Shown here: piece by piece, positions 1 through 64,000 of the stretch
Layout: each line of letters starts with the position of its first letter
How positions within the stretch are numbered: the stretch's first letter is position 1
NCBI GenBank assembly: GCA_963551735.1
Contig: CAUVHH010000001.1
Span: forward strand, 211,381-275,380
Direction of reading: 5' to 3'
Length of the DNA stretch: 64,000 nt
From: an uncultured Candidatus Saccharibacteria bacterium
GTDB lineage: Bacteria; Patescibacteriota; Saccharimonadia; Saccharimonadales; Saccharimonadaceae
Notes under the pieces: generated by a model
What the model was told of the DNA's origin: nothing
The model's database searches: none
The model's input: the letters and a program-made list of their open reading frames with translations, nothing else
Translations under genes and position numbers: made by a program

Positions 1-535
1 CGTCAACGCGCTGGCTGATTTCTTGCAGGTGGCTTTTAGGGTCACGCCAAGAGCCGCTTTCTAAAATCCCGTTAAGCTTACTGATTGTGTGCTTCTCGAT
101 AAAGGCCGCCGCAGCATCATAGCCGCGCTCCAAATAGATTGAGCCAATCACCGCTTCATAGGCGTTTGCTAGAATCTGATGGCGCGCCCGCTCGGAACCA
201 TGCTTCTCACCGCGGCTCATCCGCACCAATGACTCATAGCCAAGCTCTTCGCCAGATTTAGCGTTGCTAGTGGTGTTAACTAGCGCCGCGCGCCAGCTAG
301 TCAGGATACCCTCCGGCTCTCTATAATGTTTATATAAATAATCCGTCACCACCAGTTCTAGCACGGCGTCGCCCAGAAATTCTAAACGCTCATTGTGCTC
401 GCTCACCGATTTTTTATGCTCGTTGACGTAGCTGCGATGTGTCAAAGCAGTAATCAGAAGCTGAATGTCATTATATTCAAAACCTAATTTCTGCTTCGCC
501 CAATCTTGGTACGGCCCGGTTGGCATACCACTCAT
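1..535 (-). CDS. rnc: Ribonuclease III, first ~178 codons (3' end of the gene lies beyond the left window edge)
   Basis: Manual translation of the minus strand from ATG 535-533 (AAGGAGG just upstream) gives MSGMPTGPYQDWAKQKLGFEYNDIQLLITALTHRSY...NERLEFLGDAVLELVV... The ERLEFLGD motif is the RNase III catalytic signature. It is missing from the ORF track because no stop codon falls inside the window. Confidence 0.85.
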   Translation of the reverse strand, partial: MSGMPTGPYQDWAKQKLGFEYNDIQLLITALTHRSYVNEHKKSVSEHNERLEFLGDAVLELVVTDYLYKHYREPEGILTSWRAALVNTTSNAKSGEELGYESLVRMSRGEKHGSERARHQILANAYEAVIGSIYLERGYDAAAAFIEKHTISKLNGILESGSWRDPKSHLQEISQRVD

Positions 536-562
536 CTTTCCTCCTTTTCGTATTTTGTAAGT

Positions 563-1072
563 TTATAAGTTTTCTTGGCGGATCCGCGTTTTAGCTTTCA
601 GCATTAGCTTGGCGATGTCTTCGTATTCTATCAGCTCGAGCGCCTCGTTGAACGGGAACCATTTGATCCCCTTCATCCAATCCTCTTTCTGGATTTCATC
701 GCCGCTGGTACGAACGCGCACCAAATAAATTTGCGTCGTCATCAAAACGAGCTTGTCGAGACGGCGATAGCGAAAATGAATCTTGCCCAGCCAGCCTAGC
801 ATATCGACGTCGTGCAAGCCAGCTTCCTCGCCAATTTCACGGCGAGCAGTCTGCACGGCTGTCTCACCCTCCTCGATGTGGCCTTTGGGAATTGTCCAGC
901 GGTCTTTGGCGTCCTGAATCAGTAAAATCTCGATACCCGACTCGCCGTGGCGGAAAATCACGCCGCCGCTAGTCGGCTCGCGGACGATTTCTTGGATAGA
1001 CGCCGAACGCGACTTTGTTAAATATTTGCGTATATGATCAAACTTGCTTTTGTTGGCCTTTGGCTTTGGCAT
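563..1072 (-). CDS. NUDIX family hydrolase
   Basis: ORF track 563..1153. I place the start at the internal Met (MPKPKANKSK...) because the upstream 27 codons overlap nusB. A Nudix box, GHIEEGETAVQTARREIGEEAGL, is present. Confidence 0.8.
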   Translation of the reverse strand: MPKPKANKSKFDHIRKYLTKSRSASIQEIVREPTSGGVIFRHGESGIEILLIQDAKDRWTIPKGHIEEGETAVQTARREIGEEAGLHDVDMLGWLGKIHFRYRRLDKLVLMTTQIYLVRVRTSGDEIQKEDWMKGIKWFPFNEALELIEYEDIAKLMLKAKTRIRQENL

Positions 1073-1514
1073 TATCTGACCCTTCCTCGACAAATTTGCG
1101 ATAAGCAGTACCCAGTACGCCGTTAACAAATCTGCTCGAATTATCAGAACCAAACGCTTTAGCTAGCTCAATCGCTTCGTTAATAGCGACACGCGGCGGT
1201 ACGGTATCTTGATGATGCAGCAGCTCGTACAGGCCAATCCGCAAGATTACCCTGTCGATCCGCGCTATCTGCGTAATTGGCCACTCGGGCGCAATCGGTT
1301 GCAGCTGCCGGTCAAGCTCCTCCTGCTGGCTAACAACGCCGCTAGCCAGTCCTTCTACGAAAGCGATGTCGTCAATCGCCGAACGGTAACGCTCGACATC
1401 GCGCTTCAAGATATCATCTAACGCGGCACTGTTGTCGCCAGACTGCCGGCGCAATTCCAATTCGTATAGCGCTTGCAGCGCAACAATCCGACCAAGATGC
1501 CTATTCGATGCCAT
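1038..1514 (-). CDS. nusB: Transcription antitermination factor NusB
   Basis: 158-aa ORF. RIVALQALYELE at the N-terminus and AINEAIELAKAFG...RFVNGVLG at the C-terminus are typical of the NusB family. Confidence 0.85.
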   Translation of the reverse strand: MASNRHLGRIVALQALYELELRRQSGDNSAALDDILKRDVERYRSAIDDIAFVEGLASGVVSQQEELDRQLQPIAPEWPITQIARIDRVILRIGLYELLHHQDTVPPRVAINEAIELAKAFGSDNSSRFVNGVLGTAYRKFVEEGSDNAKAKGQQKQV

Positions 1515-1560
1515 TCGCGTTTGTTTCCTTTTATTATCTCACCGTTTTTGCTTGAAACGG

Positions 1561-1707
1561 TTATTTCTGCTTGGTTGATGATTTTTTCTTGCCAATCAAC
1601 ACTTTGACTGGCGAATGGCCGTTAACGCGCTTGGCTAATTTCTCGACAAGATGACTGCGGCGCATGCCGGTCTTGCGAGGACTTGATTGTTTCTTTGGCT
1701 GTGCCAT
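1561..1707 (-). CDS. rpmF: Probable 50S ribosomal protein L32 (48 aa, below the ORF-track size cutoff)
   Basis: Manual translation gives MAQPKKQSSPRKTGMRRSHLVEKLAKRVNGHSPVKVLIGKKKSSTKQK. The basic N-terminus with the K-x-S-x-x-R-x-x-x-RR-x-H pattern matches L32. GAAGGAGAA lies upstream of the ATG and a promoter-like element lies further upstream. Confidence 0.55.
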   Translation of the reverse strand: MAQPKKQSSPRKTGMRRSHLVEKLAKRVNGHSPVKVLIGKKKSSTKQK

Positions 1708-1745
1708 GAAATGTTCTCCTTCTCGGTTTGTATAAACTTAGTAGT

Positions 1746-1774
1746 ATTATACGCTAAAGCGGGGTTTTTCTCAA
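1746..1774 (-). promoter_or_regulatory. Sigma70-like promoter upstream of the L32 gene (TTGAGA - 17 nt - TATAAT on the minus strand)
   Basis: The -10 hexamer is at 1751-1746 and the -35 hexamer at 1774-1769, read on the minus strand, with an exact 17-nt spacer. Confidence 0.45.
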
Positions 1775-1809
1775 GTATTTGACATTGTAGTGTTATCGTA
1801 TTTTAATTA

Positions 1810-1838
1810 TTGACTTTTTATAACGGTTGTGCTATAAT
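1810..1838 (+). promoter_or_regulatory. Orphan near-consensus promoter (TTGACT - 17 nt - TATAAT) pointing at the 3' end of leuS
   Basis: The hexamers and spacer are read directly from the sequence. A second, weaker TTGACA-17-TTTAAT lies at 1779-1807. No annotated plus-strand gene follows. Confidence 0.4.
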
Positions 1839-1918
1839 AAAGGTATGAGTCATGAACAAAGTAGTAGCGCATAGGTTCAGAAACGCTACTTGCCATTTGT
1901 AATTTTGCAAAGACGGGA

Positions 1919-4351
1919 TCACGCCACGATATTGACGAGCTTGCCCTTGACGTAGATAATCTTCTTCGGCTCAGCTAGCACGAATTTCTGAACGTTGGCG
2001 TCGGCTAGCGCTAACTCCTTGATCTGCTTTTCACTAGCATCAGCAGCGACCTCGAGTTTAGCGCGCAGTTTGCCATTGACTTGCACGATAATGAGCAAGC
2101 TGTCGCTGGCAATTTTAGCGTTATCCCAGACAGGCCAAGCGGCAAAATCGAGCTGCGAAGTCTCGCCTAGCTGCTGCCACAATTCGGCAGCCATGTGCGG
2201 CGCAAACGGCTGTACCAATTGCACTAGCATCTTGAGATGTGGGCGCCAATCTTCGCTGTAGCCCGCCACTTTCAATTTGTACAAATCATTCACGCATTCC
2301 ATCAGCGCTGCAATCGCCGTATTAAAGCTGAGACGATGAATGTCATCGGTGACTTTTTTGGTAGTAGAATTAATAATGGTATCAAGCTTCTGAGTATCAG
2401 ACGTACCGGTTTTGTCGCTGTCATTAAATTCTTGCACTAGCGTCCACAAGCGATTAAGAAAACGATAAACACCAGCAATGCCGCGGCTGTTCCAGCTAGA
2501 GTTTTCGTTAATCGGCCCCAAGAAAAGCTCAAACGTACGCAGGGCGTCAGCGCCATAGCCGGCGTTGATGACTTCGAGCGGATCAACGACATTACCGAGG
2601 CTTTTGCTCATTTTGCGGCCGTCCTCGGCTTGAATCAAACCATGGTAAACCAGCTTTTTTACTGGTTCGGCAAAATCTGTCAGCCCAAGCTCGCAGAAGA
2701 CGTGCGTCCAAAAGCGCACATACAGCAAATGGGCCGTCGCGTGATCGCCGCCGACATACATATCGAGCGGCGCCCAATAATTTGCCTTGTCTGGCGCCCA
2801 AGCCTGCTGCGTATTATGCGGATCGGTATACCGCAGCAAATACCAGCTACTGCAAGCGTAACCATCCATCGTGTCAGTTTCGCGCCGAGCTGGAGAGCCG
2901 CAAATTGGACAAGTCGTCTGCACCCAATCTTCTTGCGCCGCCAAGACTGATTTGCCATCACCGCGTGGCTGGAAATCATCGACATCCGGCAGTAATACTG
3001 GCAAATCACTTTCCGGTACTGGCACTGCGCCGTGCTCCGGACAATAAATAATCGGAATCGGCGCACCCCAATAGCGCTGGCGGCTGATCAGCCAATCGCG
3101 CATTTTGTAAGTAATTTGCGACTTGCCTTTACCCTCTTGCTCGAGCCAAGCGACAATTTGCTCGCGAGCATCCTCGCTGCGCGTACCGTCAAAAGCCCCA
3201 GAATTCACCAAAACCCCTTCGCCGTGATAGCAAGCGTCGGTGTCAATGTCATCCTCAGGCCTCTCTATGACCTCAACGACCGGCAGCTCGAATTTCTCAG
3301 CAAAAGCAAAGTCGCGGTCGTCATGCGCTGGCACGCCCATCACCGCACCAGTGCCATAGCCCCCCAGAACATAATCAGCAATCCAAATTGGAATCTTTTG
3401 GCCAGTCGCCGGGTTGATAGCATAGCTGCCGCTAAAAACACCTGTTTTCTCTTTGGTATCGTTGCTGCGTTCAATCTCTGATTTCTTGACGGCATCATCA
3501 ATATAGTTCTCGACTAATTCGCGCGTTTCATCGGTCAGCAGCGTGCGTGCTAATGGATGCTCGGGCGCTAACACCAAAAAGGTTGCGCCAAAAATCGTAT
3601 CAGGACGCGTCGAGAAAACAGTTATCGTATCGTCGCTGCCATCAACTTGAAAAGTAATCTCAGCGCCTTCGCTTTTGCCAATCCAGTTAGTTTGCGCAAT
3701 TTTGATTTTGTCTGGCCAATCCATCTCTGGCAGCTCGGCAAGCAGCTGCTCGGCATAAGCGGTGATCCGGAAGAACCACTGTTTCATAGACTTCTTGACA
3801 ACGACCGAGTCGCAGCGCCAGCATTTGCCGTCAATCACCTGCTCGTTGGCGAGAACCGTCTTATCCTTTGGACACCACCATTGCAGCGATTCTTTTTGAT
3901 AGGCCAAATCCTTTTCAAACAGCTTAGTAAATATCCACTGCGTCCATTTGTAGTATTCTGGGTCGCTGGTATTGATCTCGCGCGACCAATCAATGCTAGC
4001 ACCGACACTGCGCAATTGTTTTTTGAAATTAGCAATATTGTCAGCGGTAGTTTCTCGAGGTTTGCGGCCAGTTTTGATAGCGTAATTCTCGGCCGGCAAG
4101 CCAAAGCTATCCCAGCCAATCGGATACATTACGTTATAACCGAGCGCTCGGCGAAAACGCGCCACCGCATCGACAATGGAATGCTCCATAAAGTGACCGG
4201 TATGCATGCCTGCGCCGCTTGGATACGGAAACATGCCTGTCACATAGTATTTTGGCTTGGCGCTTGACTCGTTCGTATGATAACGCTGGTCATCCGCCCA
4301 GATTTGCTGCCATTTCGGCTCGATTTCAGAAGGGTTATAGTGTCTCATCAA
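1919..4351 (-). CDS. leuS: Leucine--tRNA ligase
   Basis: 810-aa ORF. The class I HIGH-type motif (PYPSGAGMHTGH), KMSKS (GRKMSKSLGN) and the overall LeuRS-like sequence are recognisable. Confidence 0.97.
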   Translation of the reverse strand: MMRHYNPSEIEPKWQQIWADDQRYHTNESSAKPKYYVTGMFPYPSGAGMHTGHFMEHSIVDAVARFRRALGYNVMYPIGWDSFGLPAENYAIKTGRKPRETTADNIANFKKQLRSVGASIDWSREINTSDPEYYKWTQWIFTKLFEKDLAYQKESLQWWCPKDKTVLANEQVIDGKCWRCDSVVVKKSMKQWFFRITAYAEQLLAELPEMDWPDKIKIAQTNWIGKSEGAEITFQVDGSDDTITVFSTRPDTIFGATFLVLAPEHPLARTLLTDETRELVENYIDDAVKKSEIERSNDTKEKTGVFSGSYAINPATGQKIPIWIADYVLGGYGTGAVMGVPAHDDRDFAFAEKFELPVVEVIERPEDDIDTDACYHGEGVLVNSGAFDGTRSEDAREQIVAWLEQEGKGKSQITYKMRDWLISRQRYWGAPIPIIYCPEHGAVPVPESDLPVLLPDVDDFQPRGDGKSVLAAQEDWVQTTCPICGSPARRETDTMDGYACSSWYLLRYTDPHNTQQAWAPDKANYWAPLDMYVGGDHATAHLLYVRFWTHVFCELGLTDFAEPVKKLVYHGLIQAEDGRKMSKSLGNVVDPLEVINAGYGADALRTFELFLGPINENSSWNSRGIAGVYRFLNRLWTLVQEFNDSDKTGTSDTQKLDTIINSTTKKVTDDIHRLSFNTAIAALMECVNDLYKLKVAGYSEDWRPHLKMLVQLVQPFAPHMAAELWQQLGETSQLDFAAWPVWDNAKIASDSLLIIVQVNGKLRAKLEVAADASEKQIKELALADANVQKFVLAEPKKIIYVKGKLVNIVA

Positions 4352-4390
4352 CTATCAGTATAACAGATAAAACACAGCTGGTTCTAGTAA

Positions 4391-5755
4391 TTAATCGTCG
4401 TAATCGCCATATTCTAAGTCATTATCGGCATCAACGGTTGGCGCAGATAAATAACTACCGCCAGATACCGACTGAAAAGATTGGCTGATTGCCCTTGCCC
4501 ACTCTTCAGCGCTTATGGCGTCGCTTGGAACAGCGACCTGCGAACCTTTGCTAAAATCAATAACTGTTTTGGCGCTAACATTGTAGTTTTTGTCGGAACG
4601 GCTATCGGTCTTAAGGTTAGTGGCCTTAACGTCAACGCCACGCAGTTCATGCGACCATTGCGATACCCAAACGGTCATGGTAGCGTCGGCTTTTGATTTG
4701 GCTTTTTTGGCAGACTTGTAAGTATCAGACGACGAAGACGAAACGTTCGGCGCGCAAGATTCAACGCTTTTAGCGAAAGAGGTTTCTCGAAAATCCTTCC
4801 AGAAAGCTTCTGCCTTGTCATCATCAACTGATACGTCGTAGCCAAAATTGCCATTTTGCGATTTAACTTCTTTGTCGATAATTATAAATGAATGTTTTTT
4901 GTAAACGCTGGAGATTTGATGCTTAGCTTTGTCGTCTTTGGAGTATTTTTTGTAAGCATCAATCACACACTGCAGCTGATCGGCTGATTTTTTATCCTGT
5001 TTGCGAACATCAGCTAGCGAATATTTTGCCCACTTGCCGTCAATCTTTTTCAAGTGTTTTTCAGCCTGAGCTGGCAACTTTTGATGTAGAATAGACAACG
5101 TTTCCTTGATATTTGATACGATATTGTCAACCTTGAAATAGACTGTACCGTTGTCAGTTGCCAAACCGCTAGCCTTGAGAGACAACTCCTTGCCGTTCAC
5201 TTCTAAGGCCAACTCGGCATTTGCATCAAGTTTCGGCGTATTTTCAGCACCAGTATCAAATGTAAATTTTTTGAACTTAATGTTCACGCCGTCGGCTTCA
5301 TAAGAAAAGTTTGAGTTCACTGTGGTTTTAGTCGAGACTTTGGTAGCGAGCGGCAATTTGCTAACCGCATCGAGCAAGACGTTTTCTGGCTTCTGATAAA
5401 ACGCATAGGCAGTAGCGCCAGCAATCGCCAGCAGCACAACTAATATTACGGCGCAAATAGCAATAATCAAGCCTGCTTTAGACTTTCGCTGGCCCATCGC
5501 CATCTGCGGCGGCAACGCTGGCTGAGCTATAGGTTGAGCCACAGTCTGGTTAGCAACAACCGGAGCGGCAGCTGGCTGTTCTGCTACAGCACTGGATTTT
5601 GCAGCAGATTGTTCGGCGGGCGCTGGCGCTGATGCTGTCGTGCTTGTTGAAACTTTAGCTTTTTTACTGGTCTCGGTTTTGGTCTTGGTTTTGGGCTTGT
5701 CAGAAACCCTCTTTTTAGTGGTTTTCGGCTTCTTTGGCGCGCCGTCTTGTTTCAT
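4391..5755 (-). CDS. Hypothetical membrane-anchored protein (K/A/P/Q-rich cytoplasmic N-terminus, one TM helix, large extracytoplasmic domain)
   Basis: 454-aa ORF. It has a low-complexity basic N-terminus, a hydrophobic segment (GLIIAICAVILVVLLAIAGATAYAF), then a globular region with no motif I recognise. Confidence 0.6.
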   Translation of the reverse strand: MKQDGAPKKPKTTKKRVSDKPKTKTKTETSKKAKVSTSTTASAPAPAEQSAAKSSAVAEQPAAAPVVANQTVAQPIAQPALPPQMAMGQRKSKAGLIIAICAVILVVLLAIAGATAYAFYQKPENVLLDAVSKLPLATKVSTKTTVNSNFSYEADGVNIKFKKFTFDTGAENTPKLDANAELALEVNGKELSLKASGLATDNGTVYFKVDNIVSNIKETLSILHQKLPAQAEKHLKKIDGKWAKYSLADVRKQDKKSADQLQCVIDAYKKYSKDDKAKHQISSVYKKHSFIIIDKEVKSQNGNFGYDVSVDDDKAEAFWKDFRETSFAKSVESCAPNVSSSSSDTYKSAKKAKSKADATMTVWVSQWSHELRGVDVKATNLKTDSRSDKNYNVSAKTVIDFSKGSQVAVPSDAISAEEWARAISQSFQSVSGGSYLSAPTVDADNDLEYGDYDD

Positions 5756-5803
5756 TGCTAGCTTGCTCCTTTACTCCTTAACTTAAACCTATTATACACA
5801 CGA

Positions 5804-7078
5804 TTAGAACTGCTGAAAATATTTGTCTTTGATAGCTAGCCATTTATCGCTTTGGCGGACTAATTCAGCATCCTCGGTCATGTCGCAGAGCACCTTAACA
5901 CATTCTTCGAGGAATATTTCGTTCTGCGAGCCTTTGACCAACACTACCGTTCCTGACTCGGTTATCGAACGGACGAACTCGCCAGCTTCGATAGCGTTGC
6001 GCGCCACATGAACTTGGCAGCCTGTCGAACGGGCCGCTGGTGCCAAGTATTGCGTCGCCGCCACGCCGACGACTACCACCCACGACAAAAGATTCGGATC
6101 GCACATGCGACCGAGTTTCTCGTGCTCGGCCTGACTGCTGCCGCCAAGCTCTAGCATATCACCAAAAACAGCCACACGACTCGGTACATCCGTGAACTCG
6201 TACAGAGTTCGCAGCGCCGCCTGAGCCGCTGCCGGGCTAGAATTATAAGTGTCGTCTATAATAGTCACGCCGCCAATGCCGCGCAGCAGATTCATCCGCC
6301 CCGGCACTGGCTTGAGGAGCGACAGTCCGCGTATAATGTCTTCCACCGGCAACCCGAGCATCATTGCCGCGCCAACTGCCCCCATGATCGGGCGCAAGCT
6401 ATGCTCGCCCACTACTTTAATGGTAGTGGGAAAACGAATATCGTTAGGAGCAATAACCGTGCCGCTGTAGCCGTTTTCATCAAGCTGTTGCTGCTCAAAA
6501 CGAAACTCTGCTAGCCCAGTCGTACCGTAAGTGCTAAAGTTCGCCGATTCCAAGAAATCTGCGAATCGCCCGTCGATATCATCGCGATTAATTAGCGTAT
6601 ACTCAGAAAATTTAGCGACAAATAGCTCTTCTTGAGCCACATGTTCAATTGAACCAAAAAATTCCATATGTTCAGGTGTTATCGCCGTAACTAGCGCAAT
6701 ATTCGGCCGCAAGTAAGTGCCGAAATCCATCATCTCGCCTGGATGATCAACGCCTAATTCTTGAATAATGACATCGACATCCGCCGGACTATAGACGCGG
6801 CGATGCGCTGCCCTAAAAACACCTAGCCACGCCAATGGGCTATGTAGTCTCTCTGGTAAGTTAATACCGAGAATCGCCAATGGCGCCGACACTTCTGAAT
6901 TATGATTGCCCTCGTGCATGCGGACGCGAAAACGCTGCGATAATAACCTGCCGAGAGCACGCTTAGTGCTAGTTTTGCCAACACTGCCAGCAACAACTAT
7001 CAATCTGACATGCGGATGCAGCTCAAAGTACTTAACAACATACTTTTGAAGCTTCTTCTTGATATACTTCTTGAACAT
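5804..7078 (-). CDS. murF: Mur ligase family protein, MurF-like (UDP-MurNAc-tripeptide--D-Ala-D-Ala ligase)
   Basis: P-loop GSVGKTSTK, NHNSEVSAPL, ELGVDHPGEM and ITPEHMEFFGS match the Mur ligase / MurF motif order. Confidence 0.8.
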   Translation of the reverse strand: MFKKYIKKKLQKYVVKYFELHPHVRLIVVAGSVGKTSTKRALGRLLSQRFRVRMHEGNHNSEVSAPLAILGINLPERLHSPLAWLGVFRAAHRRVYSPADVDVIIQELGVDHPGEMMDFGTYLRPNIALVTAITPEHMEFFGSIEHVAQEELFVAKFSEYTLINRDDIDGRFADFLESANFSTYGTTGLAEFRFEQQQLDENGYSGTVIAPNDIRFPTTIKVVGEHSLRPIMGAVGAAMMLGLPVEDIIRGLSLLKPVPGRMNLLRGIGGVTIIDDTYNSSPAAAQAALRTLYEFTDVPSRVAVFGDMLELGGSSQAEHEKLGRMCDPNLLSWVVVVGVAATQYLAPAARSTGCQVHVARNAIEAGEFVRSITESGTVVLVKGSQNEIFLEECVKVLCDMTEDAELVRQSDKWLAIKDKYFQQF

Positions 7079-7123
7079 AATTCTATCATACCGTATACGG
7101 TTAAGAAATTGAAATGTGCGCCA

Positions 7124-7741
7124 TCATTCTAGCAGTCCAAAACCGCGAATCGGTCCGTCGCGGCTGAGATCCGACTGCTGAATGTTAATTACGCCGCCCT
7201 CGTTACCGCCAATAGTCGTCACCTTGCCGTTGTCGTATTTGAGCACAAAGTTCACATGCTCGCCATGACGACTGGCGTTGTCGTACATAATAGCATCGCC
7301 AGGCTGCAACTGGTAGCCGCTATTTGCGGCGCGGAACTTACCAGCGTTACGATAATACGTCTCGAGACTGCGCACACCTGGAATACGCCAACCGCCGCTA
7401 TGCGGATTTGTTAGCGGCGCGCCAGCTTGGCGGCTGACCCAACTAACAAAATTTGCGCACCAGTCTTGCCGCTCGCCCTGGCTATAAAACGGGCCAGACT
7501 GCGGGTTATCATACTGCTGGCGAAGTATATTTACAGCGCGAGCACGTAGCGGCGACAGCTTATCTACTTGAATATCAGGGAATTTTTCACGAGCTGGTTG
7601 CAATTTAACGGCAGTGTAGCCACCCGATGAACGAAACGTAAAGTAGGTCGCTGTGCACACCAAGACAATTACCGCTACCAAGACTACACCGAAAATTATC
7701 GGCCCGCGCCAAGATGCTCGCTTTCGCTGAATACTTCTCAT
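7124..7741 (-). CDS. CHAP-domain peptidoglycan hydrolase with N-terminal TM anchor
   Basis: The catalytic Cys context is QDWCANFVSWVSRQAG, and a downstream GDAIMYD...GEHVNFVL histidine region is typical of the CHAP fold. A hydrophobic helix sits at the N-terminus. Confidence 0.75.
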   Translation of the reverse strand: MRSIQRKRASWRGPIIFGVVLVAVIVLVCTATYFTFRSSGGYTAVKLQPAREKFPDIQVDKLSPLRARAVNILRQQYDNPQSGPFYSQGERQDWCANFVSWVSRQAGAPLTNPHSGGWRIPGVRSLETYYRNAGKFRAANSGYQLQPGDAIMYDNASRHGEHVNFVLKYDNGKVTTIGGNEGGVINIQQSDLSRDGPIRGFGLLE

Positions 7742-7771
7742 TAAAATTATTATACCTGCTTTCTAGCCTAA

Positions 7772-7798
7772 AGAAAAACACTCTCCGGCGGGGAGAGT
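7772..7798 (-). terminator. Intrinsic terminator downstream of tRNA-Phe
   Basis: On the minus strand, a 7-bp hairpin ACTCTCC/GGAGAGT is followed by GTTTTTCTTT. Confidence 0.5.
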
Positions 7799-7805
7799 AT
7801 TTTAC

Positions 7806-7881
7806 TGGTGGCTCCTACTAGACTCGAACTAGTGACACAAGGCTCTTCAGGCCTCTGCTCTACCAACTGAGCTAAAGAGCC
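7806..7881 (-). tRNA. tRNA-Phe (anticodon GAA), CCA encoded
   Basis: Folded by hand: GGCTCTT-TA-GCTC-AGTTGGTA-GAGC-A-GAGGC-CTGAAGA-GCCTT-GTGTC-ACTAG-TTCGAGT-CTAGT-AGGAGCC-A-CCA. Length 76 nt. Confidence 0.95.
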
Positions 7882-7993
7882 ACAAATTTACCTTATGATT
7901 GTACTAAAAATCTGGCGAGCTGGCAAGGAAAAAGCCGAGCTTCACCAAAACATTTCCGCACTACTCTATTTATATGCGTTTGCTTGATAAAAT

Positions 7994-8665
7994 TTACTTT
8001 AGCTGAGTAGCCTTAGAATACTTCAGCGTAGTAACTAAGAAAATAATGGCTGGCGGAATAATAAATACCATATACGCTAGTACTGTGATCAAGGATTTTT
8101 CGGCAGGCAGCATCCACAGCGGCATATTGCCAATCGCAGGGTTGGGGTCGTTGTCCTTTGCGATACCAAATAGACCGTGCATGAATAGCATGCCTACATT
8201 CAGCATCAGCATGATTGAACTTACAATTCGCCATAGCCGTAGCCTCGCTAACGGCGAATGAGCCGTCCCGAGAGTCAAGCAAAACGGTACCAAGAAAAGA
8301 TTAACTATTACAGGTCCAAAAAACGGCTCGTCTTGCATGCGAGTAATAAACATCAAAAAAGCCCCGACAAAGAAAACGATCAAGGTGATTATTGTACTGC
8401 GCGCTAGATGAAAAACAATATTATTACTACTATTAATAAACTCTCGATGCTGCTGAATAATGCCTTTAGGAGCGTCGTTAGGGTTTGTAACCGCCTCCGC
8501 CTCAGGTTCTACTGCTAACTGTTGGTTTGCCATTTGCGGTGATTGACTAGGTAACGGCTGTGTCGCTGGTGTCACTTGCGGCGCTTGGTCAGGCATTGGC
8601 TGCATCGTTGGCATTGTTTGTGAAACTGGCGGTTGCTGATTCGCGTTTTGCTGGTCATTGTTCAT
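7994..8665 (-). CDS. Hypothetical multi-pass membrane protein with Q/P-rich N-terminus
   Basis: ORF track 7994..8749. I move the start to MNNDQQNANQQ (ATG 8665-8663). Several hydrophobic helices follow the Q/P-rich region. Confidence 0.6.
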   Translation of the reverse strand: MNNDQQNANQQPPVSQTMPTMQPMPDQAPQVTPATQPLPSQSPQMANQQLAVEPEAEAVTNPNDAPKGIIQQHREFINSSNNIVFHLARSTIITLIVFFVGAFLMFITRMQDEPFFGPVIVNLFLVPFCLTLGTAHSPLARLRLWRIVSSIMLMLNVGMLFMHGLFGIAKDNDPNPAIGNMPLWMLPAEKSLITVLAYMVFIIPPAIIFLVTTLKYSKATQLK

Positions 8666-8720
8666 ATGGTTATTATACCGCTTTGGTGCTAGAATATCAT
8701 TATATAAACAGGAGGTATTT

Positions 8721-9464
8721 ATGGAAATAATGATAGTAATTTTAGTCATCGTGGCTATTTATGTGCTGAGCGGCATTAAGGTAGTCAATCAATACCAGCG
8801 CGGCGTAGTATTGACGCTCGGTAAGTTTACTGGTGTGCGCGAACCGGGCCTAAGGGTGGTAGTGCCGATTTTTCAGACGATGATGATGGTCGATGTGCGC
8901 TCCACGCCGATTGACGTGCCAAAGCAAGAAGTCATCACCAAAGACAACGTCACTGTCGGCGTTGACGCGGTAGTTTATTTCCGAGTAATTAACGCCCCAA
9001 AAGCGGTGCTGGAGACGACCAACTACATTTATGCCACCAGCCAATTTGCCCAGGCTGCCCTGCGCGACGTCACCGGTAATGTCGATATGGACGACCTGCT
9101 CGCCAAACGGGAGGAGATTTCACAGCAAATTAAAGAAATTGTTGACGCCGAGACTGACAAATGGGGTATTGATGTCGAGAATGTCAAGATTCAGAATATC
9201 GAACTGCCTGGCGACATGAAGCGCGCCATGGCCAAGCAGGCCGAAGCTGAGCGCGAACGCCGCGCCAACATCATCAACGCCGACGGCGAAAAAGCTGCCG
9301 CTGAAACACTAGCGCAAGCCGCCGAGATCCTGGCAAAAACCCAAGGTGCGATTAACCTGCGTACACTGAACACGCTGGAGCGTATCTCCACTGAGCCATC
9401 ACAAAAGACGATGATGCTCTTCCCGATTGAACTGATTGACGCAATTCGCGGTAGTAAGAAATAA
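8721..9464 (+). CDS. SPFH/band-7 (stomatin/prohibitin-like) membrane protein
   Basis: The start is placed at MEIMIVILV (ATG 8721), preceded by AGGAGG. It has an N-terminal TM helix, then VNQYQRGVVLTLGKF...VDVRS...ITKDNV..., typical of an SPFH domain, and a coiled AEAERERRA tail. Confidence 0.85.
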   Translation: MEIMIVILVIVAIYVLSGIKVVNQYQRGVVLTLGKFTGVREPGLRVVVPIFQTMMMVDVRSTPIDVPKQEVITKDNVTVGVDAVVYFRVINAPKAVLETTNYIYATSQFAQAALRDVTGNVDMDDLLAKREEISQQIKEIVDAETDKWGIDVENVKIQNIELPGDMKRAMAKQAEAERERRANIINADGEKAAAETLAQAAEILAKTQGAINLRTLNTLERISTEPSQKTMMLFPIELIDAIRGSKK

Positions 9465-9475
9465 CCCTCAGGACC

Positions 9476-10837
9476 ATGCCAAGTCATCCATTGGTTAGAC
9501 TACCTCGAAATTACAAAGACATATCCTATGGCAATGAATTTAAAATTGGTAAAAGGCGGTATCATGACGGCAGAAAGCATATAACAGGAAGCCTAAACGA
9601 CAATCTGGAATTAGATTGTTTTATAAGCAGTAATATTTTTGCTCAGAAAGTTATTCCAGAAATTAAGTCAAGCAGCAACAAAACTACGATTAGACTGATT
9701 GACTGCGTGTGTCATGATACTAACATTCTTAAAAGCCTGTTGATGCCAGCAGAAAAAAAGAGACAAATGACCATCACTCCCCTTTATGTGGTAATTTGCA
9801 AAAAAGATAGCCCACAATTTAGAAAGGCGTGGAATATAACAGGACACCTACCAGGACTTGATCAATGGCTTGGGATAGATCTAACAGCTTTTGACTACAG
9901 TACACTTAGTTTTAATAATTGGGAATATGCGCATCGTATAGAACTTAGTTCACATATTGTAATAGAAATTCACAGTAAGCTAATACCTGATTATGAGAGC
10001 ATACCATTATGTGACAAGTTCGCAGTACAAAATGACCCAAGGATGACAATTAAGTTTTTAGATGAGCCTAAAGATTTTACATACGGAATTTTTCTATTTT
10101 CAATATTAGAAAGCTTTTCAAGCTTCCTATTCTCTACCTCTTATCAAAATAATATATTTATCTACGAGCCAAACAATGACAATAGAAATAACATTATCTA
10201 TGCAAAAGTGTCTGGCAAAAAAAGCAATAAACATAAACCTTACTGGGATCCTTTGTTTACAGTTAATGATTTAACAGACAAAAGTATCGTTAAAGATATA
10301 TTGATACAGTGGATATTTAACTATGAAAATATTCAAGAGCCAATTGAAGCCCTTCTAATTTATTTAGACAACAATATTAGTAATGATATGAAATTTATCT
10401 CACTTATTAGCTCACTCGAGTCGTTACACAGACATGTATTTAAAGAAAAGAAATACTCTAAAGGTGAGTGGAATAATATCCGTCAAAATATATTAAGTTA
10501 TATACCAGATAAAGAATATAAAGATATTGTCGAGAAACGCTTAACAGGTCCACCTGAAACTAGCCTCAGAGAAAAACTAAGAGATTTAGTTAAAATAGGA
10601 AACGACTATAGTCTTTCGACATTTAATAAATCTGCGATAAATAATCTGGTCAATACCAGAAACTATTATGCGCACAGGGATGGGAGCCGTAATGAAAAAG
10701 CTCTGTCAGGGTGGGAACTTACGCTATCCAACAAAGAAATGGCGAAACTAATAAAATTACTAATCCTAAAAATAATAGAAATTCCTGATTCTGATTTAAA
10801 AAATATCGTCAGCAAGTCATATCAGTTTAGATATTAA
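9476..10837 (+). CDS. AT-rich orphan protein with C-terminal HEPN-type Rx4H motif; resembles ApeA-like HEPN proteins
   Basis: 453-aa ORF. The RNYYAH motif (R-x4-H) lies in an alpha-helical C-terminal third (SLESLHRHVF...NTRNYYAHRDG). The N-terminal region (FKIGKRRYHDG...ITGSLNDNLELDCF) resembles the ApeA N-terminal domain from memory. Spot G+C counts on individual 60-nt lines are 22-28% here against about 60% at 11701. Confidence 0.65.
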   Translation: MPSHPLVRLPRNYKDISYGNEFKIGKRRYHDGRKHITGSLNDNLELDCFISSNIFAQKVIPEIKSSSNKTTIRLIDCVCHDTNILKSLLMPAEKKRQMTITPLYVVICKKDSPQFRKAWNITGHLPGLDQWLGIDLTAFDYSTLSFNNWEYAHRIELSSHIVIEIHSKLIPDYESIPLCDKFAVQNDPRMTIKFLDEPKDFTYGIFLFSILESFSSFLFSTSYQNNIFIYEPNNDNRNNIIYAKVSGKKSNKHKPYWDPLFTVNDLTDKSIVKDILIQWIFNYENIQEPIEALLIYLDNNISNDMKFISLISSLESLHRHVFKEKKYSKGEWNNIRQNILSYIPDKEYKDIVEKRLTGPPETSLREKLRDLVKIGNDYSLSTFNKSAINNLVNTRNYYAHRDGSRNEKALSGWELTLSNKEMAKLIKLLILKIIEIPDSDLKNIVSKSYQFRY

Positions 10838-10960
10838 GACAGGAGAAGTGTTCGCTGTTTTATTAATCTGATTAGTGTAGATGAAAAGAATCTAGCTTCT
10901 ATCTCAACCTCAAGAAAGTCACATAATAATCATTTTTTAAAATAGCTCAGAAAAATCAAA

Positions 10961-10989
10961 TTGCATTCTCCCGCGCTTTCAGGCATAAT
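10961..10989 (+). promoter_or_regulatory. Promoter-like element TTGCAT - 17 nt - CATAAT; the -10 hexamer ends 10 nt before the ATG at 11000
   Basis: Hexamers and spacer are read directly. A second overlapping CATAAT lies at 10990-10995. No Shine-Dalgarno sequence is visible before the ATG. Confidence 0.4.
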
Positions 10990-10999
10990 CATAATCAGT

Positions 11000-11653
11000 A
11001 TGTACTATATCAATAGGATTGAGCTGGGGCGTACTTTGGCGGGGCGCGTGAGCTATTTGAAGGGCCAGGAAGCGGTCGTTATCGCGCTGAAAGAAGATGC
11101 GCTGACAGCTTGCATTGGTTTGGCGAGCGAGATTAATGCTTGGGTGTTTCCTTTGCTTAGCAAGCGGATCATTATCCCTGGCGATCCGCGGGTGGTCGGG
11201 CTGATTGACCCGGCAGGCATGTTTACGTGGAACCCTGATCTGGAAAAACCGCAGCGCGACGGCATTGAACTAGAATCCCGCTCGGTACTGGAAGACATCA
11301 AGCGCCAGGCATTTTCTGAGCTGAATCGCATTCTCGATCAATACGGGACATTTTCTAAGGAAGGACTCAATGGAAGAGTGTTGCTGCTAACTGGCGACAT
11401 CGTCGAGGATCGGATAGAGATTGCGATGGCTTTGGAATACTTGAAGAGCGTGCGCTACAGGGCCTTATACGGGCTGGGCGGTAATGTCGATAGTACGGCG
11501 GCAGATTATTTTCACCTGCAAACCGACAAAGACGTCGCCCTGGACGTCATGACTCATATGTTTCCGGCAGAGCATTATTTTGAGCAAAAGGATAGCTACA
11601 CTCCGGAAGAGTGCCGCTTGTTAGTAACGAATATTTCGCAATATTGGACATAG
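11000..11653 (+). CDS. Phosphoribosyltransferase-fold protein, apparently degenerate (PRT-like)
   Basis: The start is at MYYINRIELG. The overall layout is like COG1926-type predicted PRTases (RTLAGRV...VVIAL...; RVLLLTGDIVEDRIEIAMALEYLK). The canonical acidic VDD-x-x-TG PRPP loop is replaced by LTGDIVEDR. Confidence 0.5.
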   Translation: MYYINRIELGRTLAGRVSYLKGQEAVVIALKEDALTACIGLASEINAWVFPLLSKRIIIPGDPRVVGLIDPAGMFTWNPDLEKPQRDGIELESRSVLEDIKRQAFSELNRILDQYGTFSKEGLNGRVLLLTGDIVEDRIEIAMALEYLKSVRYRALYGLGGNVDSTAADYFHLQTDKDVALDVMTHMFPAEHYFEQKDSYTPEECRLLVTNISQYWT

Positions 11654-11668
11654 AAAGGAATAATTATT

Positions 11669-12868
11669 ATGAATCCAAATCCGTTTATATCAGCAGACCA
11701 AGAACCAGCGCCAGCTCAGTCGGATTCGCCGGCAGACAATAGTGCGTCCGCAGCTATGCCAGAAGCGCAATCTCAACCGGTAACCGAGCCGGTAGCAGAA
11801 TCTCAGCCTGTAACCACACTAGCAGCACAATCCCAGTCTGCCGCACAGCCAGCAGCGCAATTTCAACCTGCGTCTGCGCCGATTAGCGACGACGAGCTAG
11901 CCACAGCTAACCAAAGTATCCAGACTGTTTTCGACGCCTTCTCGTCGCGGGTGGTCGGACAAGAGAACTTACGGACGGCGTTGATGGTGAGCTTGATGAC
12001 TGGCGGGCATATTCTACTGGAAAGCGTGCCAGGTCTTGCCAAAACGACAGCCGTGCAGACGCTAGCCGCCAGCGTCCACGGCTCGTTCAAGCGTATTCAA
12101 TGCACGCCAGACCTACTACCAAGCGACATCATCGGTACGCAGATTTACGATCATAACAAGGGCGAATTTCGCACCGAGCTAGGCCCAGTTCACGCCAATT
12201 TCGTACTACTGGACGAAATTAACCGCTCCAGCGCCAAAACTCAAAGCGCCATGCTGGAAGCGATGCAGGAAAAGCAAACCAGCATCGGCGGACAACGCTA
12301 CGATTTGCCGAAGCCTTTCATCGTGCTGGCCACTCAGAACCCGATTGAACAGGAAGGAACTTACGAGCTGCCAGAGGCGCAGCTAGACCGCTTTTTGTTG
12401 AAAGAAGTTTTGTCCTACCCTGCTCCGGACGAGGAATTAGAGATTTTGAAACGCATAGAATCGGGCAAGTTAAGCGAGGCACCGAATAATAGCAACACGC
12501 CGAATATCGAACTGGCAGCAGTCGAGACGCTGCAAAACTTGGCGCAAAAAATATACATTGACGACGCTATTAAGAATTATATTGTGAAAATTGTCTCGGC
12601 AACGCGCAATCCAGCCTCAATCATACCAAGCGAAACGGCGCGCTACGTCCAATACGGCGCCAGCCCGCGCGCCAGCATTGCTTTCCAACAAGTCGCCAAA
12701 GCCCTAGCCCTCATCAACGGCCGCAACTATGTTATTCCAGAGGATGTCAAACAATTGCGCCACAGCGTATTGCGCCACCGCATTATCCTCAACTTTGAAG
12801 CCATCGCTGACCAAGTTCATCCAGAAGTTATCATTGATTCGATATTTAACGCTGTTCCTGTGCCGTAA
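11669..12868 (+). CDS. MoxR-family AAA+ ATPase with ~75-aa S/Q/P/A-rich N-terminal extension
   Basis: Walker A LLESVPGLAKTT, Walker B FVLLDEINR, and ATQNPIEQEGTYELPEAQLDRF are classic MoxR/AAA_3 motifs. AAAGGAA lies before the ATG. Confidence 0.9.
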   Translation: MNPNPFISADQEPAPAQSDSPADNSASAAMPEAQSQPVTEPVAESQPVTTLAAQSQSAAQPAAQFQPASAPISDDELATANQSIQTVFDAFSSRVVGQENLRTALMVSLMTGGHILLESVPGLAKTTAVQTLAASVHGSFKRIQCTPDLLPSDIIGTQIYDHNKGEFRTELGPVHANFVLLDEINRSSAKTQSAMLEAMQEKQTSIGGQRYDLPKPFIVLATQNPIEQEGTYELPEAQLDRFLLKEVLSYPAPDEELEILKRIESGKLSEAPNNSNTPNIELAAVETLQNLAQKIYIDDAIKNYIVKIVSATRNPASIIPSETARYVQYGASPRASIAFQQVAKALALINGRNYVIPEDVKQLRHSVLRHRIILNFEAIADQVHPEVIIDSIFNAVPVP

Positions 12869-12869
12869 T

Positions 12870-13751
12870 ATGCCAAGTCTCTTCGCCAAAGTCAAAGCTA
12901 AGATGGATCTCTACGCCCATGAAAAGGTGCGGAGTTTGCTGGATGGTCAATACGGCTCGGTATTTAAGGGGCGCAGCCTTGATTTTGATGACTTGCGCGA
13001 ATACATTCCTGGCGACGATGTAAAAGATATCGACTGGAAAGCGACTGCCCGCAGCAGCGGTATTCGAATCCGGCGCTACCAAGCAATCCGCAAGCATAAT
13101 ATTTTACTAGTAGTCGATACTGGTCGCCACATGGCAGCGACCAGTAAAAGCGGCAGCAGTAAGCGCGACATCAGTATCATGACCGCCGGAGTCTTGGGTT
13201 ATATCGTATTACGGCACGGCGATTTGATCGGACTGGTATCTGGCGACGCCAAGAATAACACCTATATTCCTTTCAAAAGCGACGACCGGCATATTGAGCA
13301 GTTACTGCGGCATATCGAGAAAAGTACTCAGCTGGCAGCCGAATCAAGCAATATTGTCAATCAGCTTGAGTACATCGCGCGCAATTTGCGGCGAAAAATG
13401 ATGCTGGTGGTAATTGCTAACGACGACGAACTGACTGGCGAGCATCAGCACATCATCCGGCGGCTGCGCGCCCAGCACGAAATATTATGGATAACAGTCA
13501 ACGACACTTCAGGGCTTGACGGTAGCCGCGATTTTTATGATATCGACGATTTGGCCGAGCTGCCTTATTTTATCCGCAAGCAAACGCGCCTGCAAGACGA
13601 TTTCGACCGCCAGCAGCAATCATACTACCGCGAATATTCCACCGCGCTGGAGCGCTTGGGTGTCGTGAGCGAGCGAATTTCCGGAGAGCAAGACGTTATC
13701 GGCAGCTTCTTCTCGCTGCTAGAAAGGCAAAAACATGCGCGGTGGCACTGA
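12870..13751 (+). CDS. DUF58-family protein (MoxR-operon partner, VWA-like fold)
   Basis: The start is at MPSLFAKV (ATG 12870), giving a TAATATG junction with the MoxR stop. The diagnostic DUF58 stretch is GSVFKGRSLDFDDLREYIPGDDVKDIDWKATAR. Confidence 0.8.
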   Translation: MPSLFAKVKAKMDLYAHEKVRSLLDGQYGSVFKGRSLDFDDLREYIPGDDVKDIDWKATARSSGIRIRRYQAIRKHNILLVVDTGRHMAATSKSGSSKRDISIMTAGVLGYIVLRHGDLIGLVSGDAKNNTYIPFKSDDRHIEQLLRHIEKSTQLAAESSNIVNQLEYIARNLRRKMMLVVIANDDELTGEHQHIIRRLRAQHEILWITVNDTSGLDGSRDFYDIDDLAELPYFIRKQTRLQDDFDRQQQSYYREYSTALERLGVVSERISGEQDVIGSFFSLLERQKHARWH

Positions 13752-14214
13752 GCTTCGCGAATGGGTTGATTACGATCCGCTGTGGCTGGTTATCGGCTGC
13801 TTGCTTTTAAGCGCGATTATTTTATGGTACGGATTTGTGTTTTATTCTACTCGCCGCCGCTCCCACCGCAGCCTGGCTACGCTTAAACCAAAACCATACA
13901 CGCCGCCAGATCTGACTGATTTGAAGCAGAAATACCAACGGCTAATTGATGAAATTGAACAGAAATACACCGCCAAAGAATTATCTTCGCGCAAAGCTCA
14001 CCAGCAATTAAGCCGCGCGCTGCGGATGTTCGTCGTCGAGATAAACGGCCACCGCGTCGATACGCTGACATTACAAGATTTAGAGAAAACCCGTTACAAA
14101 ACGCTGGCGGCGGCGATCGAAAAGTTTTACATTCCCGAATTTACCGCAGTTGAGCAAGGCAGCGTCGCCGAGGCGGCGGCATTAGCCAGAAAGACGGTAG
14201 CGGCATGGAATTAG
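13735..14214 (+). CDS. Single-pass membrane protein, positionally equivalent to DUF4381-type proteins of MoxR/Bat operons
   Basis: 159-aa ORF that overlaps both neighbours, which suggests translational coupling. It has one TM helix (LWLVIGCLLLSAIILWYGFVFY). Confidence 0.55.
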   Translation: MRGGTELREWVDYDPLWLVIGCLLLSAIILWYGFVFYSTRRRSHRSLATLKPKPYTPPDLTDLKQKYQRLIDEIEQKYTAKELSSRKAHQQLSRALRMFVVEINGHRVDTLTLQDLEKTRYKTLAAAIEKFYIPEFTAVEQGSVAEAAALARKTVAAWN

Positions 14215-15215
14215 TTTTTTGGCAATTGTCGTTGGCGTTAATTATAATTATCGCCCTGCTGTGGTTTGCCGCGCCGACTATACTCCGCCGATACAGCCGA
14301 TCGAAACGCCATGACGCGCTTAGACAAAAACTCCCTATCGCTAATACGTCGCGGCTGCGTGCTTTCCCGCTCTACATTCAGCAGGTCAAACGGTACAAAA
14401 GACTATTATCGGTTGTACTGGGACTGCACGCACTCCTGCTGGCTATGATGATTATTCTCACTGGCCGCCCGTCGTCGGTAGCCGTCGTTTCTCCCGAGGT
14501 GAAAAATCGCGACATCGTGTTATGTCTTGACGTGTCACGGTCGATGTATGAATATGACGTAGAGATTATTAAAACTTACCGCACATTGGCGCGAAAATTT
14601 GACGGCGAACGGCTCGGTTTGGTACTGTTTGACCGCTCGCCGGCAGTGATATTTCCTTTGACAGACGACGCCAGCCTAATTGACAGTAAGCTAGCGCTGA
14701 TTGAAAAGGCATTGACACCGCCTGGAACGTTAGAATATTTTGACATTTTATCTGGCACGGCAGTTTCGAACGGGCAAGGCTCGTCACTAATCGGCGACGG
14801 ACTAGCGAGTTGTATCGGCCGCTTCGACAAGTTGGACAGCAAACGCTCCCGAAGTATCATTTTAGGAACCGACAATCAACTAGCTGGCGCGCCGATAATT
14901 TCCCTGCCCGAGGCAGCAGAACTCGCCAAACAAAAAGATATCCGCGTATACGGCATTTACCCGAATAGTAATAAAAATCGCGAGGCCGAAGCGGCAGAAT
15001 TGAAGCGAACCATGCTGGCGACGAGCGGCGATTACTACGCACTGCGCGACAAAAACACAATTCCAAACATTGTCCAAAAAATCGCCGCCCAAGATGCTTC
15101 CCGATTCAAAGGCACGCCGCGCGTTACTCGCACCGATCAGCCGCAATTATTACTATACGGCATGCTTATCATCATAATTTCCCTCATTATTATCGATTGG
15201 AGGCTTCGCATATGA
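14205..15215 (+). CDS. VWA-domain membrane protein (BatA-like)
   Basis: N-terminal TM helices precede a MIDAS-type motif DIVLCLDVSRSM...GSSLIGDGLA...IILGTDN, followed by a C-terminal TM helix. Confidence 0.8.
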   Translation: MELVFWQLSLALIIIIALLWFAAPTILRRYSRSKRHDALRQKLPIANTSRLRAFPLYIQQVKRYKRLLSVVLGLHALLLAMMIILTGRPSSVAVVSPEVKNRDIVLCLDVSRSMYEYDVEIIKTYRTLARKFDGERLGLVLFDRSPAVIFPLTDDASLIDSKLALIEKALTPPGTLEYFDILSGTAVSNGQGSSLIGDGLASCIGRFDKLDSKRSRSIILGTDNQLAGAPIISLPEAAELAKQKDIRVYGIYPNSNKNREAEAAELKRTMLATSGDYYALRDKNTIPNIVQKIAAQDASRFKGTPRVTRTDQPQLLLYGMLIIIISLIIIDWRLRI

Positions 15216-16213
15216 TAATGCAACCGATTTTGCCGTGGTATCTGCTACTGATAATTCTGGTAGTTGCTGCAATTTTTACAGGTTGGAGAATTTTTTCCAA
15301 ACCAACATCTAACTGGCGAGCGTGGCTGCGGCGGTTCTGTATTGTCTTGCTTATCATTACCGCTTGTTTTCGCCCAGCTATTCCTGGCGAGATGAAAGAA
15401 TGGGGTGCGCCGCTAGTCGATGTTTATGTTGTCATAGACACAACGATGAGTTCTGCTGCCGAGGATTATGATAACGGCCAGCCGCGAATTAACGGCATGC
15501 GCCGCGACGCCAAAGAAATTGCCAAAAAGTTGGTTGGCGCGCGATTTAGCTTAATAACTTTCAATAATAAAACCTTTGTTGATTCGCCGTTATCGACAGA
15601 TGTCAGAATGTTTGAATCGGCAGTTGACACAGTAAATATCATAAGCGAAAGCTACGCCATGGGCAGCTCAATTGATACACCGATTGACACCATCGCTTCG
15701 GAAATTACTCGCACCAAGCATAAAAATCCCGAGCGCACCTCGCTGCTATTTTACCTGGGCGACGGCGAACAAACCAGCGATGCCTCGCCAAAATCATTTG
15801 CCAGCTTAAAACCCCTACTGGGCGGCGGCGCGATCATGGGATACGGCACTGCCGACGGCGGAAAAATGAAAACGCCAAGCTACAGCGGCGGCTTTGACGG
15901 TTTTTACTTGCGCGGGCCAGATTTGAAATATGCCGTATCAAAAATCGACGAGACAAATCTTAAAAACATCGCCAGTCAAACAGGCCTGCCGTATACGCAC
16001 CGGCAAACCCCAGATTCCATTGACGCCGTCGTCAAGAATGGTTCCGTCGACAAAGCCGTCAATAGCAGCCGCTCGTTCGACGGCTACAACGATATCTATT
16101 GGATAGCGATATTTGCGGCTGCTGTTTTGCTGGCCTTTGAAATCAGAAATATCTATTTACCTCTATGCAAACTTCAGAATATAATGCCGTCGGAGGGAGA
16201 AAATCGTGAGTAA
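15212..16213 (+). CDS. VWA-domain membrane protein (BatB-like)
   Basis: The start is at ATGATAATG, overlapping the previous stop (ATGA). It has TM helices, then VYVVIDTTMSSAAED...FYLGDGEQT, and a C-terminal TM helix. Confidence 0.75.
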   Translation: MIMQPILPWYLLLIILVVAAIFTGWRIFSKPTSNWRAWLRRFCIVLLIITACFRPAIPGEMKEWGAPLVDVYVVIDTTMSSAAEDYDNGQPRINGMRRDAKEIAKKLVGARFSLITFNNKTFVDSPLSTDVRMFESAVDTVNIISESYAMGSSIDTPIDTIASEITRTKHKNPERTSLLFYLGDGEQTSDASPKSFASLKPLLGGGAIMGYGTADGGKMKTPSYSGGFDGFYLRGPDLKYAVSKIDETNLKNIASQTGLPYTHRQTPDSIDAVVKNGSVDKAVNSSRSFDGYNDIYWIAIFAAAVLLAFEIRNIYLPLCKLQNIMPSEGENRE

Positions 16214-16997
16214 GAATCGTCCATTTGACCTGAAAAAACTAGATTTTGAAAAAATCCGCCGAGAAAAACGCCGGAAACTGCTCCGCTATTCGTTCCCTGC
16301 TTGCGCGGTGATTCTGCTGGTTGCTATTAAATTGACGAGTTTTCCCCTGCTGTCGCTAGCAGCGCACGCCGCCTATAAAGACGGCGACAACAACCAGGCT
16401 TCTTTTCGCTTATCGCCAATTTATACCATGAATTTGTTTGAATCTTATAAAGTATTTTTTAACGACGGGAACGCTTTATTTAAGCAAGCCCGCTACGACT
16501 CGGCAGAAAAACAATTCCGACAAGCCTTGCAAAAAGCGCCAAAAACGCGCGAATGCCCTGTCCGCATCAACTTGGCGCTGTCAATCGAGGCGCAAGCAGA
16601 CGCCCTCGCCAGCGAAAAACACTACGACCGGGCAATCATCCGCTACGACGAAGCAAACGCCGTACTGCACGACGGCGAGGATAGTTGCGGCGTGCAATTT
16701 GCCAGCCAAACAGTCGACGCGAATAATGACGATGGCAAAACTGCGATCGCCATCGAGCAGCGAATCCGCCAAAAACTAGCGCAGATAAAGCAGCTCAGGA
16801 ACGGCGACCAAGGTGTTTTGGTCACCAACCCCGGCGATAAAGAAAAAATCGACGCGGGCAGCACCGACGGCAAACTGAAAGAGCTCGACAAGCGATTCAT
16901 CGACGCCTACAACGAACAGCGCAAATCACAGGAAAGAAGCCAAAATACGCAAGACTACAAAGACGCTACGCCGGATTATACGAAGAGGAATTGGTGA
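16206..16997 (+). CDS. TPR-like repeat membrane protein (BatC-like)
   Basis: GTG start, preceded by GGAGGGAG. It has an N-terminal TM helix. Helical repeats such as GNALFKQARYDSAEKQFRQALQKAP and YDRAIIRYDEANAVL look TPR-like. Confidence 0.55.
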   Translation: MSKNRPFDLKKLDFEKIRREKRRKLLRYSFPACAVILLVAIKLTSFPLLSLAAHAAYKDGDNNQASFRLSPIYTMNLFESYKVFFNDGNALFKQARYDSAEKQFRQALQKAPKTRECPVRINLALSIEAQADALASEKHYDRAIIRYDEANAVLHDGEDSCGVQFASQTVDANNDDGKTAIAIEQRIRQKLAQIKQLRNGDQGVLVTNPGDKEKIDAGSTDGKLKELDKRFIDAYNEQRKSQERSQNTQDYKDATPDYTKRNW

Positions 16998-17005
16998 GAA
17001 GATTG

Positions 17006-17034
17006 TTGAAATGAGCGGGTTTGTTTGCTATACT
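17006..17034 (+). promoter_or_regulatory. Strong promoter TTGAAA - 17 nt - TATACT upstream of tRNA-Gly(GCC)
   Basis: Hexamers are at 17006-17011 and 17029-17034 with an exact 17-nt spacer. An ~88-nt leader precedes the tRNA. Confidence 0.55.
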
Positions 17035-17129
17035 AATTATGTAATCGAAAGATTGAGTGCTGCATCGCGCATCGTAGGCGAGTTCGCAAAATTGCGACGC
17101 CTTGTTGGCGGAATGCGCAGCAAATATAT

Positions 17130-17205
17130 GCGGGTTTAGCTCAGTTGTTAGAGCGCTTCCTTGCCATGGAAGAGGCCAGGAGTTAGAGTCTCCTAACCCG
17201 CACCA
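17130..17205 (+). tRNA. tRNA-Gly (anticodon GCC), CCA encoded; unusual U19/A56
   Basis: Hand fold: GCGGGTT-TA-GCTC-AGTTGTTA-GAGC-G-CTTCC-TTGCCAT-GGAAG-AGGCC-AGGAG-TTAGAGT-CTCCT-AACCCGC-A-CCA. Confidence 0.9.
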
Positions 17206-17216
17206 ATTTGTAATAT

Positions 17217-17238
17217 CGAGCTTTAAGCTCGGTTTTTT
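17217..17238 (+). terminator. Intrinsic terminator after tRNA-Gly(GCC)
   Basis: Hairpin CGAGCT-TTA-AGCTCG is followed by G and T6. Confidence 0.6.
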
Positions 17239-17287
17239 AATATATTAATGTTTTAAATTGGTGAATATAGTTCTATACTAATATTGC

Positions 17288-19303
17288 ATGAATAAAAATA
17301 GCGAAAAACTTATCAGAAGAGAGTCCGAGTTAAAAAGGTTAAACGATTTCCTGTCAAATTCCAAAGGAGGTTCTATCCTACTTGCTGGAGATAGGGGTTC
17401 GGGAAAAACAACTCTTGTTAATCTTGCAATCACGAAATTTCGTGAAAATCAAAAACCTAAATTTTTACGACGGCTTTTTCTAGACAACCAGATAGTTCTA
17501 TATATACCATTAATTATTCAATCATTCGATCCTAACAATAAGAGCAAGCAAGAAGAGCTCCCGTACAGGAGACTTTTGCTAAGAACCATAGCTAGAAGTA
17601 TGGAAAGTGAACTACTTACTAGGCGATATAGCAAGCTTGATTTACCTATGAGATGGTTCCGCTCAATTGGCTACATACAATCAGTACGCAAGCTAAAACC
17701 CTTAGTTGATAGTACCAACTTAGTGCGTGAATTATCCAGCAAAGGCAGCCTGAAAAGTCTCGGAAGCATATCATACAATTGGCAGCAAAATATTGATATC
17801 TCTGATGCTGTCATTGAAATGAAGCTAAGAGGTATATTTACAACATATTCAAAAAGCAACTCGATCATTATTGTTATTGATGAGCTAGATAAGCTTGAGG
17901 ATATGGGATTCAAGCCCGAAAGTATTGCGCTATTACTCAAGAACCTATTCAATGACACTGGCGTACATGTCATATTCATCTCAAATGAGCCAACAATAAA
18001 TCGCGTTCAGCAAAGAATAAAACAAGAACCGTTTTGTGCGGAACATACATTGTTTAGAGATATAATTCTCCTAAATCACCTACATCCATCTGAAATGGTC
18101 AATATTATCAATGAGGAAATCCAGAATTTGTCTAAGGCAGACAAGAGACAAGCGATTGCTTCCATGAGCCTAATATCGCAGTTAATGCCTTATAATATTT
18201 CCCTCTTACGGCAAAAGCTCGGTATTGATGGCGAGAATATTCTTTCTAAATTACAAAACGAGCTCGGGGATTATCGGTACCTTTATGAGTCAACGATACA
18301 TCTGTTTATAAACCATCTATATGAAAAATATTCCAAAAACTACGATCAATACCATAATCGCATACTATACAAAGCCTTGACCGAGGCAAGCAATAACCTA
18401 TTTAATCGTGAAATACGCTACATTAATTGGGAAACTATCGATTCAATATTTTATACTTCAAATATATTTATAAATTTACAAAATGAACTCATGGTGAAAG
18501 ATAAAGGAGAATATGAAGGTCAAATAGAAGACTGGCCAGATATTTGTATTCAGCTTCAAACCCTTAATGATCACGAACAGAAACATATACTAAATGCTGT
18601 CGAAGAATTAGTGGCAGTGCTTGATAGAGCTGGTTACTTGGATATGGAATTTGATTCTGGATATCCAACGATGCTGAACTTTAAGGCTTTTATGGGTGAT
18701 GCGTTCACTATAGTCAATATCAAGGACCATATAGATGACTACCTTGCTCCGACCAACAAAGAAAAAAGCATAGTAGACAATCTCAACACGATAGATGTTT
18801 TATATAAAATACTTATAGGTCGTTCTATATTTAAAGACCTTCTTTATATACCCGTTGACGAAGCGACCAGTTATAACAAGAAAATCCAAACACTTGACGG
18901 AAAAAATTATCACCGCACTATACGACCAGCTTGGAAGCCAATCAATGATCGACTTGCTGAAATTGATACTCAACTGATGAGTAGCCTTGCAAATATGATA
19001 ACGAGGGAGCTTCAAGCACGACTATATTATAGTACATTTGATATATCCTTAGACACCCAAAATTTAAGCGTAAAACTAGTCTTTAATTCAAAAACTTACA
19101 TCATACACCTTGCCTACAAGCCATGTGAACTAAATATTCTTGATTCTTATGAAAAACTATTTGTTCTGTACACTGGCAACAGGGCTCCTTTTAAGGACAA
19201 TAGCCCAAGGAAAGCTCGCCGCCAAATCAATTGCCACGGTAACTGGTCTAATCTTGAAACTGAGCTTAAAAATATAGTTTCTTATATAGACCAAAATAAG
19301 TAA
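17288..19303 (+). CDS. AT-rich orphan P-loop NTPase (AAA/STAND-like N-terminal ATPase, ~400-aa uncharacterised C-terminal region)
   Basis: 671-aa ORF. Walker A is ILLAGDRGSGKTTLV and Walker B is IIIVIDELDKLED. The N-terminal RRESELKRLNDFL lead-in resembles AAA_16/ORC-Cdc6-type STAND ATPases. One 60-nt line spot-counted at 18301 is about 27% G+C. Confidence 0.75.
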   Translation: MNKNSEKLIRRESELKRLNDFLSNSKGGSILLAGDRGSGKTTLVNLAITKFRENQKPKFLRRLFLDNQIVLYIPLIIQSFDPNNKSKQEELPYRRLLLRTIARSMESELLTRRYSKLDLPMRWFRSIGYIQSVRKLKPLVDSTNLVRELSSKGSLKSLGSISYNWQQNIDISDAVIEMKLRGIFTTYSKSNSIIIVIDELDKLEDMGFKPESIALLLKNLFNDTGVHVIFISNEPTINRVQQRIKQEPFCAEHTLFRDIILLNHLHPSEMVNIINEEIQNLSKADKRQAIASMSLISQLMPYNISLLRQKLGIDGENILSKLQNELGDYRYLYESTIHLFINHLYEKYSKNYDQYHNRILYKALTEASNNLFNREIRYINWETIDSIFYTSNIFINLQNELMVKDKGEYEGQIEDWPDICIQLQTLNDHEQKHILNAVEELVAVLDRAGYLDMEFDSGYPTMLNFKAFMGDAFTIVNIKDHIDDYLAPTNKEKSIVDNLNTIDVLYKILIGRSIFKDLLYIPVDEATSYNKKIQTLDGKNYHRTIRPAWKPINDRLAEIDTQLMSSLANMITRELQARLYYSTFDISLDTQNLSVKLVFNSKTYIIHLAYKPCELNILDSYEKLFVLYTGNRAPFKDNSPRKARRQINCHGNWSNLETELKNIVSYIDQNK

Positions 19304-19449
19304 CATGTTTGGAAACTATCCAAGTTTAAGTCTAACTACAACTAATTAGCCTTACTAGTAATTATCACCCTTATATAAGATTTACCCGCACAGATTCCAG
19401 GATGCAAACGACTATGAAACACATCGCACCGCTCCATAAAGCGCACATC

Positions 19450-20280
19450 TCAACAAAAATGCTCCACAATCTTATTGCCGGCGATGCCAAATCCAGTTAG
19501 CGTGTAAGTGCTCGACATGATGGATTGTCTGTGCGGCGGCGATTGCATCCAGGCGTTGAATGCTACGCGGCTGGTGTGCAGATCTGGCGGCGAAGTTTGC
19601 ACCAGATTCTCGGCTGGCGCGTTACAGACAGACCTCGCCTTAAGCAGTCCGTGCGGAATAGTTGTGCCTGGTTTATAATGGCTAAAATAATTATTCTCTT
19701 TCATGTCATTCGCCATCCACTGTGCTGTTCGATTAAGCGGCTCGTGCATCTTTAGTGGCTTCAGATTTTCCTTACTACGAGCATAATTAATCAGTTCAAG
19801 AATCTCCAAAGCATCTGGCGGGCCTATGTCATACTTTTTATCTTGGTCTGCTGGTTGCGGCTGCGAATTTGGAGTTGGATTTGGCTGCGAATTGCCGGGC
19901 TGCTGAGGTTGCGGAGCTGGCCGTTGGTTGTTTTTCGACGGCACGGCTGGACTCGACGGTGGTTGCGGTACTGGATTATGTTTCGGGCGTACAGGGTCGA
20001 TTCTCTGCTCTCTTTGGTTTGGCTGCAGTTTTCCAGGTTTCTTCTCTTGCTGGTTCGGCGTAGTTTGTTTAGGATTAGAGCTTGTGCTAGATTTACTGCC
20101 GTCAGAGTTATTGCTAGAATCGGAATTATCAGAGCCAGAATTAGAACTGGTAGTTGTCTTTTGCTGCTGATTAGCACTACCCGCATCTTTCGACACAGCA
20201 CGCACAGCAATATATAAGCCTATTCCTACCCCCGCTAGTATTAAAATAACTAGTATAATTACAAGTTTTTGTTTTTTCAT
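19450..20280 (-). CDS. CAP/SCP-domain (YkwD-like) secreted protein with TM anchor and S/N/P/Q low-complexity linker
   Basis: The C-terminal ILELINYARSKENLKPLKMHEPLNRTAQWMANDM...YFSH...AENL...AFNAWMQSPPHRQSIM matches CAP-domain motifs. A hydrophobic helix sits at the N-terminus. Confidence 0.8.
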   Translation of the reverse strand: MKKQKLVIILVILILAGVGIGLYIAVRAVSKDAGSANQQQKTTTSSNSGSDNSDSSNNSDGSKSSTSSNPKQTTPNQQEKKPGKLQPNQREQRIDPVRPKHNPVPQPPSSPAVPSKNNQRPAPQPQQPGNSQPNPTPNSQPQPADQDKKYDIGPPDALEILELINYARSKENLKPLKMHEPLNRTAQWMANDMKENNYFSHYKPGTTIPHGLLKARSVCNAPAENLVQTSPPDLHTSRVAFNAWMQSPPHRQSIMSSTYTLTGFGIAGNKIVEHFC

Positions 20281-20370
20281 ACTTTGATTGTAGCAAGGAA
20301 ACTGGTTATGTCAATCCGGAGGTAGCGGCCTGCAAAAATAGCCAAAGCATAGTGTATAATAATAGTCAGC

Positions 20371-20445
20371 GCGGGTATCGTATAACGGCTATTATGTATG
20401 CTTCCCAAGCATGAGACGAGGGTTCGACTCCCTCTACCCGCACCA
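20371..20445 (+). tRNA. tRNA-Gly (anticodon CCC), CCA encoded
   Basis: Hand fold: acceptor GCGGGTA/TACCCGC, anticodon arm TATGC-TTCCCAA-GCATG, T arm GAGGG-TTCGACT-CCCTC. Length 75 nt. Confidence 0.9.
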
Positions 20446-20502
20446 ATTCAAACTATTATCATGAGCCTTTAAGATAACGCTGGCACGCGTTATAATTAAA
20501 AT

Positions 20503-21666
20503 ATGAAAAGAGCTGTCACGAAGAGGCTGCTTCCACTGTATGTTGGCAAGTTCTTCTTAAGCTTTGTACTTTGGTATTCAATTGAAAAATTATTTATAAG
20601 AAGTATCGGCATCGACAATTTTGGAATTAGTTTGATCGCGATTGTTCTGCTGATATCATCCGTTCTGACCGAAATTCCATCAGGAATTATCGCGGATCGC
20701 TGGAGCCGCAAGGGTTCAATGGTGCTGGCTGGGCTGTTCTTAGGAATTAGCAGCTTGATGGCCGGCGCTAGCGATAATATCTTTATGTATGCCGCCGCTG
20801 TGACTATTTGGGGTCTTCATGATGCTTTTTCGAGCGGAACTGGCGCAGCTATGATTTACGATACGCTGCTCGAGGAGCAAGGGCACGCCAGGAACTTTAA
20901 TCGAGCGCTAGGACTATACGAGACTTTAGGTGGGATAGCGTTGATTATCAGTAACTTTTTAGGCGGCTGGATCGGCGAACACTCGCTGATACTGGCATTT
21001 AATTTAACGATTATTCCAGTTGCGGTATCTATGGTCTGTCATCTGATATATAAAGATGCAAAAATTAGCCGCGAGGTGGCTGATGAAAAACTTATCAAAC
21101 ATACTAAAAATACATTCAAATGCGTTTTCAAAAGTAAAAGCCTACTCTGGCTGATGACTGCGATTATGATAGTCTTTTGTGTCCAAAAGATGAATCGCGA
21201 AGCTTATCAGCTGTGGTATATTGCGTTGTCGGCCCCGGCGATAGTATTTGGCATCGCTGGTTCGTTCATAGAAGGCTTGGGCGGACTGGGCGGCTCGTTG
21301 GTTAAATATCTCAGCTCAAAGCAAATAAATATAGTTTTGTCGATTTTGCTAGGCTTGGCGTCGCTCGCGCTTTCGGTAGGCAGTAATTTATGGATAACTA
21401 TCGCCGCGCAGGTTTTAATAGCGGTGGTCTCGGGGGCGCTGTTATTTCATTTTACCGCACAGATACAACACCAGTTGCCGTCGCGATACCGCACAGGTTC
21501 TGGTTCGGTGATAAATGCCGTGGGGCGAATTGTCCTCATACCGCTAACGTTTGTGTTTGGAGTTTTGTCAAACCAAAGCGTTTTCATCGCTGGTTGGATG
21601 TTGGTGGTTTTATCAGGACTAGCTGTTTTCGTGCAGCTAAAGCTTGATGAGCAAGCTTCACCGTAG
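20503..21666 (+). CDS. MFS transporter
   Basis: 387 aa with about 12 hydrophobic segments. The MFS loop motif is GIIADRWSRKGSM, between TM2 and TM3. Confidence 0.8.
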   Translation: MKRAVTKRLLPLYVGKFFLSFVLWYSIEKLFIRSIGIDNFGISLIAIVLLISSVLTEIPSGIIADRWSRKGSMVLAGLFLGISSLMAGASDNIFMYAAAVTIWGLHDAFSSGTGAAMIYDTLLEEQGHARNFNRALGLYETLGGIALIISNFLGGWIGEHSLILAFNLTIIPVAVSMVCHLIYKDAKISREVADEKLIKHTKNTFKCVFKSKSLLWLMTAIMIVFCVQKMNREAYQLWYIALSAPAIVFGIAGSFIEGLGGLGGSLVKYLSSKQINIVLSILLGLASLALSVGSNLWITIAAQVLIAVVSGALLFHFTAQIQHQLPSRYRTGSGSVINAVGRIVLIPLTFVFGVLSNQSVFIAGWMLVVLSGLAVFVQLKLDEQASP

Positions 21667-21748
21667 TAGCGTACTTCCCATCCCAGCCCATCTGTGCTAC
21701 AATAAGTCACCAAAGGAAGGTCTGCTGTTAATCCCAGACCATATTTTT

Positions 21749-23578
21749 ATGAAGGACGCTAGCAAGATTCGAAATATTGCCATTATTGCCCACGTCGATC
21801 ACGGCAAAACGACCATGGTTGATGGGCTGCTCAAACAGTCGCGCACATTCCGCGACAACCAGGCTGAGATGAGCCAAGAACTAATCATGGATTCGGGCGA
21901 TCAAGAGCACGAGCGCGGTATCACCATCACCGCCAAACAGACCTCGATTTTTTACGGCGATTATAAAATCAACATCATCGACACACCGGGGCACGCCGAT
22001 TTTTCGGGCGAGGTCGAACGGACGCTACAGATGGCAGACGGTGTGCTGCTGATCGTCGATGCGCAGGAAGGGCCGATGCCGCAGACGAAGTTTGTACTTT
22101 CGAAGGCTTTAGAGCTGGGGCTAAAACCGGTAGTGGTGATCAATAAAATTGACAAACCTGCCCGGCGAATTGCCGAGGTTGAAGATGAGCTAAGCGATCT
22201 ATTTTTGGAGCTAGCGACTGATGATAGTCAGCTGCATTATCCGATTTATTATGCCGTTGGGCGCGATGGCAAGGCGTGGCGGGAGATCCCTACTGACCCG
22301 ACTGAAGACGCCGATCTCACACCAATTTTTGAAGCAATTATCAACGATATCCCGGCACCGAGTGTCACGGCTGATGGCGGTTTTCAGATGTTGGTGACCA
22401 GCCTACAGTATGACACGTTCCAGGGCAAATATGCCATTGGGCGGATTGCTCGCGGGTCGGTCAAGCGCGGCCTAGCGGTTAGCCTGATGAAACAGGGCGA
22501 AGTGTCGGGCTCAGCGCGAATTGAGAAAGTCTTTGGCTACCGCGGGCTGAACCGCGAAGAGCTTGAGGAGGCGTTTGCTGGCGACATTGTGGCACTGGTC
22601 GGTGTAGCTGAAGCGCACATTGGCGATACGATTGCTGATAAAGAACACCCCGAATCCTTGCCGGCGATTGCCATTGAAGCGCCGACGCTGAGCATGTACC
22701 TCGGCCCAAACACTAGCCCGATGAAAGGTCGCGAGGGCGAATTTACCACCTCGCGGCAAATTGGCGACCGATTGCGGCGAGAGCTGGAAACCAACGTGGC
22801 ACTGCGCGTCGAGGAAAACGGCATCGGCTTTACGGTGTCTGGCCGCGGCGAGCTGCACCTGAGCGTCTTGATCGAGACCATGCGGCGCGAAGGCTTTGAG
22901 TTTGAAGTCGGCCGTCCGCAAGTGGTCACCATCACCGAGGACGGTGTCGAAAAAGAGCCGATTGAAGAATTACAAATCGAGATTAGCAGCGAATTCATCG
23001 GCGCGATCAGCCAGGAGCTCGGTGCGCGCCACGCTGAAATGAAGTCGCAGGAAACCACCGCTAGCGGCGCTACCCGCATCACCTACGTGCTGCCGACGAG
23101 AGCGTTGATTGGTCTGCGAAACGTACTGTTGACCGCCACCAAAGGCACGGTGATCATGAATTCCCTGCCGTACGGCTATCAACCGCTGGGCGGCAAATTG
23201 CCAAAAACCCGCGGCGGCGTACTCATCGCCTTTGAAGCTGGCACCACCACGCCGTATGCGCTGCAAGCGGCCGAGGCGCGCGGCGAACTCTTGGTCGGAC
23301 CTGGCACGGAAGTGTACGCTGGGATGATCGTCGGTATTTACAACCGCCAAGAAGACATTGAAATCAACGTCTGTAAAGCTAAGCACCTGACCAACATGCG
23401 TTCCAAATCATCCGACGGCACGGTACAATTGACGCCATTTACGCAGTTTAGCCTGGAGCAATGCATCGACTTCATCGAGGACGACGAGCTGTTGGAGGTG
23501 ACGCCAAAGTCCCTGCGTCTGCGCAAACGCTACCTCGATGCCAATGAGCGAAAGCGCGCTAGCAAAAGTAAGTTTTAA
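21749..23578 (+). CDS. typA: Translational GTPase TypA/BipA
   Basis: The start is at [23 protein letters not shown] motifs DTPGH and NKID are present, and the BipA-like C-terminal region is conserved. The upstream part of the track ORF overlaps the MFS gene. Confidence 0.95.
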
Positions 23579-23611
23579 TTTTAATATAAATATAAATAGG
23601 AGGGGGTAACT

Positions 23612-25261
23612 ATGACAAAAAAATGGCGCGACGTTAACGGATTTTATCAAATCTATCCGCGATCGTTTAAGGATTCTAATGGCGATGGCGTCGGCGATTT
23701 GCGCGGCGTAATCGATAAGCTCGATTATATTAAGGGCGGCGACAATTCGCTTGGCATTGATGCAATTTGGTTTTCGCCATTTTATCCGTCGCCGCAAGCT
23801 GATATGGGCTACGACGTGGCGAACTACTGTGATATTGATCCGATTTTCGGCTCGCTTGATGATTTCAAAGAGTTGGTCGAGAAAGCGCACGCTCGCGACA
23901 TCAAAGTAATGGTCGATTTCGTACCCAATCATACTAGCAACCAGCATCCGTGGTTTGTTGAATCGCAAAGCTCCAAGGACAACGACAAGAGCGATTTTTA
24001 CGTTTGGCGCGACGCTAAGCCTGATGGTTCAGAACCGAACAACTGGCTGAGTATTTTTGGCGGGTCGGCGTGGCAGTGGCACGAAGGGCGCCAGCAATAT
24101 TACTTACACACATTCCTGAAAGAACAGCCAGATCTCAACTGGGATAACCCTAAGGTACGCCGCGAAATGCAAGACGTACTGCGCTTTTGGCTAGATCTCG
24201 GTGTCGATGGCTTTCGAGCGGACGCGGTACGTTGGATCAGCAAAGACCCAGAGCTGCGCGACGACCCAGTCGCCGAGCACTATCACGATAAGAAACCGCC
24301 GACACAATTCGATGATTTGCAGCATAAGTACAGCCGCTTCTGGGATAACCTTTTCCCGTATTTGCGGGAGCTAACGGATATAGTTGCCTCATATCCGAAT
24401 CGAATCATGGTTTTTGAAGATTATCCAGATGAAAACTATAGCACTAGCGAACAATACTTGGGTTTTTATGGCGTCAATCCAAAAGTGTCAATGCCATTCA
24501 ATTTTGAAGGATTACACGCCAAATTTAATGCCGAGTCGATGAGCACAATCGTCAACGAATTCCAAGGCATGATCAACCCCGACGTGCACACACCCGTCTA
24601 TTGTTTTAGTAATCACGACCAATCGCGCATCGTTACGCGCTTTGGCGGCGAAAAGCAAGCTCGCTTGATTGCGTTGATGCAACTGACACTACCAGGGCTG
24701 CCAGTAATATATTACGGTGACGAGATTGGCATGAATAATGGACCAATTCGCTTTGAAGAGATCCAGGATAAGTCGGTCTTTAGCCACGGCAATGACGAAT
24801 CTGTCGGGCGCGACCCAGAACGCACGCCGATGCAATGGACGGCTGGCCAAAATGCTGGATTCAGTACCGCTAAACCATGGCTGCCAGTAAATCCTGCTTG
24901 CCAGAACGTCAATGTAGAATCAGAGCAGAACGAACCAGACTCATTTTTGGCGCTATACCGCCGCTTGTTGACGTTGCGCAGCCGCTACGAAATCCTGCGT
25001 ACTGGCGAATACGAACCGCTCAGCGATACAGACAATGACATATTTGCTTACGCGCGATGGATTGGCCGAGAGCAGCATGTCTTTGTCGCATTAAATTTCG
25101 GCGACACCAAACACCGTGTTACGCTACCACATACCGGCAGTGTCTTATGCGCCACACACCCAACCGACTACCCCGAGGTTACCGATGACGGCTCGGTAGA
25201 GCTACGCCCATACGAAGGCGTATTAATCGGATGCAGCGAGCACCGGCTATCAATTGAATAA
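23612..25261 (+). CDS. GH13 alpha-glucosidase / oligo-1,6-glucosidase family enzyme
   Basis: AGGAGGGGG RBS. GH13 conserved regions are DFVPNHTS, GVDGFRADAV, MVFED and FSNHDQSR. The N-terminus, FYQIYPRSFKDSNGDGVGDL, is typical of the oligo-1,6-glucosidase subfamily. Confidence 0.9.
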   Translation: MTKKWRDVNGFYQIYPRSFKDSNGDGVGDLRGVIDKLDYIKGGDNSLGIDAIWFSPFYPSPQADMGYDVANYCDIDPIFGSLDDFKELVEKAHARDIKVMVDFVPNHTSNQHPWFVESQSSKDNDKSDFYVWRDAKPDGSEPNNWLSIFGGSAWQWHEGRQQYYLHTFLKEQPDLNWDNPKVRREMQDVLRFWLDLGVDGFRADAVRWISKDPELRDDPVAEHYHDKKPPTQFDDLQHKYSRFWDNLFPYLRELTDIVASYPNRIMVFEDYPDENYSTSEQYLGFYGVNPKVSMPFNFEGLHAKFNAESMSTIVNEFQGMINPDVHTPVYCFSNHDQSRIVTRFGGEKQARLIALMQLTLPGLPVIYYGDEIGMNNGPIRFEEIQDKSVFSHGNDESVGRDPERTPMQWTAGQNAGFSTAKPWLPVNPACQNVNVESEQNEPDSFLALYRRLLTLRSRYEILRTGEYEPLSDTDNDIFAYARWIGREQHVFVALNFGDTKHRVTLPHTGSVLCATHPTDYPEVTDDGSVELRPYEGVLIGCSEHRLSIE

Positions 25262-25267
25262 AAAACT

Positions 25268-25291
25268 GGCCGCTCTAGAAAAGGAGCGGCC
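25268..25291. terminator. Shared hairpin terminator between convergent genes
   Basis: 8-bp stem GGCCGCTC/GAGCGGCC. A T5 run follows on the minus strand, and a weaker U-rich tract follows on the plus strand. Confidence 0.5.
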
Positions 25292-25318
25292 TATTCGTAT
25301 AGAGAAACTTTTGGTATT

Positions 25319-26659
25319 TTAATTAACCAGAGTCTCTTTCACGCGCCTAGAAACAAAGAAGTATAAACAAAGCAATCCCATAGAAATCCCGCTAGCAATG
25401 ATAGTGCTAACCATACTAATAATTGAGTCAGTGTTCGGAGGTCTTTTGATCACGCTATCAACTACCGCAGAACTTGCTGAATAGAAGAACGAGGCTACCA
25501 GCGCCGCAACCGCCAGCCACTTGCCAAGTTTCTTTTGCAGATTAATAAGCACCACCGCGACAGTAGTCAGTACAGCAATGATTGGCATGAATATCACCGA
25601 AACGACAGCCGATGGATCGCCTAGGTTTAACAACGAGGTAAAAAACAAACCAACCGAACAAACGCCATCAATCGCTAGACACACCATGAAAAATGCGAGC
25701 CAGCCCTTGACACCTTTGAGCGACTGCGCCATAACAACATACTGGACTGGCGCCGCTTGCGGCTGTGCGAAATATTGCTGATTGACTTGCTGCTGTTCAT
25801 AAGGAACATTCTGCTCAGCTGGCGCTGGCCCGTACTGCGAATCGACAGCGCCTGGCTGATGAATATTTGGTTGTGGCTGCTGTGGCGACTGATTAGAATA
25901 TTGCGGCGAAACTACATATTGGCCGTTTAGAGAAGTATTCGCATAATACGCTGGCTTTTCATTCTGGTATTTAAAAACGTTAACACACCAAGCAATTCCT
26001 AATATCATCACGCCGAAAGGTATAGGCAAAAAGAACGCCGCATCGCCAAAACCTACCACAGAATAGAAGTTTAAATAAATCCAAAAAACAACAAAAGATA
26101 TGACCGATATAGAAAGCGTACAGGCAGCTGCAATTTTGGCTACTAGTTTGTTTTTACTCGGCAAGTAAGCTATCCACAAAATTATAGACGACATCACCGA
26201 CAGCGCCAGCACAATCGGCATGACTATTTTCACAACTTGAATCAGATAATAGTTTGCTTCGCTCGAAAAGTCTTTCATCGAACCATTCATGCTGAACAAA
26301 CCAATCGGAAGACCTATCGTCAAGAATAAACTGATCGCGTAAACAATCGACAATCCGATAACGTTGCTTTTTCTTGAATAGTTGACATAAACGTATTGAT
26401 ATTGAGTCTGGTTCTGGTAAGCTTGTGGCGAAGTGGCTGCCGTCGGTTGGTTCTGCTGTTCGGGTTGCGCTTGCGCCTGTTCAATTTGCGACATTGGCTG
26501 CTGGACTTGCTCTACCTGCGGCGGTTGAATTTGTCCGCCTGAGACTGGTTGAGTAACACTTTGCGGCAACTGAATCTGCTCGCCTTGGCTTGCCTGAGCG
26601 CCATCTTGCTGCTGATTAGATTTGCGCTGCTCGGATTTCTTTGCATTCTTGCTACTCAT
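25319..26659 (-). CDS. Hypothetical multi-pass membrane protein with two Q/P-rich low-complexity regions
   Basis: 446-aa ORF. It has a Q-rich N-terminus, four or more TM helices, a second Q/P-rich linker, and a further TM bundle (KGWLAFFMVCLAIDGV...). Confidence 0.6.
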   Translation of the reverse strand: MSSKNAKKSEQRKSNQQQDGAQASQGEQIQLPQSVTQPVSGGQIQPPQVEQVQQPMSQIEQAQAQPEQQNQPTAATSPQAYQNQTQYQYVYVNYSRKSNVIGLSIVYAISLFLTIGLPIGLFSMNGSMKDFSSEANYYLIQVVKIVMPIVLALSVMSSIILWIAYLPSKNKLVAKIAAACTLSISVISFVVFWIYLNFYSVVGFGDAAFFLPIPFGVMILGIAWCVNVFKYQNEKPAYYANTSLNGQYVVSPQYSNQSPQQPQPNIHQPGAVDSQYGPAPAEQNVPYEQQQVNQQYFAQPQAAPVQYVVMAQSLKGVKGWLAFFMVCLAIDGVCSVGLFFTSLLNLGDPSAVVSVIFMPIIAVLTTVAVVLINLQKKLGKWLAVAALVASFFYSASSAVVDSVIKRPPNTDSIISMVSTIIASGISMGLLCLYFFVSRRVKETLVN

Positions 26660-26698
26660 ACATTTAATGTACCATACTATTTATGTTTATGACGCGTG

Positions 26699-27892
26699 TT
26701 AGCGATTCGAGACCTCTTTCCTAACCTCTTCCGGCAAGAATCCTTTTTCGTGCTGAAAGCCAGCTTGCCATTTGTAATCTTTACTGTAGCCCAAATCTTT
26801 CATCAACTTAGTGGCGGCATTTCTAAGATGCAGCGGCACTGGTGAATTCGGATATTTGTGCGCCAGAGAAAAGGCGTCATTCATCAAATCAGTAATTTCG
26901 CGCGATTTCTGGCTGCGAGCCAGAGCTATGGCGCAGTGGAATAAATTATATTTAGCTTCGGGCAAGCCAACGCGCTCCACCGCCTCAAAAGTGGCGACCG
27001 CCAAACTCAACGCACCATTGCCAGCTAGACCAATGTCTTCTGACGCAAAGACCACCATCCGCCGAGCGATGAATTTCGGGTCTTCGCCAGCGTCAATCAT
27101 CCGTGCCAAATAATATGCCGCAGCCACCGCATCACTACCACGCAGCGACTTGATAAACGCCGAGATAACGTCATAATGCGCATCGCCCTTTTTGTCATAG
27201 CCCGGCAAACGCCGCTGAGCCGCTGCCTTGACAATCTCTGGTGTAACTTTCTCGCCAAAGCTCAGCGCCAATTCCAAATTACCCAGCGCCACCCGCGCGT
27301 CGCCGTCCGCCAATTCCGCCAGATAGTCCAGAGCCTTGGGCGACACCCGCTTGGTTTGTTTCAAAGTCTTCAGCGCTCGCTTCAGCACCAATATAATTTC
27401 ATCTTTGGTCAGCTGCTGCAACATCAACACCCGCGTCCGGCTGAGCAGCGGCGTGATCACCTCAAAGCTCGGGTTCTCAGTGGTCGCCCCAATCAACGTA
27501 ATCAGCCCGCTCTCAACGTGCGGTAAAAAGGCGTCCTGCTGCGCCTTGTTAAAGCGGTGAATTTCATCAACGAATAGAATCGTCCGTAGGCCCAAATTCC
27601 AATTCTGCCGAGCATGTTCAATTACCTTTTCGACATCTTTTTTGCCGCTGGTCACCGCTGACAGCTCAACAAATTCAGCATTGACTTCGCGGGCAATGAT
27701 CCGCGCTAGGGTAGTCTTGCCTGTCCCCGGCGGCCCCCACAAAATCAAGCTAACCGGCTCACCGCGCCGGGCAATCTGGCGGAGCAGCTCGCCCTCGCCC
27801 AGCAAATGACTCTGTCCAATCACCTCATCCAGCGTTTGCGGCCGCATCTGCTCAGCCAACGGTATTCGTCCCATAGTTATATTATACGCCAA
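26699..27892 (-). CDS. rarA: Replication-associated recombination protein A (RarA/MgsA AAA+ ATPase)
   Basis: RPQTLDEVIGQSHLLG, Walker A LWGPPGTGKTTLA, Walker B LFVDEIHRFNK, and the C-terminal MgsA motifs (DAHYDVISAFIKSLRGSD) are present. Confidence 0.92.
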   Translation of the reverse strand: MAYNITMGRIPLAEQMRPQTLDEVIGQSHLLGEGELLRQIARRGEPVSLILWGPPGTGKTTLARIIAREVNAEFVELSAVTSGKKDVEKVIEHARQNWNLGLRTILFVDEIHRFNKAQQDAFLPHVESGLITLIGATTENPSFEVITPLLSRTRVLMLQQLTKDEIILVLKRALKTLKQTKRVSPKALDYLAELADGDARVALGNLELALSFGEKVTPEIVKAAAQRRLPGYDKKGDAHYDVISAFIKSLRGSDAVAAAYYLARMIDAGEDPKFIARRMVVFASEDIGLAGNGALSLAVATFEAVERVGLPEAKYNLFHCAIALARSQKSREITDLMNDAFSLAHKYPNSPVPLHLRNAATKLMKDLGYSKDYKWQAGFQHEKGFLPEEVRKEVSNR

Positions 27893-28254
27893 TTAAGAAC
27901 GCAGGTGACTAAGACGGCTTTAATTACCGCAACTAGCGTAACACGATCACCACCATTGATAACTTGGTCGGATTACTACCGCAACTAGCAACACGCGGCT
28001 AATGCAAATTATCAACGCTGCCGGTAGCGCACCAATCTTTAGCGAGACATTTTGCCAGCCCGTCCGCGGCCCGTTCCAATCATCCGCGCGAGATGAGAAA
28101 ATCTTAGGCGTGAGATTTACAAATCATACGTGGAAGATTTCAAAATCTTACATGTAGGATTCGAGAATTGTACGCGCGAGATTAGTCGGCCGCACGTTCT
28201 TCCTGCTTTTTACATATCGCTCCGATTTATTCAGCAAAGGCAAAGTTTCGTATA

Positions 28255-28590
28255 TCAAGAGACACGGCAATACATTATGTTATCTGGATTACTGTTCAAA
28301 ATCCGCCTAGGAATACGCTTTCTGTGCATAGTGCCATCACTTGGCAGTCCTTTATAGACTTCATTGCTTAGTACGGCCGCCAAAACGCGCGCTGCTAGTT
28401 TTCTCTGCGCGTTAAGTTTTTTACGTAATCTTGATGAGAGATCTGATTGTTCACCTGCTGCAAAATAGTAAACGTAAGTCTTTATATCTTCAATTGGACA
28501 TCCTTCCGTAGGTATATCCTGATAGGCGAAAGCACTGACTTTATCAGATTGAACAAGCGGTCTAGAGTCGGGGTCATAAAAACCATACAT
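28255..28590 (-). CDS. Hypothetical protein, possibly the 3' part of a disrupted gene
   Basis: 111-aa ORF with no recognisable motif. A 43-codon ORF (28629-28760, MIRLRSPEIYVGLFDIERVG...) lies just upstream in another frame. The surrounding region is gene-poor. Confidence 0.3.
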   Translation of the reverse strand: MYGFYDPDSRPLVQSDKVSAFAYQDIPTEGCPIEDIKTYVYYFAAGEQSDLSSRLRKKLNAQRKLAARVLAAVLSNEVYKGLPSDGTMHRKRIPRRILNSNPDNIMYCRVS

Positions 28591-28827
28591 ATAAGCATTA
28601 TGTAATTGGTGATGAAACCCCCTTTCTGCTACGGCAATATAACTATATTACTATTTGGATAACGATACGATACACCTATAGGTTCGGTAATCGTGCTAGA
28701 GCCCACTCTTTCTATATCAAATAAACCGACATATATTTCAGGAGACCTCAGTCTAATCATATAAAATTATTTATAACACACTATGAACAATAGATCAATA
28801 GGTGGCAGGCGGTTTTTTGGAAGGACT

Positions 28828-29313
28828 TTACGACTCCTCCGCCGCCAGCACTCTTCCCGACCGATAAGTCCTTAATGCTCGCAAAGCCATGCGCGCCGCC
28901 GGTCCAGCGACCAATATCTGCCACCAAAAAGCCATGCAGAAATTAACCGGCCAAGCAGCAGTGAAGCGCGCCAGCAACTCGGATAGAGGCGTGCCCGCCA
29001 GCACCAACCCGATCAAGCTCATCGCCAACGACATGCCAGTCACCATGCAAACTGTTTGCGCCAGGGTACGAGCTTTCGGACTGTCTTTCGCCTGGACGAA
29101 ACGCTTCATGGCTTTGTGTGCCAAACTTGACACTACCAAACCTTCAACCAGCATAACAATCGCAAAGATAATTGGCTGCAGTAGTAGTGCTCGCCCGAGC
29201 GATTGCATCGACACGCCAGCGTGCAAAAACGTGTTCAGCAAATTCATAAACATCGACATTGTAAACGCCATCACGACGCCATAAAATATTCCTTCTCGCT
29301 TAGTGCGGGGCAT
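28828..29313 (-). CDS. DUF2798-like small membrane protein
   Basis: It has two repeats of a hydrophobic module (GIFYGVVMAFTMSMFMNLLNTFL... and ...FTAAWPVNFCMAFWWQILVAGP) that I recall as DUF2798-like. AAAGGAG lies before the ATG. Confidence 0.6.
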   Translation of the reverse strand: MPRTKREGIFYGVVMAFTMSMFMNLLNTFLHAGVSMQSLGRALLLQPIIFAIVMLVEGLVVSSLAHKAMKRFVQAKDSPKARTLAQTVCMVTGMSLAMSLIGLVLAGTPLSELLARFTAAWPVNFCMAFWWQILVAGPAARMALRALRTYRSGRVLAAEES

Positions 29314-29469
29314 ATTTACTCCTTTGATTAATGATTTTTTGGCAACAAAAAAGTTGCGCTTTATCGGTGCAACTAGGGTGTGTTATTTTTACAACATTAC
29401 GCTTTTGCTCAGAGCGAAAGCAACATATTGACCTCTGGAAATTTTAGCAGAGTGACGGAGTTTTGTCAA
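29314..29469 (-). promoter_or_regulatory. Promoter (TTGACA-17-TAAAAT) plus ~120-nt leader with a terminator-like hairpin, upstream of the DUF2798-like gene
   Basis: Minus strand: -35 at 29469-29464 and -10 at 29446-29441, with an exact 17-nt spacer. Hairpin AGTTGC(nn)/GCAACT at 29374-29352 is followed by T6. Confidence 0.35.
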
Positions 29470-29645
29470 GATTCGAGCAGCTCATTGGTCAAGAGAACTG
29501 CTGGCTCAAATATTACAGCATCTATTATCTTTCCTTCTTCAGTATAATCGGTCAATTTTGGCAACATATGCAAACTTGTCCAATTGATAATCTGGTTTGA
29601 AGTTGGTTTTCGCTTCGCAAGTAATCTTTCAAAAGACGGACGCAT
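29466..29645 (-). CDS. Possible 59-aa ORF (or gene remnant) next to tRNA-Ala(CGC)
   Basis: Manual translation gives MRPSFERLLAKRKPTSNQIINWTSLHMLPKLTDYTEEGKIIDAVIFEPAVLLTNELLES. No RBS or family was recognised. It looks more protein-like than the overlapping track ORF 29552..29737. Confidence 0.2.
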   Translation of the reverse strand: MRPSFERLLAKRKPTSNQIINWTSLHMLPKLTDYTEEGKIIDAVIFEPAVLLTNELLES

Positions 29646-29764
29646 ATCATCAGTAGTCGGACGAGATTTTCCAGTAAGTTAAATTGGTAATAATAAGTAA
29701 ATAATGTCTTGAAAAATAAAATAACGGCAGCGTTCATGATTACGCTACCGCTTTCATACTATTC

Positions 29765-29840
29765 TGGTGGAGATAGAGGGACTCAAACCCTCGACCTCAG
29801 CAATGCGAATGCTGCGCTCTATCAGCTGAGCTATATCCCC
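29765..29840 (-). tRNA. tRNA-Ala (anticodon CGC), CCA encoded; unusual A19/U56
   Basis: Hand fold of the reverse complement: GGGGATA-TA-GCTC-AGCTGATA-GAGC-G-CAGCA-TTCGCAT-TGCTG-AGGTC-GAGGG-TTTGAGT-CCCTC-TATCTCC-A-CCA. The G3:U70 Ala identity pair is present. Confidence 0.9.
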
Positions 29841-29888
29841 ATGCTGGCGTGGTTGCCAAGCTTCGTTTCTATTTTAGCACACAGCAAG

Positions 29889-30437
29889 CTAATTCGAAAC
29901 TACCGCTCCGACTGCCGTCCGTGAAATTCCTCTAGAGGCCTTATCGGCGGCGCTAGAACATTCAAAATACTCAGAATGATCCTCAAACCATTGTCCAAGC
30001 GCTGCTGCCGTCGCGCTTGTACCAAAGAATGTAGAAAGCCTACCTATTACGTCTCTTCTAATTGTATGCGGATCTAATCTACCGTCCTCTTTAGTATATT
30101 CTTTAAGGTGCATTTTGAATAGACTATCTATAACTGGCCCCGCTGCATCAACCATAAAATGAATTCTGTCTGCAACTCCATCAAAAGAACTAGCTTTTTC
30201 CGTGACTGCACACCACAGACGCATCATTGCATCTGGATTAGAATGGTCAATCCTTTCAGAGTATCCAGTTAGCCTCTCAAAAGACGCCTGAGAGTAACGG
30301 TCGCCCTGGTCTGATTCGTCAACAATATCCGTTACGCCCGTCCTGTCGATAGTTGACGCATCTAGATGATGATCATCATGATCACCTTTAACACCAGCTA
30401 AATTTAACTCACCCTGTGTAATAAACTCTCTTCCCAT
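29889..30437 (-). CDS. Hypothetical acidic cytoplasmic protein embedded in the tRNA cluster
   Basis: 182-aa ORF. It has no TM segment and no motif I recognise, apart from a D/H-rich stretch (KGDHDDHHLD). Confidence 0.5.
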   Translation of the reverse strand: MGREFITQGELNLAGVKGDHDDHHLDASTIDRTGVTDIVDESDQGDRYSQASFERLTGYSERIDHSNPDAMMRLWCAVTEKASSFDGVADRIHFMVDAAGPVIDSLFKMHLKEYTKEDGRLDPHTIRRDVIGRLSTFFGTSATAAALGQWFEDHSEYFECSSAADKASRGISRTAVGAVVSN

Positions 30438-30511
30438 ATTTTAAGTATAGAGTATTGCTAAAAATGCGTCAAATTAAAACAACTCGCTTCCGAAACAGCG
30501 AGCGTAATTCA

Positions 30512-30588
30512 TGGTGGACCTTGCAGGGCTTGAACCTGCGACCTCACGAATGTGAATCGTGCGCTCTAGCCAACTGAGCTAAAGGTCC
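30512..30588 (-). tRNA. tRNA-Val (anticodon CAC), CCA encoded
   Basis: Reverse complement: GGACCTTTAGCTCAGTTGGCTAGAGCGCACGATTCACATTCGTGAGGTCGCAGGTTCAAGCCCTGCAAGGTCCACCA. The cloverleaf folds cleanly. Confidence 0.95.
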
Positions 30589-30589
30589 G

Positions 30590-30666
30590 TGGTGGAGCAT
30601 ACCGGATTCGAACCGGTCACCTCTTCGCTGCCAGCGAAGCGCTCTAGCCAAATGAGCTAATGCCCC
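30590..30666 (-). tRNA. tRNA-Ala (anticodon GGC), CCA encoded
   Basis: Reverse complement: GGGGCATTAGCTCATTTGGCTAGAGCGCTTCGCTGGCAGCGAAGAGGTGACCGGTTCGAATCCGGTATGCTCCACCA. G3:U70 is present. It lies 1 nt from tRNA-Val. Confidence 0.95.
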
Positions 30667-30838
30667 AAACTACTACAGGACAGTCGCCGATTTGGCTAGA
30701 GCGCTTGCGCAATATTTCTGCTGAAGGCTCCCCAAATGAGCTAATGCCCCAGAGCTTACTCTACGAGACATTTACCAATTTGGCTAGAGTACTCGCGTAA
30801 CATACTGCTAAAGACTCTCCAAACTAGCTAATGCCCCA
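30667..30838. repeat. Two tandem ~85-88-bp units made of tRNA-Ala(GGC) fragments
   Basis: CCAAATGAGCTAATGCCCCA (30648-30667, the 5' end of the real tRNA) recurs exactly at 30732-30751 and with two mismatches at 30819-30838. An inverted D-arm copy, TTTGGCTAGAGCGCTT, occurs at 30691-30706 and in degenerate form at 30779-30793. Confidence 0.7.
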
Positions 30839-30864
30839 AAAGTTCTCTCCCCATCTACAATATC

Positions 30865-30893
30865 AAAAAACCGCTACAATTTCTAGTAGCGGT
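30865..30893 (-). terminator. Intrinsic terminator downstream of the ABC-exporter operon
   Basis: On the minus strand, an 8-bp stem ACCGCTAC/GTAGCGGT is followed by T6. Confidence 0.55.
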
Positions 30894-31016
30894 TTGTGCT
30901 GCTACGCGCCCACCCGGGGCACGGCGTTGGTATGATGTTTGTTTTCGCAACAGGGCGGCCCCATTGCGTACCAGCATAAGCATATTATCGCGCAACATTT
31001 AGTAAATTGCAAGCGC

Positions 31017-32816
31017 TTATTCAATTTGGCTAGCGAACATCTTATAAAATTCACCCCGGCGAGCTACTAATTCGTCAACGCTACCCTGCTCGACGATCTT
31101 GCCGTTTTGCATCATATAGACAACATCGGCTTTTTTGATAGTTGTATAGCGATGGCTGATAGCGATGATGGTATTGCCATGCTTGCCAAATAGCCGAGCA
31201 AAAATCCTTGATTCTGCCAAGGCATCGATAGCGCTAGTTGGTTCGTCTAGAATAACAATTGGCGCCTGGCGATAAAAATTACGCGCCAATGCTAACCGCT
31301 GCCATTGCCCGCCCGACAAATCAACGCCGTTAGTACCATCGTCATGCTCAAACCATTGCCCGAGAATCGTATCGCGCTTCTTGGGCAATTTGTCAATGAA
31401 AGCGTTGGCTTCAGCCTGCTTGATTGATCTTTGATAATGCTGCTCGTCATAACTGCGCTGAACGTCTCCATACACAACGTTCTCGTAAGCTGTTGCAAAT
31501 CGATATTTTATGAAATCTTGTTGCAGCACTCCGAGATAGCTATGCCACGAACTCTTATTAATATCCGTCAGCGACACGTTATCAAGCAAGACCTGGCCGC
31601 GCGTTGGCTGATACAACCCCAACAACAATTTAATAAGCGTCGATTTGCCAGCGCCATTTTCGCCGACAATAGCAACCCGTTGGCCAGCGCGAATTTTCAT
31701 GTTAATATCGCTTAGCACTAGCTTGTTGTTTTTGGGATAACGAAACGAAACATTCCGCAGTTCAATCGCCTGCGGCGGTTCAGACAGATCCCGACCTTTG
31801 TTCAAGCCTCTCGGCAACCGCATAAACCTTTGGAAATCGACCATCGCTGCAATATCCTGATCAATGCTATTGAACTGCGTGATTAAACTGCCCATATCGC
31901 CAAGTGCTCGCGACATCATTTGCTCGACCAAAACAAACTGGCCGATTGGCTGAGCACGATGGATAATTTGCAGAACAATCGACAACAGCCCAACTAGCTG
32001 AGCTATTGCTTCGACAACGTCGGCTGCCAACCGTTTGATAATATAAGCGCGCTCAAATTGAATACGCTCGAGCTGATCTTTGTCCCGCCACTTCGCTCGC
32101 ATATCTAACATATAGCGCGCTGCGTTATAGATACGCAATTCCGCCAAATTTTGCGGCTGCATCACACTCCAAGAAATCGAATTACTGCGGCGCCGAGCTT
32201 CGGTATATTTACGCCAATGTTCTGTCTGCAAACGCGACAATTTTAACTGAACTATCGCACTAGGGATAATCGCTAAAAATAATATTAAGCCAATCCACCA
32301 GCTAACAGAAAATAGCGAAGCTAACGCTACTATTACACTAACAATTGACGCAATTATCCTAGCCATAGCGTCGAAAAACTGCGAAAAAAACGAGACAAAA
32401 CTTTGCGCCTTGTCAAACATATCGGCAGTGTCCTTATCATCGTAACGCCAAAAATCGATACTAACAAAATGCTCGTACAGCTGGTCGCTAATAGCCGAGC
32501 TGATTTTATACGAAGTGAATTGATCTATGTAATTTTGCAAACTATTCCACGCCATCATAAGAATTCCCAGCAGCACAGTCGCTGCAACACACCAAATTGC
32601 CCTTGCGCCTGCTTGCTCGTCACCGGCGAAGCCAGCCGCCAGATAAGTAGTCGCTTGCGCGGCCACAAACGCAGTAACTAACGGAATAGCCGAACCGATA
32701 ATCGTACCGATTATTTTGGTAATCGCCGCCAGCGGAGAAGCTTTATAAGTCGTTATCGCCACCGTGCCAAAAGCTTTTAAAGTTTCATTGAAAGATAGCT
32801 TCTTTGGTTCTGTCAT
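31017..32816 (-). CDS. ABC exporter, fused permease/ATPase (type I exporter fold)
   Basis: The start is at MTEPKKLSF, 2 nt after the upstream stop. Six N-terminal TM helices are followed by Walker A GENGAGKST, signature LSGGQWQRLALAR and Walker B ILDEPTSAID. Confidence 0.9.
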   Translation of the reverse strand: MTEPKKLSFNETLKAFGTVAITTYKASPLAAITKIIGTIIGSAIPLVTAFVAAQATTYLAAGFAGDEQAGARAIWCVAATVLLGILMMAWNSLQNYIDQFTSYKISSAISDQLYEHFVSIDFWRYDDKDTADMFDKAQSFVSFFSQFFDAMARIIASIVSVIVALASLFSVSWWIGLILFLAIIPSAIVQLKLSRLQTEHWRKYTEARRRSNSISWSVMQPQNLAELRIYNAARYMLDMRAKWRDKDQLERIQFERAYIIKRLAADVVEAIAQLVGLLSIVLQIIHRAQPIGQFVLVEQMMSRALGDMGSLITQFNSIDQDIAAMVDFQRFMRLPRGLNKGRDLSEPPQAIELRNVSFRYPKNNKLVLSDINMKIRAGQRVAIVGENGAGKSTLIKLLLGLYQPTRGQVLLDNVSLTDINKSSWHSYLGVLQQDFIKYRFATAYENVVYGDVQRSYDEQHYQRSIKQAEANAFIDKLPKKRDTILGQWFEHDDGTNGVDLSGGQWQRLALARNFYRQAPIVILDEPTSAIDALAESRIFARLFGKHGNTIIAISHRYTTIKKADVVYMMQNGKIVEQGSVDELVARRGEFYKMFASQIE

Positions 32817-32818
32817 GA

Positions 32819-33241
32819 TTAACCGCATTCAGATTTTATCAGAGTAATAATAGCAGTATCCAGCTCGCTTTCACTATGCCAGGTTTGCGTCCGCCTAGCG
32901 AGATCTGGTAAATACGATTTGCCAGCAGCGCTCTGATGCTGTGCCAACAGGATTGACTTATTGCGAGCCATGGCAACGCCGATTTCTATCAGCATACCTT
33001 CACTGCGACGCGGCGAAGTTTGAATCGCTAGTATTTTGTCGCACTCATTCATTTGATCAATTGCTCGCCTCAAGAACTGACGTGGGCTGTCGTAACTTTC
33101 GGTCGCGCTATCAAACAAATTACAATAAACCTCATGCCCGCAGCCCTCAAGCAAATCAACCACCCGGCGCATACGCGCTTCAACTTTCAGTTTGTCCTCG
33201 CCAGTAAAAGCATACGAACAGAATATTTTATGCTTTTTCAT
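32819..33241 (-). CDS. Nucleoside 2-deoxyribosyltransferase-fold protein (NDT-like)
   Basis: 140 aa. It begins with a beta-strand start (KIFCSYAFTGED). The stretch ILAIQTSPRRSEGMLIEIGVAMARNKSILL resembles the catalytic Glu region (x-x-G-T-x-x-E-x-G) of the PF05014-type family. Confidence 0.6.
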   Translation of the reverse strand: MKKHKIFCSYAFTGEDKLKVEARMRRVVDLLEGCGHEVYCNLFDSATESYDSPRQFLRRAIDQMNECDKILAIQTSPRRSEGMLIEIGVAMARNKSILLAQHQSAAGKSYLPDLARRTQTWHSESELDTAIITLIKSECG

Positions 33242-33253
33242 AATCCTATTTTA

Positions 33254-34138
33254 TCATCTAGCTGGCAAAAGCTTCGTAAAAGAAGTTATAATCCTCTGGC
33301 GCAAGGCGTTGTCGAGTGGAACTATCGCTGCGTTATTACGCCCGCCGATAGTCATATGTTCAATAATTAACGATAAACCGCGTACGATCTTGACACAAGC
33401 GATTTCTCGCTGAGTAGTCGGCTCCTCACCCAGCCGATCAACGACCAAACGCCGAATATTGCACATACGTTTGGCGGTTTCGGGGCGTTCCATCTCGCGA
33501 TTGTACGTAAAATTAACTACATCGTACCAGCGCGGCCAATCATCGCGGAAACTCTCGAAGTCAATTAGCCAATATTTATCGCCGTCATACAATAGATTAT
33601 TTTCGGTAAAATCCGCATGCATTGGTCGAGCTTCGCACAAGCTATGATTATCACGCAAGAAATCCAAACTAGCCCGAAATATTTCCGGCGGTATCACTTC
33701 TAAATTAAACCCGGAAATAATTCGTTCTAACTTCTGCCAAATATATTCTCCGTCTTTATTTTGTCGCGACCAGCGCGAGCAACGACGTTTCTGATTGCGA
33801 AAATAGTAGTCCATTTGCACGAAACTTTGTATAAAAAAGTCATCAGGCACGTTGGCTAGCTCTGGCGTCCATCCATCAATAAATTGCGTTAAGATTTTCA
33901 TATCGTCATAATGCAGCAATTTTGGCACAGTAAATGGTATATCGTTAAAATTACGAGTCAATTTATCAAAAGTTCGCAAACCATTCGCTTCGCGCAATAT
34001 TTCATCTTTGCCAGTCACCCCGGGCTGCGACTGCTTACAAAACACGCGTTCGCCAAACCAATCTACTTCGCTAACCGCAAACCTATGATTCTGGCGAATG
34101 ACTCTGATAGTCTTTAGATCGGCGCTACCATTCTTCAT
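33254..34138 (-). CDS. APH/choline-kinase-type small-molecule phosphotransferase
   Basis: It has the catalytic loop HADFTENNLLY (H-x-D-x4-N) and the metal-binding WLIDFESF motif, in a protein-kinase-like fold of ~290 aa. Confidence 0.75.
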   Translation of the reverse strand: MKNGSADLKTIRVIRQNHRFAVSEVDWFGERVFCKQSQPGVTGKDEILREANGLRTFDKLTRNFNDIPFTVPKLLHYDDMKILTQFIDGWTPELANVPDDFFIQSFVQMDYYFRNQKRRCSRWSRQNKDGEYIWQKLERIISGFNLEVIPPEIFRASLDFLRDNHSLCEARPMHADFTENNLLYDGDKYWLIDFESFRDDWPRWYDVVNFTYNREMERPETAKRMCNIRRLVVDRLGEEPTTQREIACVKIVRGLSLIIEHMTIGGRNNAAIVPLDNALRQRIITSFTKLLPAR

Positions 34139-34139
34139 T

Positions 34140-34547
34140 TTATTCTCCTATGTGGATTAAAGGCTCGACGCCATCTTCATAAACTAAGTCGTCAATCGTG
34201 ACTTCGTAAATATGTTTGTCATCGCGAAACGCAAAAAATCGGACGGTTTTATGTTGCTGCCAGGCTTGGACTACTTCCGCCCGCACGCCATCAGCAATAT
34301 CGCCAAATACCCACAGCTCATCAGCGCGCGCCACCAGCGTATTATTGGCGCGTCGCACCGTGTCACGCTCTACCGCGTCGAGCAAAAAATAATCAAAACT
34401 GGCAAATGGGTTGATCGGCACAGCGCCTTGTTCGAGTGCAAATTTCGTTACGAAAAATCTCATGTAAAAATATTTCTTGGACATGGCGGTAAACACAACT
34501 GTGTCGGCGGGTTTGATGGCGAGGGCGCGATGTGGTTGCTGTATCAT
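34140..34547 (-). CDS. Small Rossmann-like protein, tentatively DUF4406/NDT-like
   Basis: 135 aa. The order is beta1 TVVFTA, then helix, then GAVPINPF, then ARADELWVFGDIADGVRAEV. This resembles DUF4406 / deoxyribosyltransferase-like proteins from memory. The assignment is weak. Confidence 0.45.
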   Translation of the reverse strand: MIQQPHRALAIKPADTVVFTAMSKKYFYMRFFVTKFALEQGAVPINPFASFDYFLLDAVERDTVRRANNTLVARADELWVFGDIADGVRAEVVQAWQQHKTVRFFAFRDDKHIYEVTIDDLVYEDGVEPLIHIGE

Positions 34548-34560
34548 GGTTATGACTCCG

Positions 34561-37612
<3,052 letters not shown>

Positions 37613-37622
37613 AAATAAGCTA

Positions 37623-37708
37623 TGGTGCGCAAGGCGGGAATCGAACCCGCACGACTTTTGGTCAAGAGATTTTAAGTCTCTCGCGTCTACCAATTCCGCC
37701 ACTCGCGC
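37623..37708 (-). tRNA. tRNA-Leu (anticodon TAA), long variable arm, CCA encoded
   Basis: Reverse complement: GCGCGAGTGGCGGAATTGGTAGACGCGAGAGACTTAAAATCTCTTGACCAAAAGTCGTGCGGGTTCGATTCCCGCCTTGCGCACCA. Confidence 0.95.
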
Positions 37709-37719
37709 TTGTAATTTTA

Positions 37720-37793
37720 TGGAGGCACGTACGAGAGTCGAACTCGTCTAAAAGGTTTTGCAGACCTCTGCGTAACCGCTCCGCCAACGCGCC
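37720..37793 (-). tRNA. tRNA-Cys (anticodon GCA), U73 discriminator, CCA encoded
   Basis: Reverse complement: GGCGCGTTGGCGGAGCGGTTACGCAGAGGTCTGCAAAACCTTTTAGACGAGTTCGACTCTCGTACGTGCCTCCA. Confidence 0.95.
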
Positions 37794-37802
37794 GTCTGCT
37801 TT

Positions 37803-37811
37803 ATTATACCA
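37803..37811 (-). promoter_or_regulatory. Extended -10 element (TGgTATAAT) 9 nt upstream of tRNA-Cys
   Basis: Read on the minus strand. The position is appropriate for a transcript starting near the mature tRNA 5' end. Confidence 0.35.
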
Positions 37812-37882
37812 AACTACAGTTGCTCTTTGAATATTAACTATGAAAAAATCGCTGGCAGAGCAACGATTTCATGATGTATATT

Positions 37883-37970
37883 TGGTGCACTGAAGAAGAC
37901 TTGAACTTCCACGGCCGCAATGGCCACTAGCCCCTCAAGCTAGCGCGTCTACCAATTCCGCCACCAGTGC
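37883..37970 (-). tRNA. tRNA-Leu (anticodon GAG), long variable arm, CCA encoded
   Basis: Reverse complement: GCACTGGTGGCGGAATTGGTAGACGCGCTAGCTTGAGGGGCTAGTGGCCATTGCGGCCGTGGAAGTTCAAGTCTTCTTCAGTGCACCA. Confidence 0.95.
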
Positions 37971-38008
37971 ATAGTGCTTTAATTGGCGTGATTACAATTA
38001 TACTAACC

Positions 38009-39787
38009 TCACGGCGTTTTGTAAACAGAAGCCTTACCCGTAGACCACGTCGTTACGTCAGCGTAGCGATCGTTCATGGTGTTTAGAGAACCGCGCGGCT
38101 CAACAATCGACGCGCCATTGTTCAAAACGTAGCTGCCGACAGATTGATACAAACCAATTGCTGGCGCATCGTTCAGCCATTGATTAACAAACTGAATATA
38201 CTTAGCTGCCCGCAGAGCTGAATTAGTGCGCGAACGCCCGCCAACCAGATCGTTGTCAACTGTTCGATTAGAATAATTAGCAAAATTGTAACCAGAAGCG
38301 CTAGCCTGCGACGAATGCCAGTAGGCAAAAACGTCTGGATCAGCGCCAAGCTCCAATTCATACAACAAAGCATCGTAGTCACGCGGCTGCAACACGCTTT
38401 GTACGAAGCTAGTAGTTGTCGAGTTGGTATCGATTTCGCGCAGCTGGACATCAACGCCAAGCTTCGACCACTGCTGTTTAAGCGCATCAACTATTTTCTT
38501 GTATTCATCGCGCCCAGACGAAGTTGTCACAGCAACCGCCAGCGGCCGGCCGTCCTTGCCTTTCCATTGGCCTTGGTTATAAGTCCAGCCCGCTTCTTTG
38601 AGCAGCGCTTTGGCCTTATCTAAATTATAATCTGGCGCTGCCGGCAGTTTTTGCGCAATCTGACTTTGCAAAATCGGCGTATCTAGCCGCGCCACATTGT
38701 CGCCGACAGTTGCGCGGATTGATGAAGTATCAGTAGCGTAGCGTAAAGCCCGGCGAACTCTAGCATCTTGAAGTGTTTGACTGCGATTATTCATCAAAAG
38801 ATAGACGCCTTTGTTGAGAAGCCAATGTTTAGTCGAGTACTGTTTAGATTTAATGTTATCAGCAGCCGACAAAGACAAACCCGAGGCTGCCGAAACTTCG
38901 CCGCTATTTACAGCCTTAACTAACAGCGATTCATTACCGTAAGCTCGCAGCTCCAGGCGCGACAAAGTCGAAACTGCTCCGTAATATTTAGTATTCGGTT
39001 CCATCCGCACCACGTCGGTAGAGCTAGTTGACTCGCTAGTTTGAACTCGTTTAACCGCAAATGGTCCGCTGCCGACCGGGTTGCTGCTAAAATCAGCTTC
39101 GCGCATTGACGACGGACTAACAGTTTGCAAAATATGCTTAGGTATTACCGGAAAAGTCAAGGCATGCGAAAACCCGGCATACACCGCTGGCAGCATAAAC
39201 TCTACCGTTGAATCGTCAATTGCCCGCGCCGAAATATCTAGCCAATTAACTCGCAAAGGCGAACGCACTTGCGGGTTTTTGATCAGATTAATCGTATATA
39301 CAACATCCTCGGCGGTCAACTTTTTACCATCGTGCCAGACGGCATTGCGCAGCTTGATTGTATAGACTTTGTCATCTTTTACCGTCATTGATTCGGCCAA
39401 GTCAGTATGCAACGCTCCGGTAACATCGTAATTATACAGAGACGAAAATAACAGCCGTGATACCGCCTGTTCAGGCTCGCTAGCCGCTAGCAAAGGATTA
39501 AGCGTGCTAATATTGCCAATCACTCCCTCGACATACACGCCGCCAGATTTAGCGCCATCCTTCTTGCTGCCTTGCGAATTCCAGGAATACTGAATACCCA
39601 AGCCAGCTATCAACAAGGCTATAGCAGCCAGCCAAATCATAATTTCGGTCATCACTAAGCGGACATTTTCAATACGCCGCAAAATAAAGCGGCTAGCATG
39701 GCGCTGCGTGGCGCCTTCGGCATGCTTGACTCTCAGCGCTAGCCGCTTGTAGCCCAGCCTCAGTTTGCCCTTACTTGCTTTACTCAT
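38009..39787 (-). CDS. ABC-type solute-binding protein, family 5 (peptide/nickel type), TM-anchored; no cognate permease or ATPase in the window
   Basis: 592 aa with an N-terminal TM helix. GNISTLNPLLA...LFSSLY...YTIKLRNAVWHDGKKLTAEDVVYT is typical of SBP_bac_5. Confidence 0.85.
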   Translation of the reverse strand: MSKASKGKLRLGYKRLALRVKHAEGATQRHASRFILRRIENVRLVMTEIMIWLAAIALLIAGLGIQYSWNSQGSKKDGAKSGGVYVEGVIGNISTLNPLLAASEPEQAVSRLLFSSLYNYDVTGALHTDLAESMTVKDDKVYTIKLRNAVWHDGKKLTAEDVVYTINLIKNPQVRSPLRVNWLDISARAIDDSTVEFMLPAVYAGFSHALTFPVIPKHILQTVSPSSMREADFSSNPVGSGPFAVKRVQTSESTSSTDVVRMEPNTKYYGAVSTLSRLELRAYGNESLLVKAVNSGEVSAASGLSLSAADNIKSKQYSTKHWLLNKGVYLLMNNRSQTLQDARVRRALRYATDTSSIRATVGDNVARLDTPILQSQIAQKLPAAPDYNLDKAKALLKEAGWTYNQGQWKGKDGRPLAVAVTTSSGRDEYKKIVDALKQQWSKLGVDVQLREIDTNSTTTSFVQSVLQPRDYDALLYELELGADPDVFAYWHSSQASASGYNFANYSNRTVDNDLVGGRSRTNSALRAAKYIQFVNQWLNDAPAIGLYQSVGSYVLNNGASIVEPRGSLNTMNDRYADVTTWSTGKASVYKTP

Positions 39788-39808
39788 TTATATCCACCCT
39801 TGATTTAT

Positions 39809-40039
39809 CTATAAGTTCGGCAAAACCAACAGTGCCACAATCGACATCACAAACGCTACAGCCAAGAAAATCGTCACTTCAAACAGGTTTTTATCGAGAC
39901 CGCGCCGCGTCGTATACAATTCGCCAGAACCGCCAAATCCAGCGCCCAGGCTAGCCCCGCGCTGCTGCAGCAGAACCGAAATTATCATCAGCACTGCCGA
40001 TACTACCATAATAATTTGCAAAGTTAGCGTTACGTCCAT
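39809..40039 (-). CDS. secG: Preprotein translocase subunit SecG
   Basis: The start is at MDVTLTLQII. It has two TM helices flanking the G-rich loop LLQQRGASLGAGFGGSG. Confidence 0.8.
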   Translation of the reverse strand: MDVTLTLQIIMVVSAVLMIISVLLQQRGASLGAGFGGSGELYTTRRGLDKNLFEVTIFLAVAFVMSIVALLVLPNL

Positions 40040-40040
40040 T

Positions 40041-40436
40041 TTATGATTTCTCCTCTCGTTCGTCGTGATAACTAAGCTCCAGAACACTACTTACTACATA
40101 GTTTACCAAACTTAATATCAAGCCTGCAAAAATCGAATTCAAGAACGTCATTTGCAAGCCTGGCGCCAGCATCAATGATAGCCAAACCAAAAAACCGTTA
40201 ACAACTATCGTGAAAAAGCCAAGCGTTACCAAAATCATCGGCAACGACAAAATCATCACAATCGGCTTAAGCGTCGCGTTGATAATTGAAAAAATCAGCC
40301 CGGCGCCGAAAAAGGCCACCAAACTAGAATCGATTTGAGCATTGCTATAACCCGTACCAAAAATCCGCACCGCTACCCAAATCCCCAGCGAGTTCAGTAT
40401 CCACCGGAGAATAAAAGCTATAAATTGTTTACTCAT
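40041..40436 (-). CDS. DUF360 / phage-holin-4_2 family membrane protein
   Basis: The start is at MSKQFIAFILRW. The sequence LNSLGIWVAVRIF...ATLKPIVMILSLPMILVTLGFFTIVVNG is characteristic of this family. Confidence 0.7.
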   Translation of the reverse strand: MSKQFIAFILRWILNSLGIWVAVRIFGTGYSNAQIDSSLVAFFGAGLIFSIINATLKPIVMILSLPMILVTLGFFTIVVNGFLVWLSLMLAPGLQMTFLNSIFAGLILSLVNYVVSSVLELSYHDEREEKS

Positions 40437-40468
40437 ACTGCTACAGTATACCGCATCAGCCGTATTTT

Positions 40469-42049
40469 TCATAGTTGCGGCATATCGCCGCCCTGGTAGC
40501 AAAAAGCCTCATAGACGCGAGTTCCTAGCGCTTGCCCGATAGCATCGCAAATTTCCGTTTGGCTAGCTCGCCTAACTGCCCGCATACTGCCAAAGCGCCG
40601 CAGTAATTTGCGCCGCGTCGCCGAACCAACACCAGGAATATCGTCAAGTTCGCTCTTCGTAGCGCCTTTGCGTTTAAGTGTTGTATGATAGCTGACAGCA
40701 AAACGGTGCGCCTCGTCACGAATACGTTGAAATAGCTTTACGACATCATCATATTCACTCATAGTATCGCTACCGCGCAGATTCCGCGAGTGCGAACCAG
40801 CATTTTGCTGCCCAGCATGCAAATTAATTAAGTAAAAATCACCAGAATCCAGCACGCTAATACCGAGGCGCGGCTCTTTCATCAACTGGCCAAGCAGCGC
40901 GTCATCGTCATTAATATGCGAACGATTCTTAGCGACAACGATTTCTTCTTCGCGCTTCGCTATGCCAATTACCGGCACCGTAACGTCTAGCCTGTCTAAT
41001 TCGTCGAGTACCGCACCAAGCTGCCCTTTACCGCCATCAATCAACAACAAATCCGGCATCCCCCAATCTTTACGATTTTTCTCGCTAAAGCGCCGCCTGA
41101 TAGTCTCGCGCATATTAGCAGTGTCGTCGTTACGCTGCACGTGCATCTTGAACTTACGATAATGTGTCCGGTCGCTCGCGCCATTGGTGAAGACTACCAT
41201 GCTGGCTACAACGTTGGTGCCGCTCATATGTGAGATATCATAGCCCTCAATCCTCGCTGGCGGCGCTGGCAAACTCAATAGCTCGGCTAACTGCGATAGT
41301 GCCCGATCTTTCGAAATATTAATGAACTCGCGATCGCCGAACATAATTCGCCGCTGCAGCTCGCGCAAATAGGTCAATTTATTGCGAAGCTGCGCGGCTG
41401 TCTCGAATTCTTGGTTGCGCGCTGCTCGCTTCATGTCACGTTCAATTTCTTGCGCGATTTTGACGCGCCCGCCCTCAATATATTTGATCAGCTTACGCAA
41501 AGATTTCTTGTACTCGTGGCTGGTCATATCAAGGCTGGGCGCCAAACCGATTTGCTCTTCTAAATTAGCGTGTTCGCGCTTGGGCGGCTTGATATAATAA
41601 GGAAAAATTTTGCGCAAATAACGCAGCGCTTTCTTGACTGGCAAGCCACTATAAAAAGGACCAATGTAAGTCGCACCGTCATCAGCAGGACTGCGCGTAA
41701 AAGTCACCGTCGGCCATTCGCTTTTCATATCAATTCGTACAAAAGTTTGCGATTTATCATCGCGCAGCAGAATATTATAGCGCGGCATATAACGCTTGAT
41801 CATCTCGCTTTCTAGAAATAGCGCGTCAATCTCGCTCTCGGTTTCGATCCAATCGGTATCATAAATTTCGGCGACCAGCGCCCGAGTTTTGGCATCAAAA
41901 TCTTTGCCGCTCTGAAAATACTGCCGCACACGGTTTTTTAACACCGCTGCTTTGCCGATATAGATAATCTCGCCACTCGCCGACTTATGAAAATAAACAC
42001 CGGGGCTGCGCGGTAGAGTTTTGAGCTTTTGCTGTAACTGCTTATTCAC
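40469..42049 (-). CDS. uvrC: Excinuclease ABC subunit C
   Basis: It has a GIY-YIG N-terminus (PGVYFHKSASGEIIYIGKA), a UVR motif (FETAAQLRNKLTYL) and a C-terminal HhH (IPGVGSATRRKLLRRFGS). Confidence 0.92.
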   Translation of the reverse strand: MNKQLQQKLKTLPRSPGVYFHKSASGEIIYIGKAAVLKNRVRQYFQSGKDFDAKTRALVAEIYDTDWIETESEIDALFLESEMIKRYMPRYNILLRDDKSQTFVRIDMKSEWPTVTFTRSPADDGATYIGPFYSGLPVKKALRYLRKIFPYYIKPPKREHANLEEQIGLAPSLDMTSHEYKKSLRKLIKYIEGGRVKIAQEIERDMKRAARNQEFETAAQLRNKLTYLRELQRRIMFGDREFINISKDRALSQLAELLSLPAPPARIEGYDISHMSGTNVVASMVVFTNGASDRTHYRKFKMHVQRNDDTANMRETIRRRFSEKNRKDWGMPDLLLIDGGKGQLGAVLDELDRLDVTVPVIGIAKREEEIVVAKNRSHINDDDALLGQLMKEPRLGISVLDSGDFYLINLHAGQQNAGSHSRNLRGSDTMSEYDDVVKLFQRIRDEAHRFAVSYHTTLKRKGATKSELDDIPGVGSATRRKLLRRFGSMRAVRRASQTEICDAIGQALGTRVYEAFCYQGGDMPQL

Positions 42050-42111
42050 AAGTACTATTATATCTTATATCAAGTAATCAAACTGCGAATAATGTCAGTC
42101 AGCCCCTCTCT

Positions 42112-42625
42112 TCAATAATTATTTTTGTTACGAAATATTGTTTCAAACAACTCAGGAAAAGTATCGTCGGCCATACCGCCACGAAACAGCTCGTCATATG
42201 GAACTTCGGGATTAAACTTATCGCCAAAAGCCGGCGCAACAAGATAAACGTCGCCTGCACAAATTTGCGGGTTCTCACTCATCCATTGAATTAGAAAAAC
42301 CCGCCACAACTATGACCAACCAATATGGTTTCTGAATTACATCATATTTTTCAAAAGTCTGTCGCCACAACGAGTAATCTAGTCGCCACGATTCAGGCAT
42401 CTCGGGCGTCTGAGTGTCAATACCGCAAATTAGCAGCTACTGTTGCAGCCATGGAAGCCAAATTGAATTGCTGGCGCTTGGCAAATTCGGATATTCACTC
42501 CATCCAAGCGGCGAGAACAAGCACCTCGCACCCCTCTCGCAACAGCAAGCCTGCCCAATTGGTCGTAGACGCCGGCTTAAAAATTTTGAGTACCAGCTTT
42601 CCAGACAGAGAGTTGAAATAAACAA
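42112..42625 (-). pseudogene. Decayed alpha/beta serine hydrolase gene (YdeN/RBBP9-like)
   Basis: The pieces lie in three frames. First is ...LFSPLGWSEYPN...IWLPWLQQ-stop-LLICGIDTQTPEMPES...FEKYDVIQ. Second is TILVGHSCGGFF-stop, which holds the G-H-S-x-G nucleophile elbow. Third is VFLIQWMSENPQICAGDVYLVAPAFGD... The frame changes coincide with the A3 and T5 runs. Confidence 0.6.
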
Positions 42626-42645
42626 GAAAGTACTTCAGCTACCTA

Positions 42646-43359
42646 TCAACGGCGTAAGTATTCTTCCAAAAATTCGCTCCACTCCGGCGCATTCTTCTCG
42701 CGGAAATAATGGTGCAAGAAATCAACCATAATTTGCTGGCGGCTTTCTGCTTCCGTCTTCCCTGGCTCGGTCAGCATCAAGCCTTTCAGTTTCAGCAGCT
42801 TTTCAAAGAAGTGATTGATAAAGCCGTCGGTATCATGAGTATTGCCATCAGCATTATATTCGTGCGCCGCCAGATTAACATTCGGCCAAACTGCGGGATC
42901 AAAAATCCGCCCGCCGTGATAGCAAGCATAGACTAGCGCCCGTTCAATACCGACCGCGCCGATAGCGTCGCACATATCAGCGTCGGACACCAGCTGTCCC
43001 GCCAGGCGCTGCGGCTGCTTGCCGTTCAGGCGTTTGCTATAACCAATCGCCGCAATATTTTCTAACACCGCCCGGCTTAAGCCATCGGACACTTCTGCCT
43101 GCGCCATAATATTTACTGCGTTCGTCAATTTCTCTGCCTGCGCCTTACCGACTAGTTTGTAGTCATCTACATCATGCAGCCAAGCCGTCAACAGCACTTC
43201 TTGCAAATCCACCAGTTCGCTGCATTCGCTAGCAAAACGCTCCGCCAGCAGCGCCACTCGCTCGACATGATCATCGGCGTGTCCTGAGGTATCGCCGCCT
43301 AGCAATTCACGGACCAATAGTTTAACTTTATTAAGTTCAGGAGTTTGCTTATTATTCAT
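42646..43359 (-). CDS. HD-domain metal-dependent phosphohydrolase
   Basis: The H...HD...D motif set is present: GHADDHVERV, AWLHDVDDYK, SDADMCDAIGA. Confidence 0.8.
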   Translation of the reverse strand: MNNKQTPELNKVKLLVRELLGGDTSGHADDHVERVALLAERFASECSELVDLQEVLLTAWLHDVDDYKLVGKAQAEKLTNAVNIMAQAEVSDGLSRAVLENIAAIGYSKRLNGKQPQRLAGQLVSDADMCDAIGAVGIERALVYACYHGGRIFDPAVWPNVNLAAHEYNADGNTHDTDGFINHFFEKLLKLKGLMLTEPGKTEAESRQQIMVDFLHHYFREKNAPEWSEFLEEYLRR

Positions 43360-43404
43360 AGCATTTATTATATCTCATTGCCGCCACTAGCACATTAGCT
43401 GCCC

Positions 43405-43433
43405 TTGTATTTCTATAGTATTTATGCTATAAT
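43405..43433 (+). promoter_or_regulatory. Promoter TTGTAT - 17 nt - TATAAT ending 8 nt before the GNAT start codon (leaderless candidate)
   Basis: Hexamers are at 43405-43410 and 43428-43433. The ATG is at 43442 and no SD sequence lies between. Confidence 0.45.
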
Positions 43434-43441
43434 ATAAAGAT

Positions 43442-44071
43442 ATGGCTGAAGTAATCACCACCGCCCCAAAGTCAGAAGAAGCGGAAATTAAACTGTTAAT
43501 TATGCCGCTAGGTGAGCTAACTTCGCACTTAGGCGACAATGAGGCGTCCACTGCTATAAAAGCGATTGCTAATTTCGTCAACCGCCGCAGCCCAGGCGAT
43601 AAACAGATGTTATCTGTATCTAATGCAGATATCGCTGGTAAATATACTGATATTGTAGCCTTGCGGCTGCCTGAAACCGAAGACGTTATAGACGCTAACT
43701 TTATCACAAACAATGTAGTCGGGTACGTTGGAGCGATGGAACCAATCAAGCACGGCGCCCGTCTAATGTCTGAAGTCGGCTCGCTCAAAGTCGACGATAG
43801 CCTGCGCGGCCACGGTGTCGGAACTATATTATTTAAAAGAATTATTAAGGCAATGCAAGACGAAGGAATTACGCCTTATGCATTTTGCAATTCAGACAGC
43901 TTGCCTATAGCCAAACGGCTTGGCGGGCGCGAGATAGAGTCAGCAGACGAAGTGCCCCGAGAGGCATTGGAGCTATGCCAAGACTGCCCTCTCTACGGCA
44001 GAACAGGTGGCAAAAAATACAGATGTTGTGATACTGTAGTGGTATGGGACACGCCGACCGAAACCAACTAG
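43442..44071 (+). CDS. GNAT-family N-acetyltransferase with Cys-rich C-terminal tail
   Basis: The acetyl-CoA binding motif is LKVDDSLRGHGVGTILFKRII. The C-terminus is CQDCPLYGRTGGKKYRCCD. Confidence 0.7.
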   Translation: MAEVITTAPKSEEAEIKLLIMPLGELTSHLGDNEASTAIKAIANFVNRRSPGDKQMLSVSNADIAGKYTDIVALRLPETEDVIDANFITNNVVGYVGAMEPIKHGARLMSEVGSLKVDDSLRGHGVGTILFKRIIKAMQDEGITPYAFCNSDSLPIAKRLGGREIESADEVPREALELCQDCPLYGRTGGKKYRCCDTVVVWDTPTETN

Positions 44072-45174
44072 ATCTAGTTGAATTAGCTAAGCAGCTCATT
44101 GCCATACCGTCAGTATCGGGCAACGAGGCAGAAGCTTTAGATTTCGTTGCATCGTGGATGCGATCAGCTAATTTTGACAAAGTCATTACTGATGAGCGCT
44201 TTACCGCCGGGTTAATCCGTGCCAAAAAGCAGATAACAAAGCGCGCGCTCATTTTATGCGGGCATGTTGATACGGTTTCTCCTGGCGATGAGTCGGCTTG
44301 GCAGCAGAGTCCGTGGCAACCATACGTTACTGACGGTCGGCTGTATGGTCTGGGCGCCACTGACATGAAAGCTGGCGTCGCTCTACAAATGATAGCCACC
44401 GCCGAATACGCAAACAAACGGCGTGACGATCTTGACGTGTGGTGCGTCGCCGTTGCTAGCGAAGAGGTTGATGGTGCTGGGTCGGCTGATTTTGCGAAGT
44501 ATTTTTCAAAAAAGACACAGTACGAAGAAGTTAGCTGCGCCATCGCCGAACCGACGGATAATCGAATTGAAATCGGACATCGCGGCAATAAGTTTGTTGA
44601 ATTTATCTTTGAGCGCACATCAAGCCACGCCTCGCAAGAGAGCGCTTATTACGATAGTTCGCTGCCAGCCGTGGTGTCGTTCCTAAATGATTTACCAGAG
44701 ATTCGCGAACAGCTTCATGCCGCCTATAGCCACGATATTTTGGGCGCTCCTAGCTTCACGCCAACGCGCATTGAACCTGCAGGGTCATACTCTAACAACA
44801 AAACAGCTGGCGCCAGCTCTGTCATTGTCGATATCCGTACCACGCCGCTCTTGGACGCAGACTTTGAAAATTGGGTTGACGAGATAGCTGCTCGCTACGA
44901 TTGCACATGGCGGCATCCCGCTACGCCTGTGCCGTCTGCTTTGTGCGATACGAACGCCAAAATCTTGAAAACCATGCAGCGCCTACTACCAGAAGCTGAG
45001 ACAGCAGTCAGCTACGGCGGCACCGATCAAGCGTTCTTCCAGGCCATTGGCGCAGAGACGGTCATCTACGGCCCTGGCGATTTCGACCAAGCACACACCG
45101 TAAACGAATCGGTATCAGTAGCAAGAATTAGACAGACACATGGCATTTACCAACAACTCATTCAGTCAACATAG
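44044..45174 (+). CDS. M20-family metallopeptidase (ArgE/DapE-type deacylase)
   Basis: LIAIPSVSGNEAEALDFV, CGHVDTVSPGD, YGLGATDMKAG and SEEVDGAGS match the metal-ligand motifs of the M20 family. Confidence 0.85.
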   Translation: MGHADRNQLDLVELAKQLIAIPSVSGNEAEALDFVASWMRSANFDKVITDERFTAGLIRAKKQITKRALILCGHVDTVSPGDESAWQQSPWQPYVTDGRLYGLGATDMKAGVALQMIATAEYANKRRDDLDVWCVAVASEEVDGAGSADFAKYFSKKTQYEEVSCAIAEPTDNRIEIGHRGNKFVEFIFERTSSHASQESAYYDSSLPAVVSFLNDLPEIREQLHAAYSHDILGAPSFTPTRIEPAGSYSNNKTAGASSVIVDIRTTPLLDADFENWVDEIAARYDCTWRHPATPVPSALCDTNAKILKTMQRLLPEAETAVSYGGTDQAFFQAIGAETVIYGPGDFDQAHTVNESVSVARIRQTHGIYQQLIQST

Positions 45175-45276
45175 GTTTAGCGTATTGCGATTTGCTTGAC
45201 ATAGCAGGTTAAAAATTATTAACAGATAAACCTCGTGTTACAATATCTGTAAGCTTTGTTAAATTAAGGAGGTTTT

Positions 45277-45612
45277 ATGAAAACACCAAAATTACTATTG
45301 ATCATCGCTGGATCGCTTGCGGCTATTGCGGCAGTATTAATTGCTGTCAGCTGCATACCGCCGTCCGGACCAGAACCAGAATACGTTTGCGCCAAAAACG
45401 GCCAGCCAAGTTCCGGATTCAAAGACACTAAGAAAAATTGTCCGATAACTTCAGAAAGCTTGAAAGCTCATATGGCGTGGGAAGAAGGTCCATTCGGCAG
45501 AGGCAAATATATTATGCGCCAAATCGCCGTCGTATCAATACTTGGCGCGATTGGCTGTGCTGTTGCTTCGCCAATTGTAAAGTCAAAGCAGAACAAAAAG
45601 TCAGAAAAGTAA
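45277..45612 (+). CDS. Hypothetical small membrane protein (N- and C-terminal TM helices)
   Basis: 111-aa ORF. AAGGAGG lies 6 nt upstream of the ATG. Confidence 0.5.
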   Translation: MKTPKLLLIIAGSLAAIAAVLIAVSCIPPSGPEPEYVCAKNGQPSSGFKDTKKNCPITSESLKAHMAWEEGPFGRGKYIMRQIAVVSILGAIGCAVASPIVKSKQNKKSEK

Positions 45613-45703
45613 AACTAACAAACTCATATAATATAACTAACTGAATCTGCCGTCTTTTTATGCAAGTAAAGTTACAAAAACACAGTGTAATTTTACGGAA
45701 AAT

Positions 45704-45732
45704 TTGACTTTTTGTCCTAATATTGATATAAT
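45704..45732 (+). promoter_or_regulatory. Consensus-grade promoter TTGACT - 17 nt - TATAAT
   Basis: Hexamers are at 45704-45709 and 45727-45732 with an exact 17-nt spacer. Confidence 0.6.
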
Positions 45733-45738
45733 TTATAT

Positions 45739-45817
45739 TGACTTTTCGCTCAAAGTTCTCAAGGGGCGAAGAGTCGCCCTTTGTTTTGAGCTCACCCTTT
45801 GAGAGGAGGTGAAGAAA
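45739..45817 (+). promoter_or_regulatory. Structured ~78-nt leader with a terminator-like hairpin and an alternative pairing next to the SD
   Basis: GGGCGA-AGAG-TCGCCC (45764-45779) is followed by TTTGTTTT. GCTCAAAG (45748-45755) can pair either with TTTGAGC (45785-45791) or with CTTTGAG (45797-45803), which abuts the SD AGGAGG (45804-45809). Confidence 0.4.
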
Positions 45818-46015
45818 ATGAACGGCCAGGTAGCTGCCGAGAGCTATCTCGGCTCCGTGCCTACCATGGTTTCTATGGTGGTGGTTGCGGTGCTTCACCA
45901 TATCGGAGTATCCGATATGGCATGCGCCGCAGTTGCGGCTGCCATTATCATCCCTGGTACTACAGCTCTCGTTCTGTTGATGCGTCACTGGCGCAAGCAG
46001 GACAGAGAGAAGTAG
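45818..46015 (+). CDS. 65-aa two-TM peptide with highly charged C-terminus
   Basis: The start is at ATG 45818, 8 nt after GGAGG. Sequence: MNGQVAAESYLGSVPTMVSMVVVAVLHHIGVSDMACAAVAAAIIIPGTTALVLLMRHWRKQDREK. Confidence 0.55.
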   Translation: MNGQVAAESYLGSVPTMVSMVVVAVLHHIGVSDMACAAVAAAIIIPGTTALVLLMRHWRKQDREK

Positions 46016-46151
46016 CAGAGGGGTCTATTGCCCGCTCGAAAATAGCTCGCTGAAAATTGTTCAATTCGGTTCGAGACGCACATTTTAGCGTCTGCTGGAT
46101 TGAAATCCAGTTTCCGGCTTGAGCACGTTTTCGGCGGGCTATTTTCTTTTT

Positions 46152-46763
46152 TTACAAAAACCGCCGCCCTTCCAGCGCGTGCCCGAGGGTAATTTGATCG
46201 GCATACTCTAGATCGACGCCCACAGGAATGCCGCGAGCTAAACGCGAGACCTTGGTAGCTAGGTGCGATTCCTTGATTTGGCGCTGGATGAATAGTGCGG
46301 TTGATTCGCCCTCGACGCTAGCGTTGGTAGCGATAATAACCTCCTCGACGTTATCATCGCGCAATCGCTGCAATAGCTCGGGTATATGAAGCTGCTCTGG
46401 ACCGACGCCGTCAATCGGCGAAATCGTTCCGCCCAATACGTGATAAGTGCCATGAAATTGCCCGGTGCGTTCTAATGCCACTATATCTAGCGGTTCTTCG
46501 ACAACAGCAACCAGCTGGCGATTGCGTTTCGGATCGCTATATAAGGGCGAGACTTCCTGGTCAGCGTCAATTAGCGCGAAAGTTTTCGGGCAACTTTTGA
46601 CCTGCGCGTGCAGCTGCCGCAAAGCATTCGCTAGCGCTTCGGTGGTTCGAGAATCGTTTTTTAGCAAGAAATAAGCATAGCGCTCGGCCGTTCGTGGCCC
46701 AACGCCTGGCAAATGACCCAGCTCTTCAATAACACGCTCGAGCGCACTCGGCAATAGTGTCAT
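46152..46763 (-). CDS. recR: Recombination protein RecR
   Basis: It has the HhH LPGVGPRTAERYAY, a zinc-finger-equivalent region and the Toprim motif (IIATNASVEGESTALF). Confidence 0.95.
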   Translation of the reverse strand: MTLLPSALERVIEELGHLPGVGPRTAERYAYFLLKNDSRTTEALANALRQLHAQVKSCPKTFALIDADQEVSPLYSDPKRNRQLVAVVEEPLDIVALERTGQFHGTYHVLGGTISPIDGVGPEQLHIPELLQRLRDDNVEEVIIATNASVEGESTALFIQRQIKESHLATKVSRLARGIPVGVDLEYADQITLGHALEGRRFL

Positions 46764-46767
46764 TAGT

Positions 46768-47058
46768 TTATAATCCGAGACTTCCTAGCCCGCCCATCAG
46801 CGGTTTCATCTTTTCGGCAGCAATTTCCTGCGCTTTAGCCATACCGTCGCGGATAGCAATCTCAATCCAGTGTTCAAGCTGGTGGATGTTATCTAGATCA
46901 ACGTATTCTGGATTAATCTTAATCGACTTGATCTTGAGCTCGCCGGTAATTTGAACGATAACCGCGCCGTCGCCCGCCTCAACCTCGACAATTTCTTTGG
47001 CTAAAGCTTTCTGCGCTTTGCGCAAATCATTCAACATTTTCATTTGATTCAAGGCCAT
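46768..47058 (-). CDS. ybaB: Nucleoid-associated protein YbaB/EbfC
   Basis: 96 aa. MLNDLRKAQKALAKE...VEAGDGAVIVQITGELKIKSIKINPE...IEIAIRDGMAKAQE is typical, and it sits directly upstream of recR. Confidence 0.9.
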   Translation of the reverse strand: MALNQMKMLNDLRKAQKALAKEIVEVEAGDGAVIVQITGELKIKSIKINPEYVDLDNIHQLEHWIEIAIRDGMAKAQEIAAEKMKPLMGGLGSLGL

Positions 47059-47103
47059 TTTGACTCCCCTTCTTCAGAAATTAACTCTACCAATTATAAC
47101 TTA

Positions 47104-48555
47104 TTACGGCAATTTTTTGTAGACATAGAGCCGGTCGCCATTTTGGGCACGAGCGTTCGTTATAATACTCTCTAGCTGCCAGTCTTTCGGAATCTTGCGG
47201 CGGGCGGCGCGTGTCGCCACCGCTTGGGTTGCTTCGGGATTAAGCTCGGTAGCAACCGTTAAGGATTTATTGTAGTGAGCAGCTAGATTATAAATAGGAA
47301 TCTCATCCGTATCAGCCAAGAGTGTCATATTTTTTTGACGCTGCAATTGGGCATTAACTAGCGATAGATCACTATTGTAGGCGCGAACAACAGCCGGATT
47401 GTACGTATATCCGTTAAAATATTGGTTAACGCTGATATAAATTAATCCGCTGACTAGTACGCTTAATGGCAATAAACCCGCAACGCGAGCATATGGATTA
47501 CACGGAAATAGCCGATACCAATAGCGAATCAAGAAATCAAAGCCAGTAGCAACTGCAATTACCATCAGAACAAATATTACATACTGATTATTATAATTAA
47601 GCAAGGCAAGCGGCACCATAACCAAACTCATCAAGATAGTAACATAGCTACGCGCTGTATAATGCGTGGCTGCCAGGCGGCAAAAACCTAGTAAAGCAAT
47701 AGCCGTCAACGGCATAGCATAAGCTGGCCTCAGCAGACCGTCAGCAGCGCTATCGGTAGCGGCAAAACCAAACAAGCTAAGGCTCGAAAGCAGCGCATTA
47801 GTTTTGATATGAGCGAAGTCTGACGGCAAACCGAGCAGCACCTTGCCAATACCTTTTGGCTCTAGTATTAAGGCATAAACTAGCGGCGCCATCGCCGCCA
47901 AGCCGACCAGCAGCGCAATGAATAGTTTTTTCTTGGGCAGCCGCCTGATAATCGCTCGGATATGCGGATGAACTAAAGCCACGATAATTATAATTAAGTC
48001 CAGGTATACACCCATCGGCAAATAAAGCGCGACGCTCATCAACACGCCGCCAAGCACTTTCCAGAATGTATGAAAATGTTTACCGCGCGTTACATACATG
48101 CCCGCAACCATCAGCCATATTGCAACAGCGCTAAAGGTAATACCGGGCGTACCGTCTTGCGCTTGGAATAGAAAATGCGTCGAAGTTGCCAATACGATCG
48201 TCGAAATGACAGCAACATTAGGCTTGAACCAAGCGCGAATCAACATGAAAATACCTAGCATTGTCAAGGTGCCGAGCGCAATTGACGGCAGTTTAATCGA
48301 AAATTCGCTGACACCAAACACAAAAATTGATAGCCGCTGCAGTAGATAATACGGTAGATTTACCACCATCGACGGCTCAAGAGTTTGGCGCGATAGCATA
48401 CTAGCTTGGCTGACAGATTTGATTTCTTGCTCGCGCAAACCGCCAGGAGTATACAATACACCGATCCATAGCACTGCCACCAAAAGTACGGCGATGCAAA
48501 AATAACTCAAAACATAGCGATATTTATATAAAGTATAGTCCGCAGGTTTACGCAT
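47104..48555 (-). CDS. Polytopic glycosyltransferase, GT39/ArnT-like (PMT_2-type)
   Basis: The start is at MRKPADYTLY. It has at least 10 TM helices. The N-terminal loop region RLSIFVFGVSEFSIKLPSIALG resembles the ArnT/PMT family. Confidence 0.65.
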   Translation of the reverse strand: MRKPADYTLYKYRYVLSYFCIAVLLVAVLWIGVLYTPGGLREQEIKSVSQASMLSRQTLEPSMVVNLPYYLLQRLSIFVFGVSEFSIKLPSIALGTLTMLGIFMLIRAWFKPNVAVISTIVLATSTHFLFQAQDGTPGITFSAVAIWLMVAGMYVTRGKHFHTFWKVLGGVLMSVALYLPMGVYLDLIIIIVALVHPHIRAIIRRLPKKKLFIALLVGLAAMAPLVYALILEPKGIGKVLLGLPSDFAHIKTNALLSSLSLFGFAATDSAADGLLRPAYAMPLTAIALLGFCRLAATHYTARSYVTILMSLVMVPLALLNYNNQYVIFVLMVIAVATGFDFLIRYWYRLFPCNPYARVAGLLPLSVLVSGLIYISVNQYFNGYTYNPAVVRAYNSDLSLVNAQLQRQKNMTLLADTDEIPIYNLAAHYNKSLTVATELNPEATQAVATRAARRKIPKDWQLESIITNARAQNGDRLYVYKKLP

Positions 48556-48583
48556 ACTAATTATGATTATATCACGCGAGAGA

Positions 48584-49933
48584 TTATTCGTGGCGCTTAT
48601 CAAGCGACATAAAACGCAGGCGCTCTGGATGGAAATATAACTGGACTTTGCCGACTGGACCATTGCGGTGCTTGGCAATGATTAAGTCAGTAATATTGGC
48701 GACATCTGGATTGTCTGGTTCGTAATAGCCAGGACGGTAAATGAAAGTAACAATATCAGCATCTTGCTCGATGCTTCCCGACTCGCGCAGATCAGCCAGC
48801 TGCGGAATTGGCGGCGTACGACTCTCGACCGACCGACTAAGCTGACTAAGCGCTATCACTGGTACATTCAACTCGCGAGCGATAATCTTCAAGCCGCGGC
48901 TAATTTCGCTAACTTCTTGGACGCGATTGCCGTTGTAATTACCATTGGCCTGCATCAACTGCAGATAGTCGACGACAATTAACCCGAGCGTTTGATTATG
49001 CGCGATTCGGCGGGCTTTGGTGCGCATACCGAGAACGCTAAGTGCTGGCGTGTCATCGATATAAATCGGCGCTTCAGCCATTTCGCCCATAGCTTCACTA
49101 ATCTTTGCAAAGTCGTCGTCACTGAGATTGCCAGTACGAATATTCCAGCTGTCAACGCCAGCGGCATCGGCCAGCATACGATCGATCAACTGCTGCTTAC
49201 TCATCTCGAGGCTAAAGAATAGCACTGGCAGTTTAGCAATAGTCGCCACATTGTATGCCAAGTTAGTGACAAACGTCGTCTTACCCATAGCTGGCCGGGC
49301 TGCCAATATAAATAGGTCACTGCGCTGCAAGCCGGCAGTCATATTATCTAGATCTTGATAGCCGGTACGGATACCGCGCAGCTGACCTTTATTGCGGTGC
49401 AGCTCTTCGATGCGCGAAAAACTCTCGTCGAGGATAGTTTCGATACTGACCAGATCTTGTTTAATCGTTTGGTCAGAGACGTTGAATAGCTCGGCTTCGG
49501 CTTTTTCGAGGATTTCCTGGGTTGGAATTTCTTCGTCGAATCCTAACTCGCTGATTTCGCCGCTAGCTTTGATTAGGCGCCGGCGGACAGCTTTCTGAGC
49601 AACAATTTCGGCATAACTAGTAGCATGAGCAGCTGTAGGCACGTAGTTGGTTAACTCGGTTAAGTACGTCGAGCCACCAATTGTCTCGAAATTATCCGTC
49701 TTCTTGAGTTCCTCGGTTAAAGTCAAGAGATCGACTGGCTTATGCTGCTCGTACAAATGCATCATACTTTTAAAAATCAGCTGGTGCCGTTTGTCGTAAA
49801 AATCTTGTGGTTTTACTGTCTCGCTGACATCTGCTAGCACGTCGTCGTCAATCAAAATTGCTCCGAGCAAGCTCATCTCGGCGTCGATACTCTGCGGCGG
49901 TATTTTGGCAGCGACTTCTTTTTGCTTGGCCAT
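48584..49933 (-). CDS. dnaB: Replicative DNA helicase DnaB
   Basis: PPQSIDAEMSLLGAILID, Walker A AARPAMGKTTF, Walker B VVDYLQLM, and the RecA-like C-terminal domain are present. There is a 1-nt overlap (TAATG) with dnaX. Confidence 0.95.
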   Translation of the reverse strand: MAKQKEVAAKIPPQSIDAEMSLLGAILIDDDVLADVSETVKPQDFYDKRHQLIFKSMMHLYEQHKPVDLLTLTEELKKTDNFETIGGSTYLTELTNYVPTAAHATSYAEIVAQKAVRRRLIKASGEISELGFDEEIPTQEILEKAEAELFNVSDQTIKQDLVSIETILDESFSRIEELHRNKGQLRGIRTGYQDLDNMTAGLQRSDLFILAARPAMGKTTFVTNLAYNVATIAKLPVLFFSLEMSKQQLIDRMLADAAGVDSWNIRTGNLSDDDFAKISEAMGEMAEAPIYIDDTPALSVLGMRTKARRIAHNQTLGLIVVDYLQLMQANGNYNGNRVQEVSEISRGLKIIARELNVPVIALSQLSRSVESRTPPIPQLADLRESGSIEQDADIVTFIYRPGYYEPDNPDVANITDLIIAKHRNGPVGKVQLYFHPERLRFMSLDKRHE

Positions 49934-51318
49934 TACAAATTCACCTCTTCTCCTCCGCCCATAATATCAAGAATAGCGGCGGTTTGGCTATCTTTTGGCG
50001 GTTTTGGCTTAGCGCTGATGATAATTTCACGGTCAAGCTTTTGTGCCTGTAGAGCGCCAGCAAGCACTGGCAGCGACTTTTCGATTTGATTTTTAGCAAA
50101 TTTCTTACCAGCAAAAATCGTTAACTGCTGATCGTCTAATTCGTAACCGCTTTTCGCGAGATAACTATAGGCGCCAGTGGATTTTGCGTGAACAGCCTCG
50201 AGAAATTTTGACCAGTCAAAATTAGCTGTTTGATTTGGCTGGACATTTTTCTTCTTTTTTTGCGGAGTATCGCTAGCTGGCTGCGGCACGTAAACGGGTG
50301 CTGGTTCATTCACAGTCATTGGTTGCGCTGATTCTGGCTGCGCTGGCGTTGACGCCGCAGAAACATCAGAATTAGAAACATTTGTATTAGAACCAAGCGC
50401 TATCAGCAATTTGACATACGGCCAAGCGGTTTTCTGATTTGATAATAATTTGTCGGCCAGCGGCAAGCAATTAGATTTATTGATGATGTCGCTGCGGATT
50501 TCGTGCAGTAATTGCTCGCTGATAGCATTGGCTGGCACGCCTCTATGCTCAAGTGCGCGCAAGGTATCGGCGATAGTTTGTAAATCACCCGCACAATAAG
50601 CCTTTAACAGCTGTTGAATTTCAGCCGTGCTTGCTAAGCCTAGCGAATCTTCGACCATAGCGGCAGTGATTGTTTCGCTGCTTAAATTTCGCATTTGATC
50701 TAGCAGGCTAATACTATCGCGGAAGCTTCCCTGCCCATAGCGGGCAATTAGCTGCAGGGCGTCGTCGTCAATAGAAATCTGCTCGGCATCAGCAATGGTA
50801 CGCAAATGTGCGGCAACTTCGTCTTGGCTAATTGTCCGGAAATTAAAGCGCTGAACGCGGCTAAGAATCGTAGCTGGCAATTTATCGGCGTCAGTGGTTG
50901 CTAGGATAAACACAGCATGCTCGGGCGGCTCTTCAAGCGTTTTGAGCAGTGCATTGAACGCTGATTTGCTCAGCATGTGAACCTCGTCAATAATATAGAT
51001 TTTTTTGGGAGCGCTAACGGGCGCAATCTGAACCTTCTCGCGCAAATCACGGATATCTTCAACTGAATTATTGCTGGCTGCATCAATCTCGATAATGTCG
51101 AGATGAGTTGATTCATCGCGGTATGGCAAGCGATTAATTTCGTGCGCCAGAATCCGCGCAATCGACGTTTTACCAACGCCGCGCGGCCCTGTCAATAAAT
51201 AAGCATGCGCCGTCGTTCCGTTAGCAATTGCCCGCTCTAAAATCGCCGTAATATGCGGCTGCCCGACAATCTCGCTCAGCGACCGGCTGCGATATTTCCG
51301 ATATAAAGCCTTACCCAT
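49933..51318 (-). CDS. dnaX: DNA polymerase III subunit gamma/tau
   Basis: YRKYRSRSLSEIVGQ, GPRGVGKTS, IIDEVHMLS and SRVQRF are clamp-loader motifs. Confidence 0.93.
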   Translation of the reverse strand: MGKALYRKYRSRSLSEIVGQPHITAILERAIANGTTAHAYLLTGPRGVGKTSIARILAHEINRLPYRDESTHLDIIEIDAASNNSVEDIRDLREKVQIAPVSAPKKIYIIDEVHMLSKSAFNALLKTLEEPPEHAVFILATTDADKLPATILSRVQRFNFRTISQDEVAAHLRTIADAEQISIDDDALQLIARYGQGSFRDSISLLDQMRNLSSETITAAMVEDSLGLASTAEIQQLLKAYCAGDLQTIADTLRALEHRGVPANAISEQLLHEIRSDIINKSNCLPLADKLLSNQKTAWPYVKLLIALGSNTNVSNSDVSAASTPAQPESAQPMTVNEPAPVYVPQPASDTPQKKKKNVQPNQTANFDWSKFLEAVHAKSTGAYSYLAKSGYELDDQQLTIFAGKKFAKNQIEKSLPVLAGALQAQKLDREIIISAKPKPPKDSQTAAILDIMGGGEEVNL

Positions 51319-51346
51319 TTGTTATATTATAGCGCAGAATCAGCGA

Positions 51347-52234
51347 TTAAAATAGCGAAGCTTGAACTGGCGCCAAATCTAGCTGCTCAACAGTACGGCT
51401 AATGGTCATATCGTATCCGATATATTTTTTGATTGGTAAGAAAATAAAGCGGCTATTTTGCTGCATAATTAGCATACCACCAATTAGCCCTGCGAAGCGT
51501 CCAGCGATTTTTGGCTCGATTATTTCTGTTAGATCATCGCTTTTTGGTTCGATAGTTAGCATGTATGGCGATAAATCCAAGAACTCGCTGTTATCAAATT
51601 TAACGCCTAACTGCTCTGCGATCCGCTGAATTGTTTGATGTAATTTCTGCTCGGCCAGCGTCGGATCATAGCGTTCATTTGCTAGAATTGTTGCTTTCTT
51701 GCGCAGCTGCACACTCTCGCAAAGACCTGGCAGCCGGGCGATCTTCGTTTCGTATTGGCGAGCGATGTTAGCGCTGGGAAATACTTCAAGGATAGCAGCA
51801 TTGCGGGCACCTTGTTCTAACAATCGCGCTAGTTTGCGTTCAGCATAAGAAATGCCAACCTTTATCACCTCTGGCGAGAAATAAGCTAAGTATAAGATAT
51901 GCGGCTGCTGATTCAGCTCAGCCTGCTGTTGGCTGATATTGGTAGTATTGTAGAATGCTGGATTGAAGCCAGTCTTTTGCTGGCACTCTGGACATTGCTC
52001 GTATTTATCATCAAGCTGGCGGTCGCCAGGACAGCGATGACATTGCTTAGCTGCCAAATCGTACCAACCAATACATTTTTTGATACTAGTATTAAACGAC
52101 AGAGTAAATTCGCCTTGCGGCTGCATACGCCAGAACTTACCGCCATCATCCATGACGCGCAAATACGGCAAGTTACTATTAGGATCGTAGCTGACCCGTG
52201 TAAATCGAAAAGTTCCCTCGCCTAAATCATGCAT
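51347..52234 (-). CDS. Hypothetical zinc-ribbon protein (possibly DUF2797-like)
   Basis: 295-aa ORF with a CHRC...CPEC four-Cys motif. The family name is recalled from memory only. Confidence 0.55.
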   Translation of the reverse strand: MHDLGEGTFRFTRVSYDPNSNLPYLRVMDDGGKFWRMQPQGEFTLSFNTSIKKCIGWYDLAAKQCHRCPGDRQLDDKYEQCPECQQKTGFNPAFYNTTNISQQQAELNQQPHILYLAYFSPEVIKVGISYAERKLARLLEQGARNAAILEVFPSANIARQYETKIARLPGLCESVQLRKKATILANERYDPTLAEQKLHQTIQRIAEQLGVKFDNSEFLDLSPYMLTIEPKSDDLTEIIEPKIAGRFAGLIGGMLIMQQNSRFIFLPIKKYIGYDMTISRTVEQLDLAPVQASLF

Positions 52235-52269
52235 TAATACCCCTATTTGTGATGATCCAAACTTATAGA

Positions 52270-52785
52270 TTATAGAGCTGCTTCAACTGCCGCCCAGGTA
52301 GCATCAGGATTGTCTTCTGGCACAATAATAGTAACCTGATCGCCAACATTGATACGGAAATAGGTCACGCTCGCCAGCAAAATCCGATATTCTTTGCCTT
52401 GCGCTTCAACATAGTAAGCGCCGTCATGCTGCGTAAGCGTACCGATAACTTGCTTGCGGGCAACCGGGCCAATTTGCTTGTAAATGAAACCACCATCATC
52501 AGCGATAGTTAGTTTGAGGATATCGCCCTCAACTAGCTTAGACTTGCTAGCGTAATTAGCCGGTACCGGGTAATTTTTGCCATCTGGGCCGACCATCGTC
52601 TGGCCGTCGAAAACGCCCTCGATAACTTTGCCTGAAACATCCTCGCGGCTGTTAGTCGGCATCACGACTTGCCCATCTTCGCCCATTATGCTAATTAGTA
52701 GCTCTTTGGCAGCAGCCAAATTAGTCTCGGCGTCTTGAATAAGCATCTTGAGCCGCTTGACTTGTTTCTCTGGTAATTCTGACAT
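52270..52785 (-). CDS. Hypothetical protein (N-terminal coiled helix, two beta-rich modules)
   Basis: 171-aa ORF with typical local codon usage and no recognised motif. Confidence 0.55.
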   Translation of the reverse strand: MSELPEKQVKRLKMLIQDAETNLAAAKELLISIMGEDGQVVMPTNSREDVSGKVIEGVFDGQTMVGPDGKNYPVPANYASKSKLVEGDILKLTIADDGGFIYKQIGPVARKQVIGTLTQHDGAYYVEAQGKEYRILLASVTYFRINVGDQVTIIVPEDNPDATWAAVEAAL

Positions 52786-52935
52786 ACTAGTCTCGCAATC
52801 CTTTGTATGTTTTTATAATATCATTCCAATTATAACGCATCAGGATATCACGTCAACCCTTCAGGCTATCTTTCCACAAGTTTAACAGATATGAACGCAA
52901 AGTCGTTGTAAAAATCGTCGACCGCTTCAGGCATA

Positions 52936-52964
52936 CAAAAACGCCCCCAGATTTTGGAGGCGTT
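52936..52964 (-). terminator. Intrinsic terminator after rplL
   Basis: On the minus-strand RNA, CGCCUCC/GGGGGCG forms a stem (with one G-U) followed by U5. The plus-strand version carries a C-A mismatch, so the element is strand-specific. Confidence 0.6.
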
Positions 52965-53008
52965 TTCTAAAACAATACGATCGTGCGAATCTGGAAATAT
53001 ATTCGAGA

Positions 53009-53386
53009 TTAAGCGACTTCGACGGTAGCGCCAGCCTCTTCCAAGGCTTTCTTGGCAGCTTCGGCTTCGTCTTTGCTGACTTTCTCTTTGATTGGACTTG
53101 GTGCGTTATCAACCAAAGCTTTCGCCTCGCCGAGACCAAGGCCGGTTAGTTCCTTGACGGCTTTGATGACGGCGACTTTTTGGCTGCCAGCGTCTTTCAA
53201 AGTGACAGTAAATTCAGTCTTTTCATCAGCGGCGGCCGCACCAGCGTCGGCGGCTGGACCAGCAACGGCAACTGCGGCAGCAGCTGGCTCGATACCGTAT
53301 TCTTCTTTGAGGATATTCTTTAGTTCATTTACTTCGAGAACTGTCAATTTAGTCAGCTCTTCGGCAAGTTTCTTTAGGTCTGCCAT
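53009..53386 (-). CDS. rplL: 50S ribosomal protein L7/L12
   Basis: [22 protein letters not shown], an Ala-rich hinge, and the C-terminal [24 protein letters not shown] are present. Confidence 0.95.
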
Positions 53387-53430
53387 AGTAATTCTCCTTG
53401 TAGTTAAAACTTTTTAATTAGATTGGTTGC

Positions 53431-53955
53431 TTAAGCGGTTGCTTTGTCTGCCACACCGTCCAGCAATGCATGCAGATTGCCAGAGAGCGCGTTGGTAACG
53501 TCGTGTACCGGACTGAGCAGTTGTGCCACAGCCTCAGCGATGAGCTGATTCTTGCTCGGCAAACCAGCCAGCGCCACCACATCGGCGGCACTCTGGGCCA
53601 AGCCCTCACCGCTGAATCCAGCGACTAGTTCGACGCTAGGATGAGTCTTTGCAAAGTCGTTAAGAACTTTAGCAGCCATCACCTCGTCGTCGCTAGAAAC
53701 AGCATAAATTAGCTGGCCTTGCAGCGCAGAAGTATCAGTCTCTTTGAACGTCTCGCTAGCGGCAAAAGCTACGCGCACCAAGCGGTTCTTGACAACTTTG
53801 ACGACTACGCCATTTTCGCGAGCAGCTTTGCGCAGCTCTTGCAATTCAGCTACGCTAGTGCCCTGGTATTTAGCCACGGCGATAGCTTTTGCACTGGCAA
53901 ACAACTCGCTCATCTCTGCAACCAAAGCTTGTTTCTTATCTTTGGAAATTGCCAT
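53431..53955 (-). CDS. rplJ: 50S ribosomal protein L10
   Basis: MAISKDKKQALVAEMSELF...YQGTSVAELQELRKAARENGVVVKVVKNRL, and it lies directly upstream of rplL. Confidence 0.92.
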   Translation of the reverse strand: MAISKDKKQALVAEMSELFASAKAIAVAKYQGTSVAELQELRKAARENGVVVKVVKNRLVRVAFAASETFKETDTSALQGQLIYAVSSDDEVMAAKVLNDFAKTHPSVELVAGFSGEGLAQSAADVVALAGLPSKNQLIAEAVAQLLSPVHDVTNALSGNLHALLDGVADKATA

Positions 53956-54132
53956 TGATAATACTCCTTTGGTTTATTTGATATTTATGCGATCGTATTG
54001 TTAAGGGGCGACATTCGGCGAGCAACAAAAAACTTTGGCGCTCGCCAAAGACTATACTACAGGAAAAGTTGATTCCCTCGGCGGCATATTAAGCAGAATT
54101 ACTCCTGCGGCCGCTGTCTCTGGCAATGTCTA
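53956..54132 (-). promoter_or_regulatory. Long rplJ 5' leader with attenuator hairpin (L10-leader-like)
   Basis: A ~177-nt untranslated leader lies between the predicted promoter and the rplJ ATG. On the minus strand, hairpin CTTTGGCG-AG-CGCCAAAG (54050-54033) is followed by T6. This arrangement matches L10-leader transcription attenuation known from Firmicutes. Confidence 0.45.
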
Positions 54133-54138
54133 ATACCT

Positions 54139-54167
54139 ATTATAGCAAATTTTGCTGCATTACACAA
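54139..54167 (-). promoter_or_regulatory. Promoter TTGTGT - 17 nt - TATAAT for rplJL
   Basis: Read on the minus strand: -10 at 54144-54139 and -35 at 54167-54162. It lies back to back with the plus-strand promoter at 54178. Confidence 0.4.
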
Positions 54168-54177
54168 TAGTAAATGC

Positions 54178-54206
54178 TTGACATATTTAGGCGTTTCTGG
54201 TACAAT
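54178..54206 (+). promoter_or_regulatory. Promoter TTGACA - 17 nt - TACAAT ending 8 nt before GTG 54215
   Basis: Hexamers are at 54178-54183 and 54201-54206 with an exact 17-nt spacer. Confidence 0.5.
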
Positions 54207-54214
54207 AGAGATTC

Positions 54215-55954
54215 GTGAGAACGAAAGCGAGCCCTGGTGTTCATACGGGGGAACATAATACGCTTAACCCTGCTGACAAGCAGGGTTTTTCCAGTCAACA
54301 ATATCCAGAGAAATATAATTCAAACGATCTAGTTGACAGTCTGGCTATTGATTATCTAAGGGCCGCCTCCCGGGAGCGTCCTGATCTGATTGAGCATGCT
54401 CATAGAGTTTATGGATTAGTTAAGGCTTTTGCCGGCGATCTTATGCCTGATACGCGCGATGCAATTATGCTGCATGATATCGTATCCCGATTCCGCAACC
54501 CAGACGGAAAATATAGCCAAGAATCGCGCGACGCTGCTGGGATAGCGCTATTAAGATACTTTACCGATCCCAGAATTCCCCATGATAAAGCACGCTATAT
54601 GCGGAATCTCTTGTCAGATTTCGACGAGATTGAGGTAGCGGCCGGCAGACATCGAAAAACATTAGCCGACGAAGCCGCTGCAAGCTTGCCAAACGAGAAT
54701 AATCGCCGTAAAGATATAGCCAGCGTCATTTCCGACAGGTACGAGGGTGTCGTTCCAAGAGAAGCTTGGGCTATATCAGAGGCTCGCATAGATCCGGAAT
54801 ACATGAAAGACTTCTTGCAGACTGTAAATATCGAATCTGTGATTATTAAAGCTTGCGAATTGATTGATAATTTGGAACATCCGGTATCCAACCGGGAGTC
54901 CGCGCTGTTGCAAGATGTTTTAGAAGCAGAATCGTTCTATGCTCCTCAGTGCGAAGAATTAGGGCTGGAAGCTTTAGGCTCGAAAATACTAGGCCTAGCA
55001 AAACGCATCCGCCTCGAGAAGTTGAACAAATTTGATTCGATAAAGCAAGCAAGAGACATGTTATTCAATATAAAGACAGTCGGCGTCAGGCGTATATTGG
55101 AGAATATTTTCGGCGACAAATACGATGTTTCGCTTGTAGTCGGCCCTGATTATAGCGGAGAATGTCCTGCCGTAGTTGGCGAGTTCGCAGCTCAACTGCC
55201 CAGCGGTCGCCTAACCTCTGGCAATTACCGCTTGAAATCTGTCGGCTCATGCGCTGACAAATCAGATCGTGATAATGGTAATATGCCTATGGATCCATTT
55301 GCTCTGATGGATATCTCGCCAGATATAGAATCATCAGCGAAAAACTTTGCCGAAATAGTTCAAATCCTTTCTGGCCTGCCAAATATCGAGCTGCAAAAGG
55401 CAACTAGCAAAAAATCCGCCATCTACATCCAGGGCGCTAGCGATTACGTCGAGATTATAACTCAGACTTTAGCTGAAGCTGGTATAGACGAATCGCAAAT
55501 TCAAATAAAAGAACAAACTGAAGCGGACATCGAAAAAAAAGGATACAAGAAAATGGAAGTTTCAAAAGTAACGTTTATCACAAGACAAGAGCATCCGTAT
55601 AAACCTGGTGAGATAATCGATATTCCTATCGAGTTTCAGTTTTTGACCAAAGATGAACGCCAACGATCACGAACTGGCGACATCGCCCATATAGCTTACA
55701 AACATATTGATACTAAACTTAAGAAAGAAGGTTACTACGAGCTGCCCGACGACGATCCTAAAAAGAAAAGACTGGACAAAGAAGCTCGTAAAACGCGCAA
55801 GCTATTCGTAGGAGTCCTCAACGACATCCATGATCGCATGAGCCGCTTGAACCCTGATAGCTATGAAACCAACGGCCAGTCAGACGAAGGCGGCGAGAAG
55901 TTATTTTGTGAACTTGAACACCTTTTGCAAGAGCTGGATATAATTAAATTATAA
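54215..55954 (+). CDS. Divergent RelA/SpoT-homologue-like protein (HD-type N-terminal domain plus synthetase-like C-terminal region)
   Basis: 579-aa ORF. HD-like: EHAHRVYGLV...AIMLHDIVSRF. Synthetase-like: YRLKSVGSCADK, DPFALMDI and IPIEFQFLTKDERQRSRTGDIAHIAYKH, compared with the RSH pattern E-x-Q-I-R-T...H-x-x-YK. The only canonical in-frame start upstream of the HD motif is GTG 54215. Confidence 0.65.
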   Translation: MRTKASPGVHTGEHNTLNPADKQGFSSQQYPEKYNSNDLVDSLAIDYLRAASRERPDLIEHAHRVYGLVKAFAGDLMPDTRDAIMLHDIVSRFRNPDGKYSQESRDAAGIALLRYFTDPRIPHDKARYMRNLLSDFDEIEVAAGRHRKTLADEAAASLPNENNRRKDIASVISDRYEGVVPREAWAISEARIDPEYMKDFLQTVNIESVIIKACELIDNLEHPVSNRESALLQDVLEAESFYAPQCEELGLEALGSKILGLAKRIRLEKLNKFDSIKQARDMLFNIKTVGVRRILENIFGDKYDVSLVVGPDYSGECPAVVGEFAAQLPSGRLTSGNYRLKSVGSCADKSDRDNGNMPMDPFALMDISPDIESSAKNFAEIVQILSGLPNIELQKATSKKSAIYIQGASDYVEIITQTLAEAGIDESQIQIKEQTEADIEKKGYKKMEVSKVTFITRQEHPYKPGEIIDIPIEFQFLTKDERQRSRTGDIAHIAYKHIDTKLKKEGYYELPDDDPKKKRLDKEARKTRKLFVGVLNDIHDRMSRLNPDSYETNGQSDEGGEKLFCELEHLLQELDIIKL

Positions 55955-56611
55955 CTGCTTAACAATTGATTGAATTTCAACATTTATTTGCTCGGCTGTC
56001 TTGTAATAACCATTGCTGTAACATTCTATAATATGAGATGAAGGCAATTTGCTAGCAATTGTACGATAGGCGGTATCAACGCGTTTTTGGAAATTACTGC
56101 CGCGCGATTCGAAAGTATCTGGAGTGTCTATACTTTGGCTACGCTTAGTAATTCGTTTTTTACGTTCGCTCTCGTTGTCAAGAGCTAAAATAATAACGAA
56201 GTCCGGCTTCATGTAACGTTCGTCTGTAAAAAGTTTAGTAATTGCCATAATATGATCCGTATTAACTCCTTCGCCATAACCTTGATAGGCTAAAGTTGAA
56301 ATATAGTTACGCGCCGAAATGACAACAGCGCCGCGATTTAAGGCTGGCGCAATTTTTTGTTGCCATAGTTCGCGGCGAGCAGCGCTAAATAGTGCTAAGT
56401 CGATCTCGGGATCACGGGCTAGAGTGCCGTTCTTGATTAGCGAGCGCAAGTAGCTAGCAATGGGCGTAGTTTTGCCTGGGTCGTCGCTGCCAGGCTCCTC
56501 TACAATTATCACTTCCCGGCCTTGCTGGCGGTAACAATCGGCGAGCAATTCAGCTTGGGTTGATTTGCCTGTACCATCGTTCCCTTCAATGACGATATAA
56601 GTACCGCTCAT
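55949..56611 (-). CDS. tmk: Thymidylate kinase
   Basis: P-loop IVIEGNDGTGKST and a DRY-like region (ISARNYISTLAYQG), with an overall Tmk layout. Confidence 0.92.
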   Translation of the reverse strand: MSGTYIVIEGNDGTGKSTQAELLADCYRQQGREVIIVEEPGSDDPGKTTPIASYLRSLIKNGTLARDPEIDLALFSAARRELWQQKIAPALNRGAVVISARNYISTLAYQGYGEGVNTDHIMAITKLFTDERYMKPDFVIILALDNESERKKRITKRSQSIDTPDTFESRGSNFQKRVDTAYRTIASKLPSSHIIECYSNGYYKTAEQINVEIQSIVKQL

Positions 56612-56628
56612 TACACAATCTCCGGCCT

Positions 56629-57387
56629 TTACAGTAATCCTTCGCTAAGACCAGCGACAGGTTGCGGTAATTCTACCGGTGAAGCATAAGCTCGCGGCAA
56701 TAACATCCACGGCCGCCAAGCAGCCTTAACAGCAGCAAGATCAGCGCTAATATTAGCTTGATAATTACCAGAAGCCTTGGCGTATTCGGTAGCCACTGGT
56801 CCGGTAGCACTAAAAACAATTTGCGCTATACGGTAGCCAACTGGTAGCACGATGTACTCATTTTCGTTGAGATTATGAACCTCCATAGTCCAGCGGTTAA
56901 TATAACCTGGATCACCCCAACCAGCGCAGTAGCAAGCCGAGATGCCGATACGGCCAGTAGTACTACGGGCTTGCATACTAGTAGTACCTGGCGGCAGAAT
57001 GCCAATAAATTCATGAGTATGCGCTAGGATTCGCTCGTTTGGCCGCAAGACGATGACCGGATGATCGTCATTAATACCTTTGATGCTATCAATGCCAGCG
57101 ACACCTTGATCAGTAATTCGGCGGCGAACTTCGTGCCACGGTTTGGCAATTTTGTATTCACCAAAGTAGCGCCGAACGTCAGTTTCGTCGAATGGATTAA
57201 ATAACCTTTCCTTCCCCTGACCGCCAGCTCTATAAAAATAATAGCCAAGCGTTACATCAACACTACTACCATTGATACGCGCTGGTACTGGGTCGCAAAC
57301 AATATGACCGCCTGCTAGTGCTGCTGCGATTTCTCTATCGCTATAAATGCCCGTTGGCTGCGATAAGTCAGTCGAATCTGTTTTCAT
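56629..57387 (-). CDS. dcd: dCTP deaminase family protein (dUTPase superfamily), longer than typical at 252 aa
   Basis: YSDREIAAALAGGHIVCDP...NGSSVDVTLG...ARSTTGRIGI...GWGDPGY...WTMEVHN resembles Dcd motifs. Confidence 0.85.
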   Translation of the reverse strand: MKTDSTDLSQPTGIYSDREIAAALAGGHIVCDPVPARINGSSVDVTLGYYFYRAGGQGKERLFNPFDETDVRRYFGEYKIAKPWHEVRRRITDQGVAGIDSIKGINDDHPVIVLRPNERILAHTHEFIGILPPGTTSMQARSTTGRIGISACYCAGWGDPGYINRWTMEVHNLNENEYIVLPVGYRIAQIVFSATGPVATEYAKASGNYQANISADLAAVKAAWRPWMLLPRAYASPVELPQPVAGLSEGLL

Positions 57388-57437
57388 GCCTCTTCATTAT
57401 ACATTCACCGCTACCGCTTACACAACTAGCCTGTGAT

Positions 57438-57947
57438 ATGATTAAGTTGATGGAACACGATCATAAAAAGCAGTGCAGTATAGTAGTCGCCTACGATCGC
57501 CAGCGCGGTATTGGCATTGACAACAAACTGCCGTGGGGGCGCAGTTTGCCAGCAGATTTGCAGCATTTTCGCCAATTAACCACTGGCGGTACAGTAATTA
57601 TGGGCCGTAAAACTTATGAATCTATCGGCCGTCCGCTACCAAATCGCCAAAATATCGTATTAACTCATACTAAGCTAGACGGCGTTGCAACAGCTAGCTC
57701 GCTAGAAAGTGCTATGCAAATGGCAATTACAGATAATATATACATCATTGGCGGCGCAACCGTTTATGCAGCAGCGCTCAAGCTAAATGTGATAAGTAGG
57801 ATATACGCGACAGAGGTCGACGCAGAACTTCCAGCGGATACATTTTTCCCCGAGCTTGACGATACTTGGCGTAAAACATCAGAAGAATCACATGCTGCTG
57901 ATGACGCTAACACTTATCCTTATATATTTGCGATATATGAAAAGTAG
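57438..57947 (+). CDS. folA: Dihydrofolate reductase
   Basis: The start is at MIKLMEHD, with an alternative at 57450. IVVAYDRQRGIGIDNKLPW...ADLQHFRQLTTGGTVIMGRKTYESIGRPLPNRQNIVLT is canonical DHFR. Confidence 0.9.
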   Translation: MIKLMEHDHKKQCSIVVAYDRQRGIGIDNKLPWGRSLPADLQHFRQLTTGGTVIMGRKTYESIGRPLPNRQNIVLTHTKLDGVATASSLESAMQMAITDNIYIIGGATVYAAALKLNVISRIYATEVDAELPADTFFPELDDTWRKTSEESHAADDANTYPYIFAIYEK

Positions 57948-57966
57948 TCTTGCCATGCAACAACAT

Positions 57967-58785
57967 TTAGACTGAAATTGGCGCTTTGATGGCCGGCCAT
58001 GGATCGTAGTTTTTTAACTTGAAATCATCAAGATCATAATCATCGATTGATGGTTTTGGTGTGATATCGAGAGTTGGCAACGGACGCGGTTGGCGTGTCA
58101 ACTGAAGTTTTGCTTGCTCGAGATGATTCAAATACAAGTGAACATCGCCGCCCATCCAAACAAATTCACGCGGCCGCATATCAACCTGCTGTGCAATTAT
58201 CATAGTCAGCAGAGCGTAGCTAGCGATGTTGAATGGGACACCCAGAAATGTATCGCACGATCGCTGATCAAGCCGGCACGATAACCAGCGCCGCTGGTCA
58301 GAGTCATTGGAATCAGCGGGTGTGGTATAGAATTGAAATAACATATGGCATGGCGGCAAAGCCATGTTGTTTACTTCGGCAGGATTCCAAGCGGTAACGA
58401 TTAGCCGCCGTGAGTCTGGACTAGCGCGTAGTTGATCAATAACGTTAGCAATCTGGTCAATACGTTCACCATTAGGTGCTGGCCATGCCCGCCACTGCGC
58501 GCCGTAAACCGGACCGAGATCACCATTCTCGTCAGCCCACTCGTCCCAGATATGAATTCCGCGTTCTTGCAGCCAGCGTACGTTGGTATCGCCACGCAAA
58601 AACCAAATTAACTCGCCAAAAATACCTTTGGTAAAGAGCTTTTTGGTGGTAAGCAGTGGAAAGCCTTCGCGCAAATCAAAACGCATCATATGTCCGAAGA
58701 TGCTGAACGTACCAGTACCTGTCCGGTCATGCTTTTCGACACCTTCTGCTAGAATACGGTCAAGTAAATCAAGATATTGTCTCAT
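57967..58785 (-). CDS. thyA: Thymidylate synthase (ThyA type)
   Basis: [12 protein letters not shown]...DRTGTGT...LPPCH..FQFY...DVHLY are canonical ThyA motifs. Confidence 0.97.
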
Positions 58786-58799
58786 CCCTCCCCTCCTTC

Positions 58800-58831
58800 T
58801 AAAAATAGAGCGAGATGCTAGGTCTCGCTCT
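58800..58831 (-). terminator. Intrinsic terminator between rplA and thyA
   Basis: On the minus strand, a 9-bp stem AGAGCGAGA/TCTCGCTCT is followed by ATTTTT. Confidence 0.6.
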
Positions 58832-58845
58832 GAAATTATATGATT

Positions 58846-59817
58846 TTATTTTGCTTGATAATCAACTTTGATGCCGGGGCCCATCGTAGTAGCGATGGCA
58901 ACCGATTTAATGTAAACACCCTTGATAGAGGATGGCTTCTGCGCCTGCAAGCTAGCAAAGAAAGTATTGGCGTTTTCAAGCAATTTTTCAGCGCCGAAGC
59001 TAACTTTACCAATACCGAGGTGAATAGCAGCCTGCTTGTCGACACGATATTCAACCTTGCCAGCTTTGGCTTCTTCGGTAGCTTTGGCGACGTCGGTCGA
59101 GACGGTACCGCTCTTCGGGTTGGGCATCAAGCCTTTCGGGCCGAGCAAACGAGCGTACTTACCGAGTTTTGGCATGTAGGCTGGCGTAGCGATTAAGACG
59201 TCAAAATCAAGCGTACCCTTGTCAAGAAGTTTGACGATAGCCTCATCACCAGCCAGATCAGCACCAGCTTTTTTGGCTTTGTCAGCATCAGTGTCAGCTG
59301 CGAAAACAGCTACCCGGACAGTCTTGCCAGTACCGTGAGGCAGGACTACGGTCGAACGAATATTTTGGTCGGCTTGACGCGGATCGACGCCTAAACGAAC
59401 GTGAGCTTCAACGCTAGCGTCAAATTTGCTCGGATTGGTTTCGGTAGCAAGTTTGATGGCATCGGCAAGCGTGTAAGCTTTGTCTTTTTCAATTTTTTCG
59501 GCAGCCTGACGGTAAGCTTTGCCGCGGCGTTCAATCAACGGACGAACCTTTGGCGCTGGGCCTTTTTTGACAGCCGCTTCAGCGTCGCCCTGCGGCGTAG
59601 TATCGCCAGCTTCTTTGCGAGCTTCTTTTTCAGCTTTAGCTTCAGCCTCTTCGATAGCTTTGGCGCTGCGCTTACCGGCTTTGGCAACTGTCGCTTCGCG
59701 GACTGAGTGCTTTTCAGCGGCAGCAATGGCCGTTTCAATCTCGGCTATAGTATTTTTTTCGCTGACGTCAAGCTTAAGCTCGGCAGCTTTTTCTAATAGT
59801 TCGGCTTTTTTAGCCAT
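58846..59817 (-). CDS. rplA: 50S ribosomal protein L1 with ~90-aa K/A/E-rich N-terminal extension
   Basis: The C-terminal ~230 aa are canonical L1 ([12 protein letters not shown]...[23 protein letters not shown]...LPHGTGK). The in-frame extension begins [31 protein letters not shown]. An alternative internal TTG start would give MIERRGKAY... Confidence 0.9.
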
Positions 59818-59960
59818 CAGATATTTAATCCTTTCTGTGGTGCAAGCGACTTGACGTCTCCCAACATTGATTTAATAAAACGTCTACAATTATACCAAAA
59901 AACAACTAGAAAGTCCACCTAGTTTTCCAGAGGTAGTGTAGCATTACCACTATAAAATTA

Positions 59961-59989
59961 TTGACCAAAATACTACGTTTTGCTATGAT
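59961..59989 (+). promoter_or_regulatory. Promoter TTGACC - 17 nt - TATGAT upstream of the LysM-CHAP gene
   Basis: Hexamers are at 59961-59966 and 59984-59989. A ~105-nt leader precedes ATG 60102. Confidence 0.5.
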
Positions 59990-60101
59990 TGGTCTCATGT
60001 CCTGTGAAAATTACGATTAAAACAATAATAAGCCAGGACATAAATCCACGAGTATTTGAAGTTTAGCCTATCCGTGGGGGTATTTAACCAAGGAGATAAT
60101 T

Positions 60102-60971
60102 ATGCGTTTATACGGGGTCTTGACGACAATCGGCGCCGCTGGTGCAATATGCTTAATAGCAACGCACCCAGCCTACGCCGAAACGAGTACGGGCCGCTCG
60201 CTACTACTCGCACAGCAAAATAAAAATAAATTAACGATCGCAAGGAGAACACCGCTGCTAGCTACCCAAAACAAGAAAGCTTTGCTAGCAAAAGCGGACG
60301 AAAAGCAAACCAGCGGAGTTGATGACGATAAAGCCAAAAAACCAACGTCTACACCAAAGGACAAATCTAACGAAACAAAACCAATCGAACAATCAACCTA
60401 CGCGATAGTAGCCGCAGGCGATAGCTTGGCGTCAATTGCCGAAAAATACAATACAACCTGGACGCGTATCTTTGACGCCAACGAGTCGCTTAGTAACCCA
60501 AATGCTATTGATATAGGGCAGAAGCTGCGAATTCCTAGCGCAGAAGAGGTCTTGCCAGACCGCTCGTCAGCTATCGTTGCAGCGCAACAAGCAGCCGCCA
60601 GCTCTACACTATCAGCTCGGACTTCTACAGTTACTACGCGATCATATAGCTCAAAGCCGATTAACTCGTCAAGCTACTACGTTGGTAACGGCATGTGGTG
60701 CACCGACTACGTTCACAGCCGCCGCCCAGACGTCGCTGTATACGGCAATGCCGGTTATGGTTGGATTTCCAGCGCTCAAGCTGCCGGTAAATCAACTGGT
60801 AGCGCCCCGCGCGCTGGAGCTGTCGCGGTGACAAACGGCCATGTCGCTTACGTCGAGTCGGTTAATAGCGATGGCAGCTATACTGTTTCAGAAATGGGTT
60901 GGAATTACCGCGCTGGCAATTACAACAAACGTACAGTAAGACCAGGTACATTCGGACAATTCATCTACTAA
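60102..60971 (+). CDS. Secreted LysM + CHAP peptidoglycan hydrolase
   Basis: It has a signal-peptide-like N-terminus (AAGAICLIATHPAYA) and a LysM domain (YAIVAAGDSLASIAEKYNTTWTRIFDAN...IDIGQKLRIP). The CHAP domain has Cys in MWCTDYVHSRR and His in NGHVAYVESV. AAGGAG RBS. Confidence 0.85.
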   Translation: MRLYGVLTTIGAAGAICLIATHPAYAETSTGRSLLLAQQNKNKLTIARRTPLLATQNKKALLAKADEKQTSGVDDDKAKKPTSTPKDKSNETKPIEQSTYAIVAAGDSLASIAEKYNTTWTRIFDANESLSNPNAIDIGQKLRIPSAEEVLPDRSSAIVAAQQAAASSTLSARTSTVTTRSYSSKPINSSSYYVGNGMWCTDYVHSRRPDVAVYGNAGYGWISSAQAAGKSTGSAPRAGAVAVTNGHVAYVESVNSDGSYTVSEMGWNYRAGNYNKRTVRPGTFGQFIY

Positions 60972-60994
60972 ATAATTATAACTAGTAGAATTAG

Positions 60995-61024
60995 AAAAAC
61001 CGCTACATACGCTAGCGGTTTTTT
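60995..61024. terminator. Bidirectional hairpin terminator between convergent genes
   Basis: A5-ACCGCTA-loop-TAGCGGT-T6. Confidence 0.6.
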
Positions 61025-61041
61025 AATTTAGAACAGACAAA

Positions 61042-62019
61042 TTACCCGCGTAAAGACTTATCTGCAGCCTCAACTAGTTCGCGCACAATCACTGCATAAT
61101 CGTCATATACGCGAAAACCTGCAGCATAAGCGTGTCCGCCGCCGCCGAAATATCCAGCTATCTGCTCTGATACTGGCATATTACTGCGTAATTTCCCGGT
61201 TAATTTACCGTCAGGGTAAGTTTTGATAGCGCAAGCCACTTCAACCCCCTCGACTAAACGCATTTCGTCAAGCACTAGAACACTCGGATTATACTGATCG
61301 CTATATTTTTGGATCTCTTCCCACGGAATATGAATTATAGCTAATTTACCATCGAGCAAATATTCGATACGTTCAATCAAGCGGCCTTTATACGCCAAAA
61401 TCTCTGGCGACTTTTTCATAAATTCGCGGCGTCGTTCTTCAATAGCTGAGTTGCTAGCACCGAGCGCAGTTAATTCGCCAGCGACACGAAACGAGTCGGC
61501 TGTGGTATTTTGTGTTGTTAAGCCCAGGCTATCGCTCATGATAGCAATCAGCATATTTTCTGCAGCTTGCGAATTAATTACCCAGCCGGCAGTATGCGCT
61601 AGATTGTAAATCAGTTCGCCAGCTGCAACTACTGGCTGGTTGACATGAGTAGCATCAAAAGTCAGCGTCGAATCAGTTGCGTGATGATCCAACACTATAA
61701 CGGGATGCGTCTCAAGAAAATGACGCACACCTGGCATACTTAAACTTTTACTGATTAATAGTTCGGCATTAGTGTCAACAATAATTGCTAAGTCGGCACT
61801 CGTGTCAAAATCGCTAGTTATTCGATCCCAACCGTGAATGTAACGTAAGTATTTCGGTGTATCGACTGGACAGTGCAGCTGAACATTTTTGCCGAGGTCA
61901 CTTAGAATTTCTTCCAGGGCCAAGCTGCTGCCGATACTATCACCGTCAGGATTTTCCGCTTGGACTACAACAATTTTCTGCGCGTTATTGATGGCGTCAA
62001 TGGCTTTGTCAAACATCAC
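61042..62019 (-). CDS. DHH-family phosphoesterase (NrnA-like nanoRNase/pAp phosphatase)
   Basis: The motifs DGDSIGSSLAL, VDTN, LDHH and GGGGHAYAAG occur in DHH/DHHA1 order. Confidence 0.85.
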   Translation of the reverse strand: MMFDKAIDAINNAQKIVVVQAENPDGDSIGSSLALEEILSDLGKNVQLHCPVDTPKYLRYIHGWDRITSDFDTSADLAIIVDTNAELLISKSLSMPGVRHFLETHPVIVLDHHATDSTLTFDATHVNQPVVAAGELIYNLAHTAGWVINSQAAENMLIAIMSDSLGLTTQNTTADSFRVAGELTALGASNSAIEERRREFMKKSPEILAYKGRLIERIEYLLDGKLAIIHIPWEEIQKYSDQYNPSVLVLDEMRLVEGVEVACAIKTYPDGKLTGKLRSNMPVSEQIAGYFGGGGHAYAAGFRVYDDYAVIVRELVEAADKSLRG

Positions 62020-62092
62020 CTAATAGTATAGCAGCAATTAGCTAACCTTGCATTCGAATTAGCCAGATAAACTCTGCATAGAAAGAGTAACT

Positions 62093-63499
62093 TTACGGCT
62101 TCTTATCAAGAATGATTAAGTGTTCAATATGCGGCGTGCGCGGGAAAAAATTATAGCCGCGGTGATGAACGATGTGGTATTTTTCTTGCAGGAGTCGAAC
62201 ATCGCGAGCTTGGGTGACGGGATTACAACTGAGATAAATGATGCGCGGCGGCAGTTTTTGCAACAATGTTGCAATAACGTCGGAATGTAGGCCAGCGCGC
62301 GGCGGGTCAACGATGACGACTTCCTTGCCTGTAATATAGTCGAGGGCTTGTTCGCTGGGAGCGAGGACAGCGCGGGCGTCGGTGCGGTCAAGTTCGGCGA
62401 TGTTGCACTGCATTTCGCGGACAGCGTCGGCGTTGATTTCCACCAGCGTGACGTTGCCGCTGCCAATAGTCAGGCCGATGGTGCCAACGCCGGCATAAAA
62501 ATCAAGAATTGGCTGATCGGTAGCGAGCGGCACCCCGGAAAAAATCTGGGCAACTTCACGTGGGTCCCGGATTATTTTCTGGTGGTGCCCGAGCTGCCGA
62601 CCCGAACGTTGGCTATTGCAATCGCACGGTACCCACTCCTTCATATCGCGCAGCGCCTGCTCGTAAACCGGGATGTTGACTTGGAAAAAGCCTTCGCAGG
62701 CGTAACGAAACGGCGTACCGAGGATAGTGTCAGTTAGCGTTGTGTCGCCAAAGTGCGCCAAGCGCTCGGTGATGCGGCTGGCTGGCGAGCGCGGATCGGA
62801 ATAGATAATTTCCCCGCCCTGAGCCGGTAATTTGGCGGCTTCATTAGCGGTAATTATTTCGGGCAAGCGATCTTTAACATACAACTGCCATACGCAACTT
62901 CCCGATTGATCGCAGCGGACGAGCAAGGTCTTGAGCTGGCGAGCCGCGACGCGTTTATGGCGCAGTAAATCACGGATCGTACGCGCCAAGTTGTTGATTT
63001 CTGGGCGCGCCAAACTTGTGCCATCAACGACAATCTTGCCTTTGCTGCCGCGGCGGAAAAATGCCAAGTCAAGTGTATCGCCAGACTCCCCGGCTTCGCT
63101 ATACCAGCTAAATTCAACTTTGTTGCGATAACCATATGCGACATTGTCGCAATAAATGTCAACTGTCTCTGGTAATGCAATACCATGCAGCGTAAAGGCG
63201 TCGTCGATCAATTGCCTTTTGTACGCCTGCTCAATCTCGGGCGGCATGATTTGCCACGGACTGGTCGAAAGATAGCTGTCCGGGTCGCGCGGCGTGATGC
63301 GTTCTGGTGACGGCTCAATAACCTCGGTAACGACACCTTCGACAAAATGTGATTTTTTCTTGGTAAGGCGAATTGCAACCAACTCCCCGGGTAAACCGCC
63401 CCACACGAAACATTTGCGGCCATCGGCCAGCGTCCCTAGCGCTTGCCCGCCGCCAACGATTTTGTCAAGGTGAATAGTTTCGAGTGGCTGTCTTTTCAT
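62093..63499 (-). CDS. SAM-dependent RNA (uracil-5)-methyltransferase, RlmD/TrmA family
   Basis: The start is at MKRQPLETIHL. It has a TRAM-like N-terminus, a SAM motif DFYAGVGTIGL, VDPPRAGL, and the catalytic-Cys motif YLSCNPVTQARD. Confidence 0.85.
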   Translation of the reverse strand: MKRQPLETIHLDKIVGGGQALGTLADGRKCFVWGGLPGELVAIRLTKKKSHFVEGVVTEVIEPSPERITPRDPDSYLSTSPWQIMPPEIEQAYKRQLIDDAFTLHGIALPETVDIYCDNVAYGYRNKVEFSWYSEAGESGDTLDLAFFRRGSKGKIVVDGTSLARPEINNLARTIRDLLRHKRVAARQLKTLLVRCDQSGSCVWQLYVKDRLPEIITANEAAKLPAQGGEIIYSDPRSPASRITERLAHFGDTTLTDTILGTPFRYACEGFFQVNIPVYEQALRDMKEWVPCDCNSQRSGRQLGHHQKIIRDPREVAQIFSGVPLATDQPILDFYAGVGTIGLTIGSGNVTLVEINADAVREMQCNIAELDRTDARAVLAPSEQALDYITGKEVVIVDPPRAGLHSDVIATLLQKLPPRIIYLSCNPVTQARDVRLLQEKYHIVHHRGYNFFPRTPHIEHLIILDKKP

Positions 63500-63592
63500 C
63501 GTACTTATTATAACAAAATGAAAGATACCGTTTGACATAGATCACGAAGACTATCCCCGCAGCAATAACGCATGCCTTTCCAACGACCAAAA

Positions 63593-64000
63593 TTATGACG
63601 CTAGCAACTTAACAGTGTGGCGAGCGATTTCGACGCCTTCATTTGTCGGTATGACAATTATCGGCTTACTGACTGCCGCTTGCGAGATGCTAGTGAACTC
63701 GGTCGGGTTAAGACATGATTTGTTACGATTGCCGTCAAGTATGAAGTCGAGGCATTCCAAGTGAGCAACGATGCGCCGGCGCAAATTCGCCGAACGTTCT
63801 CCTACCGTGCCAGTAAATACCAGCAAGTCGGCGCCGTTCATGGCGACCACCATGGCGCCGATAGCCTTATGGATACTGTGAATCAGAGTCATCAGTGCTA
63901 AGTGAGCAATATGGTCGCCATTAGCTTCGCGATCAATAATTTCACGAATATCGCTACTTCCACTGAGTCCGAGCAGGCCGCCCTTCTCATCGAGATAATG
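63593..64000 (-). CDS. ackA: Acetate kinase, C-terminal part (5' end beyond the right window edge)
   Basis: The reading frame is open to the window edge: ...HYLDEKGGLLGLSGSSDIREI...DLLVFTGTVGERSANLRRRIV...IIVIPTNEGVEIARHT. These are typical acetate/propionate kinase C-terminal motifs. Confidence 0.85.
   Translation of the reverse strand, partial: HYLDEKGGLLGLSGSSDIREIIDREANGDHIAHLALMTLIHSIHKAIGAMVVAMNGADLLVFTGTVGERSANLRRRIVAHLECLDFILDGNRNKSCLNPTEFTSISQAAVSKPIIVIPTNEGVEIARHTVKLLAS

What the first reader, a model, noticed from the sequence alone, without database searches (positions are those of the whole stretch)
17194..19397. Mini-island at the 3' end of tRNA-Gly(GCC): a lone AT-rich 671-aa STAND/AAA-type NTPase bounded by a degenerate tRNA-end repeat
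Seen in sequence:
1. The gene starts 83 nt after the tRNA and 50 nt after its terminator.
2. It is conspicuously AT-rich (about 27% G+C on a spot-counted line at 18301).
3. The tRNA 3' end plus flank, TAACCCGCACCAATT (17194-17208), recurs as TTACCCGCACAGATT (19382-19396), 79 nt after the stop codon. Twelve of 15 positions are identical, including the 8-nt core ACCCGCAC. This is the layout expected for attL/attR of an element integrated into a tRNA 3' end.
4. The protein has Walker A GDRGSGKTT and Walker B IIIVIDELD in an N-terminal domain resembling ORC/Cdc6/AAA_16-type STAND ATPases. About 400 residues follow in which I recognise nothing.
5. There is no integrase, no nuclease or other effector partner, and no SD. 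A TATACT hexamer ends 8 nt before the ATG.

Established knowledge: tRNA 3' ends are classical integration sites, and single large STAND NTPases are a recurrent form of prokaryotic immune sensor. Inference: this is a remnant integrative islet whose only cargo is a candidate single-protein NTPase defence or conflict gene of a type I cannot place in a named system.
Basis: partly seen in the sequence, partly recalled or inferred. Interest (0 to 1): 0.7.

Follow-up and report, generated by a model that had tools for sequence, protein, structure and literature searches.

The report
Lone NTPase in tRNA defence hotspot
An AT-rich gene for an uncharacterised ORC/Cdc6-like ATPase, exchanged between genera, sits next to a glycine tRNA where related Saccharibacteria keep assorted anti-phage systems; it is a plausible new defence gene, but its supposed integration-site repeat is a decayed amylase gene fragment.

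Summary
The window comes from an oral or gut Saccharibacteria (TM7) genome. The sequence facts hold: tRNA-Gly(GCC) at 17130-17205, its terminator, and a 671-aa ORF (17288-19303) with Walker A and B motifs and 35.9% GC against 47.3% for the window.

The attL/attR reading fails. The 12/15 match is no better than chance (334 of 2000 shuffles reach it). The supposed attR lies inside a decayed 5' fragment of an alpha-amylase gene (0 of 2000 shuffles), which relatives carrying other cargo also have.

The gene is nonetheless accessory. Only 3 of 101 informative species with the identical tRNA carry it. It is 89% identical between two clades whose flanking proteins are 41-85% identical, and only 81% identical in a close relative.

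In other species the same slot holds Lamassu, Dodola, a PD-Lambda-5-like pair, a retron-type reverse transcriptase, a restriction-modification system and TIR-like genes, or is empty. It is a defence hotspot.

The protein has an AAA_16/KAP-type, ORC/Cdc6-like ATPase domain, a probable winged helix, and a fast-evolving C-terminal domain with no structural match. No known defence family matches it and no effector domain is recognisable.

Verdict: a candidate new single-gene defence NTPase in a hotspot, with its function untested.

The parts
17130..17205 (+). tRNA-Gly(GCC). It is the left anchor of the variable slot and is identical in at least 119 Saccharibacteria species representatives.
   Evidence: ARAGORN; Rfam, 68.6 bits; genome contigs pattern scan
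17206..17244 (+). tRNA flank with terminator hairpin TCGAGCTTTAAGCTCG (17216-17231) and T-run. It is shared with loci carrying Lamassu, a reverse transcriptase or other cargo. Cargo-specific sequence starts at about 17245.
   Evidence: Terminator scan; left-junction comparison; motif coordinates
17252..17279 (+). Promoter-like TTTAAA-16 nt-TATACT ending 8 nt before the ATG. It is conserved in orthologous cassettes of both clades. A leaderless or very short leader mRNA is inferred.
   Evidence: Scan, 9 of 12 matches, not above chance on its own; conservation across loci
17288..19303 (+). 671-aa ORC/Cdc6-like (AAA_16/KAP-type) P-loop NTPase. The ATPase core is residues 1-262, with Walker A at nt 17387-17413 and Walker B at nt 17864-17890. 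A lid, helical region and probable winged helix cover residues 263-480. A fast-evolving alpha/beta C-terminal region covers residues 481-671.
19304..19373 (.). Cassette-specific spacer after the stop codon. It has no homology in relatives that carry other cargo.
19374..19435 (+). Decayed relic of the 5' coding end of a Nanosynbacter-type alpha-amylase (codons for YQIYPRSF...).
   Evidence: MAFFT alignment; shuffle tests; intermediate forms in L139 and L040
19450..20280 (-). CAP/YkwD-domain gene, the conserved right flank. Homology with close relatives resumes at 19436-19449.

Best explanation
The element is a promoter-bearing single-gene cassette, about 17245-19373. It occupies a variable-cargo slot between tRNA-Gly(GCC) and an alpha-amylase gene (here only a relic of one) in host-associated Saccharibacteria.

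Shown:
- The slot is empty in some species. In others it holds known defence systems.
- The NTPase cassette is rare.
- It is AT-rich whatever the host GC content.
- It is under purifying selection.
- Its phylogeny is incongruent with that of its flanks, so it moves horizontally between genera.

Inferred:
- Movement is mainly by natural transformation and homologous recombination. The invariant tRNA serves as the left homology arm and the amylase end or relic as the right arm. Serine-recombinase elements also insert at the tRNA CCA end and push older cargo distally.
- The protein is a nucleotide-dependent switch of the ORC/Cdc6/STAND-like kind. An invader-derived cue would be read by the rapidly evolving C-terminal half. 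This would drive ATP-dependent oligomerisation or DNA engagement through the winged helix, blocking phage replication or aborting infection.
- No enzymatic effector domain is recognisable, so the output step is the weakest part of this explanation.

The confidence of 0.6 is for the whole statement. I put about 0.9 on the hotspot-cassette and horizontal-transfer description and about 0.55 on a defence or conflict function.
For: Presence and absence:
- The gene is present in 3 of 101 informative species loci that share the identical tRNA.
- Only 1 of 14 close relatives has it, although their upstream flanks are 89-97% identical in protein.
- Empty sites exist in L019 (78 nt) and L126 (181 nt).

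Cargo of the same slot in other species:
- LmuA (2.8e-54) with LmuB (4e-127).
- DolB (2.4e-106) with DUF6414.
- PD-Lambda-5_A (1e-50) with a D12 methyltransferase.
- RT_VI (8e-49).
- An N6_N4 methyltransferase with RAMA and SocA/Panacea domains.
- A TIR-like gene, and DUF4238.

Horizontal transfer:
- The NTPase is 89% identical in protein and 90.3% in DNA to the L007 copy. The neighbouring proteins are 41-85% identical.
- It is only 81% identical to the copy in L060, a close relative.
- dS is 0.35 and dN/dS is 0.16.
- The gene is 36% GC in hosts of both 42% and 50% GC.
- A strain-level recombination breakpoint lies at 16850. The two strains are then identical to 21807.
- Distant homologues sit in islands that also encode a large serine recombinase.
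- Saccharibacteria are naturally competent and recombine homologous DNA (PMC10633639).

Protein:
- AAA_16 and KAP_NTPase score above their Pfam cut-offs.
- The AlphaFold2 model has pLDDT 78.8 and pTM 0.74.
- Foldseek top matches are ORC1/Cdc6 (2e-6), the RADAR protein RdrA (2e-5), BrxC, CED-4 and an NLR.
- The C-terminal region has dN/dS 0.27-0.48, against 0.10-0.15 elsewhere in the protein.
Against: - No experiment exists and there is no PADLOC family for this protein. Only a mad8-like match to the ATPase core was found.
- No effector domain is recognisable. The best Foldseek E-value for the C-terminal model is 0.04, and the last 190 residues contain no invariant catalytic-looking residues.
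- Hotspot association is circumstantial. Some cargos of the slot are not defence genes, for example a CsoR-like gene with DUF4396.
- The recombination route is inferred from junction anatomy, not observed.
- The strain breakpoint lies 280 nt upstream of the tRNA, not inside it.
- 89% identity is not far above the best-conserved neighbours, the 217-aa protein at 85% and MoxR at 80%.
Confidence: 0.6

Rival explanations
1. One reading: a remnant integrative islet that entered by site-specific recombination into the tRNA-Gly 3' end and is still bounded by degenerate attL/attR copies of that end.
For: - Integrative elements really do target this tRNA end. A 2.6-kb element with a large serine recombinase (L139, L140, L147) and an nSTAND3-bearing element (L143-L145, L148) are inserted at the CCA end.
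- L105, L109 and L119 have 21-33-nt duplicates of the tRNA end.
- An element with a homologous left end at tRNA-Pro (L132) lies beside a 44%-identical NTPase homologue.
Against: - The 12/15 repeat is reached by 334 of 2000 shuffles.
- The same bases align significantly with an amylase 5' end (0 of 2000 shuffles). They form a decay series: ATTTATCCGCGCA (amylase), then ATTTATCCGCACA (L139), then ATTTACCCGCACA (window).
- The relic is present in relatives that lack the NTPase.
- The left junction is a terminator shared with other cargos, not an element end.
- Where real scars exist, they lie upstream of the NTPase cassette and include the displaced terminator.
- The Nanosynbacter-clade copies have no tRNA-end repeat downstream.
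Confidence: 0.08
2. The gene is a leftover maintenance or replication protein of a mobile element (an ORC/Cdc6-like initiator, loader or partition ATPase). It would persist as selfish cargo, not as host defence.
For: - The best structural and sequence matches are ORC1, ORC4 and Cdc6, with a probable winged helix.
- Distant homologues lie in serine-recombinase islands.
- TnsC also appears among the fold matches.
Against: - The gene is kept intact under purifying selection as a lone gene in many lineages with no element around it.
- It has its own conserved promoter.
- No relative was found in phage, plasmid or IMG/VR viral collections.
- TIGR02928 (orc1/cdc6) scores 29.9 bits against a cut-off of 181.
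- A fast-evolving C-terminus is not expected of an initiator.
Confidence: 0.12
3. The gene is an ancestral chromosomal gene of this lineage, lost in most relatives. Its AT-richness would reflect its own amino-acid or codon bias, not foreign origin.
For: - It sits at the same tRNA in two clades.
- Some neighbouring proteins are nearly as conserved, the 217-aa protein at 85% and MoxR at 80%.
Against: - It is found in 3 of 101 species, with the slot otherwise filled by unrelated cargo or empty.
- Identities are incongruent: 81% in the close relative L060 against 89% in the other clade.
- dS of 0.35 is low for clades whose amylase and VWA proteins are 41-50% identical.
- It has the same 36% GC in hosts of 42% and 50% GC.
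Confidence: 0.04

Closest known systems
ORC/Cdc6-clade defence ATPases: RdrA of RADAR and BrxC of BREX
   Same: - The fold of the N-terminal half is similar. Foldseek gives RdrA 2e-5 and BrxC 1e-4, just behind ORC1/Cdc6 at 2e-6.
- It is a large ATPase of about 700 aa or more.
- It is carried in defence islands.
   Different: - RdrA works with the deaminase RdrB, and BrxC is one of six or more BREX proteins. This is from my own knowledge. Here the gene is alone in every background examined.
- TM-scores are only about 0.25.
- No PADLOC RdrA or BrxC match was found.
Single-protein STAND defence NTPases (Avs/AVAST, bNACHT)
   Same: - It is a lone large P-loop NTPase in a defence context.
- The ATPase is followed by a helical region and a probable winged helix.
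- CED-4 and a plant NLR are among the fold matches.
- The C-terminal half is variable, as expected of a sensor.
- No conserved arginine is seen at the box VII position (my reading of the alignment).
   Different: - NACHT, NB-ARC and nSTAND3 score below their Pfam cut-offs.
- No Avs or bNACHT model matches in PADLOC.
- There is no TPR, WD40 or LRR sensor and no recognisable nuclease, protease, TIR or other effector.
KAP family P-loop NTPases (PF07693)
   Same: - The Pfam score is 35.3 bits, above the cut-off of 20.
- There is a roughly 100-residue insertion between Walker A and Walker B.
   Different: Classical KAP NTPases carry transmembrane helices in that insertion (my knowledge, Aravind et al. 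2004). Here the insertion is soluble and no 19-residue window exceeds a Kyte-Doolittle value of 1.36.
mad8 of the MADS defence system (best PADLOC match)
   Same: Similarity over the ATPase core, residues 23-236, at 2.6e-9.
   Different: - mad8 is a 314-position profile and is one component of a multi-gene, methylation-associated system.
- Here the protein has 435 further residues and no partner genes.
Defence hotspots with conserved flanks and swappable cargo, such as tRNA-adjacent or core-gene-bounded integration hotspots in enterobacteria, Vibrio and Pseudomonas
   Same: - The flanks are conserved: the tRNA on the left and amylase or its relic on the right.
- The cargo is mutually exclusive and mostly AT-rich, and much of it is known defence systems.
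- Empty alleles exist.
- Newer insertions stack up at the tRNA end.
   Different: - This one is in ultra-small epibiotic Saccharibacteria genomes.
- Most cassettes have no integrase or att duplication.
- Exchange crosses genus-level divergence, apparently using a 76-nt invariant tRNA as the shared anchor. The mechanism is inferred.

Membership tests
tRNA-targeted integrative island (attL/attR-bounded) | A direct repeat of the tRNA 3' end at the distal boundary, better than chance | tested here: not met
   The 12/15 match is reached by 334 of 2000 shuffles. The bases belong to an amylase 5' relic instead, with 0 of 2000 shuffles reaching that score.
tRNA-targeted integrative island (attL/attR-bounded) | An integrase or recombinase in or next to the island | tested here: not met
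   The neighbours are VWA, TPR, CAP and MFS genes, and the slot contains only the NTPase ORF. Recombinase-bearing elements occur at this tRNA only in other genomes.
tRNA-targeted integrative island (attL/attR-bounded) | Element-specific sequence starts directly at the tRNA crossover point | tested here: not met
   The 39 nt after CCA, including the terminator, are shared with Lamassu, reverse-transcriptase and other cargos.
Defence hotspot (variable slot between conserved flanks) | Conserved flanks with alternative, unrelated cargos and with empty alleles | tested here: met
   There are at least 7 cargo types among close relatives, and L019 and L126 are empty.
Defence hotspot (variable slot between conserved flanks) | Cargo enriched in known defence systems | tested here: met
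   Lamassu, Dodola, a PD-Lambda-5-like pair, a retron-type reverse transcriptase, a restriction-modification system, a TIR-like gene and DUF4238. No formal enrichment statistic was computed.
STAND NTPase (NACHT / NB-ARC / nSTAND) | A match to a STAND NTPase domain model at its curated threshold | tested here: not met
   NACHT scores 22.8 against 26.7, NB-ARC 14.7 against 23.5, and nSTAND3 15.4 against 27.2. Only the generic AAA_16 passes, 37.7 against 32.6.
STAND NTPase (NACHT / NB-ARC / nSTAND) | An NTPase, helical and winged-helix tripartite module followed by a sensor, plus an effector domain | tested here: inconclusive
   The model shows an ATPase, helical bundles and an H-beta-beta wing around residues 428-468, and there are fold matches to CED-4 and an NLR. 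No repeat sensor or effector was found.
ORC1/Cdc6 replication initiators | A family model match (TIGR02928) at threshold | tested here: not met
   29.9 bits against a cut-off of 181.3, over 70 residues only. Fold similarity is E 2e-6 but TMq is about 0.25.
KAP family P-loop NTPase | A Pfam PF07693 match at threshold | tested here: met
   35.3 bits against a cut-off of 20, over residues 13-243.
KAP family P-loop NTPase | Transmembrane helices inserted in the P-loop domain (typical of the family, from my own knowledge) | tested here: not met
   The maximum Kyte-Doolittle 19-residue mean is 1.36, so no transmembrane-like segment exists.
MADS (mad8) | A full-length match and the multi-gene MADS neighbourhood | tested here: not met
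   The match covers residues 23-236 only, and no partner genes are present.
Anti-phage defence gene (functional class) | Confers resistance to phage or another mobile element, dependent on the Walker motifs | not testable with these tools
   Only contextual evidence is available.

The most novel reading that the evidence does not exclude
The 671-aa family, about 35 full-length clusters at 50% identity, is a new standalone anti-phage system native to ultra-small Patescibacteria. It would be an ORC/Cdc6-like ATP switch with a new C-terminal sensing and output domain and no conventional effector. It would spread as a promoter-plus-gene cassette between genera by transformation, using an invariant tRNA gene as a universal homology arm.
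Probability: 0.35. Interest if true: 0.65.

Novelty: new member of a known kind. Interest (0 to 1): 0.45.

Why it matters
Saccharibacteria have genomes of about 0.7 Mb and are thought to be poor in phage defence. Here a single slot next to a phylum-wide invariant tRNA carries Lamassu, Dodola, a PD-Lambda-5-like pair, a retron-type reverse transcriptase, a restriction-modification system and TIR-like genes, and this unplaced NTPase. Cassettes there are shared across genus-level divergence.

This gives a concrete place to mine new defence genes in candidate phyla radiation bacteria. The hypothesis is testable. TM7 strains are naturally transformable (PMC10633639), and phage that act on TM7x have been reported (abstract of PMC13578794).

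The case is also a caution. A short tRNA-end look-alike can be a relic of a neighbouring gene and not an att site.

Tried and rejected
- attR as a tRNA-derived repeat: rejected by the shuffle test and the amylase-relic alignment.
- Searching the variable regions of 7 close relatives for tRNA-end 7-mers found none. Exact repeats of 12 nt or more occur in only 3 of 97 loci (L105, L109, L119), and none of those carries the NTPase.
- A hidden effector in the C-terminus:
  - Pfam, NCBIfam and PADLOC find nothing beyond residue 257.
  - A separate AlphaFold2 model of residues 440-671 (pLDDT 81.5) has a best PDB Foldseek E-value of 0.04. The scattering of endonuclease-like folds (VC1899, McrC, splicing endonuclease, Bax1, Hjc) are all non-significant.
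  - No D...(D/E)xK motif is conserved in the alignment. A nuclease reading was therefore not adopted.
- Sequence searches of the PDB, with the single sequence and with the profile, found only P-loop-level matches. The best is ORC4 at 5e-5.
- A phage or plasmid origin: no relative was found in INPHARED, PLSDB or IMG/VR.
- Ten more distant relatives (684-1270 aa) were scanned for informative domains. Only AAA_16 and KAP_NTPase were found, plus pentapeptide repeats in one.
- The nSTAND3-element proteins and the serine recombinase have no PADLOC match.
- No empty site was found in the window's own clade. Every sampled relative carries some cargo.
- Rfam finds nothing but the two tRNAs in 16900-20600.
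Full report
**1. Observation**

The window contains tRNA-Gly(GCC) at 17130-17205. A terminator hairpin follows at 17215-17233 with a T-run. The ORF at 17288-19303 encodes 671 aa.

Walker A (GDRGSGKTT) is residues 34-42 and Walker B (IIIVIDELD) is residues 193-201. Pfam places AAA_16 (3.7e-9) and KAP_NTPase (9.6e-9) on residues 7-243 and finds nothing beyond.

The gene is 35.9% GC (GC3 34.1%) against 47.3% for the window and about 50% for the flanking operons. It is the lowest 2-kb stretch of the 64 kb.

TATACT at 17274-17279 ends 8 nt before the ATG, and there is no SD. The neighbours are a MoxR/DUF58/VWA/TPR operon upstream, and a CAP/YkwD gene, tRNA-Gly(CCC), MFS, BipA and alpha-amylase genes downstream. 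All of these descriptive points are correct.

**2. The att repeat does not hold**

The two 15-mers do match at 12 of 15 positions. However, a local match this good between the 146-nt spacer and the tRNA 3' half is reached by 334 of 2000 shuffles. ACCCGCAC occurs five times in the window.

A multiple alignment of the right junction with close relatives shows what the sequence is. The segment 19374-19419 aligns with a decayed 5' fragment of an alpha-amylase gene, the codons for YQIYPRSF.

- Against the amylase start of the Nanosynbacter-clade locus L007 it matches at 33 of 46 positions. No shuffle of 2000 reaches that score.
- Relatives L040, L061, L111, L043, L023, L139 and L144 carry the same relic beside the CAP gene, better preserved, with scores of 18-38 and 0 of 500 shuffles.
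- There is a visible decay series: ATTTATCCGCGCA in the amylase, ATTTATCCGCACA in L139, and ATTTACCCGCACA in the window.
- Those relatives mostly lack the NTPase, so the relic is a property of the slot's right border, not of this cassette.
- The relic is closer to the Nanosynbacter-type amylase than to the window clade's own amylase at 23612-25261, which scores only 10-13.

**3. Organism and comparative picture**

An exact-pattern scan for the tRNA found at least 119 species-representative loci. Nearly all are labelled Saccharibacteria, TM7 or Nanosynbacter.

Of the 101 loci with at least 600 nt downstream, only L016, L060 and L120 encode the NTPase. Fourteen species share the window's upstream flank, with TPR/VWA proteins 89-97% identical. 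Of those, only L060 has the gene. In the others the CAP gene lies 2.5-4.5 kb from the tRNA, with different DNA between.

In the Nanosynbacter-type clade the tRNA has the compensatory A7/T66 variant and the downstream neighbour is an intact amylase. There the interval ranges from 78 nt (L019) and 181 nt (L126), effectively empty, up to 4.2 kb.

The cargos found in the slot are:

| Loci | Cargo | Support |
|---|---|---|
| L040, L052, L061 | Lamassu: LmuA + LmuB | 2.8e-54; 4e-127 |
| L045 | PD-Lambda-5_A + D12 methyltransferase | 1e-50 |
| L111 | Dodola: DolB + DUF6414; also DUF4238 | 2.4e-106 |
| L054 | Retron-type reverse transcriptase, RT_VI | 8e-49 |
| L073 | N6_N4 methyltransferase/RAMA restriction-modification, with HTH-SocA/Panacea | |
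| L030, L078 | TIR-like proteins | |
| Several others | Unknown proteins; one CsoR-like + DUF4396 pair | |

Cargo GC is 0.34-0.44 against 0.40-0.50 for the flanks. This is a defence hotspot.

**4. Horizontal transfer**

- The window's NTPase is 89% identical in protein, and 90.3% in DNA from the tRNA to the gene end, to the L007 copy. The surrounding proteins are 41-85% identical: amylase 45%, VWA 41-50%, MoxR 80%.
- It is only 81% identical to the L060 copy, although L060's flanks are 90-96% identical to the window's. That is incongruent with vertical descent.
- dN/dS is 0.16-0.21, so the gene is functional.
- The gene is about 35% GC in hosts of both 42% and 50% GC.
- Two metagenomic strains, L001 and L002, differ from the window by 5-13% up to position 16850. 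They are then identical to 21807. This recombination breakpoint lies 280 nt upstream of the tRNA.
- Further backgrounds (L139-L153) again place the gene in this slot. L152 is the one exception, where the gene faces an inverted amylase.

**5. How cargo gets in**

The 39 nt after the tRNA CCA, including the terminator, are shared by the NTPase, Lamassu, reverse-transcriptase and L032/L047 cargos in both clades. These cargos diverge just after TTTTTAATATA at about 17244. No direct repeats flank these cassettes.

Saccharibacteria are naturally competent and integrate DNA by homologous recombination (PMC10633639). I therefore infer cassette exchange by transformation. The invariant tRNA would be the left arm and the amylase end or relic the right arm. 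The foreign-type amylase relic in the window's clade suggests an ancestral import anchored on the tRNA side only. This is an inference.

A second route is demonstrable in other genomes. In L139, L140 and L147 a 2.6-kb element with a large serine recombinase sits at the CCA end. In L143-L145 and L148 an nSTAND3-bearing element does the same. In both cases a displaced TTCCGCACCA or ACCCGCACCA plus the original terminator lies immediately upstream of the NTPase cassette. These are what real scars at this tRNA look like, and they are on the other side of the gene.

The left end of the serine-recombinase element recurs at tRNA-Pro in L132. There the island contains a 44%-identical NTPase homologue. 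P0034 also lies in such an island. The family is therefore mobile cargo more broadly. No relative occurs in phage, plasmid or IMG/VR collections.

**6. The protein**

The family is small. There are about 35 full-length clusters at 50% identity, followed by 750-850-aa relatives that share only profile positions about 150-400. A source labels it 'hypothetical' or 'KAP family P-loop'.

Invariant residues are the N-terminal R11, AGDRGSGKT, DELDK, LKNLF and T254-L255, plus scattered residues as far as Y506. The AlphaFold2 model has pLDDT 78.8 and pTM 0.74. It shows four parts:

- an AAA+ core with a soluble helical insertion at residues 90-187;
- helical bundles;
- a helix-beta-beta wing around the conserved LDRAGYLD motif (residues 445-452);
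- a long helix and a six-stranded alpha/beta C-terminal domain.

Foldseek matches ORC1/Cdc6 (2e-6), RdrA of RADAR (2e-5), BrxC, CED-4, an NLR and TnsC. TMq is about 0.25, so only the N-terminal half is matched. Viral matches are generic AAA+ proteins.

The C-terminal model (pLDDT 81.5) has no significant PDB neighbour. There are no transmembrane segments. NACHT, NB-ARC, nSTAND3 and TIGR02928 are all below threshold. PADLOC gives only mad8 over the ATPase core.

The C-terminal 190 residues evolve two to four times faster than the rest, with dN/dS of 0.27-0.48 against 0.10-0.15. The gene is alone in every background examined.

**7. Mechanism**

- Shown: a functional, mobile, promoter-bearing single gene for a P-loop NTPase sits in a defence hotspot.
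- Inferred: it is an ATP-dependent switch. A cue would be sensed by the variable C-terminal half. This would drive oligomerisation or DNA engagement through the winged helix, blocking invader replication or aborting infection.
- The output step is unknown, because no effector is recognisable.
- I put about 0.55 on a defence or conflict function and about 0.9 on the hotspot-cassette and horizontal-transfer description.

**8. Novelty and verdict**

The kind of element is known: a lone NTPase in a defence hotspot beside a tRNA. The family is unplaced and untested, and the hotspot in Saccharibacteria appears undescribed in the searchable literature. No paper in the library holds both the terms 'Saccharibacteria' and 'Lamassu'.

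The accessory and defence intuition is reasonable. The attL/attR anatomy is wrong.

Noticed in passing
window 8658-10837 (+): A second AT-rich patch (GC 0.29-0.33) lies between tRNA-Phe (7806-7881, minus strand) and the MoxR operon. It encodes an SPFH/Band7 protein (1e-43) and a 453-aa ApeA-like HEPN protein (Pfam 2.5e-16; PADLOC PDC-S58 4e-26). It is probably another defence islet.
   Followed up: partly
window 19374-19435, and the equivalent site in L040, L061, L111, L043, L023, L139 and L144: A relic of a Nanosynbacter-type amylase 5' end lies beside the CAP gene, although this clade's own intact amylase is 4 kb away at 23612-25261. This suggests an old cross-genus import of the slot, anchored on the tRNA side.
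   Followed up: partly
window 16850 / 16851-21807, compared with L001 and L002: There is a sharp recombination breakpoint between strains. Divergence is 5-13% upstream of 16850, and the strains are then identical for about 5 kb across the tRNA, NTPase, CAP, tRNA-Gly(CCC) and MFS genes.
   Followed up: yes
L139 1296-3908 (also L140, L147); L132 2328 onward: A 2.6-kb element with a large serine recombinase is inserted at the CCA end of tRNA-Gly(GCC), leaving the direct repeat CCGCACCA. Its left end (AAACGAAAT...GAACCCTTxCCAGGGTTC) recurs at tRNA-Pro in L132. That island carries a 44%-identical NTPase homologue.
   Followed up: partly
L143/L144 1-3767; L145; L148: A large nSTAND3-like gene or genes (1252 aa, or 523 + 902 aa) is inserted between the tRNA and the NTPase cassette. 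A displaced ACCCGCACCA plus terminator scar follows it. There is no PADLOC match.
   Followed up: partly
L105 +100..+170, L119 +100..+170, L109 +1470..+1520 (positions relative to the tRNA end): There are 21-33-nt duplicates of the tRNA-Gly 3' end, each preceded by a conserved hairpin (AGCCAGxAG...CTGGCTGGGTCAAGAG). In L109 the duplicate bounds a 1.5-kb islet. These are genuine att-type duplications in other species.
   Followed up: no
L007-L012 compared with window 11000-17205: The MoxR-DUF58-VWA-TPR operon is inverted relative to the tRNA cluster between the two clades. In the Nanosynbacter-type clade, tRNA-Gly(CCC), tRNA-Phe and tRNA-Gly(GCC) are adjacent.
   Followed up: no
L152 6281-9623: Here the NTPase faces an inverted amylase gene, and no match to the tRNA-Gly(GCC) pattern was found in the 8 kb upstream. 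It is the only background seen outside the usual arrangement.
   Followed up: no
L060/L077, L015/L118, L022: Two MAGs each contribute two different tRNA-Gly(GCC) contexts, so they may be mixed bins. One contig carrying the TM7 tRNA is labelled Dokdonella and is probably mis-binned.
   Followed up: no
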